From Vicugna vicugna (lineage: Eukaryota), in assembly GCA_013265495.1 (NCBI GenBank), contig MU057700.1, positions 186,001 to 250,000 on the forward strand: a DNA stretch of 64,000 nt, in the 5' to 3' direction. Below the pieces are notes generated by a model. The model was not told where the DNA came from and did no database searches. It saw only the letters and a program-made list of their open reading frames with translations. A program made the position numbers and the translations under genes. Numbering within the stretch: position 1 is the first letter of the stretch; each line of letters begins with the position of its first letter. Positions 1 to 64,000 of this stretch are shown here, in pieces.

Positions 1-520
1 CTATGTGCTGATGAGAACCAATGTTGTGTCTCCAGCCCTGTCCTCTCCACTGACTCTGAACATTCATATCCAATTGCTTACTTTACATATCCATGTGGGT
101 TTCAGTAAGCATCTCAAACTTAATACCTCCAAAATAGAATGTTTAATTTCCCCACAATCTGTTCTTTCAGCTTTTCTATTCCAAGAAATGCACCCCCTCC
201 ACCCATTTGCTCAAGATGAAAACCTGGGAATCTTTGCCCCACCATCAATGCTGCTGAATTTACCTGCCAAATGCATCCACACCCATGTCTTCTGTCTCTA
301 CTGCTAGGGGTACATGACTTTAAGTCCCCATCCTTGCCCCTGAGTTATGTCAATAACCTCACCATTGCTTCTTCTCTTGCCCCACACTACATATGATATC
401 TGCACAGCAACCAGAAAGAGCTTGCAAAATTGCAAACATTTTCGAAAATGTTTTTTAAAATCCTCCAGTGGCTTTCTCTTGCACTTAAAATATGCAAGAG
501 AAAGTGAGTCTCTGTCAACC
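1..520 (+). mobile_element. Old L2 LINE fragment (approximate boundaries)
   Basis: Typical L2 motifs such as 'gcatctcaaacttaatacctccaaaatagaa' and 'aaaatcctccagtggcttt'. Confidence 0.6.
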
Positions 521-1052
521 CACTTGGGAACTTCCCACCTCTGGGTTTCATGTAACATGAAGGTCTGCACTACCCTTATTGTTTAAACTACTTTTATTTG
601 GATTTCCTGTTACTTGAAGCCAAAAACATTCTAACTAATCCAGTACTCATTGGAGAACTGCACATTTGTGCTTAAAAGTTGGAAATCAAAGAAACAACCA
701 AAATTAGAGAACCGATTATTAAAGCACTGCTGTGCAATGGGATAGGATATAAGAAAGAAAATATGATGTTGCAGATATCCATTTATTGACATTAAATGAT
801 GTTTATGGTGTAATGTCAAGTTTAAAAAGTAAGTTTCAATAGTATGTATATATGAATACACACATTCCCCATTATAGTGAATATATTTACGTATAATTTA
901 GTTTCAAGAGGATATAAATACACACATAAATGAACATGTACATTTTACAGTAGTTTTTACTTGGTAGAGGATTATGACTTTTTTCCTTTATGAGTTTTGA
1001 TAGTTTTCCAAATTTTAACATGAAATAATTTTATAATCAGAAGACAATAAAA

Positions 1053-1623
1053 TTTTACAATAGCCAAGACATGGAAACAACCTAAATATCCATCGACAGA
1101 TGACTGGATAAAGAAGTTGTGGTATATTTATACAATGGGGAATACTACTCAGCCTTAAAAAATGATAAAATAATGCCATTTGCAGCAACATGGATGGACC
1201 TGGAGATTGTCATTCTAAGTGAAGTAAGCCAGAAAGAGAAAGAAAAATACCGTATGGTATCACTCATATGTGGAATCTAAATAAAAAAAAAAAAAAAAGA
1301 CAAATGAACTTATATATCAAATAGAAACAGACTCACAGACATAGAATACAGACTTGTGGTTGCCAGAGGGGAGGCGAGTGGGAAGGGATAAACTGGGAGT
1401 TCAAGATTTGCAGATACTGACTGGTATGTATAAAATGGATAAACAAGTTTATAGTGTACTCCACAGGGAAATGTATTCGATACCTTGTAGTAGCTTATGG
1501 TGAAAAAGAATATGAAAATGAATATATGTATGTTCATGTATGACTGAAGCATTGTGCTGTACATCAGAAATTGACACAACATTGTAAACTGACTATACTT
1601 CAATAAAAAAAATTAACAAAAAA
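1053..1623 (+). mobile_element. 5'-truncated lineage-specific L1 (ORF2 end + 3' UTR + A tail)
   Basis: ORF2 terminus GGA ATC TAA at ~1272-1280 and an A-rich tail; perfect 14-bp TSD agaagacaataaaa at 1039-1052 and 1624-1637. Confidence 0.92.
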
Positions 1624-1859
1624 AGAAGACAATAAAAGATACTTGACATGGAAATATTAGTCTTTGAAGGGTGCAAATGGTTAAGCAGATTGCCTCATGG
1701 TTGTTTATTTACTTATTTATTCCCAGCTTTATTGAAATATCATTGACAATCTCATGGTTATGTGACGTCTTCCCTTGGTCACTAACGTTTTGGGCACAAT
1801 AAACACTGTTTTAGCCAATGTGCTGTTGAGTAAACTTGTGGTGCCTTGTAGCAGAACTG

Positions 1860-2450
1860 TATTTAGAAATGTTCTCCGAGCACGTCGGAAGAAAGGTGAA
1901 TGGAGGCTGAATTCAACCAGGAATGGAGAAGCGTGGGGTTGGGGTGGGGAGACCCGATTCCCCTGCCCAGGCAGCAGCCGGAGGTCACGGCCACCGCCCC
2001 TCCCTCTCGCGCATGACGGGAAGCCTGTGGCGGCTGCCAGGACTCCGCCACCACAGCAGCGCCCCAAAGGGGCCTCCGGGACAGGTCCTGTGTGCCACGG
2101 TGGTGCCAAAAGTCGCCACGAGAGGGCGCGCGGGACTCAGCACTGTTTGGAACTGTTCGCTTGACAACAGAACAAACATAACCTGGCCTCTGTTTCGTAA
2201 CACCAATCTGGCTGAGCTCTCGTACGATTGCGGTGTGGGTGAATTCCCATTTACTAGAGTTAGGTTTTTTAAAAAAAATTCCCTCCGCTCTTCAGGGACA
2301 TAGTAAGAGGGTATTTCAGCCTGACGTGACTTTGCCGCGTGTATCTGTGGGGCGGGAATGTGCCCTCTCCCTATCCGCCCCCTCCACCCCGCTCCGATCC
2401 CTAAGCCTCCTGACCCTGAGCCTCTCTGGCACTTTTGATACTGTAAGTGC
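1860..2450. promoter_or_regulatory. Small CpG-rich, promoter-like island
   Basis: Local CpG enrichment against CpG-poor flanks; CCAAT (~2203), CRE-like TGACGTGA (2322-2329), GC box GGGGCGGG (2349-2356), donor-like ACT|GTAAGT at 2444. Confidence 0.45.
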
Positions 2451-2539
2451 AAGACCTGCACACTGACAGCCACAACGCTGCCAAGGGAAACCAGCAAAGA
2501 CCTGAAAAGTGGGGAGAGTCGGCGTCCATGGACTGGATG

Positions 2540-3050
2540 ATGCAATGTAAGACAGCTATTCTCTCTGAAGTGTCTATAGATTTAGCGCCATCTTTTTCAA
2601 AATCCCAGAAGCTTTTTTTGCAGAAATTGGCAAGCTTATCCCTGAGGGTAAAAACAGCCAAAAGAATTTTGAAAAAGACCAAAGTTGGAGGACTTATATT
2701 TCCCGACTTCAAAACTTACTATAAGGCTTCAGTAAAAAACAAACAAAAAAACAGTATAGTACCGGCATATGGATAGACATATATATCAGTGGAACAGACT
2801 TGAGAGTCTAGAAATAAGCCCTTACATTTATGGCTAATTGATTTTCAACAAAAATGTCAAGGCAATTCAGTGGAGGGAAAGGATGGTCGTTTGAACAAAT
2901 GGTGCTAGAACAAAGGAATTAATGGTTGCCCGGGGATGGGATAGGAATGGGGTGATAGAAATGTGCTAAAACTGGATTGTGGTGATAGTTGCTCAGCTCT
3001 GCAAATTAACTAAAAATCTTTGAATCTACAGCTGATATGGGTGAATTCTA
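2540..3050 (+). mobile_element. Old L1 ORF2/3' fragments
   Basis: Translation contains L1 ORF2-like KRILKKTKVGGLIFPDFKTYYKA; degenerate. Confidence 0.8.
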
Positions 3051-3384
3051 CAAGGGAGGGAGAGGTAGACACCTCAGCTGGGAAGCAGGTCTGGGACAGA
3101 TGTGCTGAGATGGGAGGGTCTGTGGGCTGCACCTACTTCCCTACCTCCTAGCTGAGCCCATCAGCGCCTCTGCCTCTTCATTTGCATAACTGGGATAATG
3201 ACACTTGCAGGCAGGTGGGGAGGATGGAAGGCACCACACATGGCCCTTGGCATAGGACATGCAGTGCCCTTCTTGCGGGGGTTGCACTCAGCTATCAGGG
3301 CGGGGGACAGCGATCCCTGACTGGGGGGCCTCCCACTCTGGCCTCAGGGTCCAGGAGAGTCTGGGCAGCACCATCGTGTACGAG

Positions 3385-3680
3385 TAGCGTGCTGCCCCCA
3401 CGTACACTTTTCTAGTGGCTGCATTTAAAAAGTAAAAAGCAGGTGCAAGTCATTTAAATAGCATATTTCATTTAACCTAATATACCCTACCTATTATCAC
3501 TCTGACGTGTAATCAGTTTAATAGATATCCACAAGACATTTGACATCCTCTTTCTCTTACAAAGACTTCCAGATGCGATGTTTATTTGACACTTAGAGCA
3601 CCTGTCAGTCTGCATCAGCCACATTTGAAATGTCCCTCAGCCACCTGCAGCTCCCGGCCGCGGTAGCAGTTGGTGCAGAC
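3385..3680. mobile_element. MER3/MER33-like hAT-Charlie DNA transposon remnant
   Basis: Motifs 'catttaaaaagtaaaaagcaggtg...tttcatttaacctaatata' and 'agccacatttgaaatg...agccac'. Confidence 0.6.
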
Positions 3681-4979
3681 CTGTGACATCTGACGAACCC
3701 CGGGCAGGGTTCCTCAAGCCTGGCAGTGCCAGCCATCCCCACTGCTGTGTCCCGTCCCTTCCTGTCCCTCTGTGGGGGCACCAAAGGAGGCTAATGGCAA
3801 GTCTGACTCAGGGCTGCTGGATGCCCAGGATATGTGCAATTCTCCTCTTGAGGCCTGAGAAGCTGCCTTCACAGAGGTGGCCCAAGATGGTGATCCCTCT
3901 CCAACCTTTCCTGGGCATTGGGCTCCTGGTTTCTTCATCAGGGTGGAGCTGAGAGAGTGACAACCAACCTGCCCTGGGCCGGTGCTGGTGGTGGAGGAGG
4001 GTGTCGGATGCCATGTGCCACAGTGTTAGGAACAGCAGTGGGGCCCAGGTGACAAAGCCATGCCTGTTGCAGGTTAACTCATGCCTGCTAATTGTTGCTA
4101 GCTCTGTCTTTCACACTCCAAAGTTCTTGGTTTGGCATAAATTGTCACTGCTGTGTAATGACAGGCACATGCCGCCTGCATGCCAGGAACCAGGCCCTGG
4201 CTCTAAAAGTTGGACCTGGATTCGTTCTGGTCATCTCTCCCACCCTGTGTGTGGGGTGGGTGGTGTTATCACACCTCACAGATGAGAAACAGGGGCCACA
4301 TCCAAAGTGAGTCGTGTAGTGAGTCAAAGGGCCAACAAAGTGGCCTGCCTGCTGCGCCATCCCCAAGAGCCACTGGGCAGGAAGGCCATACGTGTGCAGA
4401 AGGCCCTCCAGTCCTGCCAGGACACGTGTCCTCACTGTGCGCAGGCAGACTGGTGCAGATTCACTCTCACCCGGCTGAGGGGCAGCTTCCTCTGCCTAGA
4501 GAGCAAGCCAAGGCCGGGACCTGGGCGGTCACACCACGAGGGTGCGCCTGAGCCTGGGCCCACACTCAGGAGTCCCGGGCAGAAGCACAGCCAGGGGGCC
4601 CTCCCCCAGCAATGCCCACAGAAGTGCTGCTTCTCTTACTAAGAGTCTTGGTTGACATAAGGTGTGATGAAAGGAGGTTGGAAGAAGACTGAGGTTCAGA
4701 GAGGGGACTGTGACCACTCCAGCCGGGCCAGTGGTCAGCATCAGCTGGGGCTGAGAGCTGGAACCACCCTGCCCCAGCCCCAAACTCACACACCATATGT
4801 ACATGCCCGCACAAACACAATCACACACACAGCACACACTCGCAAACACACGCTCACACCCCTCTCAGCAGGTGTGACAGTTCCTGAGTGTCCCTTAAGG
4901 GCTGAGGCCCAGGATTCCTGCTGCACACAGGCCTCGTCCTTGGAGCTCTCTGGATTCCTGGCTAGCCTGGGCCATTGTT

Positions 4980-5600
4980 TCCAAGTCTTCTTCTGGGACT
5001 CCCATGATGCATATGTTGGTCCACTTGATTGTGTACCAGGGGTCACATAGGCTCTGCTCACTTCTCTTCAATCTTTTTTCTTTCTCCTCCTCAGACTCGA
5101 TCATTTCAACTGTCTTATATTCAAGTTCGTCGATCCCATCTTCTGTCTTCTCAGATCTGCTGTTGAACCTCCCTAATGAATTTTTCATTTCAGCTATGGT
5201 GCTTTTCAGCTCCAGAATTTGGTTCCTTTTAATATTTTCAATCTCTTATCATTTTTTCATATATAATTTTCCTGATTTCCTTTGGTTCTTTGAGCATATT
5301 TAAGATTTTTTTTTTAAGTTTTTGGCTAATAAGTCCAATGTCTGGGCTTCCTAAGGGATGGTTTCTGTCAATTAATTTTATCTCTTTGAATGGGCTTTTT
5401 TTTTTGTATGCTTTGTGATTTTTGCTTGAAGACTGGATATTTGCATATATAACTATGGAAATCAAATTCTCCTTCTCCCCCAGGGCTTCATGCTTTTAGT
5501 AATCTGCTTGATTAATGACTTTCCCAGAATGTTATTGCAAGACTGTATTCATTGTAGTGTGTTGTCACTGAAGTCTCTGTTTCTGAGCTTGTGTTCAGCT
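4980..5600 (-). mobile_element. Old L1 ORF1 fragment
   Basis: Minus-strand ORF 4895-5188 reads MKNSLGRFNSRSEKTEDGIDELE...TIKWTNICIMGVPEE, the L1 ORF1p coiled-coil/RRM start. Confidence 0.85.
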
Positions 5601-5602
5601 AA

Positions 5603-5990
5603 TTTTTGTTTTAAATTGAAATTGGAGAATAGCTGTTTTAAAATGTTGTGTTAGTTTCAGGTGTACAGCAAAGTGATTCAGTTATATATACATTCTTTTT
5701 CAAGATTATTTCCATTATAGTTTATTACAAGATATTGAATATAGTTCCCTGAGCTGTACACCAAGTCCTTGTTGTTTATCTGTTTTATATACAGTAGCGT
5801 GTATCTGTTAATCCTAAACGTCTAATTTATCCCTCCCTCCCCCTTTCTCTTTTTGTAACGATAAGTTTGTTTTCTGTGTCTGTGAGTCTATTTCTGTTTT
5901 ATAAATAAGTTCATTTGTATCATTTTTTTTTAGATTCCACATATAAGTGACATCATGTGAGATTCCTCTGTCTGACTTACTTCACTTAGT
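5603..5990 (-). mobile_element. L1 3' UTR fragment
   Basis: Antisense L1 3' end, including 'tttttttttagattccacatataagtga' at ~5922-5950. Confidence 0.8.
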
Positions 5991-6729
5991 ACTTAACAGA
6001 GACTACCTTGAATGACAAGAGCTAAAAACAACAAACAAAACAAACAAAAGAGAGACAGAGAAATACCTCTACCAGTCTTTGCAGATCGGCTCTGTCTGCC
6101 TCCTTCAACACTATCTGTTTCCAAAAAGAACTCCATATCTCAGACAGAAACTCTGCACGCATTCAGCAACAACTCCCCATTCCTCTCTACCTCCAGGCCC
6201 TGATAACCTCTAATCTACTTTCTGCCTCTATGAACTTGCCTGTTCAAGATATTTCACATAAGCAGGATCACGTAATATTTGTCACTTTGTGTTTGGCTTT
6301 TTCTCCACATTCTCACCAACACGTGTTATTTCCCATTGTAGAAAAGTAATGGCCATCGTAGTAGGTGTGACGCGGTATTGCACTGTGGTTTTGATTTGCA
6401 CTTCTCTAGTGATTAATGGTGCCGAGCATCTTCGTGTGCTTACTGGCCATTCGTGATTTTCTTTGGAGAAACGTCTTTTCAAGATTTTTTGTCCATTTTA
6501 AATTGGGTTTCTATCTGTTGTTGGGTTGTAGGAGTTCTTCTCTTGCAAGCAAGAAGAAGGAGATGCTGTTTGTAGGTAAAGAATCGGTCACATATAGGGC
6601 TAAACGTGTTTAACATGGGTATGCTGACTATCTGTGAGAACCTGAATCCCCATGCAGAACAAATGTAATCCCTTACAATGACCTGCAAAAAGCAGTAATC
6701 ACACTAGGGAATCAGAGCAAGTTCTTTCA

Positions 6730-7720
6730 ACAGTACTTACTGACCACCATCCAGGCACCATTCTAGGTGCTGGGAAGACAACAGTGAACAATACAAAGAA
6801 ATCTCTGCCCTAGTGACACTTACATTCTGGTGTGTGTGTGCGCGTGCGCAATAAAGGAAGTAAAATGGTAAATGTACATATACATTTCTAAAAGGGATTA
6901 CAAAAAAAATAAATGGAGATGTGGGAGAGGGGGGCTGGGTCAGTGTTAAAGAGGGTGTTCAGAGAAGGCCTCCCTGAGAGAGGACACCTGAGCAAGGTCC
7001 TAAAGCAAGTGTGGGGACAAGCCATGGTGGCACCTGGGGGAATGATGTCCAGACGGAGAGGAGACAAGCATCTCAAGGTGGAAGCTCAGCTGCAGTGTTG
7101 GCGGTGCAGCTGGAGGCCTGGGGATGGTGCAGCGTGAGCTATGGGCAGGGCGGAGGCAGGTCAAGTACGAGAGGGATGGGGTCAGAGGACCATTGTATGG
7201 GTGTGGCACGTGCTCCTAGTGAGCCAGGGTCCAGTCGACCTTTTAATAGGGTCACTGTAGTGCTGTGCGAAGCATAGACCTGCAGAAGGCAGAGCAGGGA
7301 TACCCTTTAAGAGGCTGCTCTAATAATCCTTTGAGAGATAATAGGAGCTTGTACCAGGGTGGTATCCAGGGAGGGGCTGTGAAGTATATTTGCACAGTAA
7401 AGCCAAAAGGATTTGCTGATGCATTGGGAGTTAGGTTTGAGAGAAATAGAACAGTCCAGGTTAACTCCATAAGTTTTGGCCAGAGGAACCAGAAGAATGA
7501 GCAACTATAGGAGGAGCAGTTTTGGGGGAGAAAATCAGAAACTTGAGGGCTGAGAATGTGAAGTTTGAGATGTGTCTTAGACTTCAAGTAAAGTGATCAA
7601 GCAGGCTGTCAGCCACAGGAGGCTGGAGTTCTGATTCCAGAGTTCAAGACCTGTCAGCACCCACGTGGTGTTTGTAATGCTGGGAATGAGGTGAAAGATG
7701 GAGCCCAGGCACTGAGCCAT
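6730..7720 (-). mobile_element. L2 fragment(s)
   Basis: Typical antisense L2 motifs 'caggcaccattctaggtgctggg' and 'aggatttgctgatgcattgg'. Confidence 0.65.
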
Positions 7721-7891
7721 GGGCTCGCCAACACACAGAGGCTGGAGGGACGACAGAGGACCAGGAGCGTTCCTTAGTAACTAAGGGTCAGTCCTCGGAT
7801 CTGGCCACTGGAGGTGCGGGCAGTCACGAGACCTTGCAAGACCAGTTTTGTTAGAGAAACTAATTGGATTGGGTTCAAGAGTGACAGGAGC

Positions 7892-7977
7892 GGGGGAGGG
7901 TACAGCTCAGTGGTAGAGCGCATGCTTAGCATGCATGAGGTCCTGGGTTCAATCCCCAGTACTTCCATTAAAAGAAC
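7892..7977 (+). mobile_element. tRNA-Ala(AGC)-derived SINE (camelid Vic-1 type)
   Basis: GGGGAGGGTACAGCTCAGTGGTAGAGCGCATGCTTAGCATGCATGAGGTCCTGGGTTCAATCCCCAGTACTTCCA with A/B boxes, a short A tail and a degenerate TSD (agagtgacagga / agagtggtagga). Confidence 0.88.
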
Positions 7978-10900
7978 AGAGTGGTAGGATGGGGTTGAAT
8001 ATAGACTCTGAATGTAGATGAACTTTCAAGAATATTTTGCTGACAACGGGAACAAAAAAAAGAGGTACAAGAGAAATTATAGAGTCAAGAGAGTATTTTT
8101 TAAGGGAAGGATTAATAAGAAGTTGTTTGAGATTGATATTGATGATCTAGTTGAGAGGGGAAGCGATGCCGTAAGGGTGAGAAGGGATCCTTGCTGAAGC
8201 ACTGTCCCCGAGGCAGTGGGCTTACCCGTTACATTGGCCGGGCAGAGCACCATGGCATCAGTGCGGACAGATGGGGAGGTGCAGTGCTAAATCCAGTGGC
8301 CCAGGGGTCCCATTGAGGCTGGGACTGTTCAGACAGCAGCACTAGTGGCAGAGCGTAGCAGAATGAAGGGCAGCTGCACCATCTGCATCCCCTCTGCCTG
8401 CCTCCCAGGCCACACCACTTCCACCAAGAGCCCAGGAAAACACAGCAATAGTTATATGGCTCACAAAGCCCTAATTTGGGCAGGCTTGGTGGAGACTTCC
8501 CATTTCTCTCCACTCTGCATCAGCTCGGGTAGCCTGAAGGCCAGGGCTGGACACACCTGCTGGTTCTGTCCCTCCCTCACTTCTATGTCTGGCAGTTGAT
8601 GGTGGGGAGAAGCAAACAGCAGGGGGTTGGGACACTGGGCATCCTCAAGCATCTCTGTCTCATAGTGGCCTCTCCCTGTGGCCTCCCCAGCATGAGAAGC
8701 CAGACTTCTTACCTGTCAGCTCAGATACTCAAGGCTCACGTCCCAAGAGAGGTCCAGGACAGAGCTGTGTTGACTTGCAGGACCCATCTCAGAAGTCACA
8801 TGCTGTTGGTTGAAGCAGTAGTTGAAGTCTGCCCAGATGCAAGGGGAGGGGACGGGAGCCCTGCCTCTTAATGGAGGCAAGTCTACTGCTGCAGGAGTTC
8901 CTACATTAATGTGCAACCTAAATCGCAGTCCATTAAAATATATGTAGCCCATCCTGGTGATCAGCTCTTCCTGTATCTTTCCAAAGTGCCTCTTTCTCTA
9001 ACACCACGCTGTGTCTGTCTTGACCACAGAGAAGAGGCTGAATCATCCTCACCCACCAAACGCAGATTACAACCTTCTGGGTCTGGAGCTCTGAGCTCTG
9101 ATTTTGCCACTTACAAGCCATGTGGCTTTGAGCAAGTCTCCTCATCTTCCCAGCCTCAGTTTTGTTATTTAAAAAAATGTGGATGATGATGATGATGATG
9201 TCCTTTTTGAAAAAACAAATATTTATTGGGCTCCTAGTACATGGCAGGTCTGCTCTAGGTGATTGGATGTGGTGGTAAATAAGCCCCGCCCTCCTGGAGC
9301 TCACACTCCAGGGCCGGTGCCACCCTGGGAGCTGTTGAGAGAATTCAAAGAAACAATGCATGGGACGCAGGTGCTCAGCCCAGCCTGGCCATCAGGACTG
9401 TTTGGGAATGCAGGTACTCATCGTCTTCATCCCCATCATCACCATCACCATCCTCTCTTCAATGCTCTTCCTCCTTGACAGGCAAAATAAACACGTCACC
9501 CACAGATGACAATGCCCAGGAAACCTTAAGACAATGAACTTGTATTCAAATTGAGAGTCTGAATCTTTTGGGACAAAGAAAGAGAAGAACTGGCTGGAAG
9601 AAAAAAAAGTAAAAGCATTTCAAACACATCATCACCAGCGCTATAATCACTTAAGAACAGTTAAGTCAACCATGAAATTAACAAGGAGCAGAAATCTATG
9701 TTCCTTCTACTCAGATCTCTGTGGCTGGGCTTCACGTTTACTGAGATAAACGTCCCCCACGATCATCCTGTGCCTCCAAGGAGAGCATCCTTTCTTGGAG
9801 ATAATATTCTCATTAGTGCCAGACAAACAGAGCACAGGCTTTGGCAGCCGGCTCAGCCCTGACAATCTCTGACCACGTGACAGTCTCCCTCCTGTGGAGA
9901 TGCCTGGGCTGGGCACACAGACAGAGGGTGTGGACATATGGCTCTGCCCTATACCCAGCCCACCCCACGCACCCCAACCAGTGCACCTGTGCTCTGCCTC
10001 CAGCCTCTGCTTTCTGGGCTCACGCCATCCCACCTCCACCACGTGGTCTGGGGACCTGCCCTAAACCTTTAGCCTGTGCTAACGCCCTGAGATACCTGGC
10101 CTGGCCTCCACCCGAACATCGGAAATGGGATATGTGACACCCCTTCCCAGATAAGACACTCACACGACTTCATTATTGCTGAAGGACTTGGAAGGTAGGT
10201 AATGATACCGTCTTTACATTGAAACACAGCCAAGAAGGCAACATTACCTGGTCCCTTTAGGTTTTCAACCTATAACCCAAGCCCCCCCACATGTATCGAT
10301 CCTCCTGTCAGGGCCTGAGCCTGTTGGATAAAATCACAACTCCCAGCCTGACATCTGAGGGCCTCCACCTGCCGACCCCCTTCCCTACTCCATCCCTACC
10401 AGCAGTGCCTCTCCCAGCCACTGCCCTCCACCCCCTGCTAAGCCTCTGAAACTTGGAGCATGTTTCTTCCTAATTCACTAAACTAAGCATAATGGATGCC
10501 TCATCTTTAAAGGGGAGATGGTAAGGAGCCAACGTATACCACTGCTCATATCAGTCAGCGTGGGCTAAGAGCTGTTGCTGAAACAAAGGATCCCAAATCT
10601 CGATGCTGTATAACAGCGAAGGGTTATTTCTTGCCCACATCTGAAGTCCGTTGCAAGCTGGCCTCAGCTCTGCTCAGGAAGGACCTCAGGACTCAGAAGC
10701 AGTCAGTCTCTCAGACGAGGGAAAAGAGCAACGTGAGAACAACACGATGGCTCCTTATGTTCCGCTTGGAAGAGCACATGTTACTTCCACTCAGATTTCT
10801 TTGGCCCAAACAAGTCAACTGCCAAGCCTGATAGAAGCATGATCCTATCAGAAAAGGACTGTAGGAGGGACATCAGACACTTAGCACAAATCATATGAGC

Positions 10901-13369
10901 CACAACAGAGCCACTCACAGGGCTGGTGCGTTTCTTACGCCAACACCTCGGGCTCCTCCACAGAACCCTATGAAGAAGGCAGAAGTGACTCGTTTTACAG
11001 ATGTAGACGGAGGCTCTGGGACCAGGTGAGCAGAGACTCAGGGGATGTCTGGAATTCTCTGTGGTGAGCCCTAGAGTGCTGCGTTCCAGCACCAGTCTGG
11101 AGCCAGGGTGACCTGAGGAATTCTGAGGGATCCCTGCTGACACCCGGTATTTAGGGCAGCTGGCAGAGGCAGGTGGAGTTCTAGAGCCTAGCCGGACTGG
11201 TTGGGGGTGGGGCAGGGTTGCTCTTAGGAGGTGGGCAGGATGGTCTACAGGTGGGAATGGAGTGGCTGACGGGAGGGGAATGATGTGAGCCACAGGTGGA
11301 TCAATATCACCCCACTGGGAACAGCCCCCAGCTCTGCAGAATCTGACCCACATTTATCTTCCAAGTCTTTCTCCAGGATCAAGGGAGGACTTGCTTGTCC
11401 TGGCTGACAATGACCCTACTTTCCACATTCCTAGCTTTTCTCTCCATGATGCTGGGCTGTCAGAAGTAGGGCTCAGCGATCCATGGCCTCTGCTTACAGG
11501 TAATCCCTGTACACAGAGGACTGTGGAGCCTGATAGGCAGAGTCCAGTTCAGTGAACTTCAGCAACACAGTCTTTCACTACCCACCAAGTCTGGATCCTT
11601 GGGCAGGACAGGGCTCTGAGTCCATGGTCCTGCACTACCGACCAGGCTCCTTGAGCCCATCTGCAAAGAGGCTTCACAGTCTCACACAGTTTTCTTTCTG
11701 AGTGTTCAGAGCATCCAGGACATGGTCTGTGGTCAAGGCCCAGCCCCAGGCAGTAGATTCAGAGCCACAGGTCATGAGTTCAAGTGCTGGCTGCCATTTA
11801 TTGACTACATGACCTTGGAGAATTGACCGAACCTCTCTGAGCATCTGTAAAGTTGGACTGGAGCTGCCTCCACTGTACTGACCTTATTTGATGGGTGATG
11901 AGTGACAGCTGACTAGAGGACCGCACGGCCCTTTCCCGCCTGCCCTGGATTCCCTACAGACTAATGACTTCACTGGGTGTTTGGAGTTGATGGGAGAGAA
12001 ATAGTGCATTGAAGCAGTTCTAAAATGTACACTTTTACACCTCAACATTTCAGAAATCAGGTCATATCTCTCCATCAACAGTCTTAACTTTCTGTTGGCT
12101 AAGTGGCAGCCCTGAAGTTAATATCACTTCCTGTACATGTCGCTCCTGGTAGCTTGACTGGATCTCACCCCCTCAATGTTTCTGATCTCATCACCATTGA
12201 AGGATCATTGGGGAAGGAACCAGAGTCCTGGATGGTGTCTGAAACGTCCTGCTGACGATTTCTGGTGAGATGAACAAAGTGCCAGCAAGAATGGGGATCA
12301 GTGGCATGGAAGAGTACCTGGAAAAAGATAATGGGGTGTTGTGTTCAGAAGTGCCACATTATCCATGCTCCTGCTGGCGCAGAAGATGACATCACCGTGG
12401 AGAAATTTACAGAAAAATATGAATTATCTAAATGAGTGAGAAAACCCTAATAAACTAGTAGCTACAAGGGAGGAAATGGACAAGAAAGTACAAAATTTAC
12501 CCATCTCCATCATGTCTATAATTTCAATATTTTTATCTTATGTATTGTCCTACTATAATTTATTTAATTTCCTTGATTTTCTTTCATCTTTCCTCATCTT
12601 TTCTGTGTCTTCTCTTATTTTTTCTTCATCAATCTGACTAGGTTGCAGTAACCACGTTATAAACATGCAAGTGGCAACAGTGAGCTGTCCAGCATCTGTG
12701 CAAACTTAGCATCGCCACATTCCGGAAGCCTGCTTTGGGTTTTATGGATGAACGGTAGAGGTCTTTTCCTCTTGTATGTTTGATTTTTATTTTATTACTT
12801 ACTTCTTCTTTATCAATCACTTTTTTCAACTTTTGGGGGTTTATTTCCATGTTGGCATTCCTGCTTTTGGACTAAGATAGTGGTTCATTTATTTCTAATC
12901 TTCCTTTTCTCTAATAAATGCATTTAAGGCTCTACATTTTCTCTGGATACTGTTTTGAAAACTTTTCACAAGCTGAAAAAGTGGAGTACGCTGTCATCCA
13001 TTTCTCAGGTGTCAGCAATTTCTGTTGTAATGTTGGTAATTTCAGTTGTGATGTTCTTTTAAATCCAAGAGTGTTCTTAAGTGTGTTATGTAATTTGGGG
13101 ATCGCTAATTACTGACTTTATTACTTTGAGGCCATGAACATGGCTATATAAACTATCCTTTTTTGGACTTGGTTTAGAAATACTTAGGAGTTTACATCTC
13201 AGGAAATTTTTGTGTCATTTTAAAGATTAATTCTATTGTTGGTAGAAGGATTTTAATGGCATTATTCAGATCTATCTATCATTTTCCATCTTATTTGTTG
13301 ATTTCTATATATATCCTATTATAAGGGAGCTATTTTAATGTCTTCAGATGTTTCCAACAGTTTAAAAAA

Positions 13370-15290
13370 ATAGCTTTATTGAGATATAATTTACATACCA
13401 TAGAATTCACACATGTAAAGTGTACAATTCAATGTTTTTTGATATGTTGTTATTATTAATCTTTAAAAACTGGGGTAAAGTACTTAACATAAAATTAGTC
13501 ATTTAAACTATTTTAAAGTATACAATTCAGTTGCATTAATTACATTCACAGTGCTGTGCAACCTTCACCATTACCTATTCCCAAACAGAAACTCTGTATC
13601 CATTAAACAAAAAATCCCCATCTTTTTCCCAGACCCTGGTAATCTACCTTCAGTCTCTATGAATTTGCTTATTCTGGACACCTCATATAGTAGAATCATA
13701 CAGTATTTGCGCTTTTGTGTCTAGCTGATTTCAGCTTACTTTCAAGGTTTACCCACATTGCAATATGTATCAGAACTACATTCCTTTGTATGAATAATAT
13801 TTCATGTCTGTATATAATACACTTTGTTTATCCATTCATTTGTTGCAAGCTTGTGTTGTTTTCATCTTTTGGCTTCTGAGAATAATGCTATGAACACTGG
13901 GATACAAATATCTGTTCCAGTCCCCGCTTCCAATTCCTTTGGGGTGAGTGACTAGGAGCAGGAGTGTTGAGTCATAGTAATTCCATGTTTAGCTTTTGAG
14001 GAACTGCCAAACTGTTCTCCACAGCAGCTGCACCATTTTAACATTCCCAGCAGCAATCTACGAGAGTTCCAATATCTGTGCTCTTGGTATCTAATCCAAA
14101 AAATAATTGCCAAATCCAATGTAATGAAGATTTCACATATGTTTTCTTCTTAGAGTTTTATAGTTTCAGCTCTTATCTTTGGGTCTTTGATCCATTTTAA
14201 TTTTTTTACATGGCATTAGGTAAAGATTCAGCTTCATTCTTTAACATGTGAACATCCAGCTTCTTTTGTTGAAAAGACTATCCTATCTCCAGTGAATGAT
14301 CTTGGCACCCTTGTCAAAAATCACTTGATCATATATGAGGGAGTTTATTTCTGGGCTCTCTATTCTATTCCATCGGTCTAAATGTCTGTCTTTAGGCCAG
14401 AACTCTACTGTTTTGATTACTGTGGCTTTGTAATTGGCTTGAAATCAGAAACTGTGAGACCTCCAGCTTTGTCCTTTTTCAAGATTGTTTTGGTTACTTG
14501 GGTCCTTTGATATTCTATATAAATTTTAGGACTTTAAAAAATTCTGTAAAAAATACCATTGGGATTTTGACTGAGAGCGCACTGATTCTGTAGATCATTT
14601 TGGATATGATTGTCATTGAACAATATTAGGTCTTCCAATCAGTGAACATGGGATATCTTTTCATTTATTTATGTCTTCTTTAATTTCTTTCAGTAACATT
14701 TTGCAGTTTTCAGTATATTAATCTTTAAGCTCCTTGGTCAAAATTATTCCTAAGAATTTTACTCTTTTTGATGCTACTATAAATCAATTAAATGTTTTCT
14801 TTTGTTTACTGTGAGTAGATAGAAATACAACTGATTTTTGTTTACTGATTTTATATATATCTATATCTATATATCTATATATCTATATATATCTATATAT
14901 CTCCTATGATTTTTCTGAATCATTTATTCACTCTAACACTGTGTGTGTGTGTGTGTCCCTTCCTTTGGGTTCTCTACATATAAGATCTGTGAATGGAGAT
15001 AATTTTCCTTTCCAATTTGGATGCCTATTATTTCTTCTTCATGCTTGATTGCTCTGGCTAAAACTTCTAGCCCTATGTTGAATAGAAGTGATAAGAATGG
15101 ATATCCTTGCTTTGTTTCTAATCTTATAGGAAAAGCTTTCAGTCTTTCACCATTGAGTATGATGTCAGCTATGGGTTTTCCATATATGACCTTTGTTAGG
15201 TTGAAGTTGTTTCCTTTTATTCCTATTTTGCTGGGCTCTTTTTTCATGAAAGGGAGTTGAATTTTGTCAAATGTATGACATCTCATGTCA
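13370..15290 (-). mobile_element. Old L1 (L1MA/MB-like) 3' end and ORF2 fragment
   Basis: ORF 14933-15286 resembles L1 RT (IILNGERLKAFPIRLETKQGYPFLSLLFNIGLEVLARAI); L1M 3' UTR motifs near 13370-13700. Confidence 0.85.
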
Positions 15291-17258
15291 ATAGAATATC
15301 ACTGGATCTTTTTTACTTTATCCAGTCTGAGATGTTTATTGTTTTAATGGGAGAATGTACCCCAGGCATCTACTGTGATTGAAGATGTGCCTGGCTTGAT
15401 TCCTGCCAGTTCATTTCGTTCTTCCAATTCCCACTCTATTTTGGTGGTTTTACATTTTCTTTTCCTTGCCTTTTGTTATACTGGTTTATTTACCATTATA
15501 CCAATTTATATACTGATTAAATTTACTCTATTTATTTTGTTCTCTGACAAATATTTTAAGTCATGGGAGAATAATATAATCCTTAAATTTTAATCTCCTG
15601 GTGTAATTCTTAAAATTTTAACATATTGCTAAACTTTTTTTCTATTGATGCCTAACATTGATCTCTACTTCTATTTTCTTCCCAAACAAAACAAAATTCT
15701 CAGCAGAGTATTCTCTACCTCAGCCCCCTCTATCATTTCCCATAAAATTATGACCTAGTATTTTTCCAGATTATTATACTTAATATGTATATTTAGTATA
15801 CATATTATGTATTTAGTCACATATGTATATTACAATCTGTACCTATTTCATGTTAAAATTATTCTCTCCATAGCTTCTAGTATTATTTTCCTTCCTCCTA
15901 TATCTATTTTGCATTCTGCTAGAATATACCTTTTCATAATTGTTTCCCACAGTTTATGGGTAATAAAAGTTATAGGTACCTGTATATCTGAAAACTTTAA
16001 AAATTATTCTTTACATAAAGATTTCTCTATGAACAGAAATCTGTATTTTAAATTATTCTTATTCAGGGTTTTGCAGGTCCTGTTCCACATAGGTTGCATA
16101 AATGTGGAAAAGGAGATGCTTTATGAATATTTCTTTCTTGTTCATTTGGATAAACTTTTTAAAATTTTAAATCTCTGAAAGTTTTAGGTATCTTCCTTTA
16201 TTCTTGGAAGTCTGAGATTTCACTGAGATACTGGATGGATGTATATGTATGTGTGTGTGTGTGGTTTAGAGTTTTATTGAGTTATAGTTTATGTACCATC
16301 AAATTCAATCATTTTGTGTGTACAATTCAATGATTTTTAAAGGTTGTGTAACCATTACCACAATCCAATTCTGAAATTTCTTTTTTTAAAGTTTAAAAAA
16401 TTTGATTTTTTCTAACGAGGCAAGACTCTTTTATTTTTTGGGCTTTGTTTAGAAGAAAATAGTGCCACATTGGTTTATTATATCTTGTTTAGAACCATTC
16501 TGGACAAAGAAAAAGCAGTCTACACAACTCTGAAAAGAACAAACATGTTTGGCTTTTAAGAATGCTAAAGGAAAGTCACTTGAAAATTTAAAGCTCTCCT
16601 CGTTTTTGAGCATCTGGTATTATAAAGCAAAATACATTCCTTTGTTCATGAAGCTTTTTTTTCTGTAGAATAAAATTAGGAAGGTAATAGGAAAGGAAGC
16701 AATACTTGGGTCATATTAAAGTAAGGATAGTTGACTAATGTCATGATTTAAAAACTATTAACAGGGATCAAGAAGTTTAAAAAAATAAAAGGGTAATTAA
16801 GCTATTGAATTATACTAAAAAAGAAATGTGGCAGATTCTGGCATTTGTTAATGTTTCTGTAAGAGCCTGCATCATAAAACTGAACTGTAAAATTATTTTC
16901 TATATATAATATATAGGACACAAAATGAATTTTTAGCAAACGTTAGGAAATTCTTTTGTTATAAATTACCCAGATTTTATAAACAAATCCCCCCTAACTT
17001 GGATTTTGTTTAAAGTAGTATCTTTAGATCATACAAATAAATGTCTAGTATGAAAAGTGCATTATTGCAGCAATACCTCTTTGCAAGTCCAAAATTCTTG
17101 GTTTGTAATAAAACTGTAAAGAATTTTTTAAAAAAGGGAGTAAAACCATCAGTGCCATTTATTGAAGTCCAACATCTTAAAATGTTGTTCAACAAGTTGC
17201 AGAGAAACACGCCTGGCAGCAACATGTAACTGAAGAGAAACTACTTGTGCTTTTTTTG

Positions 17259-17290
<32 letters not shown>

Positions 17291-17743
17291 TTACCATTTT
17301 ACATTATTACTGTCTCTAGTATTTCCTCCTCCTCAAATAGAAATTCGCATCCTCTATAAGGGTGCTCTTGATTCAGCCACTCTGTGCAGTCACCACTCGC
17401 ATGCTTCGAAAATCACCTTTCTTCTTCATGTGTTCTCTTCAAACTGCCTGTGATGCCAGAAGGAATAGATAACGACCTTTCTGTCTGAAATGGCAACATC
17501 ACCTGTATTGTTAATTTTGCTAGATAAATGGATTCATATTCCTGAAGATGATGGACAAATCCTGCATTAGAATTAATACAAAATCTTCTTTCTTGAATGT
17601 AGGCAAATGCACCTCTGTACTTCATTCCAAATGTTTCCACAATGCATGCGGAAACAAAGGCAGCATTCCTGGAGATCCCTGCATTCCCATGGACGAGAAC
17701 TTTTCCTCCACTTTGGGAAAGCCCATCAATAAATTCTTCACTC

Positions 17744-17802
17744 AGCGGGGAGAGGATAGCTCAAGTGGTAGAGGTCCTGGGTTCAATCCCTGGTACCTCC
17801 AC

Positions 17803-17859
<57 letters not shown>

Positions 17860-17897
17860 AAAAAATAAATTACTCCCCCCAAAATTAAAAAAAAAAC
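17744..17897 (+). mobile_element. Vic-1-type tRNA SINE with (TAAA)n tail inserted in the STYX pseudogene CDS
   Basis: gatagctcaagtggtagaggtcctgggttcaatccctggtacctcca followed by (TAAA)n; TSD aaattcttcactc (17731-17743) / aaattcatcattc (17898-17910). Confidence 0.88.
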
Positions 17898-18145
17898 AAA
17901 TTCATCATTCGGGGGAAAAACATATTTTATTTTCAACTGGATTTTCTGCAATATCCAAGACTAAATATCTAAATAATTATTGAAAGTTAGGCTTAAAAAT
18001 TTTGCTTCAATATTTTGTCTTATATGTATTATATGAGTTATGCCATGTTTCTGTAATATAGGTAGCTTGCTTTTCATAGCAGAAGACCTAGAAACAGTCC
18101 AGGTAAAATTTCCTACACCTCTCCTCTCATAGGGTAGGTCCATTC

Positions 18146-18457
18146 CATATGATCCAACAATCCCACTCCTGGGCATATAGCCAGCGAAAACTACTATTTG
18201 AAAAGATACATGCACCCCAATGTTCACAGCAGCACTATATACAATGGCCAAGTCATGGAAACAACCTAAATGTCCATTGACAGAGGACTGGATAAAGAAG
18301 TTGTGGTACAGTTATACAATGGAATACTACTTAGCCATAAAAAGAATAAAATAATGCCATTTGCAGCAACATGGATGGACCTGGAGATTGTTATTCTAAG
18401 TGAAGCAAGCCAGAAAGAGAAAGAAAAATACCATATAACATCACTCGTATTTGGAAT
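18146..18457 (+). mobile_element. 312-bp L1 ORF2 3'-terminal segment, antisense to STYX, with splice-site-defined ends (captured exonized L1)
   Basis: Homologous to the L1s at 1053-1623 and 20396-20708; no 3' UTR, poly(A) or TSD; ends coincide with the L1 antisense acceptor and donor. Confidence 0.9.
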
Positions 18458-20059
18458 CTTGGTGTCTTCTTTGCACTGTGGGAGCAAGGGGAACTCCAGC
18501 TTCAGGTCCTCCAAGGTCCTGGTCTGCAGGCTTGTGGATGGGGTGGGCTGGGAGTGGGAATTATCTGGCAGCCTGACCCTCGGACTGGCAGTGGCAGTGA
18601 GAGGAAGCAGGGCAGGTAGACTGGAGGAATGAAGGGTAGGCAGCAGGCTTACAGTTAAAACATGCAGATTAAAGGGTCCCAGCAACTCCAGCAACAGCCA
18701 GGAAGAGGAGGGTTGGGAGGTTCATTCCCAGCCACCGTGCTGCTCGTCTCCCCATCCCCGCCCCCAGTCTCCACACCCATCAGGCCACCCCCAGTTCTGA
18801 AATTTCCATCACCACCCCCTCAAAACATCCTTTATGTCAATCTGCAGTAAATTACTAATCCTACTCCCAGCCCTAGGCAGTCACTACTCTACTTTCTGTC
18901 TATAGATTTGCCTTTTCTGGGCATTTAATACAAATTGTCATAAAACATGTGGTCTTTTGTTTCTGGTTTCTTTCACTTAGCATAATGTTTTCAAGGTTTA
19001 TCTTTGTTGTAGCATGTATCTCTACTTCATTACTTTTTGTTGCCAAATAATATTTCTTTGTATGGATACACTATTTTATCAGTTTACTAGTTGATGGACT
19101 TGTTGGCTATTATGAATAATGCTGCCATAGACATTTGCATTCACATCTTTGTGTGGAGATAGGTTTTCACTTATCTTGGGTAGATACCTAAGAGTGGAAT
19201 TGCTTGGATCATATGGTGAATTTACATTTACCTTTTTAAAAAAGAACCGAAGTGTTTTTCCAAAGTAGTTTCATCGGTCATATTTCATAAGCAATGTGTG
19301 AGTGTTCCAGTTTCCCCACATTCTCACCAAAATCTTGTATGGATGGCCTTTTTATTTTTTTTAATCATAGCCATGCTAGTAGTTGGCAAACATATCTCAC
19401 AGTGGTTTTGATTTGCATATCCCTAAATGACTAAGAATGTTGAACATCTTTTCATTTGCTTATTAATACTTCCTGCATATTCTCTGGTGAAGTACCTCTT
19501 CAAATACTTTGCCTATTTAAAATTTAAAATTAAAAACTCATTTGCTAATTTGTAAGAGATATTTATATATTCTGAATACAAGTCTTTTAGCAGATATATA
19601 ATTTACAAATATTTTCTCCCTGTTTCTGGCTTGATTTTAATTTTCTTAATCATGTCTTTTGAAGTGTAAAAGATTAAAATTTTGAAGCCTAATTTATTTG
19701 TTTATCTTTGGTTGCTTGTGCTTTAGTGTCACATCTAAGAAACCATTGTTTAATCCAAAGTCATGATGATTACACCTGTTTGCTTCTATATAAATTTTGC
19801 TCTTACATTGAATTTTCAGATCTATTTTCAGTTAATTTTGATGTATGGTGTGAGGTAGGGTTTAACTCCATTCTCTTACATGTGACTATTGAGTTGTCTC
19901 AGCACCATTTGTTGATAAGACTATTCTTTCCTCCATCGAATTGTCTTGGCAACCTTTTCAAAATCAATCGCTCATAAATGTGGTGGTTTATTTTTGGACT
20001 CTCAATTCTATTGCATTGATCTTGTTCTCTCTATGCCTTTGTGCTGGTATCACACTCTT

Positions 20060-21462
20060 TTTTTTTTTTACATTTTTTTATTGATTTATAATCATTTTAC
20101 AATGTTGTGTCAAATTTCAGTGTTCAGCACAATTTTTCAGTCATTCATGGACATATACACACTCATTGTCACATTTTTTTCTCTGTGATTTATCATAACA
20201 TTTTGTGTATATTTCCCTGTGCTATACAGTGTAATCTTGTTTATCTATTCTACAATTTCGAAATCCCAGTCTATCCCTTCCCACCCTCTACCCCCCTGGT
20301 AACCACAAGTCTGTATTCTCTGTCCATGAGTCTATTTCTGTCCTGTATTTATGCTTTGTTTTTGTTTGTTTGTTTGTTTTTGTTTTTGTTTTTTGATTCC
20401 ACATATGAGCGATCTCATATGGTATTTTTCTTTCTCTTTCTGGCTTACTTCACTTAGAATGACATTCTCTAGGAGCATCCATGTTGCTGCAAATGGCATT
20501 ATGTTGTCGGTTTTTATGGCTGAGTAGTATTCCATTGTATAAATATACCACCTCTTCTTTATCCAGTCACCTGTTGATGGACATTTAGGCTGTTTCCATG
20601 TTTTGGCTATTGTAAATAGTGCTGCTATGAACATTGGGGTGCAGGTGTCATCCTGAAGTAGATTTCCTTCTGGATACAAGCCCAGGAGTGGGATTCCTGG
20701 GTCATATGGTAAGTCTATTCCTAGTCTTTTGAGGAATCTCCACACTGTTTTCCATAGTGGCTGCACCAAACTGCATTCCCACCAGCAGTGTAGGAGGGTT
20801 CCCCTTTCTCCACAGCCTCTCCAGCATTTGTCATTTTTGGATTTTTGAATGACGGCCATTCTGACTGGTGTGAGGTGATACCTCATTGTAGTTTTGATTT
20901 GCATTTCTCTGATAATTAGTGATATTGAACATTTTTTCATGTGCTTTTTGATCATTTGTATGTCTTCCTTGGAGAATTGCTTGTTTAGGTCTTCTGCCCA
21001 TTTTTGGATTGGGTTGTTTATTTTTTTCTTATTGAGTCGTATGAGCTGCTTATATATTTTGGAGATCAAGCCTTTGTCGGTTTCACTTGCAAAAATTTTC
21101 TCCCATTCCGTAGGTTTTCTTCTTGTTTTATTTCTGGTTTCCTTTGCTCTGCAGAAGCTTGTAAGTTTCATTAGGTCCCATTTGTTTATTCTTGCTTTTA
21201 TTTCTTCTAGGAGAAAATTTTTGAAATGTATGTCAGATAATGTTTTGCCTATGTTTTCCTCTAGGAGGTTTATTGTATCTTGTCTTATGTTTAAGTCTTT
21301 AATCCATTTTGAGTTGATTTTTGTATATGGTGTAAGGGTGTGTTCTAGCTTCATTGTTTTACATGCTGCTGTCCAGTTTTCCCAACACCATTTGCTGAAG
21401 AGACTGTCTTTATTCCATTGTATATTCTTGCCTCCTTTGTCGAAGATTAGTTGACCAAAGGT
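20060..21462 (-). mobile_element. Young 5'-truncated L1 with an open 340-aa ORF2 C-terminal fragment
   Basis: ORF 20332-21354 includes the CCHC region ([18 protein letters not shown]); poly(T) at ~20060; 10-bp TSD tcacactctt at 20050-20059 and 21463-21472. Confidence 0.95.
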
Positions 21463-21854
21463 TCACACTCTTGATTATTGTAGATTTGTAGTAAGTTTTG
21501 AAGCCAGAAAGTGTAAGTCCTCCAACTTTGTTCTTTTTCAAGGTTGTTTTAGTTATTCTGGTTTCCTTGAATTTTCATATGAATTTTCAGATCTGCTTGT
21601 CAATTTCTTCAAAGCTTATACCTGGGATTTTGATAAAGACTGCTTTGAATCTATAGGTTAATTTGGGGAGTATTGCCATCTTAACAATATTCAGTCTCCC
21701 CATCACAAACATGGGATACCTCTCCATTTATTTTAGTCTTCTTTACTGTCTTCCAATTATGTTTATAATTTTCAGTGTACAGGTCTTACACTTCTTTTGT
21801 TAACTTTATTCATAGATATTTTTTATCACTTTTGATGAGAGTATAAATAGAGTT

Positions 21855-22281
21855 TGTTACAGGTTGAATTACATCTCCCCAAATATATGTTAGAGTCCTA
21901 ACCAACCTTGTCCCCTGCCCAGTACTTCAGAATGTGACCTTATTTGGAGATACGGTATTTTACAGAGGTAATCAAGTTAAAATGAGATCATTAGGGTGGG
22001 CCTTTAATCCAATATGATTGTGCCCTTATAAGAAAGGGAAATTTGGACATAGACATGCACACAGTGAGTGCACCATGTGAGGACGGGAGCTGTACTGTGA
22101 CAAGCCACGGAACTACTGGAAGCTGGGAGAGGGGCCAGGAATATGTCCTTCCCTCAACAGCCCTTAGAAGAAACCAAACCTGCCAACACTTTTACCTTAG
22201 ACTTCCAGCCTCCAGAACTGTGAGACAACATAACACCTAATTTGTGGCATGTTGTTATGGCAGCTCTCGCAAACTAACACA
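21855..22281 (+). mobile_element. MaLR solo LTR (MLT1B-like)
   Basis: TG...CA termini; 'cagaatgtgaccttatttggaga' and 'gacttccagcctccagaactgtgagacaa'; 5-bp TSD gagtt/gaatt. Confidence 0.85.
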
Positions 22282-23079
22282 GAATTGTTTTCTTAATTTT
22301 ATTTTCAGATTCTTTCTTGCTGATGTATAGAAATACAGCTGCTTACATACTGATCTTGTACCCTGAAATCTTGCTGAACTTGTTTATTAGCTCCAATTGT
22401 GTGTGTGTGTGTGTGTGTGTATTCCTTAAAATTTTCTATATACTGGAGTGTGTTTTCTGCAAATAGAGTTTTACTTCCTCCTTTCTAATCTGGATGCCTT
22501 CAATATATGTAATTGAATATTTTTCTGGCTTCCTACTCAGTCGCCTCTCTCTGTGGATATTAATTATACTTATTCTAAAGTCTTTTCAGTTTGCTCAATT
22601 AACTCCAGGTCCCTGAATGTCGATTTCCACTGGACGTGTTGATTTCCTCTTTTGTGATATTTGTTTTCCTTTGGTGTGTCTTAAATCACAGGAACATGTG
22701 ACTGTGCACTCATCCCTGCCTTTGCCGCTTCCTGTTTACCCCTGTATGAATGTTCCATTTCTTCCTGCAGTCTCCTGTCCAAGGAACGCGAGGGGCTGGG
22801 GCAAAACTTACGGTTAGTCACGAGCCCCAGGGATGGAGGATTCTCGACTGGGGCTGCTTGGCCTCCTGGGAGTTGCCCCAGGCTCTGTCCAAATGCTCAC
22901 ACTTACTGCCCCTGTCCTGGAGCAAGTGAAAGAGGACAAAGGGCCTAACCCCCCACTTACTGCCCCGATAGTCCCGAATCCCCACTCCTCAGTAGCCCCA
23001 GGCCCCTCTGCTCTGTCTCCATCTTCTCAGAGCCTCCAATACAATCCACTTTTCACAGTGGTTCTCTCCTGATACATTT

Positions 23080-23309
23080 TTTTAAAGTTTTATTTATTTT
23101 TTTCCATTTTTTAAATTGAAATATCATCAGTTTACAATGTTGTGTCAGTCTCCGGTGTACAGCATAGTGTTTCAGTCATACACAGACATATATCCTTTTT
23201 CCTATTCTTTTTCACTCTAGGTTACTGCAAACTATTGAATATAGTTCCCTGTGCTATACAGAAGAAACTTGTTTATCTATGCTACATATAGTAGTTAGCA
23301 TCTACAAAT
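23080..23309 (-). mobile_element. Short L1 3' UTR insertion
   Basis: T-rich tail followed by antisense L1 3' UTR 'tttacaatgttgtgtcagtctccggtgtacagc'. Confidence 0.75.
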
Positions 23310-23999
23310 CTGATAAAGTTTTTTGACTAAGATATTTTTTATTCCATAAATTTGTGGCCACAAGAGATTAGAAGGCTGACCTTGTCAGTTTCATCCTCTC
23401 ATCTGTAAAATGGGTATACTATTCCTCTCTCAAAACATCAAAATGGGAATGAACACAGGGCAAATTTCAGACAGCACCTGAGCTTTAAGGTGCAGTCAGA
23501 TATCCAAGGCTACCCCCATTGCCTCACCGCAAGCAAGTTTAGAAAGGGGCGGGGGCCAGAGTCTGTGGGAACTCAGGGAACTCATGGGAGCAGGAAAGGC
23601 CAAGCAAGCACTGTCCCACTCTGGCTCTGCCCCCTTGAGATTTCCAGAGATTCAACAAACTTTGCTACCTTTGCTGGCAGTGCCCATATGATGGATGCCC
23701 AAGCCCATGCTGGTGGCCAGATGATGGATGCTCATTTTCAGCTGGCAAGGCTCAGGGCTGTGACTGTGAATGTGCATTGTTGGCACATATGCCCCTATAC
23801 CTGGTTCACGTGGGTACCCTGGCACAGACACACACATACCATACATGCACGCCCACGGGCACACACACAGAAGCACATGCTGTCCTCTGCCTGTATTGAT
23901 CTCTGTTTCTTGATCTTTTCCTGTCCCTTTCCCACTCTTTCTCAAGGAATCTTCTCTTCCTCTATCTGTCTGTCTCCTTTTCTGTTATCTCAGCCTCAG

Positions 24000-24004
24000 T
24001 TTTC

Positions 24005-24082
<78 letters not shown>

Positions 24083-24118
24083 TTCCTTCCTTCCTTCCTT
24101 CCTTCCTTCCTTCCTTTA

Positions 24119-24190
<72 letters not shown>

Positions 24191-24204
24191 TTTCTTTCTT
24201 TCTC
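24000..24204. repeat. Compound (TTTC)n/(TTCC)n microsatellite
   Basis: About 200 bp of almost pure pyrimidine tetranucleotide repeats. Confidence 0.98.
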
Positions 24205-25575
24205 ATCAGCCATCAGCTGTGCTGCAGGCAGAGTAGTGGAGATCAATTCAACACCAGTCACAACGGCCCCAGAGCACGAGAGCCGAGGCTGAAGCTGCCC
24301 ACCTGCCCTGTCTGAGGATGACTGGTCATGGGGTGTGCAAATCAGGACCAACAGCCCACTGCAGTGAGCTCACAGCACACAGACACTGCTGCCCTGGGAT
24401 GAGGCCCAGGGTGCCACCCCAGAACACCTCATCTTCCATCCCTCATCTCCTGGGCAGGGGTTCATGGGCCACCCCTGGAGGGACAGCTGTGGTTCCAGTC
24501 CTGGGGTCACCAGAGGAAGCCCTGCTGGTCCAACCTGGAAGAATGACTAGGGGTCTGGCTATGAACCACTTAAGCCCAGGTAAGCAGCCTCATGATGGAT
24601 GGGGATGAGCCTGTTGCTGGGGGGCCTGGGCTCTGCCTGATCCCTGCCACCTCCTCCTCTGTGAAATAGCTGCCTATTTTCCCTGTGGCATGTGACCTGT
24701 GGGATGTGAGTGTTACAGGACCTGAGTGGCCAACTAAGCAAGCACAAGGGCTTCCCTGCATTTCCTACTTCTGAGCTAATTTTCTCCAGTCATTCATTCA
24801 TTCATTCGTTCAGCCTGCCATGCACATTGGGGTTGCAGCAAAACGATCCAGCCCTGCCTTTTGAAAGCTGTTTCCTCCTCCATGCAGCCCGGCATCCTCG
24901 CTTCTCTGGGAGCCTTTAGCTTATGGGCCCTTCAGCCCAGAGCCCATTGTCTGCTTCCTTGAAACTGACATTTAAGAGGAGATAAATCAGAAGGATGGAG
25001 AAAACTTTCTAATCAGTTGTGATCTGTTAAGATTAAAGACAAATATTGTTAACAGAAGCACCCACATAGGAGCTTTTTATCTACATTAGAGCTTTTTATC
25101 CAGATGAGGAATTAGTCATTTAATCTGTGAGGAGGGGCAGAAGTTGGAGTTTGACAAACACATCAACCTCCAGAAAGACAAGAACACTCAACTCTTTTTC
25201 TCCCTCCATTAGCAGAAGACGCCTCCTTCTATGTGCGGCTCTCCTTTTTCTAGTGGAGAAAGGAGTGGGGAAGGGAGAAGGGGAAATAGGAAGGGGGCAT
25301 TCTCAGACCATCAGTGTCCTGGTTGGTGCTGGTTCAGGAGCCTGGGAGCTGAGGGAAGCAGGTGGTGTGGCCCACGGGTCTCCATGTCCTTCCTCTTCAA
25401 GAACCAACCATCTCCTCTCCCTGTGCACCACGTGGGAGGCAGGGAGGGAACTGCACTTCTTGAGAAATGCTGTCAGCCTCCAGGCAGTTATCACTCTCAA
25501 ATGAATGTTTCCATGATCAAAACCCAGTCTTGAAGAGCTTGCCATTATGGACCAGTTAAACATGTGTTGGGAAAA

Positions 25576-25597
25576 GTGTGTGTGTGTGTGTGTGTGT
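25576..25597. repeat. (TG)n microsatellite
   Basis: Direct observation; similar runs at ~22398-22420 and ~14939-14955. Confidence 0.95.
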
Positions 25598-27404
25598 GCT
25601 GTCAACCTCTGTTGATCACTGCCACTGGGGAGGAACTTTCTTGGTGTCTTCCATGTGTTACCTCTTCCTTTATCTGAAGAGGAGGCTTCAGTTTACTCCA
25701 CTTTAGCGATGTGGCAACTGCTTCCTGTGGGGTACAAGGGACTTGCCCAAGTCCAAACAGCCAGTAAGTGGCAGAACTCAGATGGAAACCAGCTGTGATC
25801 ACTCCCAAGCCCTCTGGGGCCACAGCTCTCTCTGCTTCTAATACAGGTGCACCAAGTGACTTCTCTCACCTCTCGCTTTGTGACAAAAACTCCTCCCTCC
25901 AAATTCTCATGCTCTGTGGGTTCCAAGCAGTGTTCTTACTGAGAGGCACCTTGGGCTTCTGAAGAAGAGCATCATGTGGCCAGGGAGGCCCTCATACTGA
26001 CCTTTAGCAGCATAGGAGTGAAGTAAAGGGAACTGACCAGAAATATTCCAGGGGGGAGTATTCCACCCCCTACCCCCAGGATAGCACATCCACCATTATG
26101 CTACCATGCAGAGGCTGTTCAACCGAGACCTGCTGTTGGTGACTCAGTGTCCAGAAGGAACAGGCTCAGTTCACAGGTCCCCAACATGCAGCTGAGAAGG
26201 AATTCGTGTCTATTGAACATGTACCATGGGCCAGAAATCTTTTAGTGCAATTTCTCCCTGAAAAGTGCTGGGAGAGAGACGTTATTGTCATGTCTCCATT
26301 GAACAGGAAAATAGTGGAGGCTAGGGGATTAACACTATAGAATTATTTGTGCATTAATACTGGCTTTCCCACTGGACTCTTGGCTTCAGGAGCAGAGATC
26401 TGGTAAGCCCAGCACTGAGCAACACCATTTGTTGTCTGACCTCCAAATCTAAATGGCCTCTGACTACCTAGAAAAGGAAGGTTATGGGGCTTGCTGTGGC
26501 ATGTCCTTTACCCCAGAATCCTTGCCCCAGGAATCGTCTGCCCTTGTTGTCATATAGTACAGTACAGGGACATTGGTGGGAGGCAGATCTGTGTGACAGT
26601 CCTGGCTACAGTTGCTGGCTGTAATTTGACCTTTCTGAGTCTCAGTTTCTTGCCTGCTGTATCCACCCACAGGGTTTCTGTGATGATTAGAAGAGAGGAC
26701 AGAGATAATAGATCAGTGGGGGACATAGGAAGTGGTCAGTAAAGGGTAGCCCTTCAGAAGGCAAGGAAGGAGCAGTGCTACACCACTCAAGGATCTGGGA
26801 ACAGAGAGCTTCTATTCGAATGGAGCTCTGTCCCAACCCAGCAGCCGTGTTGGAACCTGTGGCGGGAACGTGGGGCAGCCTCATCCCAGAGAACTTCTCC
26901 CTCTTGCAGTGGCTCCTACTGCTCTCAGGATTTCTCCATATAAAGGTGGACCTGTAAAGGCACTTCCTCTCCCACATCAAGGGCCCTTGGAAAGTTCAGC
27001 ATCCCAGGTCAACAGCATGAGCTCACAAGCTAGAGAGAAGCCGTGTTCTGGGCCAAGAGGCAGAGCCACGAGGTCAGTCTCTATTGGTCAGGCAGAGTTT
27101 GCCATTTTGGAGAACACATCACATATGTTTCTCCAGGGAGGTTGTCCAGCCCCTAGTCTTCTCGTGGCATTCATTTGCACCAAATGTTTGGCCTCCCAGC
27201 CCCTAAGTGAGTCAGTGCCCCATAGTTTAGAAGGTGCACATAGATAACTGCTTGTGATGACACAAAGGGGTATGTCAGCTGCTTGTGGCATTTGCAGGGC
27301 ACCTCGGCACACCCCTAACCTCAGTCCGACTCTTCCTAGTGTAGATAAAGGGTACCTTCTTTCCGGAGACTTGACATCCGGTAATTCTATTCAGCAACGG
27401 CCCA

Positions 27405-27425
27405 GGAGCTGTCCTCGGTGCTGAC
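27405..27425 (-). promoter_or_regulatory. Canonical RE1/NRSE (REST-binding site)
   Basis: Minus strand GTCAGCACCGAGGACAGCTCC matches the NTCAGCACCNNGGACAGCNCC consensus with the canonical 2-bp spacer. Confidence 0.8.
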
Positions 27426-29389
27426 CAACATCGCTCCTCTTTATGGCCAGGGGTGAAGGACCCCTATGACAGAGGGTGGGCTTTTAACTCTTCGTATAAA
27501 GCTGCACTTGGCGGCAGAGTTGAAAGTTCCTGAGCCTTCATGGTACCTGAAGCTTGATACCACCTGGCTGTCCTCAGCCTCAGAAGGTCGTGAGGACCTG
27601 TTTGGCCTTGGGAATAGCACAATATGCACAGCCTGCTGCTTGTAGAGAAGGGACCAACAGGTCACAGTGCCTAGAGCAGAAGAAGCTGCAGAGGACGAAC
27701 TCCCCCATCAGAGGCATAAGCTCTCCAGGGCAGCAGGATACCAGTCTTGGTCATAGTCCTAAAGATGTGTTTATTTGATGTTGTACTCTTTCCCCTTTCC
27801 ATGTAGTTAAAAGAAATTTCTTATTCATCTGTGAAATAAGAGAAATGGACATCTTTAAGGAGATAAATTGAACTCAAGACTTGGGTACAGATGGGACTGG
27901 ACTCAAACCACTGCCTGGGGCAGAGTCCTTCTGGTTCTGCTATAAGACTTCCTGGCTTAGGATGAGGACTGAACCTCAGAAGTCCCCTTTCCCTTCCCAC
28001 AAGGATACCCCTGGCTCAGTCATACTTATATCATTCATAAATGTCTGACCAGGACTCAGCTCATATTTCTAGCATAAATGCACACAGAGATGCTTGAGTG
28101 AAATGGGAATGGGGGGCTCTGGAGTCTCACACTCAGCCTTATTCCTACTCTCCAGGGTTCCCACTCCCACAGAGTCTGCACTAAAAGCTGTGATGCTAAA
28201 CAGAGCCTTGTAAACAGTGGACATTGAATGGGTCCAGGTGGGGGTGAACAGAAAAGTTTAGCCTGGGGGCATTTCAAAGGACCCACACTTCCTCTACCTT
28301 CAGCTTCTCCTAGCCCTGCTAATTTGGTAAACATACATACTGTGGAATACCTTAAGGTATAAGTGCTTGGCCCAGATGAGAGAGAATGTCTCAGTTTAGA
28401 GAACTTACCCAAAATCATGCTCTAGACACAAGAAAAGTATTTAGTTCTTGTATTTGATGCAGTAGACCTCCAGCTAAAATGGATACATCTGTGTGGAACT
28501 CTAACTTCTTTCCAAATTTCCACTGAAATGATGCAACAGAATATGGAAATAGGAAAAGCATTCATAAATGTTAGAAGGTGGAGAAGTGCAGAATTGCCAA
28601 ATGATAAATTCAGATATTTGAGATATTCCTTCAGAAAAAAATAGGACAAGACCAACTAGAAAGAAGGACCATCCCAATCCCTGGCAGAGCACCATGAGTA
28701 TCACCTGCGAATATTCAAGAATTAGAGACAAGGGCAGCTGGGGACACATATGGATTTCATCCTCCCCCGGCTCATAGCAAAAGTGTAGCATTAAAGCTGC
28801 ACTAGATTTGTGTCCAATAAAAAGGAAGACTTAAAGTATATGAAGAATAGGGATATTGCCCTATGATTACCATCACAAATACAGTTAAAGAAATGTCTCT
28901 GAACAGGGTCAGAAATATACGGATTTTCATCTAACCCTCAATAACTGAGTGACCTCAGGAAAGTTACTTGATGATCTCTGAACTTCAATTTCTTTCATCA
29001 GTGAAGATGATCTTGGAATTAACTTCATAGAGCTGTGAGAATTAAATGCAGTAATCCACAGTATGGACTCAGCACAGGGATGGAACTTAGTAGGTAAATA
29101 TTACTTCCTGAATTGGTTCCAGTGTTAGATAGGTAACATGATCCATGTTTATATCTATTTAAAAAGGAGAAGTCCAGCTTCACTAATATCTAATATGGAG
29201 GTTGAGTCTGGCAAACCAAACGTCAGGTGGATTTCAGTCATGTCTGGCAAAGACCATGTACTAGGGCAGAGCAGGAACTCCCACTGCAGAAGGTGGACAG
29301 TGGTCCCCCTCGCCACCAATTCCTGCTTTCAGAATTTTGCACCTATTGTAGGACTCAGCTACAGATACATGTGGATTATCTTTTCTTAC

Positions 29390-32300
29390 ATAGTTGAATC
29401 TTTGCTCATACTATCTCTGTCTGGTTCTGGTCTTAGGGTAATGCTGGCTTCATAGAATGATTTAGGAAGTCTTCCCTCTACTTCTTTCTAGAAAATTGGT
29501 ATACTTTCTTTCTTAAATGTTTGGTAGAATTCACCAGTGAACCCACCTGGGCCTGGCGTTTTCTGTTTTGTAAGGTTATAAATTATTGATTCAATTTCTT
29601 TAATAGATGCGGGCCTTTTCAGATTGTATATTTCTTCTTGTGTGACTTTTTGCAGATTGTGTCTTTCAAGGAATTGGTTCATCTAGGTTTCCAATTTTTG
29701 AATATACAGTTGTTCATAATATTCCTTTATTGTCTTTTTAATGTCCATGGGACCTGTAGTGATGTCCTTTTATTGCTTATATTAGTAATTTTGTCCTTTC
29801 TTAGCCTTGCTAGAGACATCAATTTTACTGATATTTTCAAAGAACTAGCTTTTGGTTTCATTGATTTTCTCTATTGATTTCCTGTTTTCAGTTCCATTGA
29901 TTTCTGTTCTAATTTTTTATTACTTTTCTTCTGCTTAATTTGAATTTAATTTGCTCTTCTTTTTCTAGTTTCCCAAGGGGGAAGCTTAGGTGATTAATTT
30001 TAGGTCTTAATTCTTTTCAAATATATGTATTCAATGCTATAAAAATTTCCTTTAAGCACTGCTTTTGTTGCATTCTACCAATTTTAATAAGTTGTATTTT
30101 CATTTCATTTAGTTCAAAATACTTTTTATTTTGAGATTTCTTCTTTGAACCATGTTTCACTTAAAATTGTGTTGTTTAATTTCCAAGTATTTTGGGATTT
30201 CCTAACTATCTTTCTATTATTTATTTCTGGTTTAATTCCATGTGATCTGAAAGCAGACATTGTATTTTATATTCTTTTAAATTTAGTATGTGTTTTATGG
30301 CCCAGAATGTGGTCTATCTTGGTAAATGTTCCATGTAAGTTTGAGAAGAATGTGCATTTTGCTGTTGTTGAATGAAGTAGCTGATAGATGTCAGTCATAC
30401 CCAGTTGAATTCACTGTATCATTACTGAGTTTCTGTCTGCTGGGTTTGTCCATTTCTGACTGAGGAGAGTTTATGTCTCCAAATATAATAGTGGATTTAT
30501 CTATTTTTCCTTCCAGTTTTATCAGTTTTGCCTCAAGTACTTTGATGCTCTGTTGTTAGGTCCATACACGTTAAGGATGATTATGTCTTCTTGGAGAACT
30601 GACTCCTTTATCATTATGTAATCCCCCTCTTTATCACTAATGACTTTCTTTGCTATGAAGTCTGTTCTGTCTGAAATTAATACAGGTACCCCTGCTTTCT
30701 TTTGACAAGTGTTAGTATGGTATATCTTTCTACAACCTGTTCCTTTTAATCTATTTGGATTTCTATTTAAAGTGGGTTTATGCAGACAACATATAGTTGA
30801 GGTCTTGTTTTTTGATCCATACTGACAATCTCTATCTTTAAATTGGTGTATTTAGATGATTGACATTTAAAGTGATTATTGACATAATTGGATTAATATA
30901 TACCATATTTGTTACTATTTTCTATTTGTTGTCTTGTTTTTTTTGTTTCTATTTTTGTCCTTTTACATTTTTTCTGCCTTTTGTAACTTTAATTGATTGA
31001 GCATTTTATATAATTCCATTTTATCTCCTTGCTTAACATATTTGTTATATATATACACACATTTTAAAAACTTTTTTAGCAGTTGTGCCAGAGTTTGCAC
31101 TATACATTTACAACTAAGTCAAGACCATTTTAAAATAACACTATGGATTCATAAGTAGTGAAAGTACCTTATAAGTACAGGATATTTCTAATTCTTCCCC
31201 CTATCCCTTGGATCATTACTGTCATTATTGTCACTTATACATAAGCAATGCATATAATTATATACATATGCTTATATACAATGTATGTATATAATTATCA
31301 AAAATGTATACAACTATATATGCTTATGTACAAGTCATATATATATGCATATATGCTTATATATGCAATTATTTTGAACAAACTGTCATCTGTTAGATTA
31401 AGAATGAGAAACTAAAAGTTTTTATGTTACCTTCACTTATTCAATTTCCAATGCCCTTCCTTTCTTTATAGATTAGACTCTGACCTATCATTTTCCTTCT
31501 CTCTGAAGAATTTCTTTTAACATTTATTGCAAGGCAGATCTACTGGAAACAAATTATCTCAATTTTTGTTTGTCTGAGAAAGTCTTTTTTTCTCCTTTTC
31601 CTTTGAAGGAGATTTTCACGTGGTGCAGACATCTAGGTCAGTTGTTTCTTTTCTCTCAACACTTCAAATATTTTGTTCCGTTCTCATCTTCCTTTCTTGG
31701 TTTCTGAGAAGAAGTCAAATGTAAATCTTACCTTTGCTCCTTTATAGGTAAGCTTTTCTTTTTCCTTTTGGCTTCTCTCAAAATTTTTTCTTTGTCTTGA
31801 ATTTCCTGAAGTTTGAACATGATATGCCTAGGTATAGGTTGCTATTATTGCTGTTTTGGTATTTATCCTCCTTGGTTTTCTCTGAGCTTCTCAGATCTGT
31901 GGTTTGGTATTTGACATTAATTTGGGGGAAATTATCAGTCATTATTTCTTCAAATATTGCTTCTTTTTTTTTCTCTTTCTTTCTTCTTCTGGTATTCTCA
32001 TTACACATATGTTACACTTTTTGTAGTTGTTCCACGGTTTTTGGATGTTCTATTCTGTTTTTTTCCCCGTTTGATTTTCATTTTTGAAAGTTTCTATTGT
32101 CATATCCTCAAGCTCAGAGATTCTTTCCTCAGCCACATTCAGCCTACTAATGAGTCCATCAAAGATACTCTTCATTTCTGTTATAGTGTTTGTGATCTCT
32201 AGCATCATTTTTACTCCTTCTTAGAATTTCTGTCTCTGTGCTTACATTACCTATCTGTTCTTGCATATTGCCTACTATTTCCACTAGTGCTCTTAGCATA

Positions 32301-33170
32301 TTAATCATAATTGTTTTTAATTTCCAGTCTGATTATTCCAACATTTCTGCCATATCTGATTCTTATTCTGATGCTTGTTCAGTCTCTTCAAACTGTGTTT
32401 TTTTGCCTTTTAGTAGGTCTTGTAATTTTTTTGTTGAAATTTGGAGATGATGTACTGAGGGAAAGGAACTCTGGTAAACAGACCTTTAATAAAGTGGTGG
32501 TAAGGTATGGGGGGAGGGAAAGTATTTTCTAGTCCTAGGAGTAGGTCTCAGCCTTCTAATGGACCTCATCTTGGTCTTGAACTTCATCAGTACTTCTCCA
32601 TTGTTTTCCCCCCTAAGGTGGGACAGGATGGCTCGAGGGGGCTGGAGCTGGGGCATTTCCCTTTTCCTGGATAGGTTAGGTTCTGACAAAATCCCAGTAG
32701 ATTAGGCTTTGGCAAAATAGTTTTTGTGAAGACAAGCATTATCAAGAAGTACAGAATGCTCTGCTGTATTTTAAAATGATTCATTTCCCCCTCTTTCTAC
32801 CAGAAGCATGAGGAGATTTTTCTGTGATATTCATTCTGAGGACTTGGCATAACTCTTGGAGGTAAAACTTACAGAAGTATGGGGTTCCCTGATGACTGGA
32901 TCCCCCTGGAGTTTTTAACTCTCAAACGTGTCCATTTTGAGCCTCCAGAAATTCATCAGCTACAGTTTAGGTTGCTCTCACATTGGCTCCCCTGAAGGTT
33001 TTTGCTCCATTAACTTGCATCTGCCTGTCTATCTCTCCAATATGGGGGATAGCAGTTTGTCCTGTGACTTCACTTCTCTGAAGAATCTAAGAGGAGTTGT
33101 TAATTTTTCAGTTTGTTCAGCTTTTTACTTGTTAGGACAGAGTGGCAACTTCTAAACTCCTTACATGTTA
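29390..33170 (-). mobile_element. Old L1M fragment spanning ORF2 N-terminal region to ORF1/5' region
   Basis: ORF 29488-29682 (KQKTPGPGGFTGEFYQTFKKE) is L1 ORF2-like; ORF 31778-32008 (EAIFEEIMTDNFPQI) is ORF1-like. Confidence 0.8.
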
Positions 33171-33513
33171 CACTAGAATGCCAAATAGTTGAATCTTAAT
33201 ATGCTCTGTGGGGAGACGTAGAATGACCATGGAAGTCCTCTGTACCAGAGAGGTTTGCTGGTTACCACATGCAAATTACTAAGAGGAGTCATTGAAATTC
33301 ATGAGGTTACACCTTTGTCTTTGATAAAAGGACAAGCGTTCTAAATTGTTGACATTAATGGAACTTTTCCTTGATCTTTAATGTGATGGAAAATGGGCAG
33401 TACCTCTCAAGGAAAGGAGAGACATAGTCAGATTTGATCATTTGAAAGATCACTTTGGCTGCATCATGCAGAATAGGTCTCAGGCAACCTCAGCAAGAAT
33501 GGTTTTAATCTAG

Positions 33514-34302
33514 TGTTTGGGGTTGAGTTCTTTTTACTCACACTTCTGATACCAAATGTGTAGATTTTTTCCCCTTCACACCAACCACTTCTCTGACTTT
33601 CCAGACACCAACTGGGCATCCTACAGTTCAATTCAATTCTGACAACCCGAGTTAGCATGAGACTCCACAGATTTAAAGACTCAGTCCCACAAGAGTGTCC
33701 TCACTAGTCACAAATTTCAGGCCCCCGGGTTACCCACACTACCATCAAATTAGATTCCTGTGACACCACACAACGCACCCCCAACCTGAGTTTCGATAAT
33801 TTGCTAGAACAGTTCACAGAACTCAGGAAAACAGTTTACTTACAATTACTGGTTTATTATAGAGGATACAGCTCAGGAACACTCAAATGGAAGAGATACG
33901 TAGGGCAAGATATGAAAGGATGTCATGGCTTCTTCAGACTTACCATCTTCCTAGTACCGCAATGTGTTCACCAACCTGGCAACTCTCTGAATTACATTGT
34001 TTTGGGGTTTTTGTTTTTGTTTTTTTTATTGATTAGGGGTTTTTATGGAGGTTTAATCATGTAGATATGATCGATTATTAACCTGTTCTTCAGCTCATCA
34101 ACCTCTTGGAAGTTGAGGACGGGGATGAAAGTTCTAGGATTCTGATCAAGGTTTGGTGTTTCTGGTGACCAGCCCTCATCCTGGAGATACCTAGGCATCT
34201 GCAAAGAGTACCCTTATTAGAAGAAAAGACACTGCTTTCACTCAGGAACTTCCAAGGCATTTAAGATTGCCATGTCAAGGACTGGGGGCAAAGACCAAAT
34301 AT
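33514..34302 (-). mobile_element. MER21-like LTR
   Basis: 'cacacttctgataccaaatgtg', 'ttgctagaacagttcacagaactcagg', 'ggggcaaagaccaaatat'. Confidence 0.7.
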
Positions 34303-34817
34303 GAACTTAAGAAGGTTGGCTGTGATGGGAAAAGAAAGCAGAATGGGATCTATGACGCCTGGACATTCTTGGTAATTTTTGAAAATGAGAAAGGTTAGAT
34401 GTTTAAATGGAAGACATTAAAGAGAGAGATGAGAGAGAGTGTAATTAAATGCATTATATTAAAGAGGAGATACGGCATCCAGAGGAGAGGATGAGAGAAT
34501 GACCTCTGAAAGAAAAGGAACTGGGTCCTCCACCATGACAGGAGGGAAGAAGGGAAGGATGCAGACAAATGTATAAATCTGAGGGTAAGATTTGAGGCAG
34601 TTCCTGACGATGGTTTTAAATTTCCCTATGAGGTAAAAGAAGGAGAGTCACCATCTGACAGGGAGGGAAATAGAGAGAAGCCTGGGGTTTGGTAAAGGCC
34701 TGGAGGATTTGAAATTGTTGGGAATGTTTGGAGAATCTAGAAGAGAGTAGAGTGAAAAACTCAAACCATGAAAAAATAAGGCCATAAATGTAACCCTATT
34801 ATACAAATTAAGACATT

Positions 34818-35345
34818 TGTTGCAGGAGAAGAGGGGGGAAATCTAGAGAATGATCATGTCCCAGGTTTCGGGTGAGTTCCTGGGACTGGCCACCAAGTGA
34901 GGGTCCTTGGCATCATGCAAGAAAGAATCCAAGAGCGAGCCATAGTAAAGTGAAAGCAAGTTTATTTAGAGAGATTCACATTCCATAGACCTTCTCAAAA
35001 GGTGAGAGCAGGTCGGAATGTGAGGGTGGTTAGTTTTTATGGCCTGGGTAATTCCACATGCCAGTGAGAGAGAGAAATAGTCCATTTTGGGGAGGGGCAG
35101 AGATTTCCAGGAATTGGGCCACTGCCCACTTTTTGGCCTTTTATGGTCAGCCTTGGAACTGTCCTGGCACCTATGGGTGTGTCATTTAGCATGCTAATGT
35201 ATTACAATGAGCACGTAATGAAGCTCAAGGTCTACAGGAAGTCGAATCTTCTGCTATCTTGGGCCTAGTCAGTTCTAACCAGTTTTTGTCATCAGCTGTG
35301 TCATTCTTTTAATAGTTGTATCCTTCCTCCTTCCTTCTTGTCTCA
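34818..35345 (-). mobile_element. ERV1 solo LTR, MER41-like
   Basis: Minus strand TGAGACA...GCAACA; core 'cattagcatgctaaatgacacaccc'; AATAAA; GAS motif TTCCAGGAA at 35105-35113; 4-bp flanks CATT/TGTT. Confidence 0.8.
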
Positions 35346-35709
35346 TGTTGTCTCCATCAAAAGATAACACAAAAGGAGTGATGATATGAGCCATGGGTGG
35401 GGAGAAGATTGTCCAAACAATTGGACATTTACCAATTTGTAACACATTTAACTCTCACTGAACAAACGCCTAGGATGTCTAGAAAGATTCCAAATCAATA
35501 AGAAAAAGAATAATCAATAGAAAACTGAGCAAAAACCTTGAGCAGGCGTTTTACTAAAGACTAAATTCAAATGACTGATAAACATGTGCAAAGATGTCTA
35601 ATGTCATTCATCATCAGTAAAACAAAAATTAAATCCGTAAGACAATACTATACAACAACCAGATATACAAAAATTGAGAAATCAACACATAAAGTATTGG
35701 TAAGGATTA

Positions 35710-36200
35710 TGTATTAGTTTCCTATTGCTGCTGTAATAAATTACCAAAATCCTAGTGGCTTAAAACAATACAAGGCTACCGTCTTACAGTTCTGGAGGTC
35801 AGTCTCATTGGGATAAATTCAAGATTGCTGGAGGCTGTAGGAGAGAACCTGTTTCCCAGACTTCTACAGCTTTTATACGCTATCTACTTTCTTTGGCTTG
35901 TCATCCCATCCTCCATCTTCAAAGCCAGCAATGTACCATCTTCAAATCTCTCTCTCTCTCCCCTTCTGACTTCTGCTTCTGTCATCACACCTCCTTGTGT
36001 GACTCTGAACCTCATACCTCCCTCTTATAGGCGTCCTTGTGATTATGCTGGCCACTCCCATGCCCCCTAATCTCCCCAAGATCCTTAACTGATCATATCT
36101 GCAAAGTTTGTTTTAAATAATGTAAGGAAAGGACACATATTAACAGTTCTGGGGATTAGGACATGGACTTTCGGGGGGCTAGTTTATTCTGCCTACCACA
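35710..36200 (-). mobile_element. MaLR solo LTR (MLT1C/D-like)
   Basis: Plus strand 'tgtattagtttcctattgctgctgtaataaattacc...attctgcctaccaca'. Confidence 0.8.
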
Positions 36201-36238
36201 GGTTGGAATAATGGGCACTCCATACACTGCTGGTAATG

Positions 36239-36849
36239 TGGTTAAAGCTGCTCCAGGTTCCTTGCTCAAAACCCACCAATCCCCACCTCTAGCAAGAGTT
36301 AACATTATTCTTTATGTTAAAGAGTTCAAGGATAAGAAAGGAAGCTGCAAACAAACCAAAAAACCCAGATGGAACCATCTGAGACCAAGATGGCAACTGA
36401 TCTGATCTCCAACAGACCCTGAGTCTCACTACACAGTGATTTGACTACATTAGCATATTAAATGACACACCCACTGGTGACCATGACCAGATATTTAGGA
36501 CCAAAAAAAGGATAACAAGGGGGTGGCACCCTACTCCCTCGGAAGAGCCTGCCCCTCCCCCAGTAACTAATGCATATGGCTCCTCATCATTAGCCTCACT
36601 CCTCCTCCCTTTGTCTTCACTCTTTAAAATTAATTCACCTTTTGCCACGTGGGCGAGATGTTGATTTGTGAAATTCATGACCGCTTCTCCATTTTTGGTC
36701 ACTGAATAAAGCTTGTGCAATGTTATCAGCTTCGGTTTTGTTATTGGGCTGCCTTTAACACGAATGGAAAAAGAACCCTCCCCCGCTGAGCCAGAGAGCC
36801 TCGCCAAGCTAGGGCCTGAGTAGGGTCCATATGACTTAACTCGGTAACA
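36239..36849 (+). mobile_element. ERV1 solo LTR, MER41-related
   Basis: TG...ACA termini, 'ccaagatggc', 'cattagcatattaaatgacacaccc', AATAAA at ~36705; 4-bp flanks aatg/gatg; interrupts an L1 fragment. Confidence 0.75.
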
Positions 36850-37086
36850 GATGTTTATTAGTACAACTGCTTTAGAAAACAATTGGATATTTCCTAACAG
36901 AATTGAATGCGTGCATTTCCTATGACCCAGCAGTTGCATTTCCAGCCTACACTTAAGGGAACCCTTGCACCTCGGCACCAGGAAACAGACACTGGAATAA
37001 TCAAAGGGGTCGAGTCCTAGTATCTACCTCTCTGATCTCATCTCCTTTTATTTTTGGCCTTGCTTACTCTTCTCCAGACACACAAG

Positions 37087-37780
37087 ATATTGTGTGATGA
37101 AGAATTTGGCTGGCCTTTGTCCCCTCAATCCTAAAACCCGTGGAGTTTTCTGAGTGATACAGGTGTCTTCACTATTCCTGGTGGGCCCTGAGAGCACACC
37201 TGAGCTCATGCTAATGCGGTAACTCAGGGTGGGGTCTGACCATCCAGAAAGACCAACCAAGTGATAAGAGGATTGGGGCTTTGAGTTATGTGACATAGAC
37301 CCGTCTTCCAGGGTAAAGGGAAGGGGCTAGAGATTGAACCATATGGGCAACGAATGATTTAATCATGCTTATGCAATGGACACAGAAATTAAACTCTGGA
37401 CACAGAAGCTCAGGTGAGCTTCCCTGATTAATAATACTATGTTCCAGGAGGGTGATGCACTGTGAGTCTGTGGGGGAAGAGATAGGGAAGCTTTGCTTTG
37501 GGGACCCTCCCGGATCTTGCCCTATGAGACTCTCCTTCCTGATTTAAATCCTTTTTGTTATGGTAAGACTGTAATCATAAGTACAGTGCTTACCTGAGTT
37601 CTGTGAGTTCTTTTGGTGAATTCTTGAACTTGAGGGAGTAGCCAGTTGGTCAGAAGTGTGGGTAGCCTGGGGACCCCTGAGCTTGGGGCTGGTGTCTGAA
37701 GTGAGGACTTACAGGTGTCTGATGTCTTGTGAGGACTGGACCCTTAACTTGTGAACTCTTAGTGACAGAAGTACATTGCA
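37087..37780 (+). mobile_element. MER21-like LTR
   Basis: 'gatattgtgtgatgaagaatttggctggcctttgtcccc' and 'ctgagttctgtgagt'; opposite orientation to the 33.5-kb copy. Confidence 0.7.
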
Positions 37781-38450
37781 CAGACCCTTTGGTGTTGGTC
37801 CTGCCTGGAGACTGCTGCACTGGCTCCTCCTTCTGCTGGAACACCTCACCTCAGATGGCTGCATGCCTTGGCTTAGATGTCAGCTCAGTGGAAAATACCA
37901 TAGACCCTCCCAATGCAACTTCCCACCCTGGTGCTTTCCATCTCTTTCCCTGCTTTTGTTCCTAATTAGGACTTCTCAACTTTTGACATATGCTATTATT
38001 TATCTATATTTTTTCCTATTTATTGTAGTCTTCCACCCCTAGAATGCTCATGTGGGAAGGGATTTGATCTGCTTTGATCATTCTTCTATCCTAATGCCTA
38101 AAGGAGTGCCTGGCACATAGAAGGTGTTCAAGAAATATTTGTCCAATGAATGAATGAATAATAGCAAAAATGTCAGCTTCCCAAATGTCTGCTAATAGTA
38201 AACCAAATAAATGTATTATAACAGAATACCAAACAACAGTAACATGAATAAACTAAATAAATTCATCAACGTGGTGGATGAATCTCACAAACATAATATT
38301 GATGATACAAGCAAGTGACAGTAGGAAATATAGAGTATGATTCCATTCACACAAGTTCAAAAATGGCATACATATCTAGGGGTAAAAGTTTAAACAGAGG
38401 CATGGGAATAAATATCAGGATAATGGTTACCTCTGGGAGGGAGGTGGCAG

Positions 38451-38900
38451 TGAGACAGGAGGGAAGGGGGCAGGGTACAACCACTGAAGGACTGACACAG
38501 CCATTGAGGACAGGACAAACTGGTTAGAACCAAGATGGCAGAAGATCCGTCTTCCAGTAGACCTGGAGCCTCATGGTGCACCGACAGGAGCCCCAACAGT
38601 TCCCAGGCTGACCATAAAAGTCAAAAAGTGGGCAGGGGCCTGATTCCTGGAAATCCCTGACCCTTTCCCAACGTAGCTGGAATAATCCACCGACCTGTTA
38701 GCATATGAAATTACTGGGCCCATTAAAAAACTAACAACTCTGCACCTCGTGGTTGCTCTGTCTCTTGTCTCTTGCCTTCTGAGAGAGGCTGCGCTCTGTC
38801 TATGGAGTGTGTATCTCTCTAAATATACTTACTTTTGCTTGACTATGCCTTTCTTTTGAATTCTTTCCTGCGTGAAGTGAGAACTTATTCTCTGGCAACA
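38451..38900 (+). mobile_element. ERV1 solo LTR, MER41-like
   Basis: TGAGACAGG...GGCAACA, same family as 34818-35345; GAS motif TTCCTGGAA at 38644-38652; 4-bp flanks gcag/gtag. Confidence 0.82.
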
Positions 38901-39564
38901 GTAGGGAGAGGGGATAAGGGGCGAGCAACTGGGGAGGACAGAAAGGGGGCTTCTCATGTACTGGCAATGTGCTGTTTCTTAACCGAAGTCCTGATTCCAT
39001 GGGTGTTCTCACGTGATTCTTCTTAAAACTGTACGTATACATTTCATACACTCTTCTGAACGTCTAACATATTTCACAGTTTAAGAAAAGGAGAGAAGGA
39101 ACTGGGTGACTGAGTAGCGTTGAGGTCTCAGTTCCATTGAGGAATTTGGTGTGACTTTAGAGTGATAGCAGGGCTGTGTCATTATATCTAGCAGCACTTA
39201 GATACCTGAGGGTACACCTGGAGAAGGCAGAGTTGGGGTCATCTGTCACTGGAGTTTTGCCGGCTGGGAGACAGGAAGGTAAGACAAGCAGGGAAATCTA
39301 GCGTATCGGCAAGGGAGCAATTGAAAACCTATTCTGTGGAAACAAGGCCAAAAGGGGAGGAAAGTAAAATCAGGAGGGAGAAAGCTGAAATCCTGGGAAG
39401 ACCTAGTTTGGGCCGGGAATCAGAGATCTAGAGAACCCAGCGCAGTCAATGACCAGAACTCCATGGGTGTAAAAAGCTAAGCCAGTATAATCACTGTGAT
39501 GGGATGTCTTAAAGCGGGGGCACATCTGAGACAAGACAATGTCTGGGTGCAATAGTGGCTGAAT

Positions 39565-40700
39565 TGCTACGGGCCTATATATTTTGGTTCCCACAACCTG
39601 CAGAAATCCCTCCACCTCAAAGCCAGCCCAAATAAAGCAACGTTTCTAAGTACTACTGAAAGGGAACAGGACCCTGTGCCGCCCCCTCCCCTCAACCCCT
39701 GACTCTCGTTTATAGAAAAGCTGAAGTCTCCCAGGCCTCCCTGAGTCACAGAAGAGCAGGCTCAAGTTGTTCATTAGGACAAGCCTGCAGGCATTGGGGG
39801 ATGGCAATGACTCTGACCGCTTGTCTCAATGATTAACTGAGATTATTCCTTCATTTCCCTTTAAAACTTTCGTGGCTGAACAGAATCTTTGGAGGTGGTT
39901 TTTTAGGGGGGATGCTGGGTCCACCAGGTTGCAGCCATTCTGATTAAAAGCAGCTTTCCTTTTTGTTACCAAGGTTCTTGCCCCCAGGATCATACCCCTG
40001 CCCCTTCCTCAAACAGAAACCAATTACTCTTATCTAAGTCTCAGAAGGCAGCTGCAGAGAAGAAATAAGAACTGATTAGAAGTCACTGAGTCCAAGATGG
40101 TGGAGGATCTGACTTCCAGTGGACCCAGAAACTCATTATATGCTCATTGTAATGCATTAGCTGCTAAGTGACACACCCACCAGCGCCATGACAGTTGACG
40201 ATTGCCATGACAACAACCAGAAAAGCCCATACAAGGACTGAAAATCTCCAACAAGGACTAACTGGCTTCATCACACCTGGAAGGAGGACATGATGGCAGA
40301 AGCTTCTCATAAAAGCCCATGCGGCCCGACCCTGCCTGGAACTGCCCCTACGGCCCATCTTGGCCAACGGCTCCCCCTGAGCACCTCTTTCTAACTGGAG
40401 TGCTTCTCTTCCCTTCTCCCTGCTTTCCTTCCATTTCCCCTTCTGAGCAATAAAGCAGCTGTTTATTTGGTCCCTCTGCCTCTGCTATGCAAATTCTTTC
40501 ACAGTCTGAGGCAAGAACTCACACTTTGGTGGGCCTCCTAATTTTCGGGTCCCTCCATTGGCTAGCACTACCAGCGTATGCATCTGGTATTCTGTCGCTA
40601 TGCAGATACACCTCGGGACTCCCTCCCCAGCATGGGTAAGGGGGATAGCAGACAGCAGGAGTGCTTGGAACAAAAGGATTTTTGGCTCCTCCCCTTTCTT
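39565..40700 (+). mobile_element. Two apparently nested LTRs (MER41-like copy starting ~39964 inside another LTR); right boundary uncertain
   Basis: TG starts at 39565 and 39964; MER41-like core 'gacacacccaccagcgccatgacagtt...tgccatgacaac' at ~40170-40215; AATAAA at ~40449. Confidence 0.65.
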
Positions 40701-41289
40701 TGACCTAGGCACTTTTGGCTCTGTCTCTCCAGTAGCAAACACTTATCACCATTAGCACTATTAGTGCCATTAGAGTCTCCTGGTCTGTCACCATCATCCA
40801 TTATCTAACTGTTGCACCAGCCTTTCAACTACTTCCTCCGCTTCCCATGTGCATACTACAGAGTTCTTCGAGGCCACAGTGGCAATGCTGTATTCATTGG
40901 CAGTAATGGATCATCCTTATTCTCCCCATAATCACTGACAGAGCAAAAAGGAGGGGAAAATCAGAAACTTGTGGACATCTCAATAAAAAGAGATGACAAG
41001 GTAGTCACAGAAGCCTGTAATTATATTGGTGATTAAAAAGTATTTCTAAATTTACATATAGTAAAATTCACTCATTTTTGGCTCTTTTAAGTCTTGACAG
41101 ATACATAGAGTCATGTGACCACCATTACAAATCAAGATAGAGATACACTTCATGGCCCCTAAAAATTTCCCCATGCTTTTGTCAACCCTCCCTTATCCCT
41201 CACCCCAGCAACTCCTGAGGACCACTGATCTGTTCCCCATCTCTACAGTTTTGCCTTTTCTAGAATGTCATATAAATGTCATGTACATG

Positions 41290-41774
41290 TGTGAATGAAA
41301 ATACTGCAAGCCAAATCAGTAAACAAAGAATGCTGAAGCCATCAAGTCATCAGCAGCTGCCACCACTCCACAGTGAAGACAAGCCTGCAGCCCAGCCTCT
41401 GCAGCCACTCACAGTGGTGCACTCTGAGGGGACTCAGAATAAGAAAGGACAGGATACTGGCCCTAGATAGCTAGATGCTTGTCAAAGGAATGAATTCAAT
41501 GAGCCCAAGTGTTTGCTCCCTCCCATACATAGAAAAGCACTAAATTCTTTAACTTGAGATGCCTGATTTTCTTTAGTTAACAAGTAATCTTTTAATGTTC
41601 CTACTACCTGATCTTTGTTGTAAAGCTCCTATATATCCTGGCTCCCCCCAACTCTTCGGAGCAGTCCCTCAGAGCAATCTGACAGGCTGTCATCCTGGGC
41701 TCAAGTCCTCAAAATCGTCCACTGAATAAAACATAACTTTCAACTTTTAGGTTGTGCATTTATTTCAGTCGACA
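41290..41774 (+). mobile_element. ERV1 solo LTR inserted in an L1M 3' end
   Basis: TGTGAA...AGTCGACA termini, TATA-like (~41630), AATAAA (~41725), perfect 4-bp TSD CATG (41286-41289 / 41775-41778). Confidence 0.88.
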
Positions 41775-41989
41775 CATGGAATCATACAGTTGGGGTCCTT
41801 TTGAGTCTGGTTTCTTTCACTTACAATGCTTTCGAGAATCATTCACGCTGTGGCTGAGCAGTAGTCCACTATATGGATGTATCAGTTTGTTGACCCATTT
41901 GCTCACTGGAGGACTTTTGGGTTGCTTCCAATTTGTCTCAGAAGCTGACATAATACAAGATATATTTCAGTAGCAGTGGAGGTTTGGAC

Positions 41990-42840
41990 TTTATTAACCA
42001 ACCTGACCTAACTAACACATACAGAATAATCATTCTTCTCAAGTGCATATGGGACATTTACCAAAATAGCACACATTCTGGGTCATAAAGAATGTATAAG
42101 CAGATTTCATATAATTGAAACAATTTCAGAGTACATCTCTGCCTTTCGTATAATTAAATTGGGACTCTGCAACAGGAAGATGACTAGAAAATCCCCTAAT
42201 ATTTGGAAACTAAGCAACACCCTTCTACATAACTCACAGGACAAAAGAGAAATTAAAATGGAAATTTAAAAAAATCTTTAGCTAAATGATAATAAAAACA
42301 CGTTTAAAACCTCTAAGAGACAGTAAAGTAGTGCTTAAAGGGAAATTTATAGTTTTAAATGTATATAGTAGAAAAGGAGATTGAAAACCAATGAGCCTGG
42401 CTTCCAGCTTAAGGAATGAACAAACCCAAAGGAGAATAAATATCCCTCCAAAGTTAGAAATATAGAAATAATAAAACTAAGGACAGAGATCAATGAAATA
42501 CAAGGCACAGTTGAGAGAACTCAACAAAGTTGAAAATTGCTTCTCTTGGAAAAAAATTATAAAATTGACAAAACTTCAGCTAGTCTGCTCAAAGAAAGAA
42601 AAATGCAAAGATTCCCCAGCATCAGAATGAACAGTGGGACATTACTACAGATTCTACAGACATCTGAGGAATAATATGAGGGTGTTAGGATAACTTGTCA
42701 GTAAATCTGCAGATTTAGACAAAATGGAAAAATGTTTCAAAAACACAATTTACCAAAGTGACATAGGAAAAAGTGGATAATCTGCATGGCCCTATATCTA
42801 TTAAAGAAAACGAATTTGTAATTTAAAAACTTCCTACAAT
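41990..42840 (+). mobile_element. Old L1 ORF2 fragment
   Basis: 'ttcttctcaagtgcatatgggacatttaccaaaatag', 'gtgcttaaagggaaatttatag', 'gacattactacagattctacagacat'. Confidence 0.8.
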
Positions 42841-42853
42841 AAAAGTCAAGGTG

Positions 42854-42911
42854 CAATTATGCTGTACAGCAGAAATGGACACATTGTAACTGACCATACT
42901 TCAATTAAAAA
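42854..42911 (+). mobile_element. Ultra-short (~58 bp) L1 3' end insertion
   Basis: Matches the end of the L1 at 1053-1623; perfect 13-bp TSD aaaagtcaaggtg (42841-42853 / 42912-42924). Confidence 0.85.
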
Positions 42912-43199
42912 AAAAGTCAAGGTGGAGATGGTTGTTTGTGTTCTCATTGAAAATCTGTCAAGCACAAATTTATGATTTGTATACTATCATGTATGTATAT
43001 TACACTTACAAAAAGCTGTCAATGTTCACTTAAAGTAAACAAATAATATTGGGAGTGATGGGTGGGGGTATAAATGAAATGAAGTTGGCCATGAAAATTG
43101 TTGAAGTTGCATCATTAGGCTTATTATACATTCTTAGGTCCTTTGTAAATGCTTGCAGTTTTCCATAACAAAATGTTTTTGTAAAAAAAAAAAAAAAAG

Positions 43200-43775
43200 T
43201 CAGACCATAACATAAAGTCCACCAGCTTTGCCGCTCCCTCTGAGTCAAAGCCACAATGGGCCAATGGCCCGCCAGGATCTTTTTGATCTGGTTACTCCCT
43301 GGAATCTCACTCTCCACCACATTCTCACTCATTTTCATACCACTCTGGCCTTGTTATGGCTTGCACATGCCCAAGGCATATTCCCATCCCAAAGTGCCTT
43401 TGCACTTGCTGTTCCCTTGGCTTCAAATGTTCATTCTTCAGACTCAGCACGGCTTGCCTCAGTCAGGTCTTTGCTCAAATGTCACCCTTTCAGTGAAGAC
43501 TTCCTTGACTACCCAAAATAAAATAACTGACTCCATATATTGATACCCTATCCCTTCTCCCTGTCATGCTTTTCTCCAGAGCATCTGCTTCATCTGACAT
43601 ATGAAATATTTACTTGCGGTTTTATTTACCTCAAAGATGCAAAAATGCAAAAATTCTCCCTCAAAAATGTAAATTTCAACCAGACTGGGATATTCACACT
43701 TGTACCCCAGTGCCCAGAATGGCACTTTGCATATAGTAGGTGTTCAATGAACCTATACTGACTGAATGAATAAAA
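43200..43775 (+). mobile_element. L2 3' fragment
   Basis: 'cctttgcacttgctgttccc', 'ctcaaatgtcacc', terminal 'atagtaggtgttcaat...tgaatgaat'. Confidence 0.7.
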
Positions 43776-44389
43776 AAGGTCCTAGACCTCGCCAAGGTGT
43801 GTTACCTTCCCATTCTTCCATCCAGACCTCTCCAACCTGTGGGCTTCCTGGCCCCAGATTTGTTCCATATTCACCTGAGTCTGGGCAGCCTGCAAGGGTC
43901 ATTTCTGACCTCGACCCCACCTCCCCAAACCCAGGTTGTTGCCAGAGAACAGGGATACCCCTTCAGAGAGACAGGAGGCTCCGCTGGGAGCCAGAAGACT
44001 TCTTAGTGGTTTTGGAAAAATGGGGACTATGGAATTTCCCAAGATGGTTTTGGACCCTTGCTCTGCCACTTACCAGCTCTGAGATCCTGCAGGGTCACTT
44101 CACTTCCTAACCATCTGTTTACTCATCTGTCCCAGGGCAACACCACCAACACCAACCATACAGAGTGGTTGTGATGGCTAATGGGAATAACCAGAGGGAC
44201 CAGATTTGCCCGCGGAAGCTCTTTAACTGTCAGATGCTGATGATAAAAATTTTGGCGGCTCTCAGAGAACCCCCAAAGGGTCTTTTACAGGAGATGGACA
44301 CATCACCTTTTAGGTTGTTTGTTACCTTATCCTTTATAAAATGAAAAGCTGGCTCTGTCGCTCCCTGCTCCCTCCCTCTTCACCCTCAA

Positions 44390-45430
44390 CCCCTACCCTT
44401 GCCCAGCGCCCTGTGCCCTGGACACGCGCTCTACCTCGCCTTGCACCTTCCGTTCGGCACTTTCCCTCTCCACGCGCCTGCCACGCGCCCCTCCTCACCC
44501 GGCGCTCTGGCCCCACACACTCTCTCTCGCTGCGCCCTCCTTCTCCCGGCGCCCGCCCCGCACCCTTGTCCCGCGCCCGCCCGCTCCCCACGCTCTCGCG
44601 CCCGCCCGCTCCGTGCCCGCACCGTGCCCGCCCCGTGCTCGCTCCGCGCTCGCTCCCTCGCTCGCGCTCCCCGGCGCCGGCTGCGGAGGGAGCCGCTCTG
44701 CCCGCAGCTGGCGCAGCGCGGGGGCGGCCGCGGGTGGGCGGGTGCCGCGGGCCCGGGTGCCGAGCATGAGCCGCCGCCGGCGCCGGCCGCGCGCTGCTCG
44801 GGGCCCGACTGCGGCGCGAGGGCTGCGCTGGAGCTACGCTGGCCCGGACCGAGGTAGGCAGCGGCCGGCGACCCTCAGTCCCTCAGTCCCTCCCTCCCTC
44901 CTGCGGACCGTCCCCTCCGGTCCCGGCGCGGACAGGGCGGGGCGTGCGCGGGCCCGGGGTCCCGCCCCGCGCGGCCGTCGTGGGGTCGGGGCGCAGGCTC
45001 CCGGCGCTGGCCGGGGGACGCGCGTGGAGGAGGGCGTGCGGGAGCCCAGTGCGGAGTTGCCTAGAACTCCGCCCCGGGCTGGGCAGCGCCGGGACCCCCA
45101 GTCCCCCGCCCCTGCGGGGCACCGGGCGGTCTCAGCCTGGGCGTGACTGGAGCGCACTCGGCAGGTTGGAATGGGCACCCGCTGGCGGGTCCCTTGTCCC
45201 GGGCCTGGCGTGGAGGAGGGGGCTGGGAAATACGAGGCGCTGGGGCTGCGCAATTGGAAGTTTCCATTGGTTTGTCTGCATTCTGGGGCCCGCGGTGGCA
45301 TCTCACGCCCTTGCTGTTTGGCGAGGAATTGGGGCGTGAGCTCAGCATTTGAGGGGAGCTGGCCAGGGCGAGATGCCCACCTCTGCACCGTGAACAAGGG
45401 TCATTTCAAGGACCGCGCTCTTTTTGCCCA
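44390..45430. promoter_or_regulatory. CpG island promoter of a plus-strand gene (identity not recognised)
   Basis: Very high GC and CpG density, multiple GC boxes (CCCGCCCC, GGGCGGGG), followed by a consensus splice donor. Confidence 0.9.
44600..44853 (+). other. Probable first exon (TSS approximate), ending at donor GAG|GTAGGC
   Basis: Donor GT at 44854-44855 in the island core; ATG at 44766 (A at -3) is open through the donor; no recognisable coding exon downstream in the window. Confidence 0.6.
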
Positions 45431-46556
45431 GGCCCTCCCTGCTGGAAACAGAGCCTGGGGCAGGTGCAGCTGGTTCTGGTCTGCTTATGTGAGGGGATAG
45501 GGGGCCCTTGCTGTTCAGGGAGGGACACACAGCCGGCCCCTTGTCCCCTGTATCTCTAGCTGCTTCTGCGCCATGGAGCTGGTGGATATTTACAGCGAGC
45601 CCACCTGCCTCTTGGGAGCCGCCCGGAAGCTGAGATGCGGTGGTGGCTGGGGGCACCCTCCTTCCCTGCTTAGAGTTGGGAGCCCCGTCTGGTTCACCCT
45701 TCCCACTGCTGTCCTGGTTCTCTCAGCCTCTGGAGCAAGAGAAGGGCCCGCATGGCCATCTACCCCAGGGAGCCTGGACATGCAGATTCAGGTTGGCGTG
45801 CAGGGCCACCTCACAGAGGAGGTCTGTTCTGCTCCTCAGGGATCTCCCACCTCCCTCTGGACTCAGTCTTGCCCAACCCAGCCTAGCGTGTGTCCAGGCC
45901 CTTCCCTGCTTGGGTAGGGTGTGTCGCACCCTGTTGTGAGCAGGAGGCCACAGGTCTTGACTTTTGAGCTATAGGCTGACTGCTGGCTCCTTCGAGACTT
46001 GGTTTCCCCATCTATAGAATGACGCAATGGTTTCAGTGACTTCTGAGGCCATTATCCCCCTGACATTCAGGGACACTTTACATTGAAACTTCAGGACCCC
46101 CGCTCAGAATAGGAGGAGGGGATCCATGGGGAGGGGAGGAAGTGGAGGGCCTTGGCTTGGGACACAGGAGTAGGTTTTCTGCCCCTCCAGCTTTTCTTTG
46201 TTCTTAGGGACACATGTCATAGTGACCAGCAGCCCTCTGGGGTTGCAGGCCTAGGTGGGGGTGGCAGCAGAATCTGCAAGCCCTGGTCCTGAGAAGAGTG
46301 AACAGGATGGACCCATTTGCTGACACCCTCCCAAGGGCAGCTGTTTGCTTTAGCACATGGCTCCCAGGTTTGGGAGCACAAGCAGGTGTCCCCAGGTATG
46401 CCACGGGGGCCCAAGAGCCAGCCAACAAGTTTGTTTTTCTCTGGGAGGCAACCTCAAACTGCCAGCCTGATGGCTCCCTTCCACCTGGCAAATTGTGGAA
46501 ATGGAACAGTTCACACAGAGCAGAGGGGTTTTTAGTGTAACTTAGCAACTGCAGGC

Positions 46557-46617
46557 GGAGGAGGAGGAGGAGGAGGAAGAGGAGGAGGAGGAAGAAGAGG
46601 AGGGAAGGGGAGGAGGA
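46557..46617. repeat. (GGA)n/GA-rich purine tract
   Basis: Direct observation. Confidence 0.9.
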
Positions 46618-49600
46618 ATACTGGCACCACCAGCATTTGTGCTGTGTCGGCTGAATGAGACCAGTGGCTGCGGGGCCCAGGCTGAAGGGGGAAGGCATCT
46701 CCAGCACAAGTGGCCCCCCTCCAGCTAGCCGGGTGAGGGACAAACTCGCTAGTCCATCTCCTGGGTCTTCTGGAGGAGAGCGGTTGCAGCCAGGATGCTC
46801 AGATGTAGCCAGAGAGCCCCCGAGCACACCTGTCTCCCCATCTTGGATAAGGGGCTGAATGAGCAGTATTGGAATAGCGTCGGTTGATCTTTGGTTTTTA
46901 ACCACAGACCCCTGTTCTTGAGCAACATGTTTCACAGAAGCCAAATTTGTCAAATAGGCCAAGTGAAGGTGCAGGGCGAGGAGCAGGAGGTTTGAGGTTC
47001 AACCACTGCCCTCAGGAGAGGGGGCTGGGGCTGCAATGGGCCCGTGTAGGATGCACATCTCTGCAGGACCTACCCCAGAAGCCCACAGTAGGAGATGCAG
47101 GTCAGGGCCTGTCCAGGTTGTCCTGACTCAGTGTGGCTCCCAGTCCCAGCCCAGCCCTCCTGCTGCCCCTGCTGGGACTCCTCCGCTCCCCCTCTTCCCT
47201 CCGGAGGCCATCTGCTGCAGCCCTGGGCTGCTCTGGCTGTTTTCTCTCTCAGAGCTTCCAAATGCTGAGCAGAAATCTGCCTCCTGTAACTCCCACCCAC
47301 TCCAGGCTGCCTTGAGATCCTTTGCCCTCACTTGCCCACCTCCCTCCTGCAGATGAGTGTTTACTTAGCAACATGTCTTCCAGGCAGAATCTGAGGAGGG
47401 AGGCAGGGAGGGAGGTCCATCATCACAGGGTACCTAAGTGGCATCAGTGGGGAAACTGCCAGGCCCATGGCCATGGGAGGCGAGGTGGGCCTCTGACACC
47501 CATTGGCCACATGTCAGGGCCCCCTGATCTGCTGGGGCCTCAGGAGGACAGTCTGTCCTTTTTTAAGAGGGTGTGCCCTTCTCATGTCTTTCTGGGCACA
47601 GAGACCGGGTGTGTGTGTATGTGTGTGTGTGTGTGCTGGAGAGTGAACACAAGGCTGCCCTAGGCTGGTACAAGAATGGCCTGGTCACTATGGAGTCATC
47701 CAGAATGTCCTTGCACTGGGGACACCAGGAAGTCCAAGTCTAACAAGCTTGGAGCCAGGTTGGGACAGTCAGCTGACAGCAGCCTGGCAAGGGCATGACA
47801 GGAACATGGAGGGGAAAGCCGAAAGCCTCGCCACATCCTGGCCTGCTCGGAGTGTGCGAGGGCCAGGGACCAGGCGTGGAGGAGAGGGGCTCACCCCGGG
47901 GCGGGGAGGGCTTCGAGGATTTGCCTCCTAGGATGAGCCTCAGGCCCTATAAAGAGGCTCGTGAGAGGCGTCTGGTCTACAGTGTGAAAGTGTCAGGGTC
48001 CACACTGATACCAGCCAGGGCCAGGGAGAGGCAGGGTGGCTGCCTGTCGCTGCCCCTGCCTCAGGGTGGACAGTCAGATGGCCTCAGGTGTCTGCAGAAG
48101 CATTTCCTGAGAGCCACACAGGCGTCTCTGAGTATGATTCAGGGCAACACCGAGCAGTCCTGCCCTGGAAGCTTCTCCTCATCTCATGTGTTTGACAGGG
48201 AAGCCCCTCAGGGTCAGTGAACTGGTGCCGAGATGTGCACACAGCACAGGAGGAAGGGAACCTCTCGCCCCCCTGACCACCATAATCGCCTACACTGGGC
48301 AGGGGACGGGCTGGGGACTGTGCTGCCCACGAGCTCCGGGCCTGCCGTGTCCCTTCTGAGCGGGCTGTGAGGTTCTCCCGGGCCCTCACCCTCCCTCCGT
48401 GGTGCAGGGTGAAATCGGGTGGGGTGGGGAGTGGGAGAGCCCCACCTCCAGGAGGGGAGGCCTGGGCCTTGATGAGTATCCAGCTTTTCAGAGGAGAGCA
48501 TCCCATTTTTGTTGCGGGACGCATGTGCAGGGAGCTGGCCCCTGGGGTGCCGCGTTCCATTTGTCCAGCTCCTTGGAGGAGCGGTCAGTGTAGCTGCCCT
48601 AGTGGACTGTTGACAACCTCAGAGGTGAAGTTACTTGCGCGAAGCTTCTTCCAGTTTAAACACAACAAACCTTTCTTGGCTGTCTCCCCCTCCAGCTATT
48701 TTGCACCCCACGCTCCTCCTCTGCACGGACTGACTCTGATGGGTGTTCTCTGCTTGCTCACTGCGCGTCCTCACTTCCCACTCTCCCCAGCCCACTCCCA
48801 TCTGGTACGCCCCTGACTCCGGGGAACAGGTCTTCCGAGGCCCATGGACATCTCCAGCCCTGCACGCATTCACAGCCCCTGCTTCCAGGCTGTCATCCCC
48901 CTGGCTCTGTAGGCCCAGACCAGTGCCTCCATGTCTTCCGGCCCCCCTGCAGACCTCCCCTCCTCTCTGGGGGGCACTCAGGTTTCCTGTTCCTCAGGAC
49001 CTGGGCACACCCCTATCTCCTCCCCACTGTGGCTTCTGTTCCTTCCTTGATGCTGATCCCGTCCCAGCTGCTGACTACCTCCCAGGTGACCACAGGCAGC
49101 CTGTCCACTGTCATCGCTGCCCTGAGCCTCACTTGCTCCAGCCCCTGCATCTGAGTAGGTGGGACAGCCAGGGTCTCCCTCGAGCCTCTGCCAGGTCAGC
49201 CCTCACATTGACTGAGTCTTCAGTCAGTCTGCCCTCCTCCCTCTCTTTCACCCCCTCCTCGTCCCCCTGCCCATCACAACTGCCAAGGGTTGGGCTGCCC
49301 TCTCCTGGCTTGGACAACTGCAGTGGCCTTCTCCTGCAGAGCTTTCCCCACACCACAGCCAGGTGCCCTTTTTCACCTTCTCTTTGTAAAAATGCCTGGA
49401 GTCTTCTGCTGCCATGCAGGACTGCCTGTCCCAGCCTAGTTGGCTCCCAGCCTTCCTTAGGGTGCCTTCCGGCACAGGTGTGCTGGGAGGGGTGTCCTGG
49501 GCCTCTGCAGCACGCTGCCTCTGTGCAGTTGTCTGTCTGGGATCCCTTGGAGTTAAGTCTATACCTGGCCTGTTGGCCCCGGTTGGATCACCAGCTCCAA

Positions 49601-49942
49601 GATGGTGGCTGTGCTGGAGGACTCAGCAAACAGTCGTGGGATGCGTGCGAAAATCTGTGAACTGCTGTGCGTGGTGGGGCAGAGAAGCGCAGATCAGTCT
49701 GGGGAAGTGCCTGGCCTGGGCCACATTGCTATCCCCCTTTCAGGGAGAGGAGAGGGAAGCTGACTGACCCACAAGTTCTGGGACAGGCCAGGCGGTGGTC
49801 TCTGGAGACCTGGACCTGTTCAGGAAAGAGTAGTGGGGGTGGGGCTGGAAAGCCAGGCCCTTGTCTGTTGTCACCACCACTTCCGTTTCTCCAAGTGTCA
49901 CCCTCAGACTCTACCTTGAAGAGAGAGTTCTCCCTGGATCTG

Positions 49943-49956
49943 GTTGTCATGGCAAC
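49943..49956. promoter_or_regulatory. RFX X-box motif
   Basis: GTTGTCATGGCAAC, a 13/14 match to the palindromic GTTGCCATGGCAAC. Confidence 0.55.
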
Positions 49957-52052
49957 ACTGTTAACAAAGAGTAGCTTCCGTGGAGGAGGCTGGCTCACCC
50001 AGAAACTGAGGGGGCTGGGAGAGGGTGTGCGTCTGATGGGTTTATTAGTGGGGGCCTGTGTTTGTACCCTTAGCAAGGCCCACATCACGTGGACCCTTCA
50101 GCCCATGGGGCTCTCTGGGCCTCTGGTACCCAGACCCTCCCAGTATGATTGTCATGAAGCCTCAGTTCCGTCTGGGTGTGGCCTGGACCCCAGCCACAAC
50201 TGGGTCACCAGGCAGGCCAGGGAGGCCTCCGACTTTGGTGGTGGGGAGGATGTGTCCAGCCCTGGCGCCATCACTTTCCAGGATGAGGACCCCGACTTTG
50301 TCACTGGAGAAACCCAGACGCAGAGGCCGGGACTTCTTTTGCCTAGGACTTCCCTGAAGACTGGATCTGTGCCCAAGCCCCTTAGGTTGTGAATTCTGAA
50401 CAAGGCCTGCCCAGGTTCCGCTCCTCTGAGGTTACGGTTTGATTGAATGAGGTAGTGACACGCAGTGCTGGGTGAAACCCTAGAGCCTGGGAGCCCTGGT
50501 CATCTGACTGCAGATGGTTGGGCCTGGGATCCAGGTCTCTGGCCTCAGAGCTGGGGGAGGGAGAAGGAGGGTGAGAGGCTGGCCACGGGGACCAGCTCAG
50601 GGATTAGGTTGGATGGGGTTGGAGGCTCATGTAGAAGGAGCTCATGGAGTTCCTAGGGGACCCACCACAGCTTTCATGAGTTACTCACTCGGAGCAGGCA
50701 GGAGGCTGAGTCAATTATTCATTTTATTGTGGTTATTTCAGTGGGTGGCACCTGCTGGACATACGAAGCCAGTAGCAGGAGAGCATCGAGGCTGCCCTTG
50801 CAGGAGTACATGTCCTGTCCACACTGCCCATGGCCAGCCAGGGCCCTTCCCCCTCAGCCCCACTGTGGGAAGGGGCCTCCATGCCCTGCGCCCTGCCCTC
50901 CTTGGGCCTGGGAGCCCAGCCCACCCCAGCTCTGTGAGCCCTCGCTGCTGGGATGTTGGGTGAGCAGCTGGGCCCTGGGCCCTCACTGCTGGGTCAGCAA
51001 CGTGAGGGTTCTTGAGGACTTCAGAGTGAGCAGGGTTGGCCCGGGCCCAAGCCGTTCCTCTGGGAGAGTCCAGGGCAGCCAGAGTCACTTCCAAGAGTGG
51101 GCTTGTCACTTGGGGCGGGGCCTGGAGGGGAGCCTCCCACAACGTGCCAGTCACCTCCCTACCGCCCCCAGCCACGGAGGGCTAAGGAGCTCACGCGTAC
51201 TTGTAGAACCGAACAGTTAATGATGGGAACATTCATGAAAATTGCCTGCAAATTGGCGGTCACAACACCTCAAGGAATATCACTGAAACGCTATGATTCA
51301 GACCCTGTTTTCTGCCTACAATGCAGTTATGATAGAAATTAATAACAACACGTAACTCTAAACAGTCTAATATTTGGAAATTTTGAAACGTGTAAATTCG
51401 TGACTCAAAGAAAAAAATCATACTGGCAATTAGATGATAATGGACTTAAATGATAAAAATATAATGAAGGATACTTGTGGGACACAGCCATAGTGGCACT
51501 GCAAATGTGTCACCAGCTGACCTTGTCTGAAGAGCCTATGTTCTTTGAGACATCCATGTCGAGGTGCCTCCTCCTTGGCCTTGGCCAATGGAAAAGGGAC
51601 GCTCCGGGCGCCTTGGGAAGGGGTTAGAGGCAGGGAGCAGTGGGCAGTCCTGTGACTGCCAGGGTGCCTGAGGTTGGTGTGGAAGCCCCTGGCTTCTCCT
51701 TGCTGTCAGGCCAGGCTGGGTCTGGGGGAGCTGCTCTGCGCTCAGCTTGCAGAGACCAGGAATTTTAAAGCACACTTTCTGGCAGCCCTGGCCGCCAGGG
51801 TGCAGCCCCAGGTCCTAGCCATTCACAGCCCTGGAGAAGGATGTCAGGGGTGTCGAGGTCGGGCTGAGACTTTGAAGCGCTGTTATGTGAGGTGGCTGGG
51901 GACACTGTTAGGGAAGGAAAGGAAGGACCAGTGCAGGGAAAGGCCCAAGGCTGCAGAGTGGAGAGAGGACAGAACAGCTGGTGGTATGGTGGAGGTCAGA
52001 GCCCTCGGACCACCCTGTCTGTGCTGAGGAGCTTGGTATGCTGGGCGCGTTT

Positions 52053-52107
52053 TGTGTGTGTGTGTGTGTGTGTGTGTCTGTGCGCGCGCGTGTGCGCGCG
52101 CATGTGT
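52053..52107. repeat. (TG)n-(CG)n alternating purine-pyrimidine tract
   Basis: tgtg...tgtctgtgcgcgcgcgtgtgcgcgcgcatgtgt. Confidence 0.9.
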
Positions 52108-53854
52108 GGAGGGGAGGGGATTCTGACCAGCCCTCTGTCCCAAGGCCTCTGCTGAGCATCTCACTAATACCTGACTTAATTTAATGCTGTAAACGTTTCT
52201 TATTTTTGGTGCTGGCATCATTACACCAGTTTTGCTGATGAGCCTCTTGGTCCTGGGGAGAGAGGCGAAGGCAGAATTTGAACCCAGATCTTTCCTCTGT
52301 GCCAAAGAGCACTTTGGTGATGTGGAGTAGGTGATGTGCTTCTTTGGTGCCTCTCTTCCTTTTCCTGTGCCCTTCCAGGCCCTGAGGTGGCTCTCACCTC
52401 TTTCCTGATGTTGACCGTGACCTACCTCCATCCCTGTGCTTCTCTGAACTCACACTCACACCTCGGGTCTCAGCTTGGCCAGGGCTCCTAGCAGGAGCTT
52501 CTTAACCTCCTGGGGCGGGTGAAGTGCCCTTTCTCTGGGGCTGTAGGGCCCCAGGGTCTTGTGATGGTGGTAACTAGCTCCCTGGGCGCTCTTCTAAGTG
52601 CTTTGCCTGTGTCCATTTAGCTCACACATACCTTTGAAAGGCATGGCTTAGGTCAGATTCCCCAGATGCAGAGACTAATGGAGGTTCTGATGCATGGGGT
52701 GCAGAAGGTGTGCTCTCAGGGGGCCAGCAAGCAGGTAGGAAAGGGGAGGAGACCGTTTCAGGCTAAGCCTCTTCTGACCCTAACTGCATGGGGGACTTCG
52801 GAGTGCAGACTGCACTGCCAGCTTGTCCTGTGAGGCAGGGGACAGGCTCTGTCCCCTCTACTGCTCAGCTCTTGGCTGCTGGCCCCTCCAGTCCTCTGGA
52901 GAAGGTTGCAGGTGTGAATGGCACGGTGTGCTGGCCGCCCTAGGGGACAGGTGCCCCAGGCTGGTAGGGGGTCTTAGCAATCTAGGTGAGCCCCAGTAAC
53001 ACCCTGCCGCAGGTGCCACTATCACCCCTGTCACCCCCCACCCCAGGCAAGAGGCTGCCTGCTTTCTCCGTAGTCCTTGAGGGGCTTGGTGTGCAACCTC
53101 AGGTCCAGCCTGCTTCTGCCTGTGGCGTCCTGTGGTCTGGCTCCCACGGCCCTGGCCACTTGGCCATGATGCCTCATCTTCCTGGGTGCATCTGCATGCG
53201 CCTGAGTCCTCTGCTTTGTGCTGCTCACTGTGGGGCCCCTGGACTGAGGGCTGTGCTGGTGCACGGAGGGGCTCTGTCAGTTTGTCCAGAGACCTGACCA
53301 ACAATCACGGTTGTCAGCCTGGGCTCCATGGCGGGACGCTGGGCAGCCAGAGGTGGGAGAGCCTAAGACTGAGGGCTGTCCAGAGCCCACCAGACCCAAG
53401 AGAGGGTCCTGGCACCAGGCCAGTGAGGGTAGTGTGGGGTGAGGGGCCCTGGCCTGGCTGTCTGGGGCCCACATTCCAGCCCCCGCCCCGTCTCATCGCC
53501 CACCCACCGCTGTCCTGCCCAGGGCTGATTGGCTCCCTGGGGTCCCCACTCTGGTATGGCCAGCAGTAGGAGGGCCCACAAGCTCTTCCTGGCTTCTTGC
53601 AGCCCAGCTCAGGGGTGGCAGCACAGGGCACTGACCTGGAGGAGGCAGATGATTAGGGGCAAGTGAAAGATGGGCTATGAGCCTGGCCCCTGAGAGTGCC
53701 CTGGGGCAGCATCCTCTGGTAGCCCACCCTATACCTGCTGGGCCCCCCACAGTGCCCTGCCATCCACGCCACTGGCCTGCCCAAGCCACGCTGTTCCCCT
53801 CTTCCCAACCCCATCCCCTCCTTATCCTGTTTTGTCTTCCCTGTTGCACACTTT

Positions 53855-54125
53855 TCACCCCTTAGTTACATTAGCCATATATTTTTTAAAATTGCAGTCA
53901 GTTGCAATCTGTTAGTTTCTGGTGTACAGCATAATGTTTCAGTCATACATGTACATACATATATTCGTATATTTGTTTCTGTATTCTTTTTCAATAGGTT
54001 ACTACAGGATGCTGGATATAGATAGATAAATTTTTATGTATTTTATATATAGTAGTTAATATTTGTGAATTTCAAACTCCCAATTTATTCCTTCCCACCC
54101 GCTTTCCCCCCAGTAACCATAAGTT
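53855..54125 (-). mobile_element. Short L1 3' UTR insertion
   Basis: 15-bp TSD cctgttgcacacttt (53840-53854) / cctattgcacacttt (54126-54140). Confidence 0.8.
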
Positions 54126-57099
54126 CCTATTGCACACTTTGAACTTTTCTTCCTCTGTGCTCCAAATGGCGCTCCTTCCTATCAAGAATGGTCCAGGGAG
54201 GGCCCTAAAGCCTCTCGGTTTGCTTGGCCACATTCAAACCTGTATCTAACAGTGCCTCAGCTCTGGGCCCCTGGAGCAGCTTTGGGCGGGAGGCCCTCCT
54301 GTCAGCACCTGGCCACCTGGCCTGGGAGGGCAGGGTGCCTGTCACTGTGGCCGGAGGGGCCTGGCATGAGCACAGCCTGGCGGTGAGTGGACACAGGTGG
54401 TCCAGCTAGCTCCAAAGCTCTTCCCTATGATGCTGGGGATCTCCAGTTTTCATAGATTGGTAGCCTCAGCGGCATTTTTCGTAGAAGGTTCCAGTGCTCA
54501 TGATGCTACTTCAGTCTTCGAGGTTCCAGATGCTGGAGGACTCAGGGTCCCCTCTGAGACAGGAGCTAGGGCCAGGAGGACAGAAACGGACCCACTGGGG
54601 GTTACAGAAAGGGTCACTTCTTTTTCAGTCAGGGTCACATGGCTAAGAGGTTGCAGAGTAAGCTTTGGAGCCCAGGCCTGCCTGATGCCCAGGTCCAAAG
54701 GCTCTGCCCCCAAACCCAGCAAGTAATGAGATTGAGCTGGGGGTCCCAGCCCCCTCCCACCGAAGCCCCTCTGGTCCCATAAAGTGGAGGCAGAGTGGGG
54801 CTTCAGGGAAGTGGTAGCCTCTGTGCCCAAACCTGCCCATCCTGACTCCCTCTGGCTGCCTTCTCCAGCCTGAGCTTAGCCCAGACCCCCTCTGCAACCT
54901 GCCCCCGGCACCTGGTGTGGCCACAGGAAATGCACTGCAACCTATGGCTTCAGATGCAATGTGGCAGGTGGCTTCCTGGGTTGTCCCCCTGAGGGCTGTC
55001 CCCCTGTTAACTGAGGGCTGTGAGTACCAGGTGAGCCATGAGTGTGAGGGCAGGGCAAAGGGAGAAGGGCCCTGACCGGGCCGGACCTCAGCGCTCACGC
55101 TGCCCCAGCAGGAGGGTGTACAGACCTGGCCCTGCCCTTCACCTCAGGCCTCTGGACAGGCTGGCTCGTTTGGCAGTGCTGGTTTTGGACATTTCCGCCC
55201 GTGAGTCCCCCATCTCCCACACACGCCTACTCAGATGATCCTGAGTTGAACTGAATTAAACTGCTCCTGTGTTTCCCCATCTTTTGGTAACGGGTTGACT
55301 AAAACAGGGTTTTCAGAGCCCCGGGTCCCTGATTGGCTCAGGGGCGGACAGGCCTCTGTCTGTGCTCCCAGACACACCCATCCCCCTGTCCCCTGCTCAC
55401 CTGGGATGTGTGACTTGTGCCAGGGGTTGTAAATGTTGGAAACTTCCGAGCCTCTGCAGCTCTGACGTCAGAGGCCCTCGTGTCCTGGCCCCAGCCTACC
55501 ACCCTTACCAGGCTGCAGCCGGGTACCTTGGCTGGAAACATGACTGCCTGGTCTGCCTGGCCCTGGGTGGTGGGAGGAGGGCGGCTGTGGCCCCATGAGT
55601 CTGCCAGTCCCACGGGAGCACACCCATCCCAGGCCAGCAGGGATGGCCGGAACAGGGCCCACATGTCCCCTGTGGGAACCCAGAGAAGAGGAACCCAGCT
55701 TCAGTCAGCTACTTTATTGCAGGAATAAAAGTGATAAACAGCCTAGTGAGACCGTTACCCAGGCTGGTGTTAGAGGATGATAATGTGCCTGTCCCAGGGC
55801 TGCTTGAAAAGGAGAGGGTGCATGGACTCTGGAAGCTGTCATTGCCCAGTTCTCTGTGCATGCGTGGCCGGGCTAGGGAGGAAGGGGAGGCCTGGGCAGA
55901 AGCATTGCTTCACAGGACACTGGTGCTGAATCGGTCTTCAGGCCATATAGGACAGAGTTGGCGACTGGGACGCAGAGGAGTGTGGGCTCAGGTGTCCACA
56001 GAGTGAGACGGATGTGGAGGGGTGGCATGGACCCAGGCCTGCCCTCCTTACCACATTACTGTGACCACTAGAGTCACATAAGACCCACATGCCAAGGTGC
56101 GGCGCACCTCTCCCCTCCCTGAGTTGGACTCAGGCAAAGCCCCTGAAGAACCCAGAGAGCCTAGGCAGGTGTCCAGTCATCATCCTGTCGTGGGGGTGCG
56201 TGCGGGAAGCTGTGTGCCAGGCCGGGCCCAGGCTCTGGGAGTGCAGACAAAATCCAATAATAGATAGAGAACAGCACAACAGGTCATTAGGGGGCTATTG
56301 GTGGGGGCAGGAGGTGCTGGGGTCTTCCATGTAGGGTAGAGTGAGCAGCACAGCATCACGGGGAAGGCTTTGCAGGGAGGAGGGAGGATGCCGTGTGGAC
56401 ATCGGGAGGCAGGGACTTCCCTGCAGAGGGACGAGCTATTCCCAGGTTCCGAAATGGATGCATACTAGTGTGTCTTGAAATGCCAGGAAAGTGGGGGGGG
56501 GGGACACAGTCCACTGATGACAGGTCATCCTGAGGTGAGCCAGGGGACTTGTGGCTTGACTGAGGTCTCACGCCACCTCCATGGCTCACCCATATCCACG
56601 CGTGTATGGCTCCAGCAGAGGGGCAGCTGATCTGCCACACTAGCTATGTCCCAGCCCCAATGTGGACAGTCCTGTCCCCCCCCCTTGGGGGGCCTGCTTG
56701 GGGACGGGGCTAAGATCAAGGGAGTCGTATTGAGTGTGGGGTGCTCTTGGAATCACTGAGAGGCATGGCTTGTGTGTGGTCATGTGGGTGGAAATTCTCC
56801 CCAGCTCTTCCTTTTCCTTGAATTTCCTTTCCTCTCCATTTGCAAATCCCGGTATTGTATTTATTTTAATAGCATTCAAAAAGTAAGATGGATCGACGTG
56901 GAGCACGTCTCCTCCCATCCCTGGCCAGCTCTCGCCTCCTCCCAGCTGCGGTTATCTGTTTCCTGAGCACCCGTCCACCTGTCTGGTCCCTGCACACCGG
57001 CAGCACATCAGTTCTTGTCATGCACGTGGCGGCAACGGCCAAGCACTGGCTTGGCTTCACCTCAGAGCCCCTATCTCAGCGTGCCTAGAGTAGCCTTGA

Positions 57100-58600
57100 T
57101 GTTTTGAGCACCTGTGCGGTCTCCTCATGATGCATGTGTGATAAACCGTTCATCCAGGTGCTGAAAGGTGGCCATTCAGGCTGTGTCCGCTCTCCTTTTA
57201 TAAGCAGGGCTGCAGTGAGGATCCATGCACAGGTATCATTTTGCTTGAGTGTGAGCACAGGTGTAGGATAAATCCCTAGGCATGGAGTAGAAGGGTGAAA
57301 TGGAGGTGCAATGATGATTTTGATAATTTTTGCCAAACTGTTGTCCACAGCGACTCTAATTTATACCTCTACCAGTGATGTATTTGAGTACCTGGAGCTC
57401 CCGCATCCCCTTATCTTTGCCAGTCTGACAGGGAGAAATGGTATCTCGTTGCAATTTTAGTTAGCATTTCTCTTACAGTGAATGAGATTGACCGTATTTT
57501 TATATGTATAAGATCCACTGGTATTCTCTATTTGGTGAACTGGTGTTTAAATTATTAACCTTCTTAATAATAACCTTATATATTTCTGTGGGGTTGATGG
57601 CAGTTTTCTTACTGATTCATAGAAGTTCTCTAAATATTAGGAAACGTACTTTGGAGTGTGAATTGTAGATCTTTCCCCCGAATTACTGTGTTTTCATTTT
57701 GTTTGTTACGATTTTTGCCAGGCAAAGTTTTAAAAAATGTATGTAGCCAGAACCATCATTTTTAAAAATGGTTTTGGGGCTTTGTAACATACACGAAATC
57801 ATGTGAAATTACTATTTCTGTAGGCAATAATGCTTGTCTGCTAATACTTTCATGGGATTCAAACTAACAGAAAAGCCTTCTCTTCTGTGAAACTATAGAG
57901 CAATTCTCGTGTGTTCTTCACGTAGGTTTACTATTTCATTTTTTTTGAATGTGAATATTTGATCCATCTGCTGGACTCCAACTTAATTTTTTTCCAGATG
58001 GCCACCCATTTGTCTGACACCACTTCTAATTACCTTTTCTTCAGTGATTTGAAATCTCACCTTTATCATATACTGAGCTGCCATATGTGTTTGGGGTTAT
58101 TTCTAGACTTTCTTGTTGGCTTCATTGCTCTGACTGTATATTCATGTGCTGGTACCATGTTTTACATTTAACCATTATTATGAAAATTAAGTTGCAATGA
58201 AAGTTAAAGAGAATAGAATAATGAACCCACGTATTCTCATTCCCCGGATTCAGCAGTTAAGATTTTACCAGCTTGCTTCACTTGCACATTTTCTTCCTCC
58301 CTCCCTCCCTCTTTCTTGTCTTTTCCTTTTCTATTATTCTTTTTCCTGAGCTCCATAATTTGCCCCTAGATACTCTGGTATAGATCTCTAAAGCAAACAA
58401 ACAAGGCCATTTTCAAACACAACCACACGGTCAGTAGCACACTTCACAAAATTAACAGCAATTCCTTGCTATCATCCAACACCCAGTACACACGCAGTTT
58501 TCCTTAATTGTCTTGAAAATGCCTTTGGCAGTCAGTTTGTAAAATTGGGAACCAAATTAAATCCACATGTGGCATTTGGTTTGCATTGTTCTTTTCCTTT
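57100..58600 (-). mobile_element. Highly degenerate old L1 (L1ME-like) fragments
   Basis: ORF 57085-57348 contains L1 ORF2-like PSTPCLGIYP...TAALLI; AT-rich antisense L1 motifs. Confidence 0.6.
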
Positions 58601-58701
58601 TTCTTTTTTTTTAATTGAAGTATAGTCAGTTACAAGTTGTCAATTTCTGGTATACAGCGTAATGTCTCAGTCATGCATACATATGCATAGATTCGTTTTC
58701 A
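58594..58701 (-). mobile_element. Short (~108 bp) L1 3' end insertion
   Basis: Perfect 18-bp TSD ttggtttgcattgttctt (58576-58593 / 58702-58719) and a T-rich tail. Confidence 0.88.
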
Positions 58702-60959
58702 TTGGTTTGCATTGTTCTTAAGCCTCTTGAATCTAAAGCAGCCCCTTCTTCCCTGATCACCTTTTTTATAAAGCCATTGGCTTGTTGCAGAAACTTGGTG
58801 AGCTGTCTGTGGAAGGTCCTATTTTCAAGACTTGTCTGTTTGCTTCCTCTCAGTGTCGTTGAACTGGTTCCTCCACTCCTGGTATTTCCTCTGGACTGGA
58901 ATTTAGCTCAAACAACTCCATTTTGTGGGGGTTCATGTTTTCTTAGCAACAGTGCTTCATGGTGCTGCTATATTCTTTGCATCGCATCGTAGCCGGAGTC
59001 TATATCATGGTGGGTCTTGTTGCAGTGGGCGTGAACGTGGGGGAGATAGACCCTCCTGCCCTGGCATTCATTTGTCCATCCTTCTGACTGTTTCAGCCAT
59101 TGACAGCCACTGTCTGAGTATGACATCCAGGGTTGTAACATGGAACCTTTCTAACTGTTCCTTCTGAATGCATTTGTGGAATTCTAATATGAAAAAATGT
59201 TCCCTCATCAACCAGGGCTATTTGGGTTTAATCATCTCATTAAAAATGGAGGATAAGTGCTCAATTCTTTCCTTTGCCGACACGAGTTTCTTCTGATCTT
59301 TGCAATTTGTGCTTGTTTTCCTAACTCAGCAGCCTCACCTGACCACACTCCTTTTCAAGTTTTCATTACCATTTTTTTCAGGGATAGCCCTGTATTTACT
59401 GTAGAATCCCTTTATCTGGTAGGTCTTAGCCTTGTTAACTGTGCTGGTATTTACTGTGGTTATCACTGAGTCTCAGTCAGACGGTTTCCTCATTGTGATG
59501 TCACACCCATGAGGTTTCGCATCAGTCCTGATATACCGAGGGGCAGTCTTACAGCAGGTGAGGTTTGTTTTTCCCCCGAATGCTAGATCTTGTCGGAGCA
59601 GAAATGCCTGCAAACGTTTGGGAGGCTGGTGAAGAGGCTGCATGGAGTAAGGCCCGCCTGGGACATGGGGAGAAGTGCCTCCCAGCTGTCTTGTCTTCTC
59701 TCTGTCCATGGATGTGAGCCATCGGTGCATTAGGAGAGGGGGTAGGAGGGGAAGCTGAAGGCCCGTGCAGGCACCACCACCTATCGAAACCAAAGAGGCT
59801 CCTTTGCAAGGTTGAGACAAGGAGCATCTCAGGATGTGGCAGGGCTCCCAGCTGGAGGAGAACCTGGAGCACTGAGGGAGGCGGGGCACACACGCAGTCC
59901 CTACAGAAGCTGGGTATTCCCAGTGAAGGGCCTGAGGTGACATGGATGCATGATGAAGGGCCTTGGGAGCTGGTCCGGTGCAGCCCCTGGAGGCGCAGAC
60001 CTGGGTCTTATGGGAAGGAAGGGTCTGTTGGGGCAGGGCCTGTGGGAAAGGCCAGCACAGAGGGTCCCTGGACTCCAGACTCCAGATCATCGCCCAGCTC
60101 CATCCATGCTGACGTTTGGGGGTCTGAGCCTTGCCCCTGTCCTGCCTTTGGGGTCTGATGAGGCCCCCTACGGATGGGATGATGCTGGTGTGGATGATGG
60201 GCAGTGAGCAGGGGTCTCTGACTTCACTGGCCAGAAGAAGCCACTGGGAGTAGAATCCACATCTAGGAGCTTTCTTGCCTCTCTCTGACTTTCACAGCCC
60301 GGCCTCGTCCCAGGCTTGGAGCTGAGGCACCAACTGCGAGGGTGTGGTGGTACCTGAACGAAGGGTTCCTAGTGTTCAGGTGGCCTTGTCTTCCCTCCCC
60401 TCCCACCCCAGGCACTCGGACCCAGATGTCTGTTGACTGAGTGAACAGGTGGAAGCTGCCTCCCCCAACATTGCAGTGCCGAGGCCACCAGGGTGGGCAC
60501 ACTGGCGGGCCATCTGGACTGCTGCACATCTGAGTCAGCACTGTGATGGGGCATCCAGAGGTGTGTGACCGATCACAGGGGTTTGCTCTGCTGGGGGTTG
60601 AGAGTCTCCCCTGAGGTGAAGCATTGAGGAGATTGGTGGGCAGTGGACCAGGGACCAGAGGCGGGAGCAAGCACAGTGTGGGGGAAGCGAGTTTCTTGAA
60701 GCTCCCAGGACCACCTGTCTGATGTGGGGGGCAGTGGGGGCAAGGGCACAGCAGGCCCAGGGCTTCCTGCTTCGCAGGCTGGGGTGTTCTTCCCCCACAG
60801 TGTGGCCTTCATCCCAGCCACCTGCTTCCTAGCCCTGCCCAGCCTGGCCTGGGCTCCTGCTGACCCGGAGGCTGCCTCTGGCCGGGAGGGGCGCCGGGCT
60901 TTGAGCACAGTGCCTCCTTCTTTCTGTTCTCAAGCCATCTCCCAGCTGTGAGTTTAGAT

Positions 60960-61142
60960 CAGTTCTTAAAGAGGGGTCCCAGGACAGCAGCATCAGCATC
61001 CCCTAGGATTACGTTAGAAACGGGGGTTCTCAGGCTCCGCCCCAGACCTCCTGAATCAGATGCTGTAGGGGAGGGGGTTGCAGTAAGTGTTTTCATAAAC
61101 CCCCCAGGGGATTCTGATCTCTTTTAAAGTCTGGGAACACTT
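60960..61142. mobile_element. MER5A-like hAT DNA transposon
   Basis: 'cagcagcatcagcatc...gttagaaa...tctcaggctccgccccagacctcctgaatcaga'. Confidence 0.8.
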
Positions 61143-64000
61143 TGCAAGAGGAAACAGACCAGCCTCGGGGTTCAGGCCTGGACAGGAATAAGACTCTTCC
61201 TCTTGGTTCTGGAATCCTCCCAGACCACAGCTTGCAGATCTGAGCCCACCAAGCCCTACTGAACTCTAAGCCTGCTCCCAGATGCTGACCCTCCAGGGAG
61301 GGCCAGCCCAGAATGTCCAGTCAACTTGGGACCTGGACACTCACTGTAATGGGGCCCAAAGGCCGCAGTGCAGGGACCTTTGAGTTCAACAGCAAGCAGG
61401 AACTTTTCATTGCATTTGCCTTGGTCTCTGGAGAGCTGCCCAGTGGCGTTCGGCCAACCCTCAGCCTCAGTCACAGAATCACGGGGCAGAATCGTGGGGG
61501 CAGACAGGGTCGACTGCACCCTTGGAATGGCCCTCAGGGGCTGTGGTCTGTGCCTTTACCTAAAACCCTTTTGGGAGGTTAGTGGCTGGCCCAGGGCCAG
61601 GACGTGGGGGAGCTCACTTCCCAGGTCATCCCTGCCTGTCAGCCCCCCACACTCAGCTTAGACAATCACTCGGGTGTCACTGAACCCAGTTACTTACTGA
61701 GCACAGATGAATCAGATTTCCTGTAATTGGCATCAGGAACTTGGGAGCTTAGAAGGGTTTCCTGGATACTTGGGGGCTAGATGTCTCTTGTTGGCATCTA
61801 TCTCCTTGCCTAGGGCAAAACAACATTTGGGGCCAAGAAGCCGCTGCATTAGTGGGAGGTCGTACCTGGTGGAGACTTTCCCTAAATGGATCATTTGACA
61901 AAGGATCTCTGACTCTGGGTAAAGAAGAGGGTGGGATGAGAGCTTTCATATGAGACCTTTTCATTCTCAAAGATGCCCTAGGACAGTGGCCTTCTCCAGT
62001 TCTATGGAAGCACAGAGCAGGCTCAGAGAGGCTGGGGAACCCAGTGGAAGTCACTCAGCAGTGAGGGTCAGAACCGGGACTCAGACCCGGCCTGGCTGTC
62101 TCCAGAGCTCCAGGCCCTCTCATCAGGCAGAGCACAAGCCTCAGCCTCTAGAAGCAAGTGTAAAATCTGTGGTTCCTCCCTTCCCCTCTCCCAGAAATAC
62201 AGGGAGAAATATTTAGTCGTTAAAGAACAAGTTAAATTGATGCCTTTATCATGGGATTTGCTGGAACCGTAGTGTGCTCATTTGGTTTCTGAAGCTTCGG
62301 AAGGGAACAGAGTGAACCAAATCTCCAGTCTCCTGGGAGGAGATACCCTGTGTGAGGGGCCCTGGGCTGGGCAGCTGCACAGGCAGCTGTGGGCCAAGGC
62401 CCTGGGAGCAGTGTCTGAGAGACTGGGACCTCACCGCAGCATGGTCCTCCTAGTCTGACCGCTGGCCTCGTGGTGCTGGAGGTGCCATGGTGGGAAAGAC
62501 AGGTTCCATGGTGTGGCCTTGGGGACCACAGCCTGGCTACCCGCCTTCCTCTGGGTGGCGGGCCAAGGCTGAGTCAGACCTGGCAAGTAGGGGGTCTTTG
62601 TCAAGAGTAGACAGCCCCCACAAGATCCAGAATGGTCACTGGGGAGACGGCTCATTCGGAGATTCTGTCCACGCAGGGGCCCAGACTGTAGCTCTTGCCC
62701 TTCTGGCTCTAGGCCCAGCACAGCAGGGGGCCCTTCATTAAGTGTCAGGGCAAGTGAGCAGAATTGTCCCCAAGACAGGCATTCACTGAGAGCTCAAGGG
62801 TGGACCTCACCCGCCTGGCTGACCTCCAAGCCCTCATCGTCTCTAGGATCCTGGGCAGATGTGGGTGGAGTTATAGCCCAGGGAGGGTCAGCGACAGGAG
62901 CCCCTGGCCCTTCACAGCCCAAGGGGAGTCCCAGGTTGGGGAGGATACATCCGATGTGGTGAGACCACACTCCATTCATTCACCCCTAAGGCATGTTCAC
63001 TGTCCAGGGAGCCCTGGTCAGCCTCCTGCCCACCAATATTTTTCTCTTTACCCCTCCCTCCAGTTCCCCACAGTGCCCCCTCCAGTGGTGTCCACTTCAT
63101 CATGGATGCCATGTCACCTCCCTGCTCTGTGCATCCTCAGCCCGACCTTTGCTTACCCACTGACTGATGGCAGGCGAATGCCTCCCACCCCTCCCCCAGC
63201 GAAGCCATTGCCCTTGCTCTGTGCTTGGGTCCTCGGCCTCGCCCTGCCCTCTGTTCCACTCCCCAGGCCTGGTCCCTGAGACCTGTGCTCTCGGCCACTT
63301 CATATCCCAGGTCCGGAGCCAAAGTCCTGGCCAGGCTGGTGGCCTGGGGCCGAGGCCTGCCTGGGTCTTCATGAGCCCTGGCTCAGGCTGGGTCCTGCCC
63401 TGGGGCTGCCCTGACTCTGGTTGGGGCACATCCTCTGTCCCACGTCTGGCGGTTGTGCCCACCAAGCCCCCACCTCCTGCCGGTTACCACACCCGGGACT
63501 GCACCCCTCCTGACTTCCACCTTCCTCCCTTGGGGGAACAAAATGCCACAGAGTCGAAGTCTGAGGAAGCTGGAGCCCAGACCAGGGATGTCTGGAGTCT
63601 TTTCCGTAGAAAGGAAGTGTCTGTCCGCAGGGCCTCCCTCAGCCTCGCCTGTGGCCGCGGCCCTCAGAGGCCCACCTGCCCTCTGGTCTGGGAGGTGCAG
63701 ACATGGGCTGTGGGCATTCCGGGCTCAGTGGGGCAGGCCCAGATCTGCTCCGTGGGGTGCTCTCCTCGGGGTGTGGGCAGAGGACCGATGATACCTGTGC
63801 TGACATAGGACATACGGGACTTTGTGAGCGTCTCACGTGCAGTAACTCAGCTAATCCTGAGAGGCAGGGCCCTTCCCACCCCCATCTTACAGGTGAGGAG
63901 ACTAAGAGGTTAAGGGCTGGCCAGGGGTGTGGGCAGGCCCCAGGCTGTGCTGTTGACTGCAGGGGAGAAGGGGATGCTGCAGAGGTAGCTCTGGCAAAGG

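Follow-up and report, generated by a model that had tools for sequence, protein, structure and literature searches.

Introduction

A 312-nt piece of an L1 retrotransposon lies inside a retrocopy of the STYX gene, between the sequences derived from exon 1 and exon 2. The question that this locus raises is whether the piece entered the retrocopy after its integration or was already an exon of the mRNA from which the retrocopy was made. The window, that is, the whole stretch of DNA analysed, comprises 64,000 nt (C677:186001-250000) of a mammalian assembly of 2.03 Gb in 12,405 contigs. Regarding its composition, the first 44 kb are AT-rich and L1-rich, and positions 44001-64000 form a GC-rich block, with 0.57-0.66 GC in most 2-kb windows.

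The first-pass annotation of the window proposed that an antisense L1 in intron 1 of the parental STYX gene had been spliced into the transcript as a stop-containing cassette exon, and that this isoform had been retrotransposed. In our analysis the two parts of that proposal fared differently. The position of the cassette on the exon seam, the splice sites of sister L1 copies, the missing hallmarks of insertion, an ancestral stop codon and a compatible age make it very likely that the cassette was spliced in, but the source L1 expected in intron 1 was not found there.

The STYX Retrocopy and Its Parent Gene

The STYX parts flanking the cassette were searched in the assembly, which yielded one intron-containing locus (C2575, minus strand) and two further intronless copies. 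An exon map of the C2575 locus, covering 42 kb of contig, gave 11 exons with canonical splice sites, and the joined exons encode an intact STYX ORF of 223 amino acids. We take this locus as the parent gene.

By local BLAST against the parent region and by a three-way alignment, the retrocopy of the window (retro1) was delimited to positions 16381-18790 of the minus strand. Within 16412-18790 it contains all 11 C2575 exons fused without introns. The exon 1 portion (18458-18790) holds the 5′ UTR and 19 codons, and its last base is homologous to the parental exon 1 end before gtgagt; exons 2-11 and the 3′ UTR were aligned to the parent over 16412-18145. Directly past the last base aligning to the parental 3′ UTR there is a decayed A-rich tail of 31 nt (16381-16411). 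The whole is flanked by a target-site duplication (TSD) of 16 nt, GAAATTTCAGAA(C/T)TGG, whose 5′ copy, GAAATTTCAGAACTGG (18791-18806, minus strand), and 3′ copy, GAAATTTCAGAATTGG (16365-16380, minus strand), agree at 15/16 bases. An intronless copy of all the exons, the remnant of a tail and TSDs are what is expected of a processed pseudogene produced by the L1 machinery. The product of retro1 still matches the human serine/threonine/tyrosine-interacting protein (PDB 2r0b, E 3.4e-32). Its coding capacity is dead, given that the start codon ATG has changed to TTG and that it carries in-frame stops and a 7-nt deletion; retro1 is therefore an old, dead, bona fide processed pseudogene.

The part derived from exons 2-11 and the 3′ UTR is split by a later insertion, a tRNA-like SINE on the plus strand (17746-17897) with an (AAAT)n/A-rich tail, which resembles the tRNA-derived SINEs of camelids or cetartiodactyls. 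At its flanks, STYX sequence from exons 5/6 is duplicated over about 15 nt (17731-17745 and 17898-17912). This element is an internal contrast, as it displays the appearance of an ordinary retroelement insertion at the same locus.

In the two other intronless copies, exon 1 is joined directly to exon 2. One of them (C8150:10911969-10913846, L024) is younger and 95% identical to the parent; the other (C5495, ~5344127-5345900, L025) is older and 72-75% identical to retro1. It follows that the canonical STYX isoform was retrocopied both before and after retro1. The isoform with the cassette was recorded once among the three STYX retrocopies.

The Cassette at the Junction of Exons 1 and 2

The cassette occupies positions 18146-18457. 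In the parent (C2575, minus strand), exon 1 ends as ...GAAGACGCCGAG/gtgagt and exon 2 starts as ...ttaag/GAGTGGACCTACCC, and the codons at the seam read GAC GCC GAG/gtgagt and then ttaag/GAG TGG ACC. The minus strand of retro1 reads ...GAAGACACCAAG / ATTCCAAATACGAG ... GGATCATATG / GAATGGACCTACCC, with the codons GAC ACC AAG, the 312 nt, and GAA TGG ACC. Since the bases of retro1 on both sides of the cassette equal the parental exon ends, the cassette sits exactly on the exon 1/2 seam. The alignment to the C2575 gene thus bore out the earlier placement of the two edges, 18457/18458 and 18145/18146, at the parental exon 1/2 junction with 0 STYX bases lost or duplicated; the figure of 57 coding nt (19 codons) for STYX exon 1, given in the first-pass annotation, agrees with the parent in the same genome.

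The plus strand of the cassette encodes a match to residues 1189-1236 of human LINE-1 ORF2p (1274-1275 residues; E 1.4e-19), so the L1 sense is the plus strand and the cassette is antisense to STYX. It corresponds to the antisense of about the last 312 nt of L1 ORF2, and its end lies 2 nt short of the ORF2 stop codon. As recorded in the DNA of the retrocopy, an L1 sequence antisense to the transcript lies exactly between two host exons, as in an exonised antisense L1. The cassette abuts the STYX bases directly and, as had been noticed earlier, has no poly(A), no L1 3′ UTR and no TSD, which an L1 inserted in the usual way by target-primed reverse transcription (TPRT) would show; by contrast, retro1 itself and its SINE both bear tails and TSDs.

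The cassette is 104 codons long. Its in-frame TAG at 18266-18268 (minus strand) was verified at that position; it is cassette codon 64 and the first stop in the STYX frame. At the aligned positions 27/29 sister L1 copies also have TAG, which makes it the family state, and the exon, if it was in use, therefore almost certainly carried the TAG already. Considering that nine exon junctions lie downstream of it, the isoform with the cassette is a presumptive target of nonsense-mediated decay (NMD) by the established NMD rules. The term poison exon, used for the cassette in the first-pass annotation, can be upheld only as a description, for an exon with a premature stop; the lack of a source for the exon in the present STYX gene argues against a maintained function.

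Splice-Site Context in Sister L1 Copies

The set of 29 sister L1 copies consisted of the nine top matches to the cassette, with 1.5-kb flanks, and 20 more with 100-nt flanks, all belonging to the 40 that were scored out of 7541 candidates. On the antisense strand, AG is found immediately 5′ of ATTCC in 20/29 copies, typically as ttttttttAG/ATTCCACATATG, and GT immediately 3′ of CATATG in 24/29, mostly as GTAAGT (/GTAAGTCT). The copies without the AG or the GT carry what are apparently point-mutated or indel-shifted forms of the same motifs. The A-run 3′ of the ORF2 stop codon, read on the opposite strand, makes up the polypyrimidine tract. The AG and GT that should border an exonised L1 are thus present in most of the sister copies, the source copy itself being absent. 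Within the window, the acceptor TTTTTTTTTAG/ATTCCAC (5922-5940; also the reverse complement of ~1271-1290) and the donor GTCATATG/GTAAGT (20701-20714) were located as previously described.

Strong sites of this kind are scarce. In six 3.3-kb antisense-oriented L1 loci there were 0-3 GTAAGT and 2-6 acceptors (at least 12/13 pyrimidines) per locus, and retro1 carries 10 exon junctions in ~2.1 kb. By rough arithmetic, the probability that a random fragment would match the seam and both splice sites is far below 1e-6. Because the boundaries of the cassette coincide with poly(T)-AG and GT/GTAAGT in the sister copies, splicing is by far the best explanation for them; to our knowledge, it is the only process that cuts at the seam and at both L1 positions.

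Some individual copies deserve mention on their own account. L003 (C2222:3505213-3505524) is a 5′-truncated L1 that starts exactly at CATATG, the donor edge of the cassette, and continues through the ORF2 end to a normal 3′ UTR of ~330 nt and a poly(A). Its flank beyond CATATG has no match in the ORF2 flank of a sister copy, and we take the start to be a chance truncation point. In L047, L048, L049, L050, L052, L053, L056 and L061, otherwise ordinary L1 copies, runs of G or C take the place of part of the poly(T) before ATTCC, for example tttttggggggggg; these could be assembly homopolymer errors or real mutations. In L051 (C3700:800543-800564), beside a run of N, the antisense ORF2 3′ end abuts a sense-strand segment that resembles the 5′ part of L1 ORF2; this copy could be a 5′-inverted (twin-priming-like) L1.

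Age of the Cassette and of the Retrocopy

A cassette that had entered the retrocopy later should be younger than the STYX sequences at its flanks. Retro1 was aligned over 1840 sites with the parent and the younger C8150 retrocopy, and the changes private to retro1 amounted to 167/1840 (9.1%): 42/270 (15.6%) in the 5′ UTR, 57/658 (8.7%) in the coding sequence and 68/912 (7.5%) in the AT-rich 3′ UTR. Across all 1840 sites, the C8150 copy had 66 private changes and the parent 18. After correction, by the parent/retro2 rate ratio, for the change in the parental lineage between the births of the two retrocopies, the divergence of retro1 itself was ~7.9% overall and ~6.4% in the AT-rich 3′ UTR.

The cassette differed privately from 12 L1 copies at 19/312 positions (6.1%), with a FastTree terminal branch of 0.069, and from 29 copies at 15/312 (4.8%), with a terminal branch of 0.070 (median of the sister copies, 0.057). 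These values are lower bounds, since taking the closest of the 7541 candidates for comparison biases the divergence of the cassette downward. At 4.8%, the strict private divergence falls a little short of the estimate for retro1. Taken as ranges, 4.8-7% for the cassette and ~6.4-7.9% for retro1 appear compatible, and 312 nt leaves room for a modestly younger cassette. These ages also hint that the L1 was young at its capture.

The Cassette in Other Genomes and in Other Genes

The region 17900-18800 was represented by 94 sampled words, which were searched in sequencing runs. Considering that the cassette makes up ~35-39% of this region, a genome without it would contain at most ~0.61-0.65 of the words. 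In 14 DNA runs under three coded species labels the share was 0.79-0.92, above that ceiling, and by this indirect measure the cassette is probably present in all three. The share was 0.06-0.12 in six RNA or metatranscriptome runs (X15-X20).

It had also been suggested that the same latent exon could exist in many intronic antisense copies of this L1 family; to its use in many genes two weak scans lent no support. The protein search for gene models with the 63-residue cassette peptide returned 21 unnamed metagenome ORFs and was uninformative. The genome was also scanned for ATTCCACATATGAG preceded by six non-T bases, with 16 matches against 0 in the control. By inspection, roughly 8 proved to be ordinary L1 copies whose homopolymers were altered, the others were short or rearranged, and one lay at an assembly gap; a 312-nt piece bordered on either side by non-L1 sequence was seen in 0/16 of these matches to an exact 14-mer, a scan of low power.

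Intron 1 of the Parent Gene

Parental intron 1 spans C2575:2079799-2090036 (10.2 kb) and contains no N. BLAST of the whole retrocopy region, cassette included, against the parent region at E<=1e-5 hit exons only and nothing in intron 1. When the cassette was searched against the intron with word size 7, only old L1-like stretches were found, at 2083644-2083847 and 2081391-2081583, 61-66% identical. Seven 3.3-kb sister loci gave a single match of 80 nt, 76% identical, at 2083385-2083463. It is noted that C2575:2083385-2083847 holds an old fragment of L1 ORF2-3′, antisense to STYX and from the same ORF2 region as the cassette, with 61-76% identity to it.

The true source L1 would be expected to be roughly 85-88% identical to the cassette. 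The L1-like fragments of the intron (61-76%) were rejected as its source, being too diverged. The prediction of an antisense source L1 in STYX intron 1 was accordingly not borne out at C2575, whose intron 1 has no L1 of the cassette family, only the 61-76% fragments. For Vicugna vicugna this is an outcome that the first-pass annotation had itself named as counting against its proposal, and the source that an exonised L1 should have in the corresponding host intron was lacking at this locus. Nor did the best genome-wide match fall in intron 1 as predicted: among the 40 scored of 7541 candidates, the best non-self matches were 88-92% identical to the cassette and had ordinary L1 flanks. Genome-wide similarity was rejected as a way of finding the source L1, since at this divergence a true source would be indistinguishable from the other copies.

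Origin of the Cassette

Taking these results together, we infer that an antisense L1 cassette was spliced in and retrotransposed with the STYX mRNA, a reading to which we give a probability of about 0.85. The course of events would be as follows. An L1 of a family active at that time, or at least its 3′ part, would have lain antisense in STYX intron 1 of a germ-line genome. In the pre-mRNA, the A-run after the ORF2 stop would be read as its complement, a polypyrimidine tract ending in AG, and 312 nt beyond this AG the complement of ...ACTTAC/CATATG... would form ATG/GTAAGT. The spliceosome would have used both sites and placed a cassette of 312 nt between exons 1 and 2. The length of the cassette preserves the frame, yet the TAG inherited from the L1 would leave the isoform non-coding beyond codon 82. 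One mRNA with the cassette would then have been reverse-transcribed and integrated by the L1 machinery, with the formation of TSDs and an A tail, followed by decay; the SINE would have entered retro1 after its integration, and the source L1 would later have been deleted, never have been fixed, or have belonged to a gene copy that was lost.

The absence of the source L1 from the parental intron is also what would be seen if splicing had played no part, and all the explanations of that sort, jointly with everything else not considered here, we regard as unlikely. In one of them, an internal fragment of L1 DNA or cDNA would have been captured at a double-strand break in the retrocopy, by endonuclease-independent or filler insertion, at a site that is the exon 1/2 seam by chance. 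Such captures also come without poly(A) and TSD, and the strict private divergence of the cassette, 4.8%, is slightly under that of retro1, as a later arrival would have it. The event would need, however, three independent exact coincidences, namely the seam among 10 in ~2.1 kb with 0 bases lost, an edge at poly(T)-AG and an edge at GTAAGT, in loci where each 3.3 kb offers only 2-6 strong acceptors and 0-3 GTAAGT; moreover, break repair usually removes or adds bases. We judge this very improbable. The L1 reverse transcriptase also switches templates and makes chimeric retrocopies in that way, and a jump during target-primed reverse transcription from the STYX mRNA to an antisense-L1 RNA and back would likewise leave no L1 in the intron today. 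Two switches would nevertheless be needed exactly at the exon seam and at the two L1 splice-site positions, the known chimeras are typically joined end to end and are not internal in-and-out cassettes, and microhomology was neither needed nor seen beyond chance; this is the most improbable of the explanations weighed here. A further variant keeps the splicing as proposed and places it in a second intron-containing copy of STYX, a segmental duplicate that carried the L1 and has since been lost or is unassembled. It would account for the absence of the L1 from intron 1 of the surviving parent, but the 2.03-Gb assembly has one intron-containing STYX locus only, and an extra gene duplication and loss would be required; a small chance is what we allow it.

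If the cassette was spliced from the STYX gene itself, what became of the source L1? Tentatively, and at a little under even odds, we suppose that it was fixed in intron 1 and later deleted. It is doubtful that the insertion allele was never fixed, though this is plausible for an allele crippled by a strong exon with a stop. A young antisense L1 with intact and strong splice sites would force the stop exon into most transcripts of such an allele, and one of its mRNAs would have been retrotransposed during the short life of the allele. In that event, which we likewise hold to be rather unlikely, a deleterious STYX allele with an L1 insertion would have been removed by selection or drift before it could be fixed, and retro1 is perhaps all that is left of it.

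Comparison with Known Systems

By keyword search of the open-access literature, we found no published account of the STYX case or of a retrocopy with a transposon exon that is missing from the parent. The case is a tidy instance of a known phenomenon and calls for no new mechanism; its unusual aspect is that retro1 is the sole witness of an intronic L1 that is no longer in the STYX gene. It gives a base-exact example of how the antisense 3′ end of L1 ORF2 is a ready-made cassette exon, with the A-run providing the tract and the AG, and GTAAGT standing 312 nt further on. Such a splicing event can stay on record in a retrocopy for tens of millions of years. The absence of the source L1 indicates in addition that retrocopies can record intronic insertions gone from the parent gene, and such records could help to estimate the rate at which harmful exonising insertions arise and are removed. 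If the insertion allele was indeed never fixed, retrocopies could be mined as fossils of lost mutant alleles, beyond lost isoforms.

With respect to insertions, the cassette derives from the L1 3′ region, as does a 5′-truncated L1 inserted by TPRT, but unlike such an element (L003, for example) it is without 3′ UTR, poly(A) and TSD. Like poison exons, it is an internal cassette with an in-frame stop a long distance 5′ of the last exon junction; in contrast to the regulatory ones, it looks, on sequence grounds, like an accidental and probably deleterious cryptic exon.

The closest parallel is the exonisation of antisense L1 in the mouse through cryptic GT/AG sites, where 43/52 events were antisense and where, for one acceptor, the L1 polyadenylation signal serves as polypyrimidine tract (Zemojtel et al. 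2007, PMC2176070). In that study, as in STYX, the antisense L1 supplies GT and AG, an A-rich L1 3′ region provides the acceptor tract through its complement, and the cassette lies in a host intron. The species and the L1 family are different, and in STYX the acceptor is at the A-run of the ORF2 stop/3′ UTR and the donor 312 nt into ORF2. The type of evidence also differs, being a genomic fossil for STYX and cDNA for the mouse events described there. Retrocopies have been regarded as archives of transcript isoforms (Shemesh et al. 2006, as cited in Carelli et al. 2016, PMC4772013). Like the isoform archives mentioned in that source, retro1 keeps a non-canonical splice isoform of its parent as a DNA record of past splicing; unlike them, as far as they are described there, its extra exon is derived from a transposon, the source is gone from the parental intron, and the retrocopy is its sole record.
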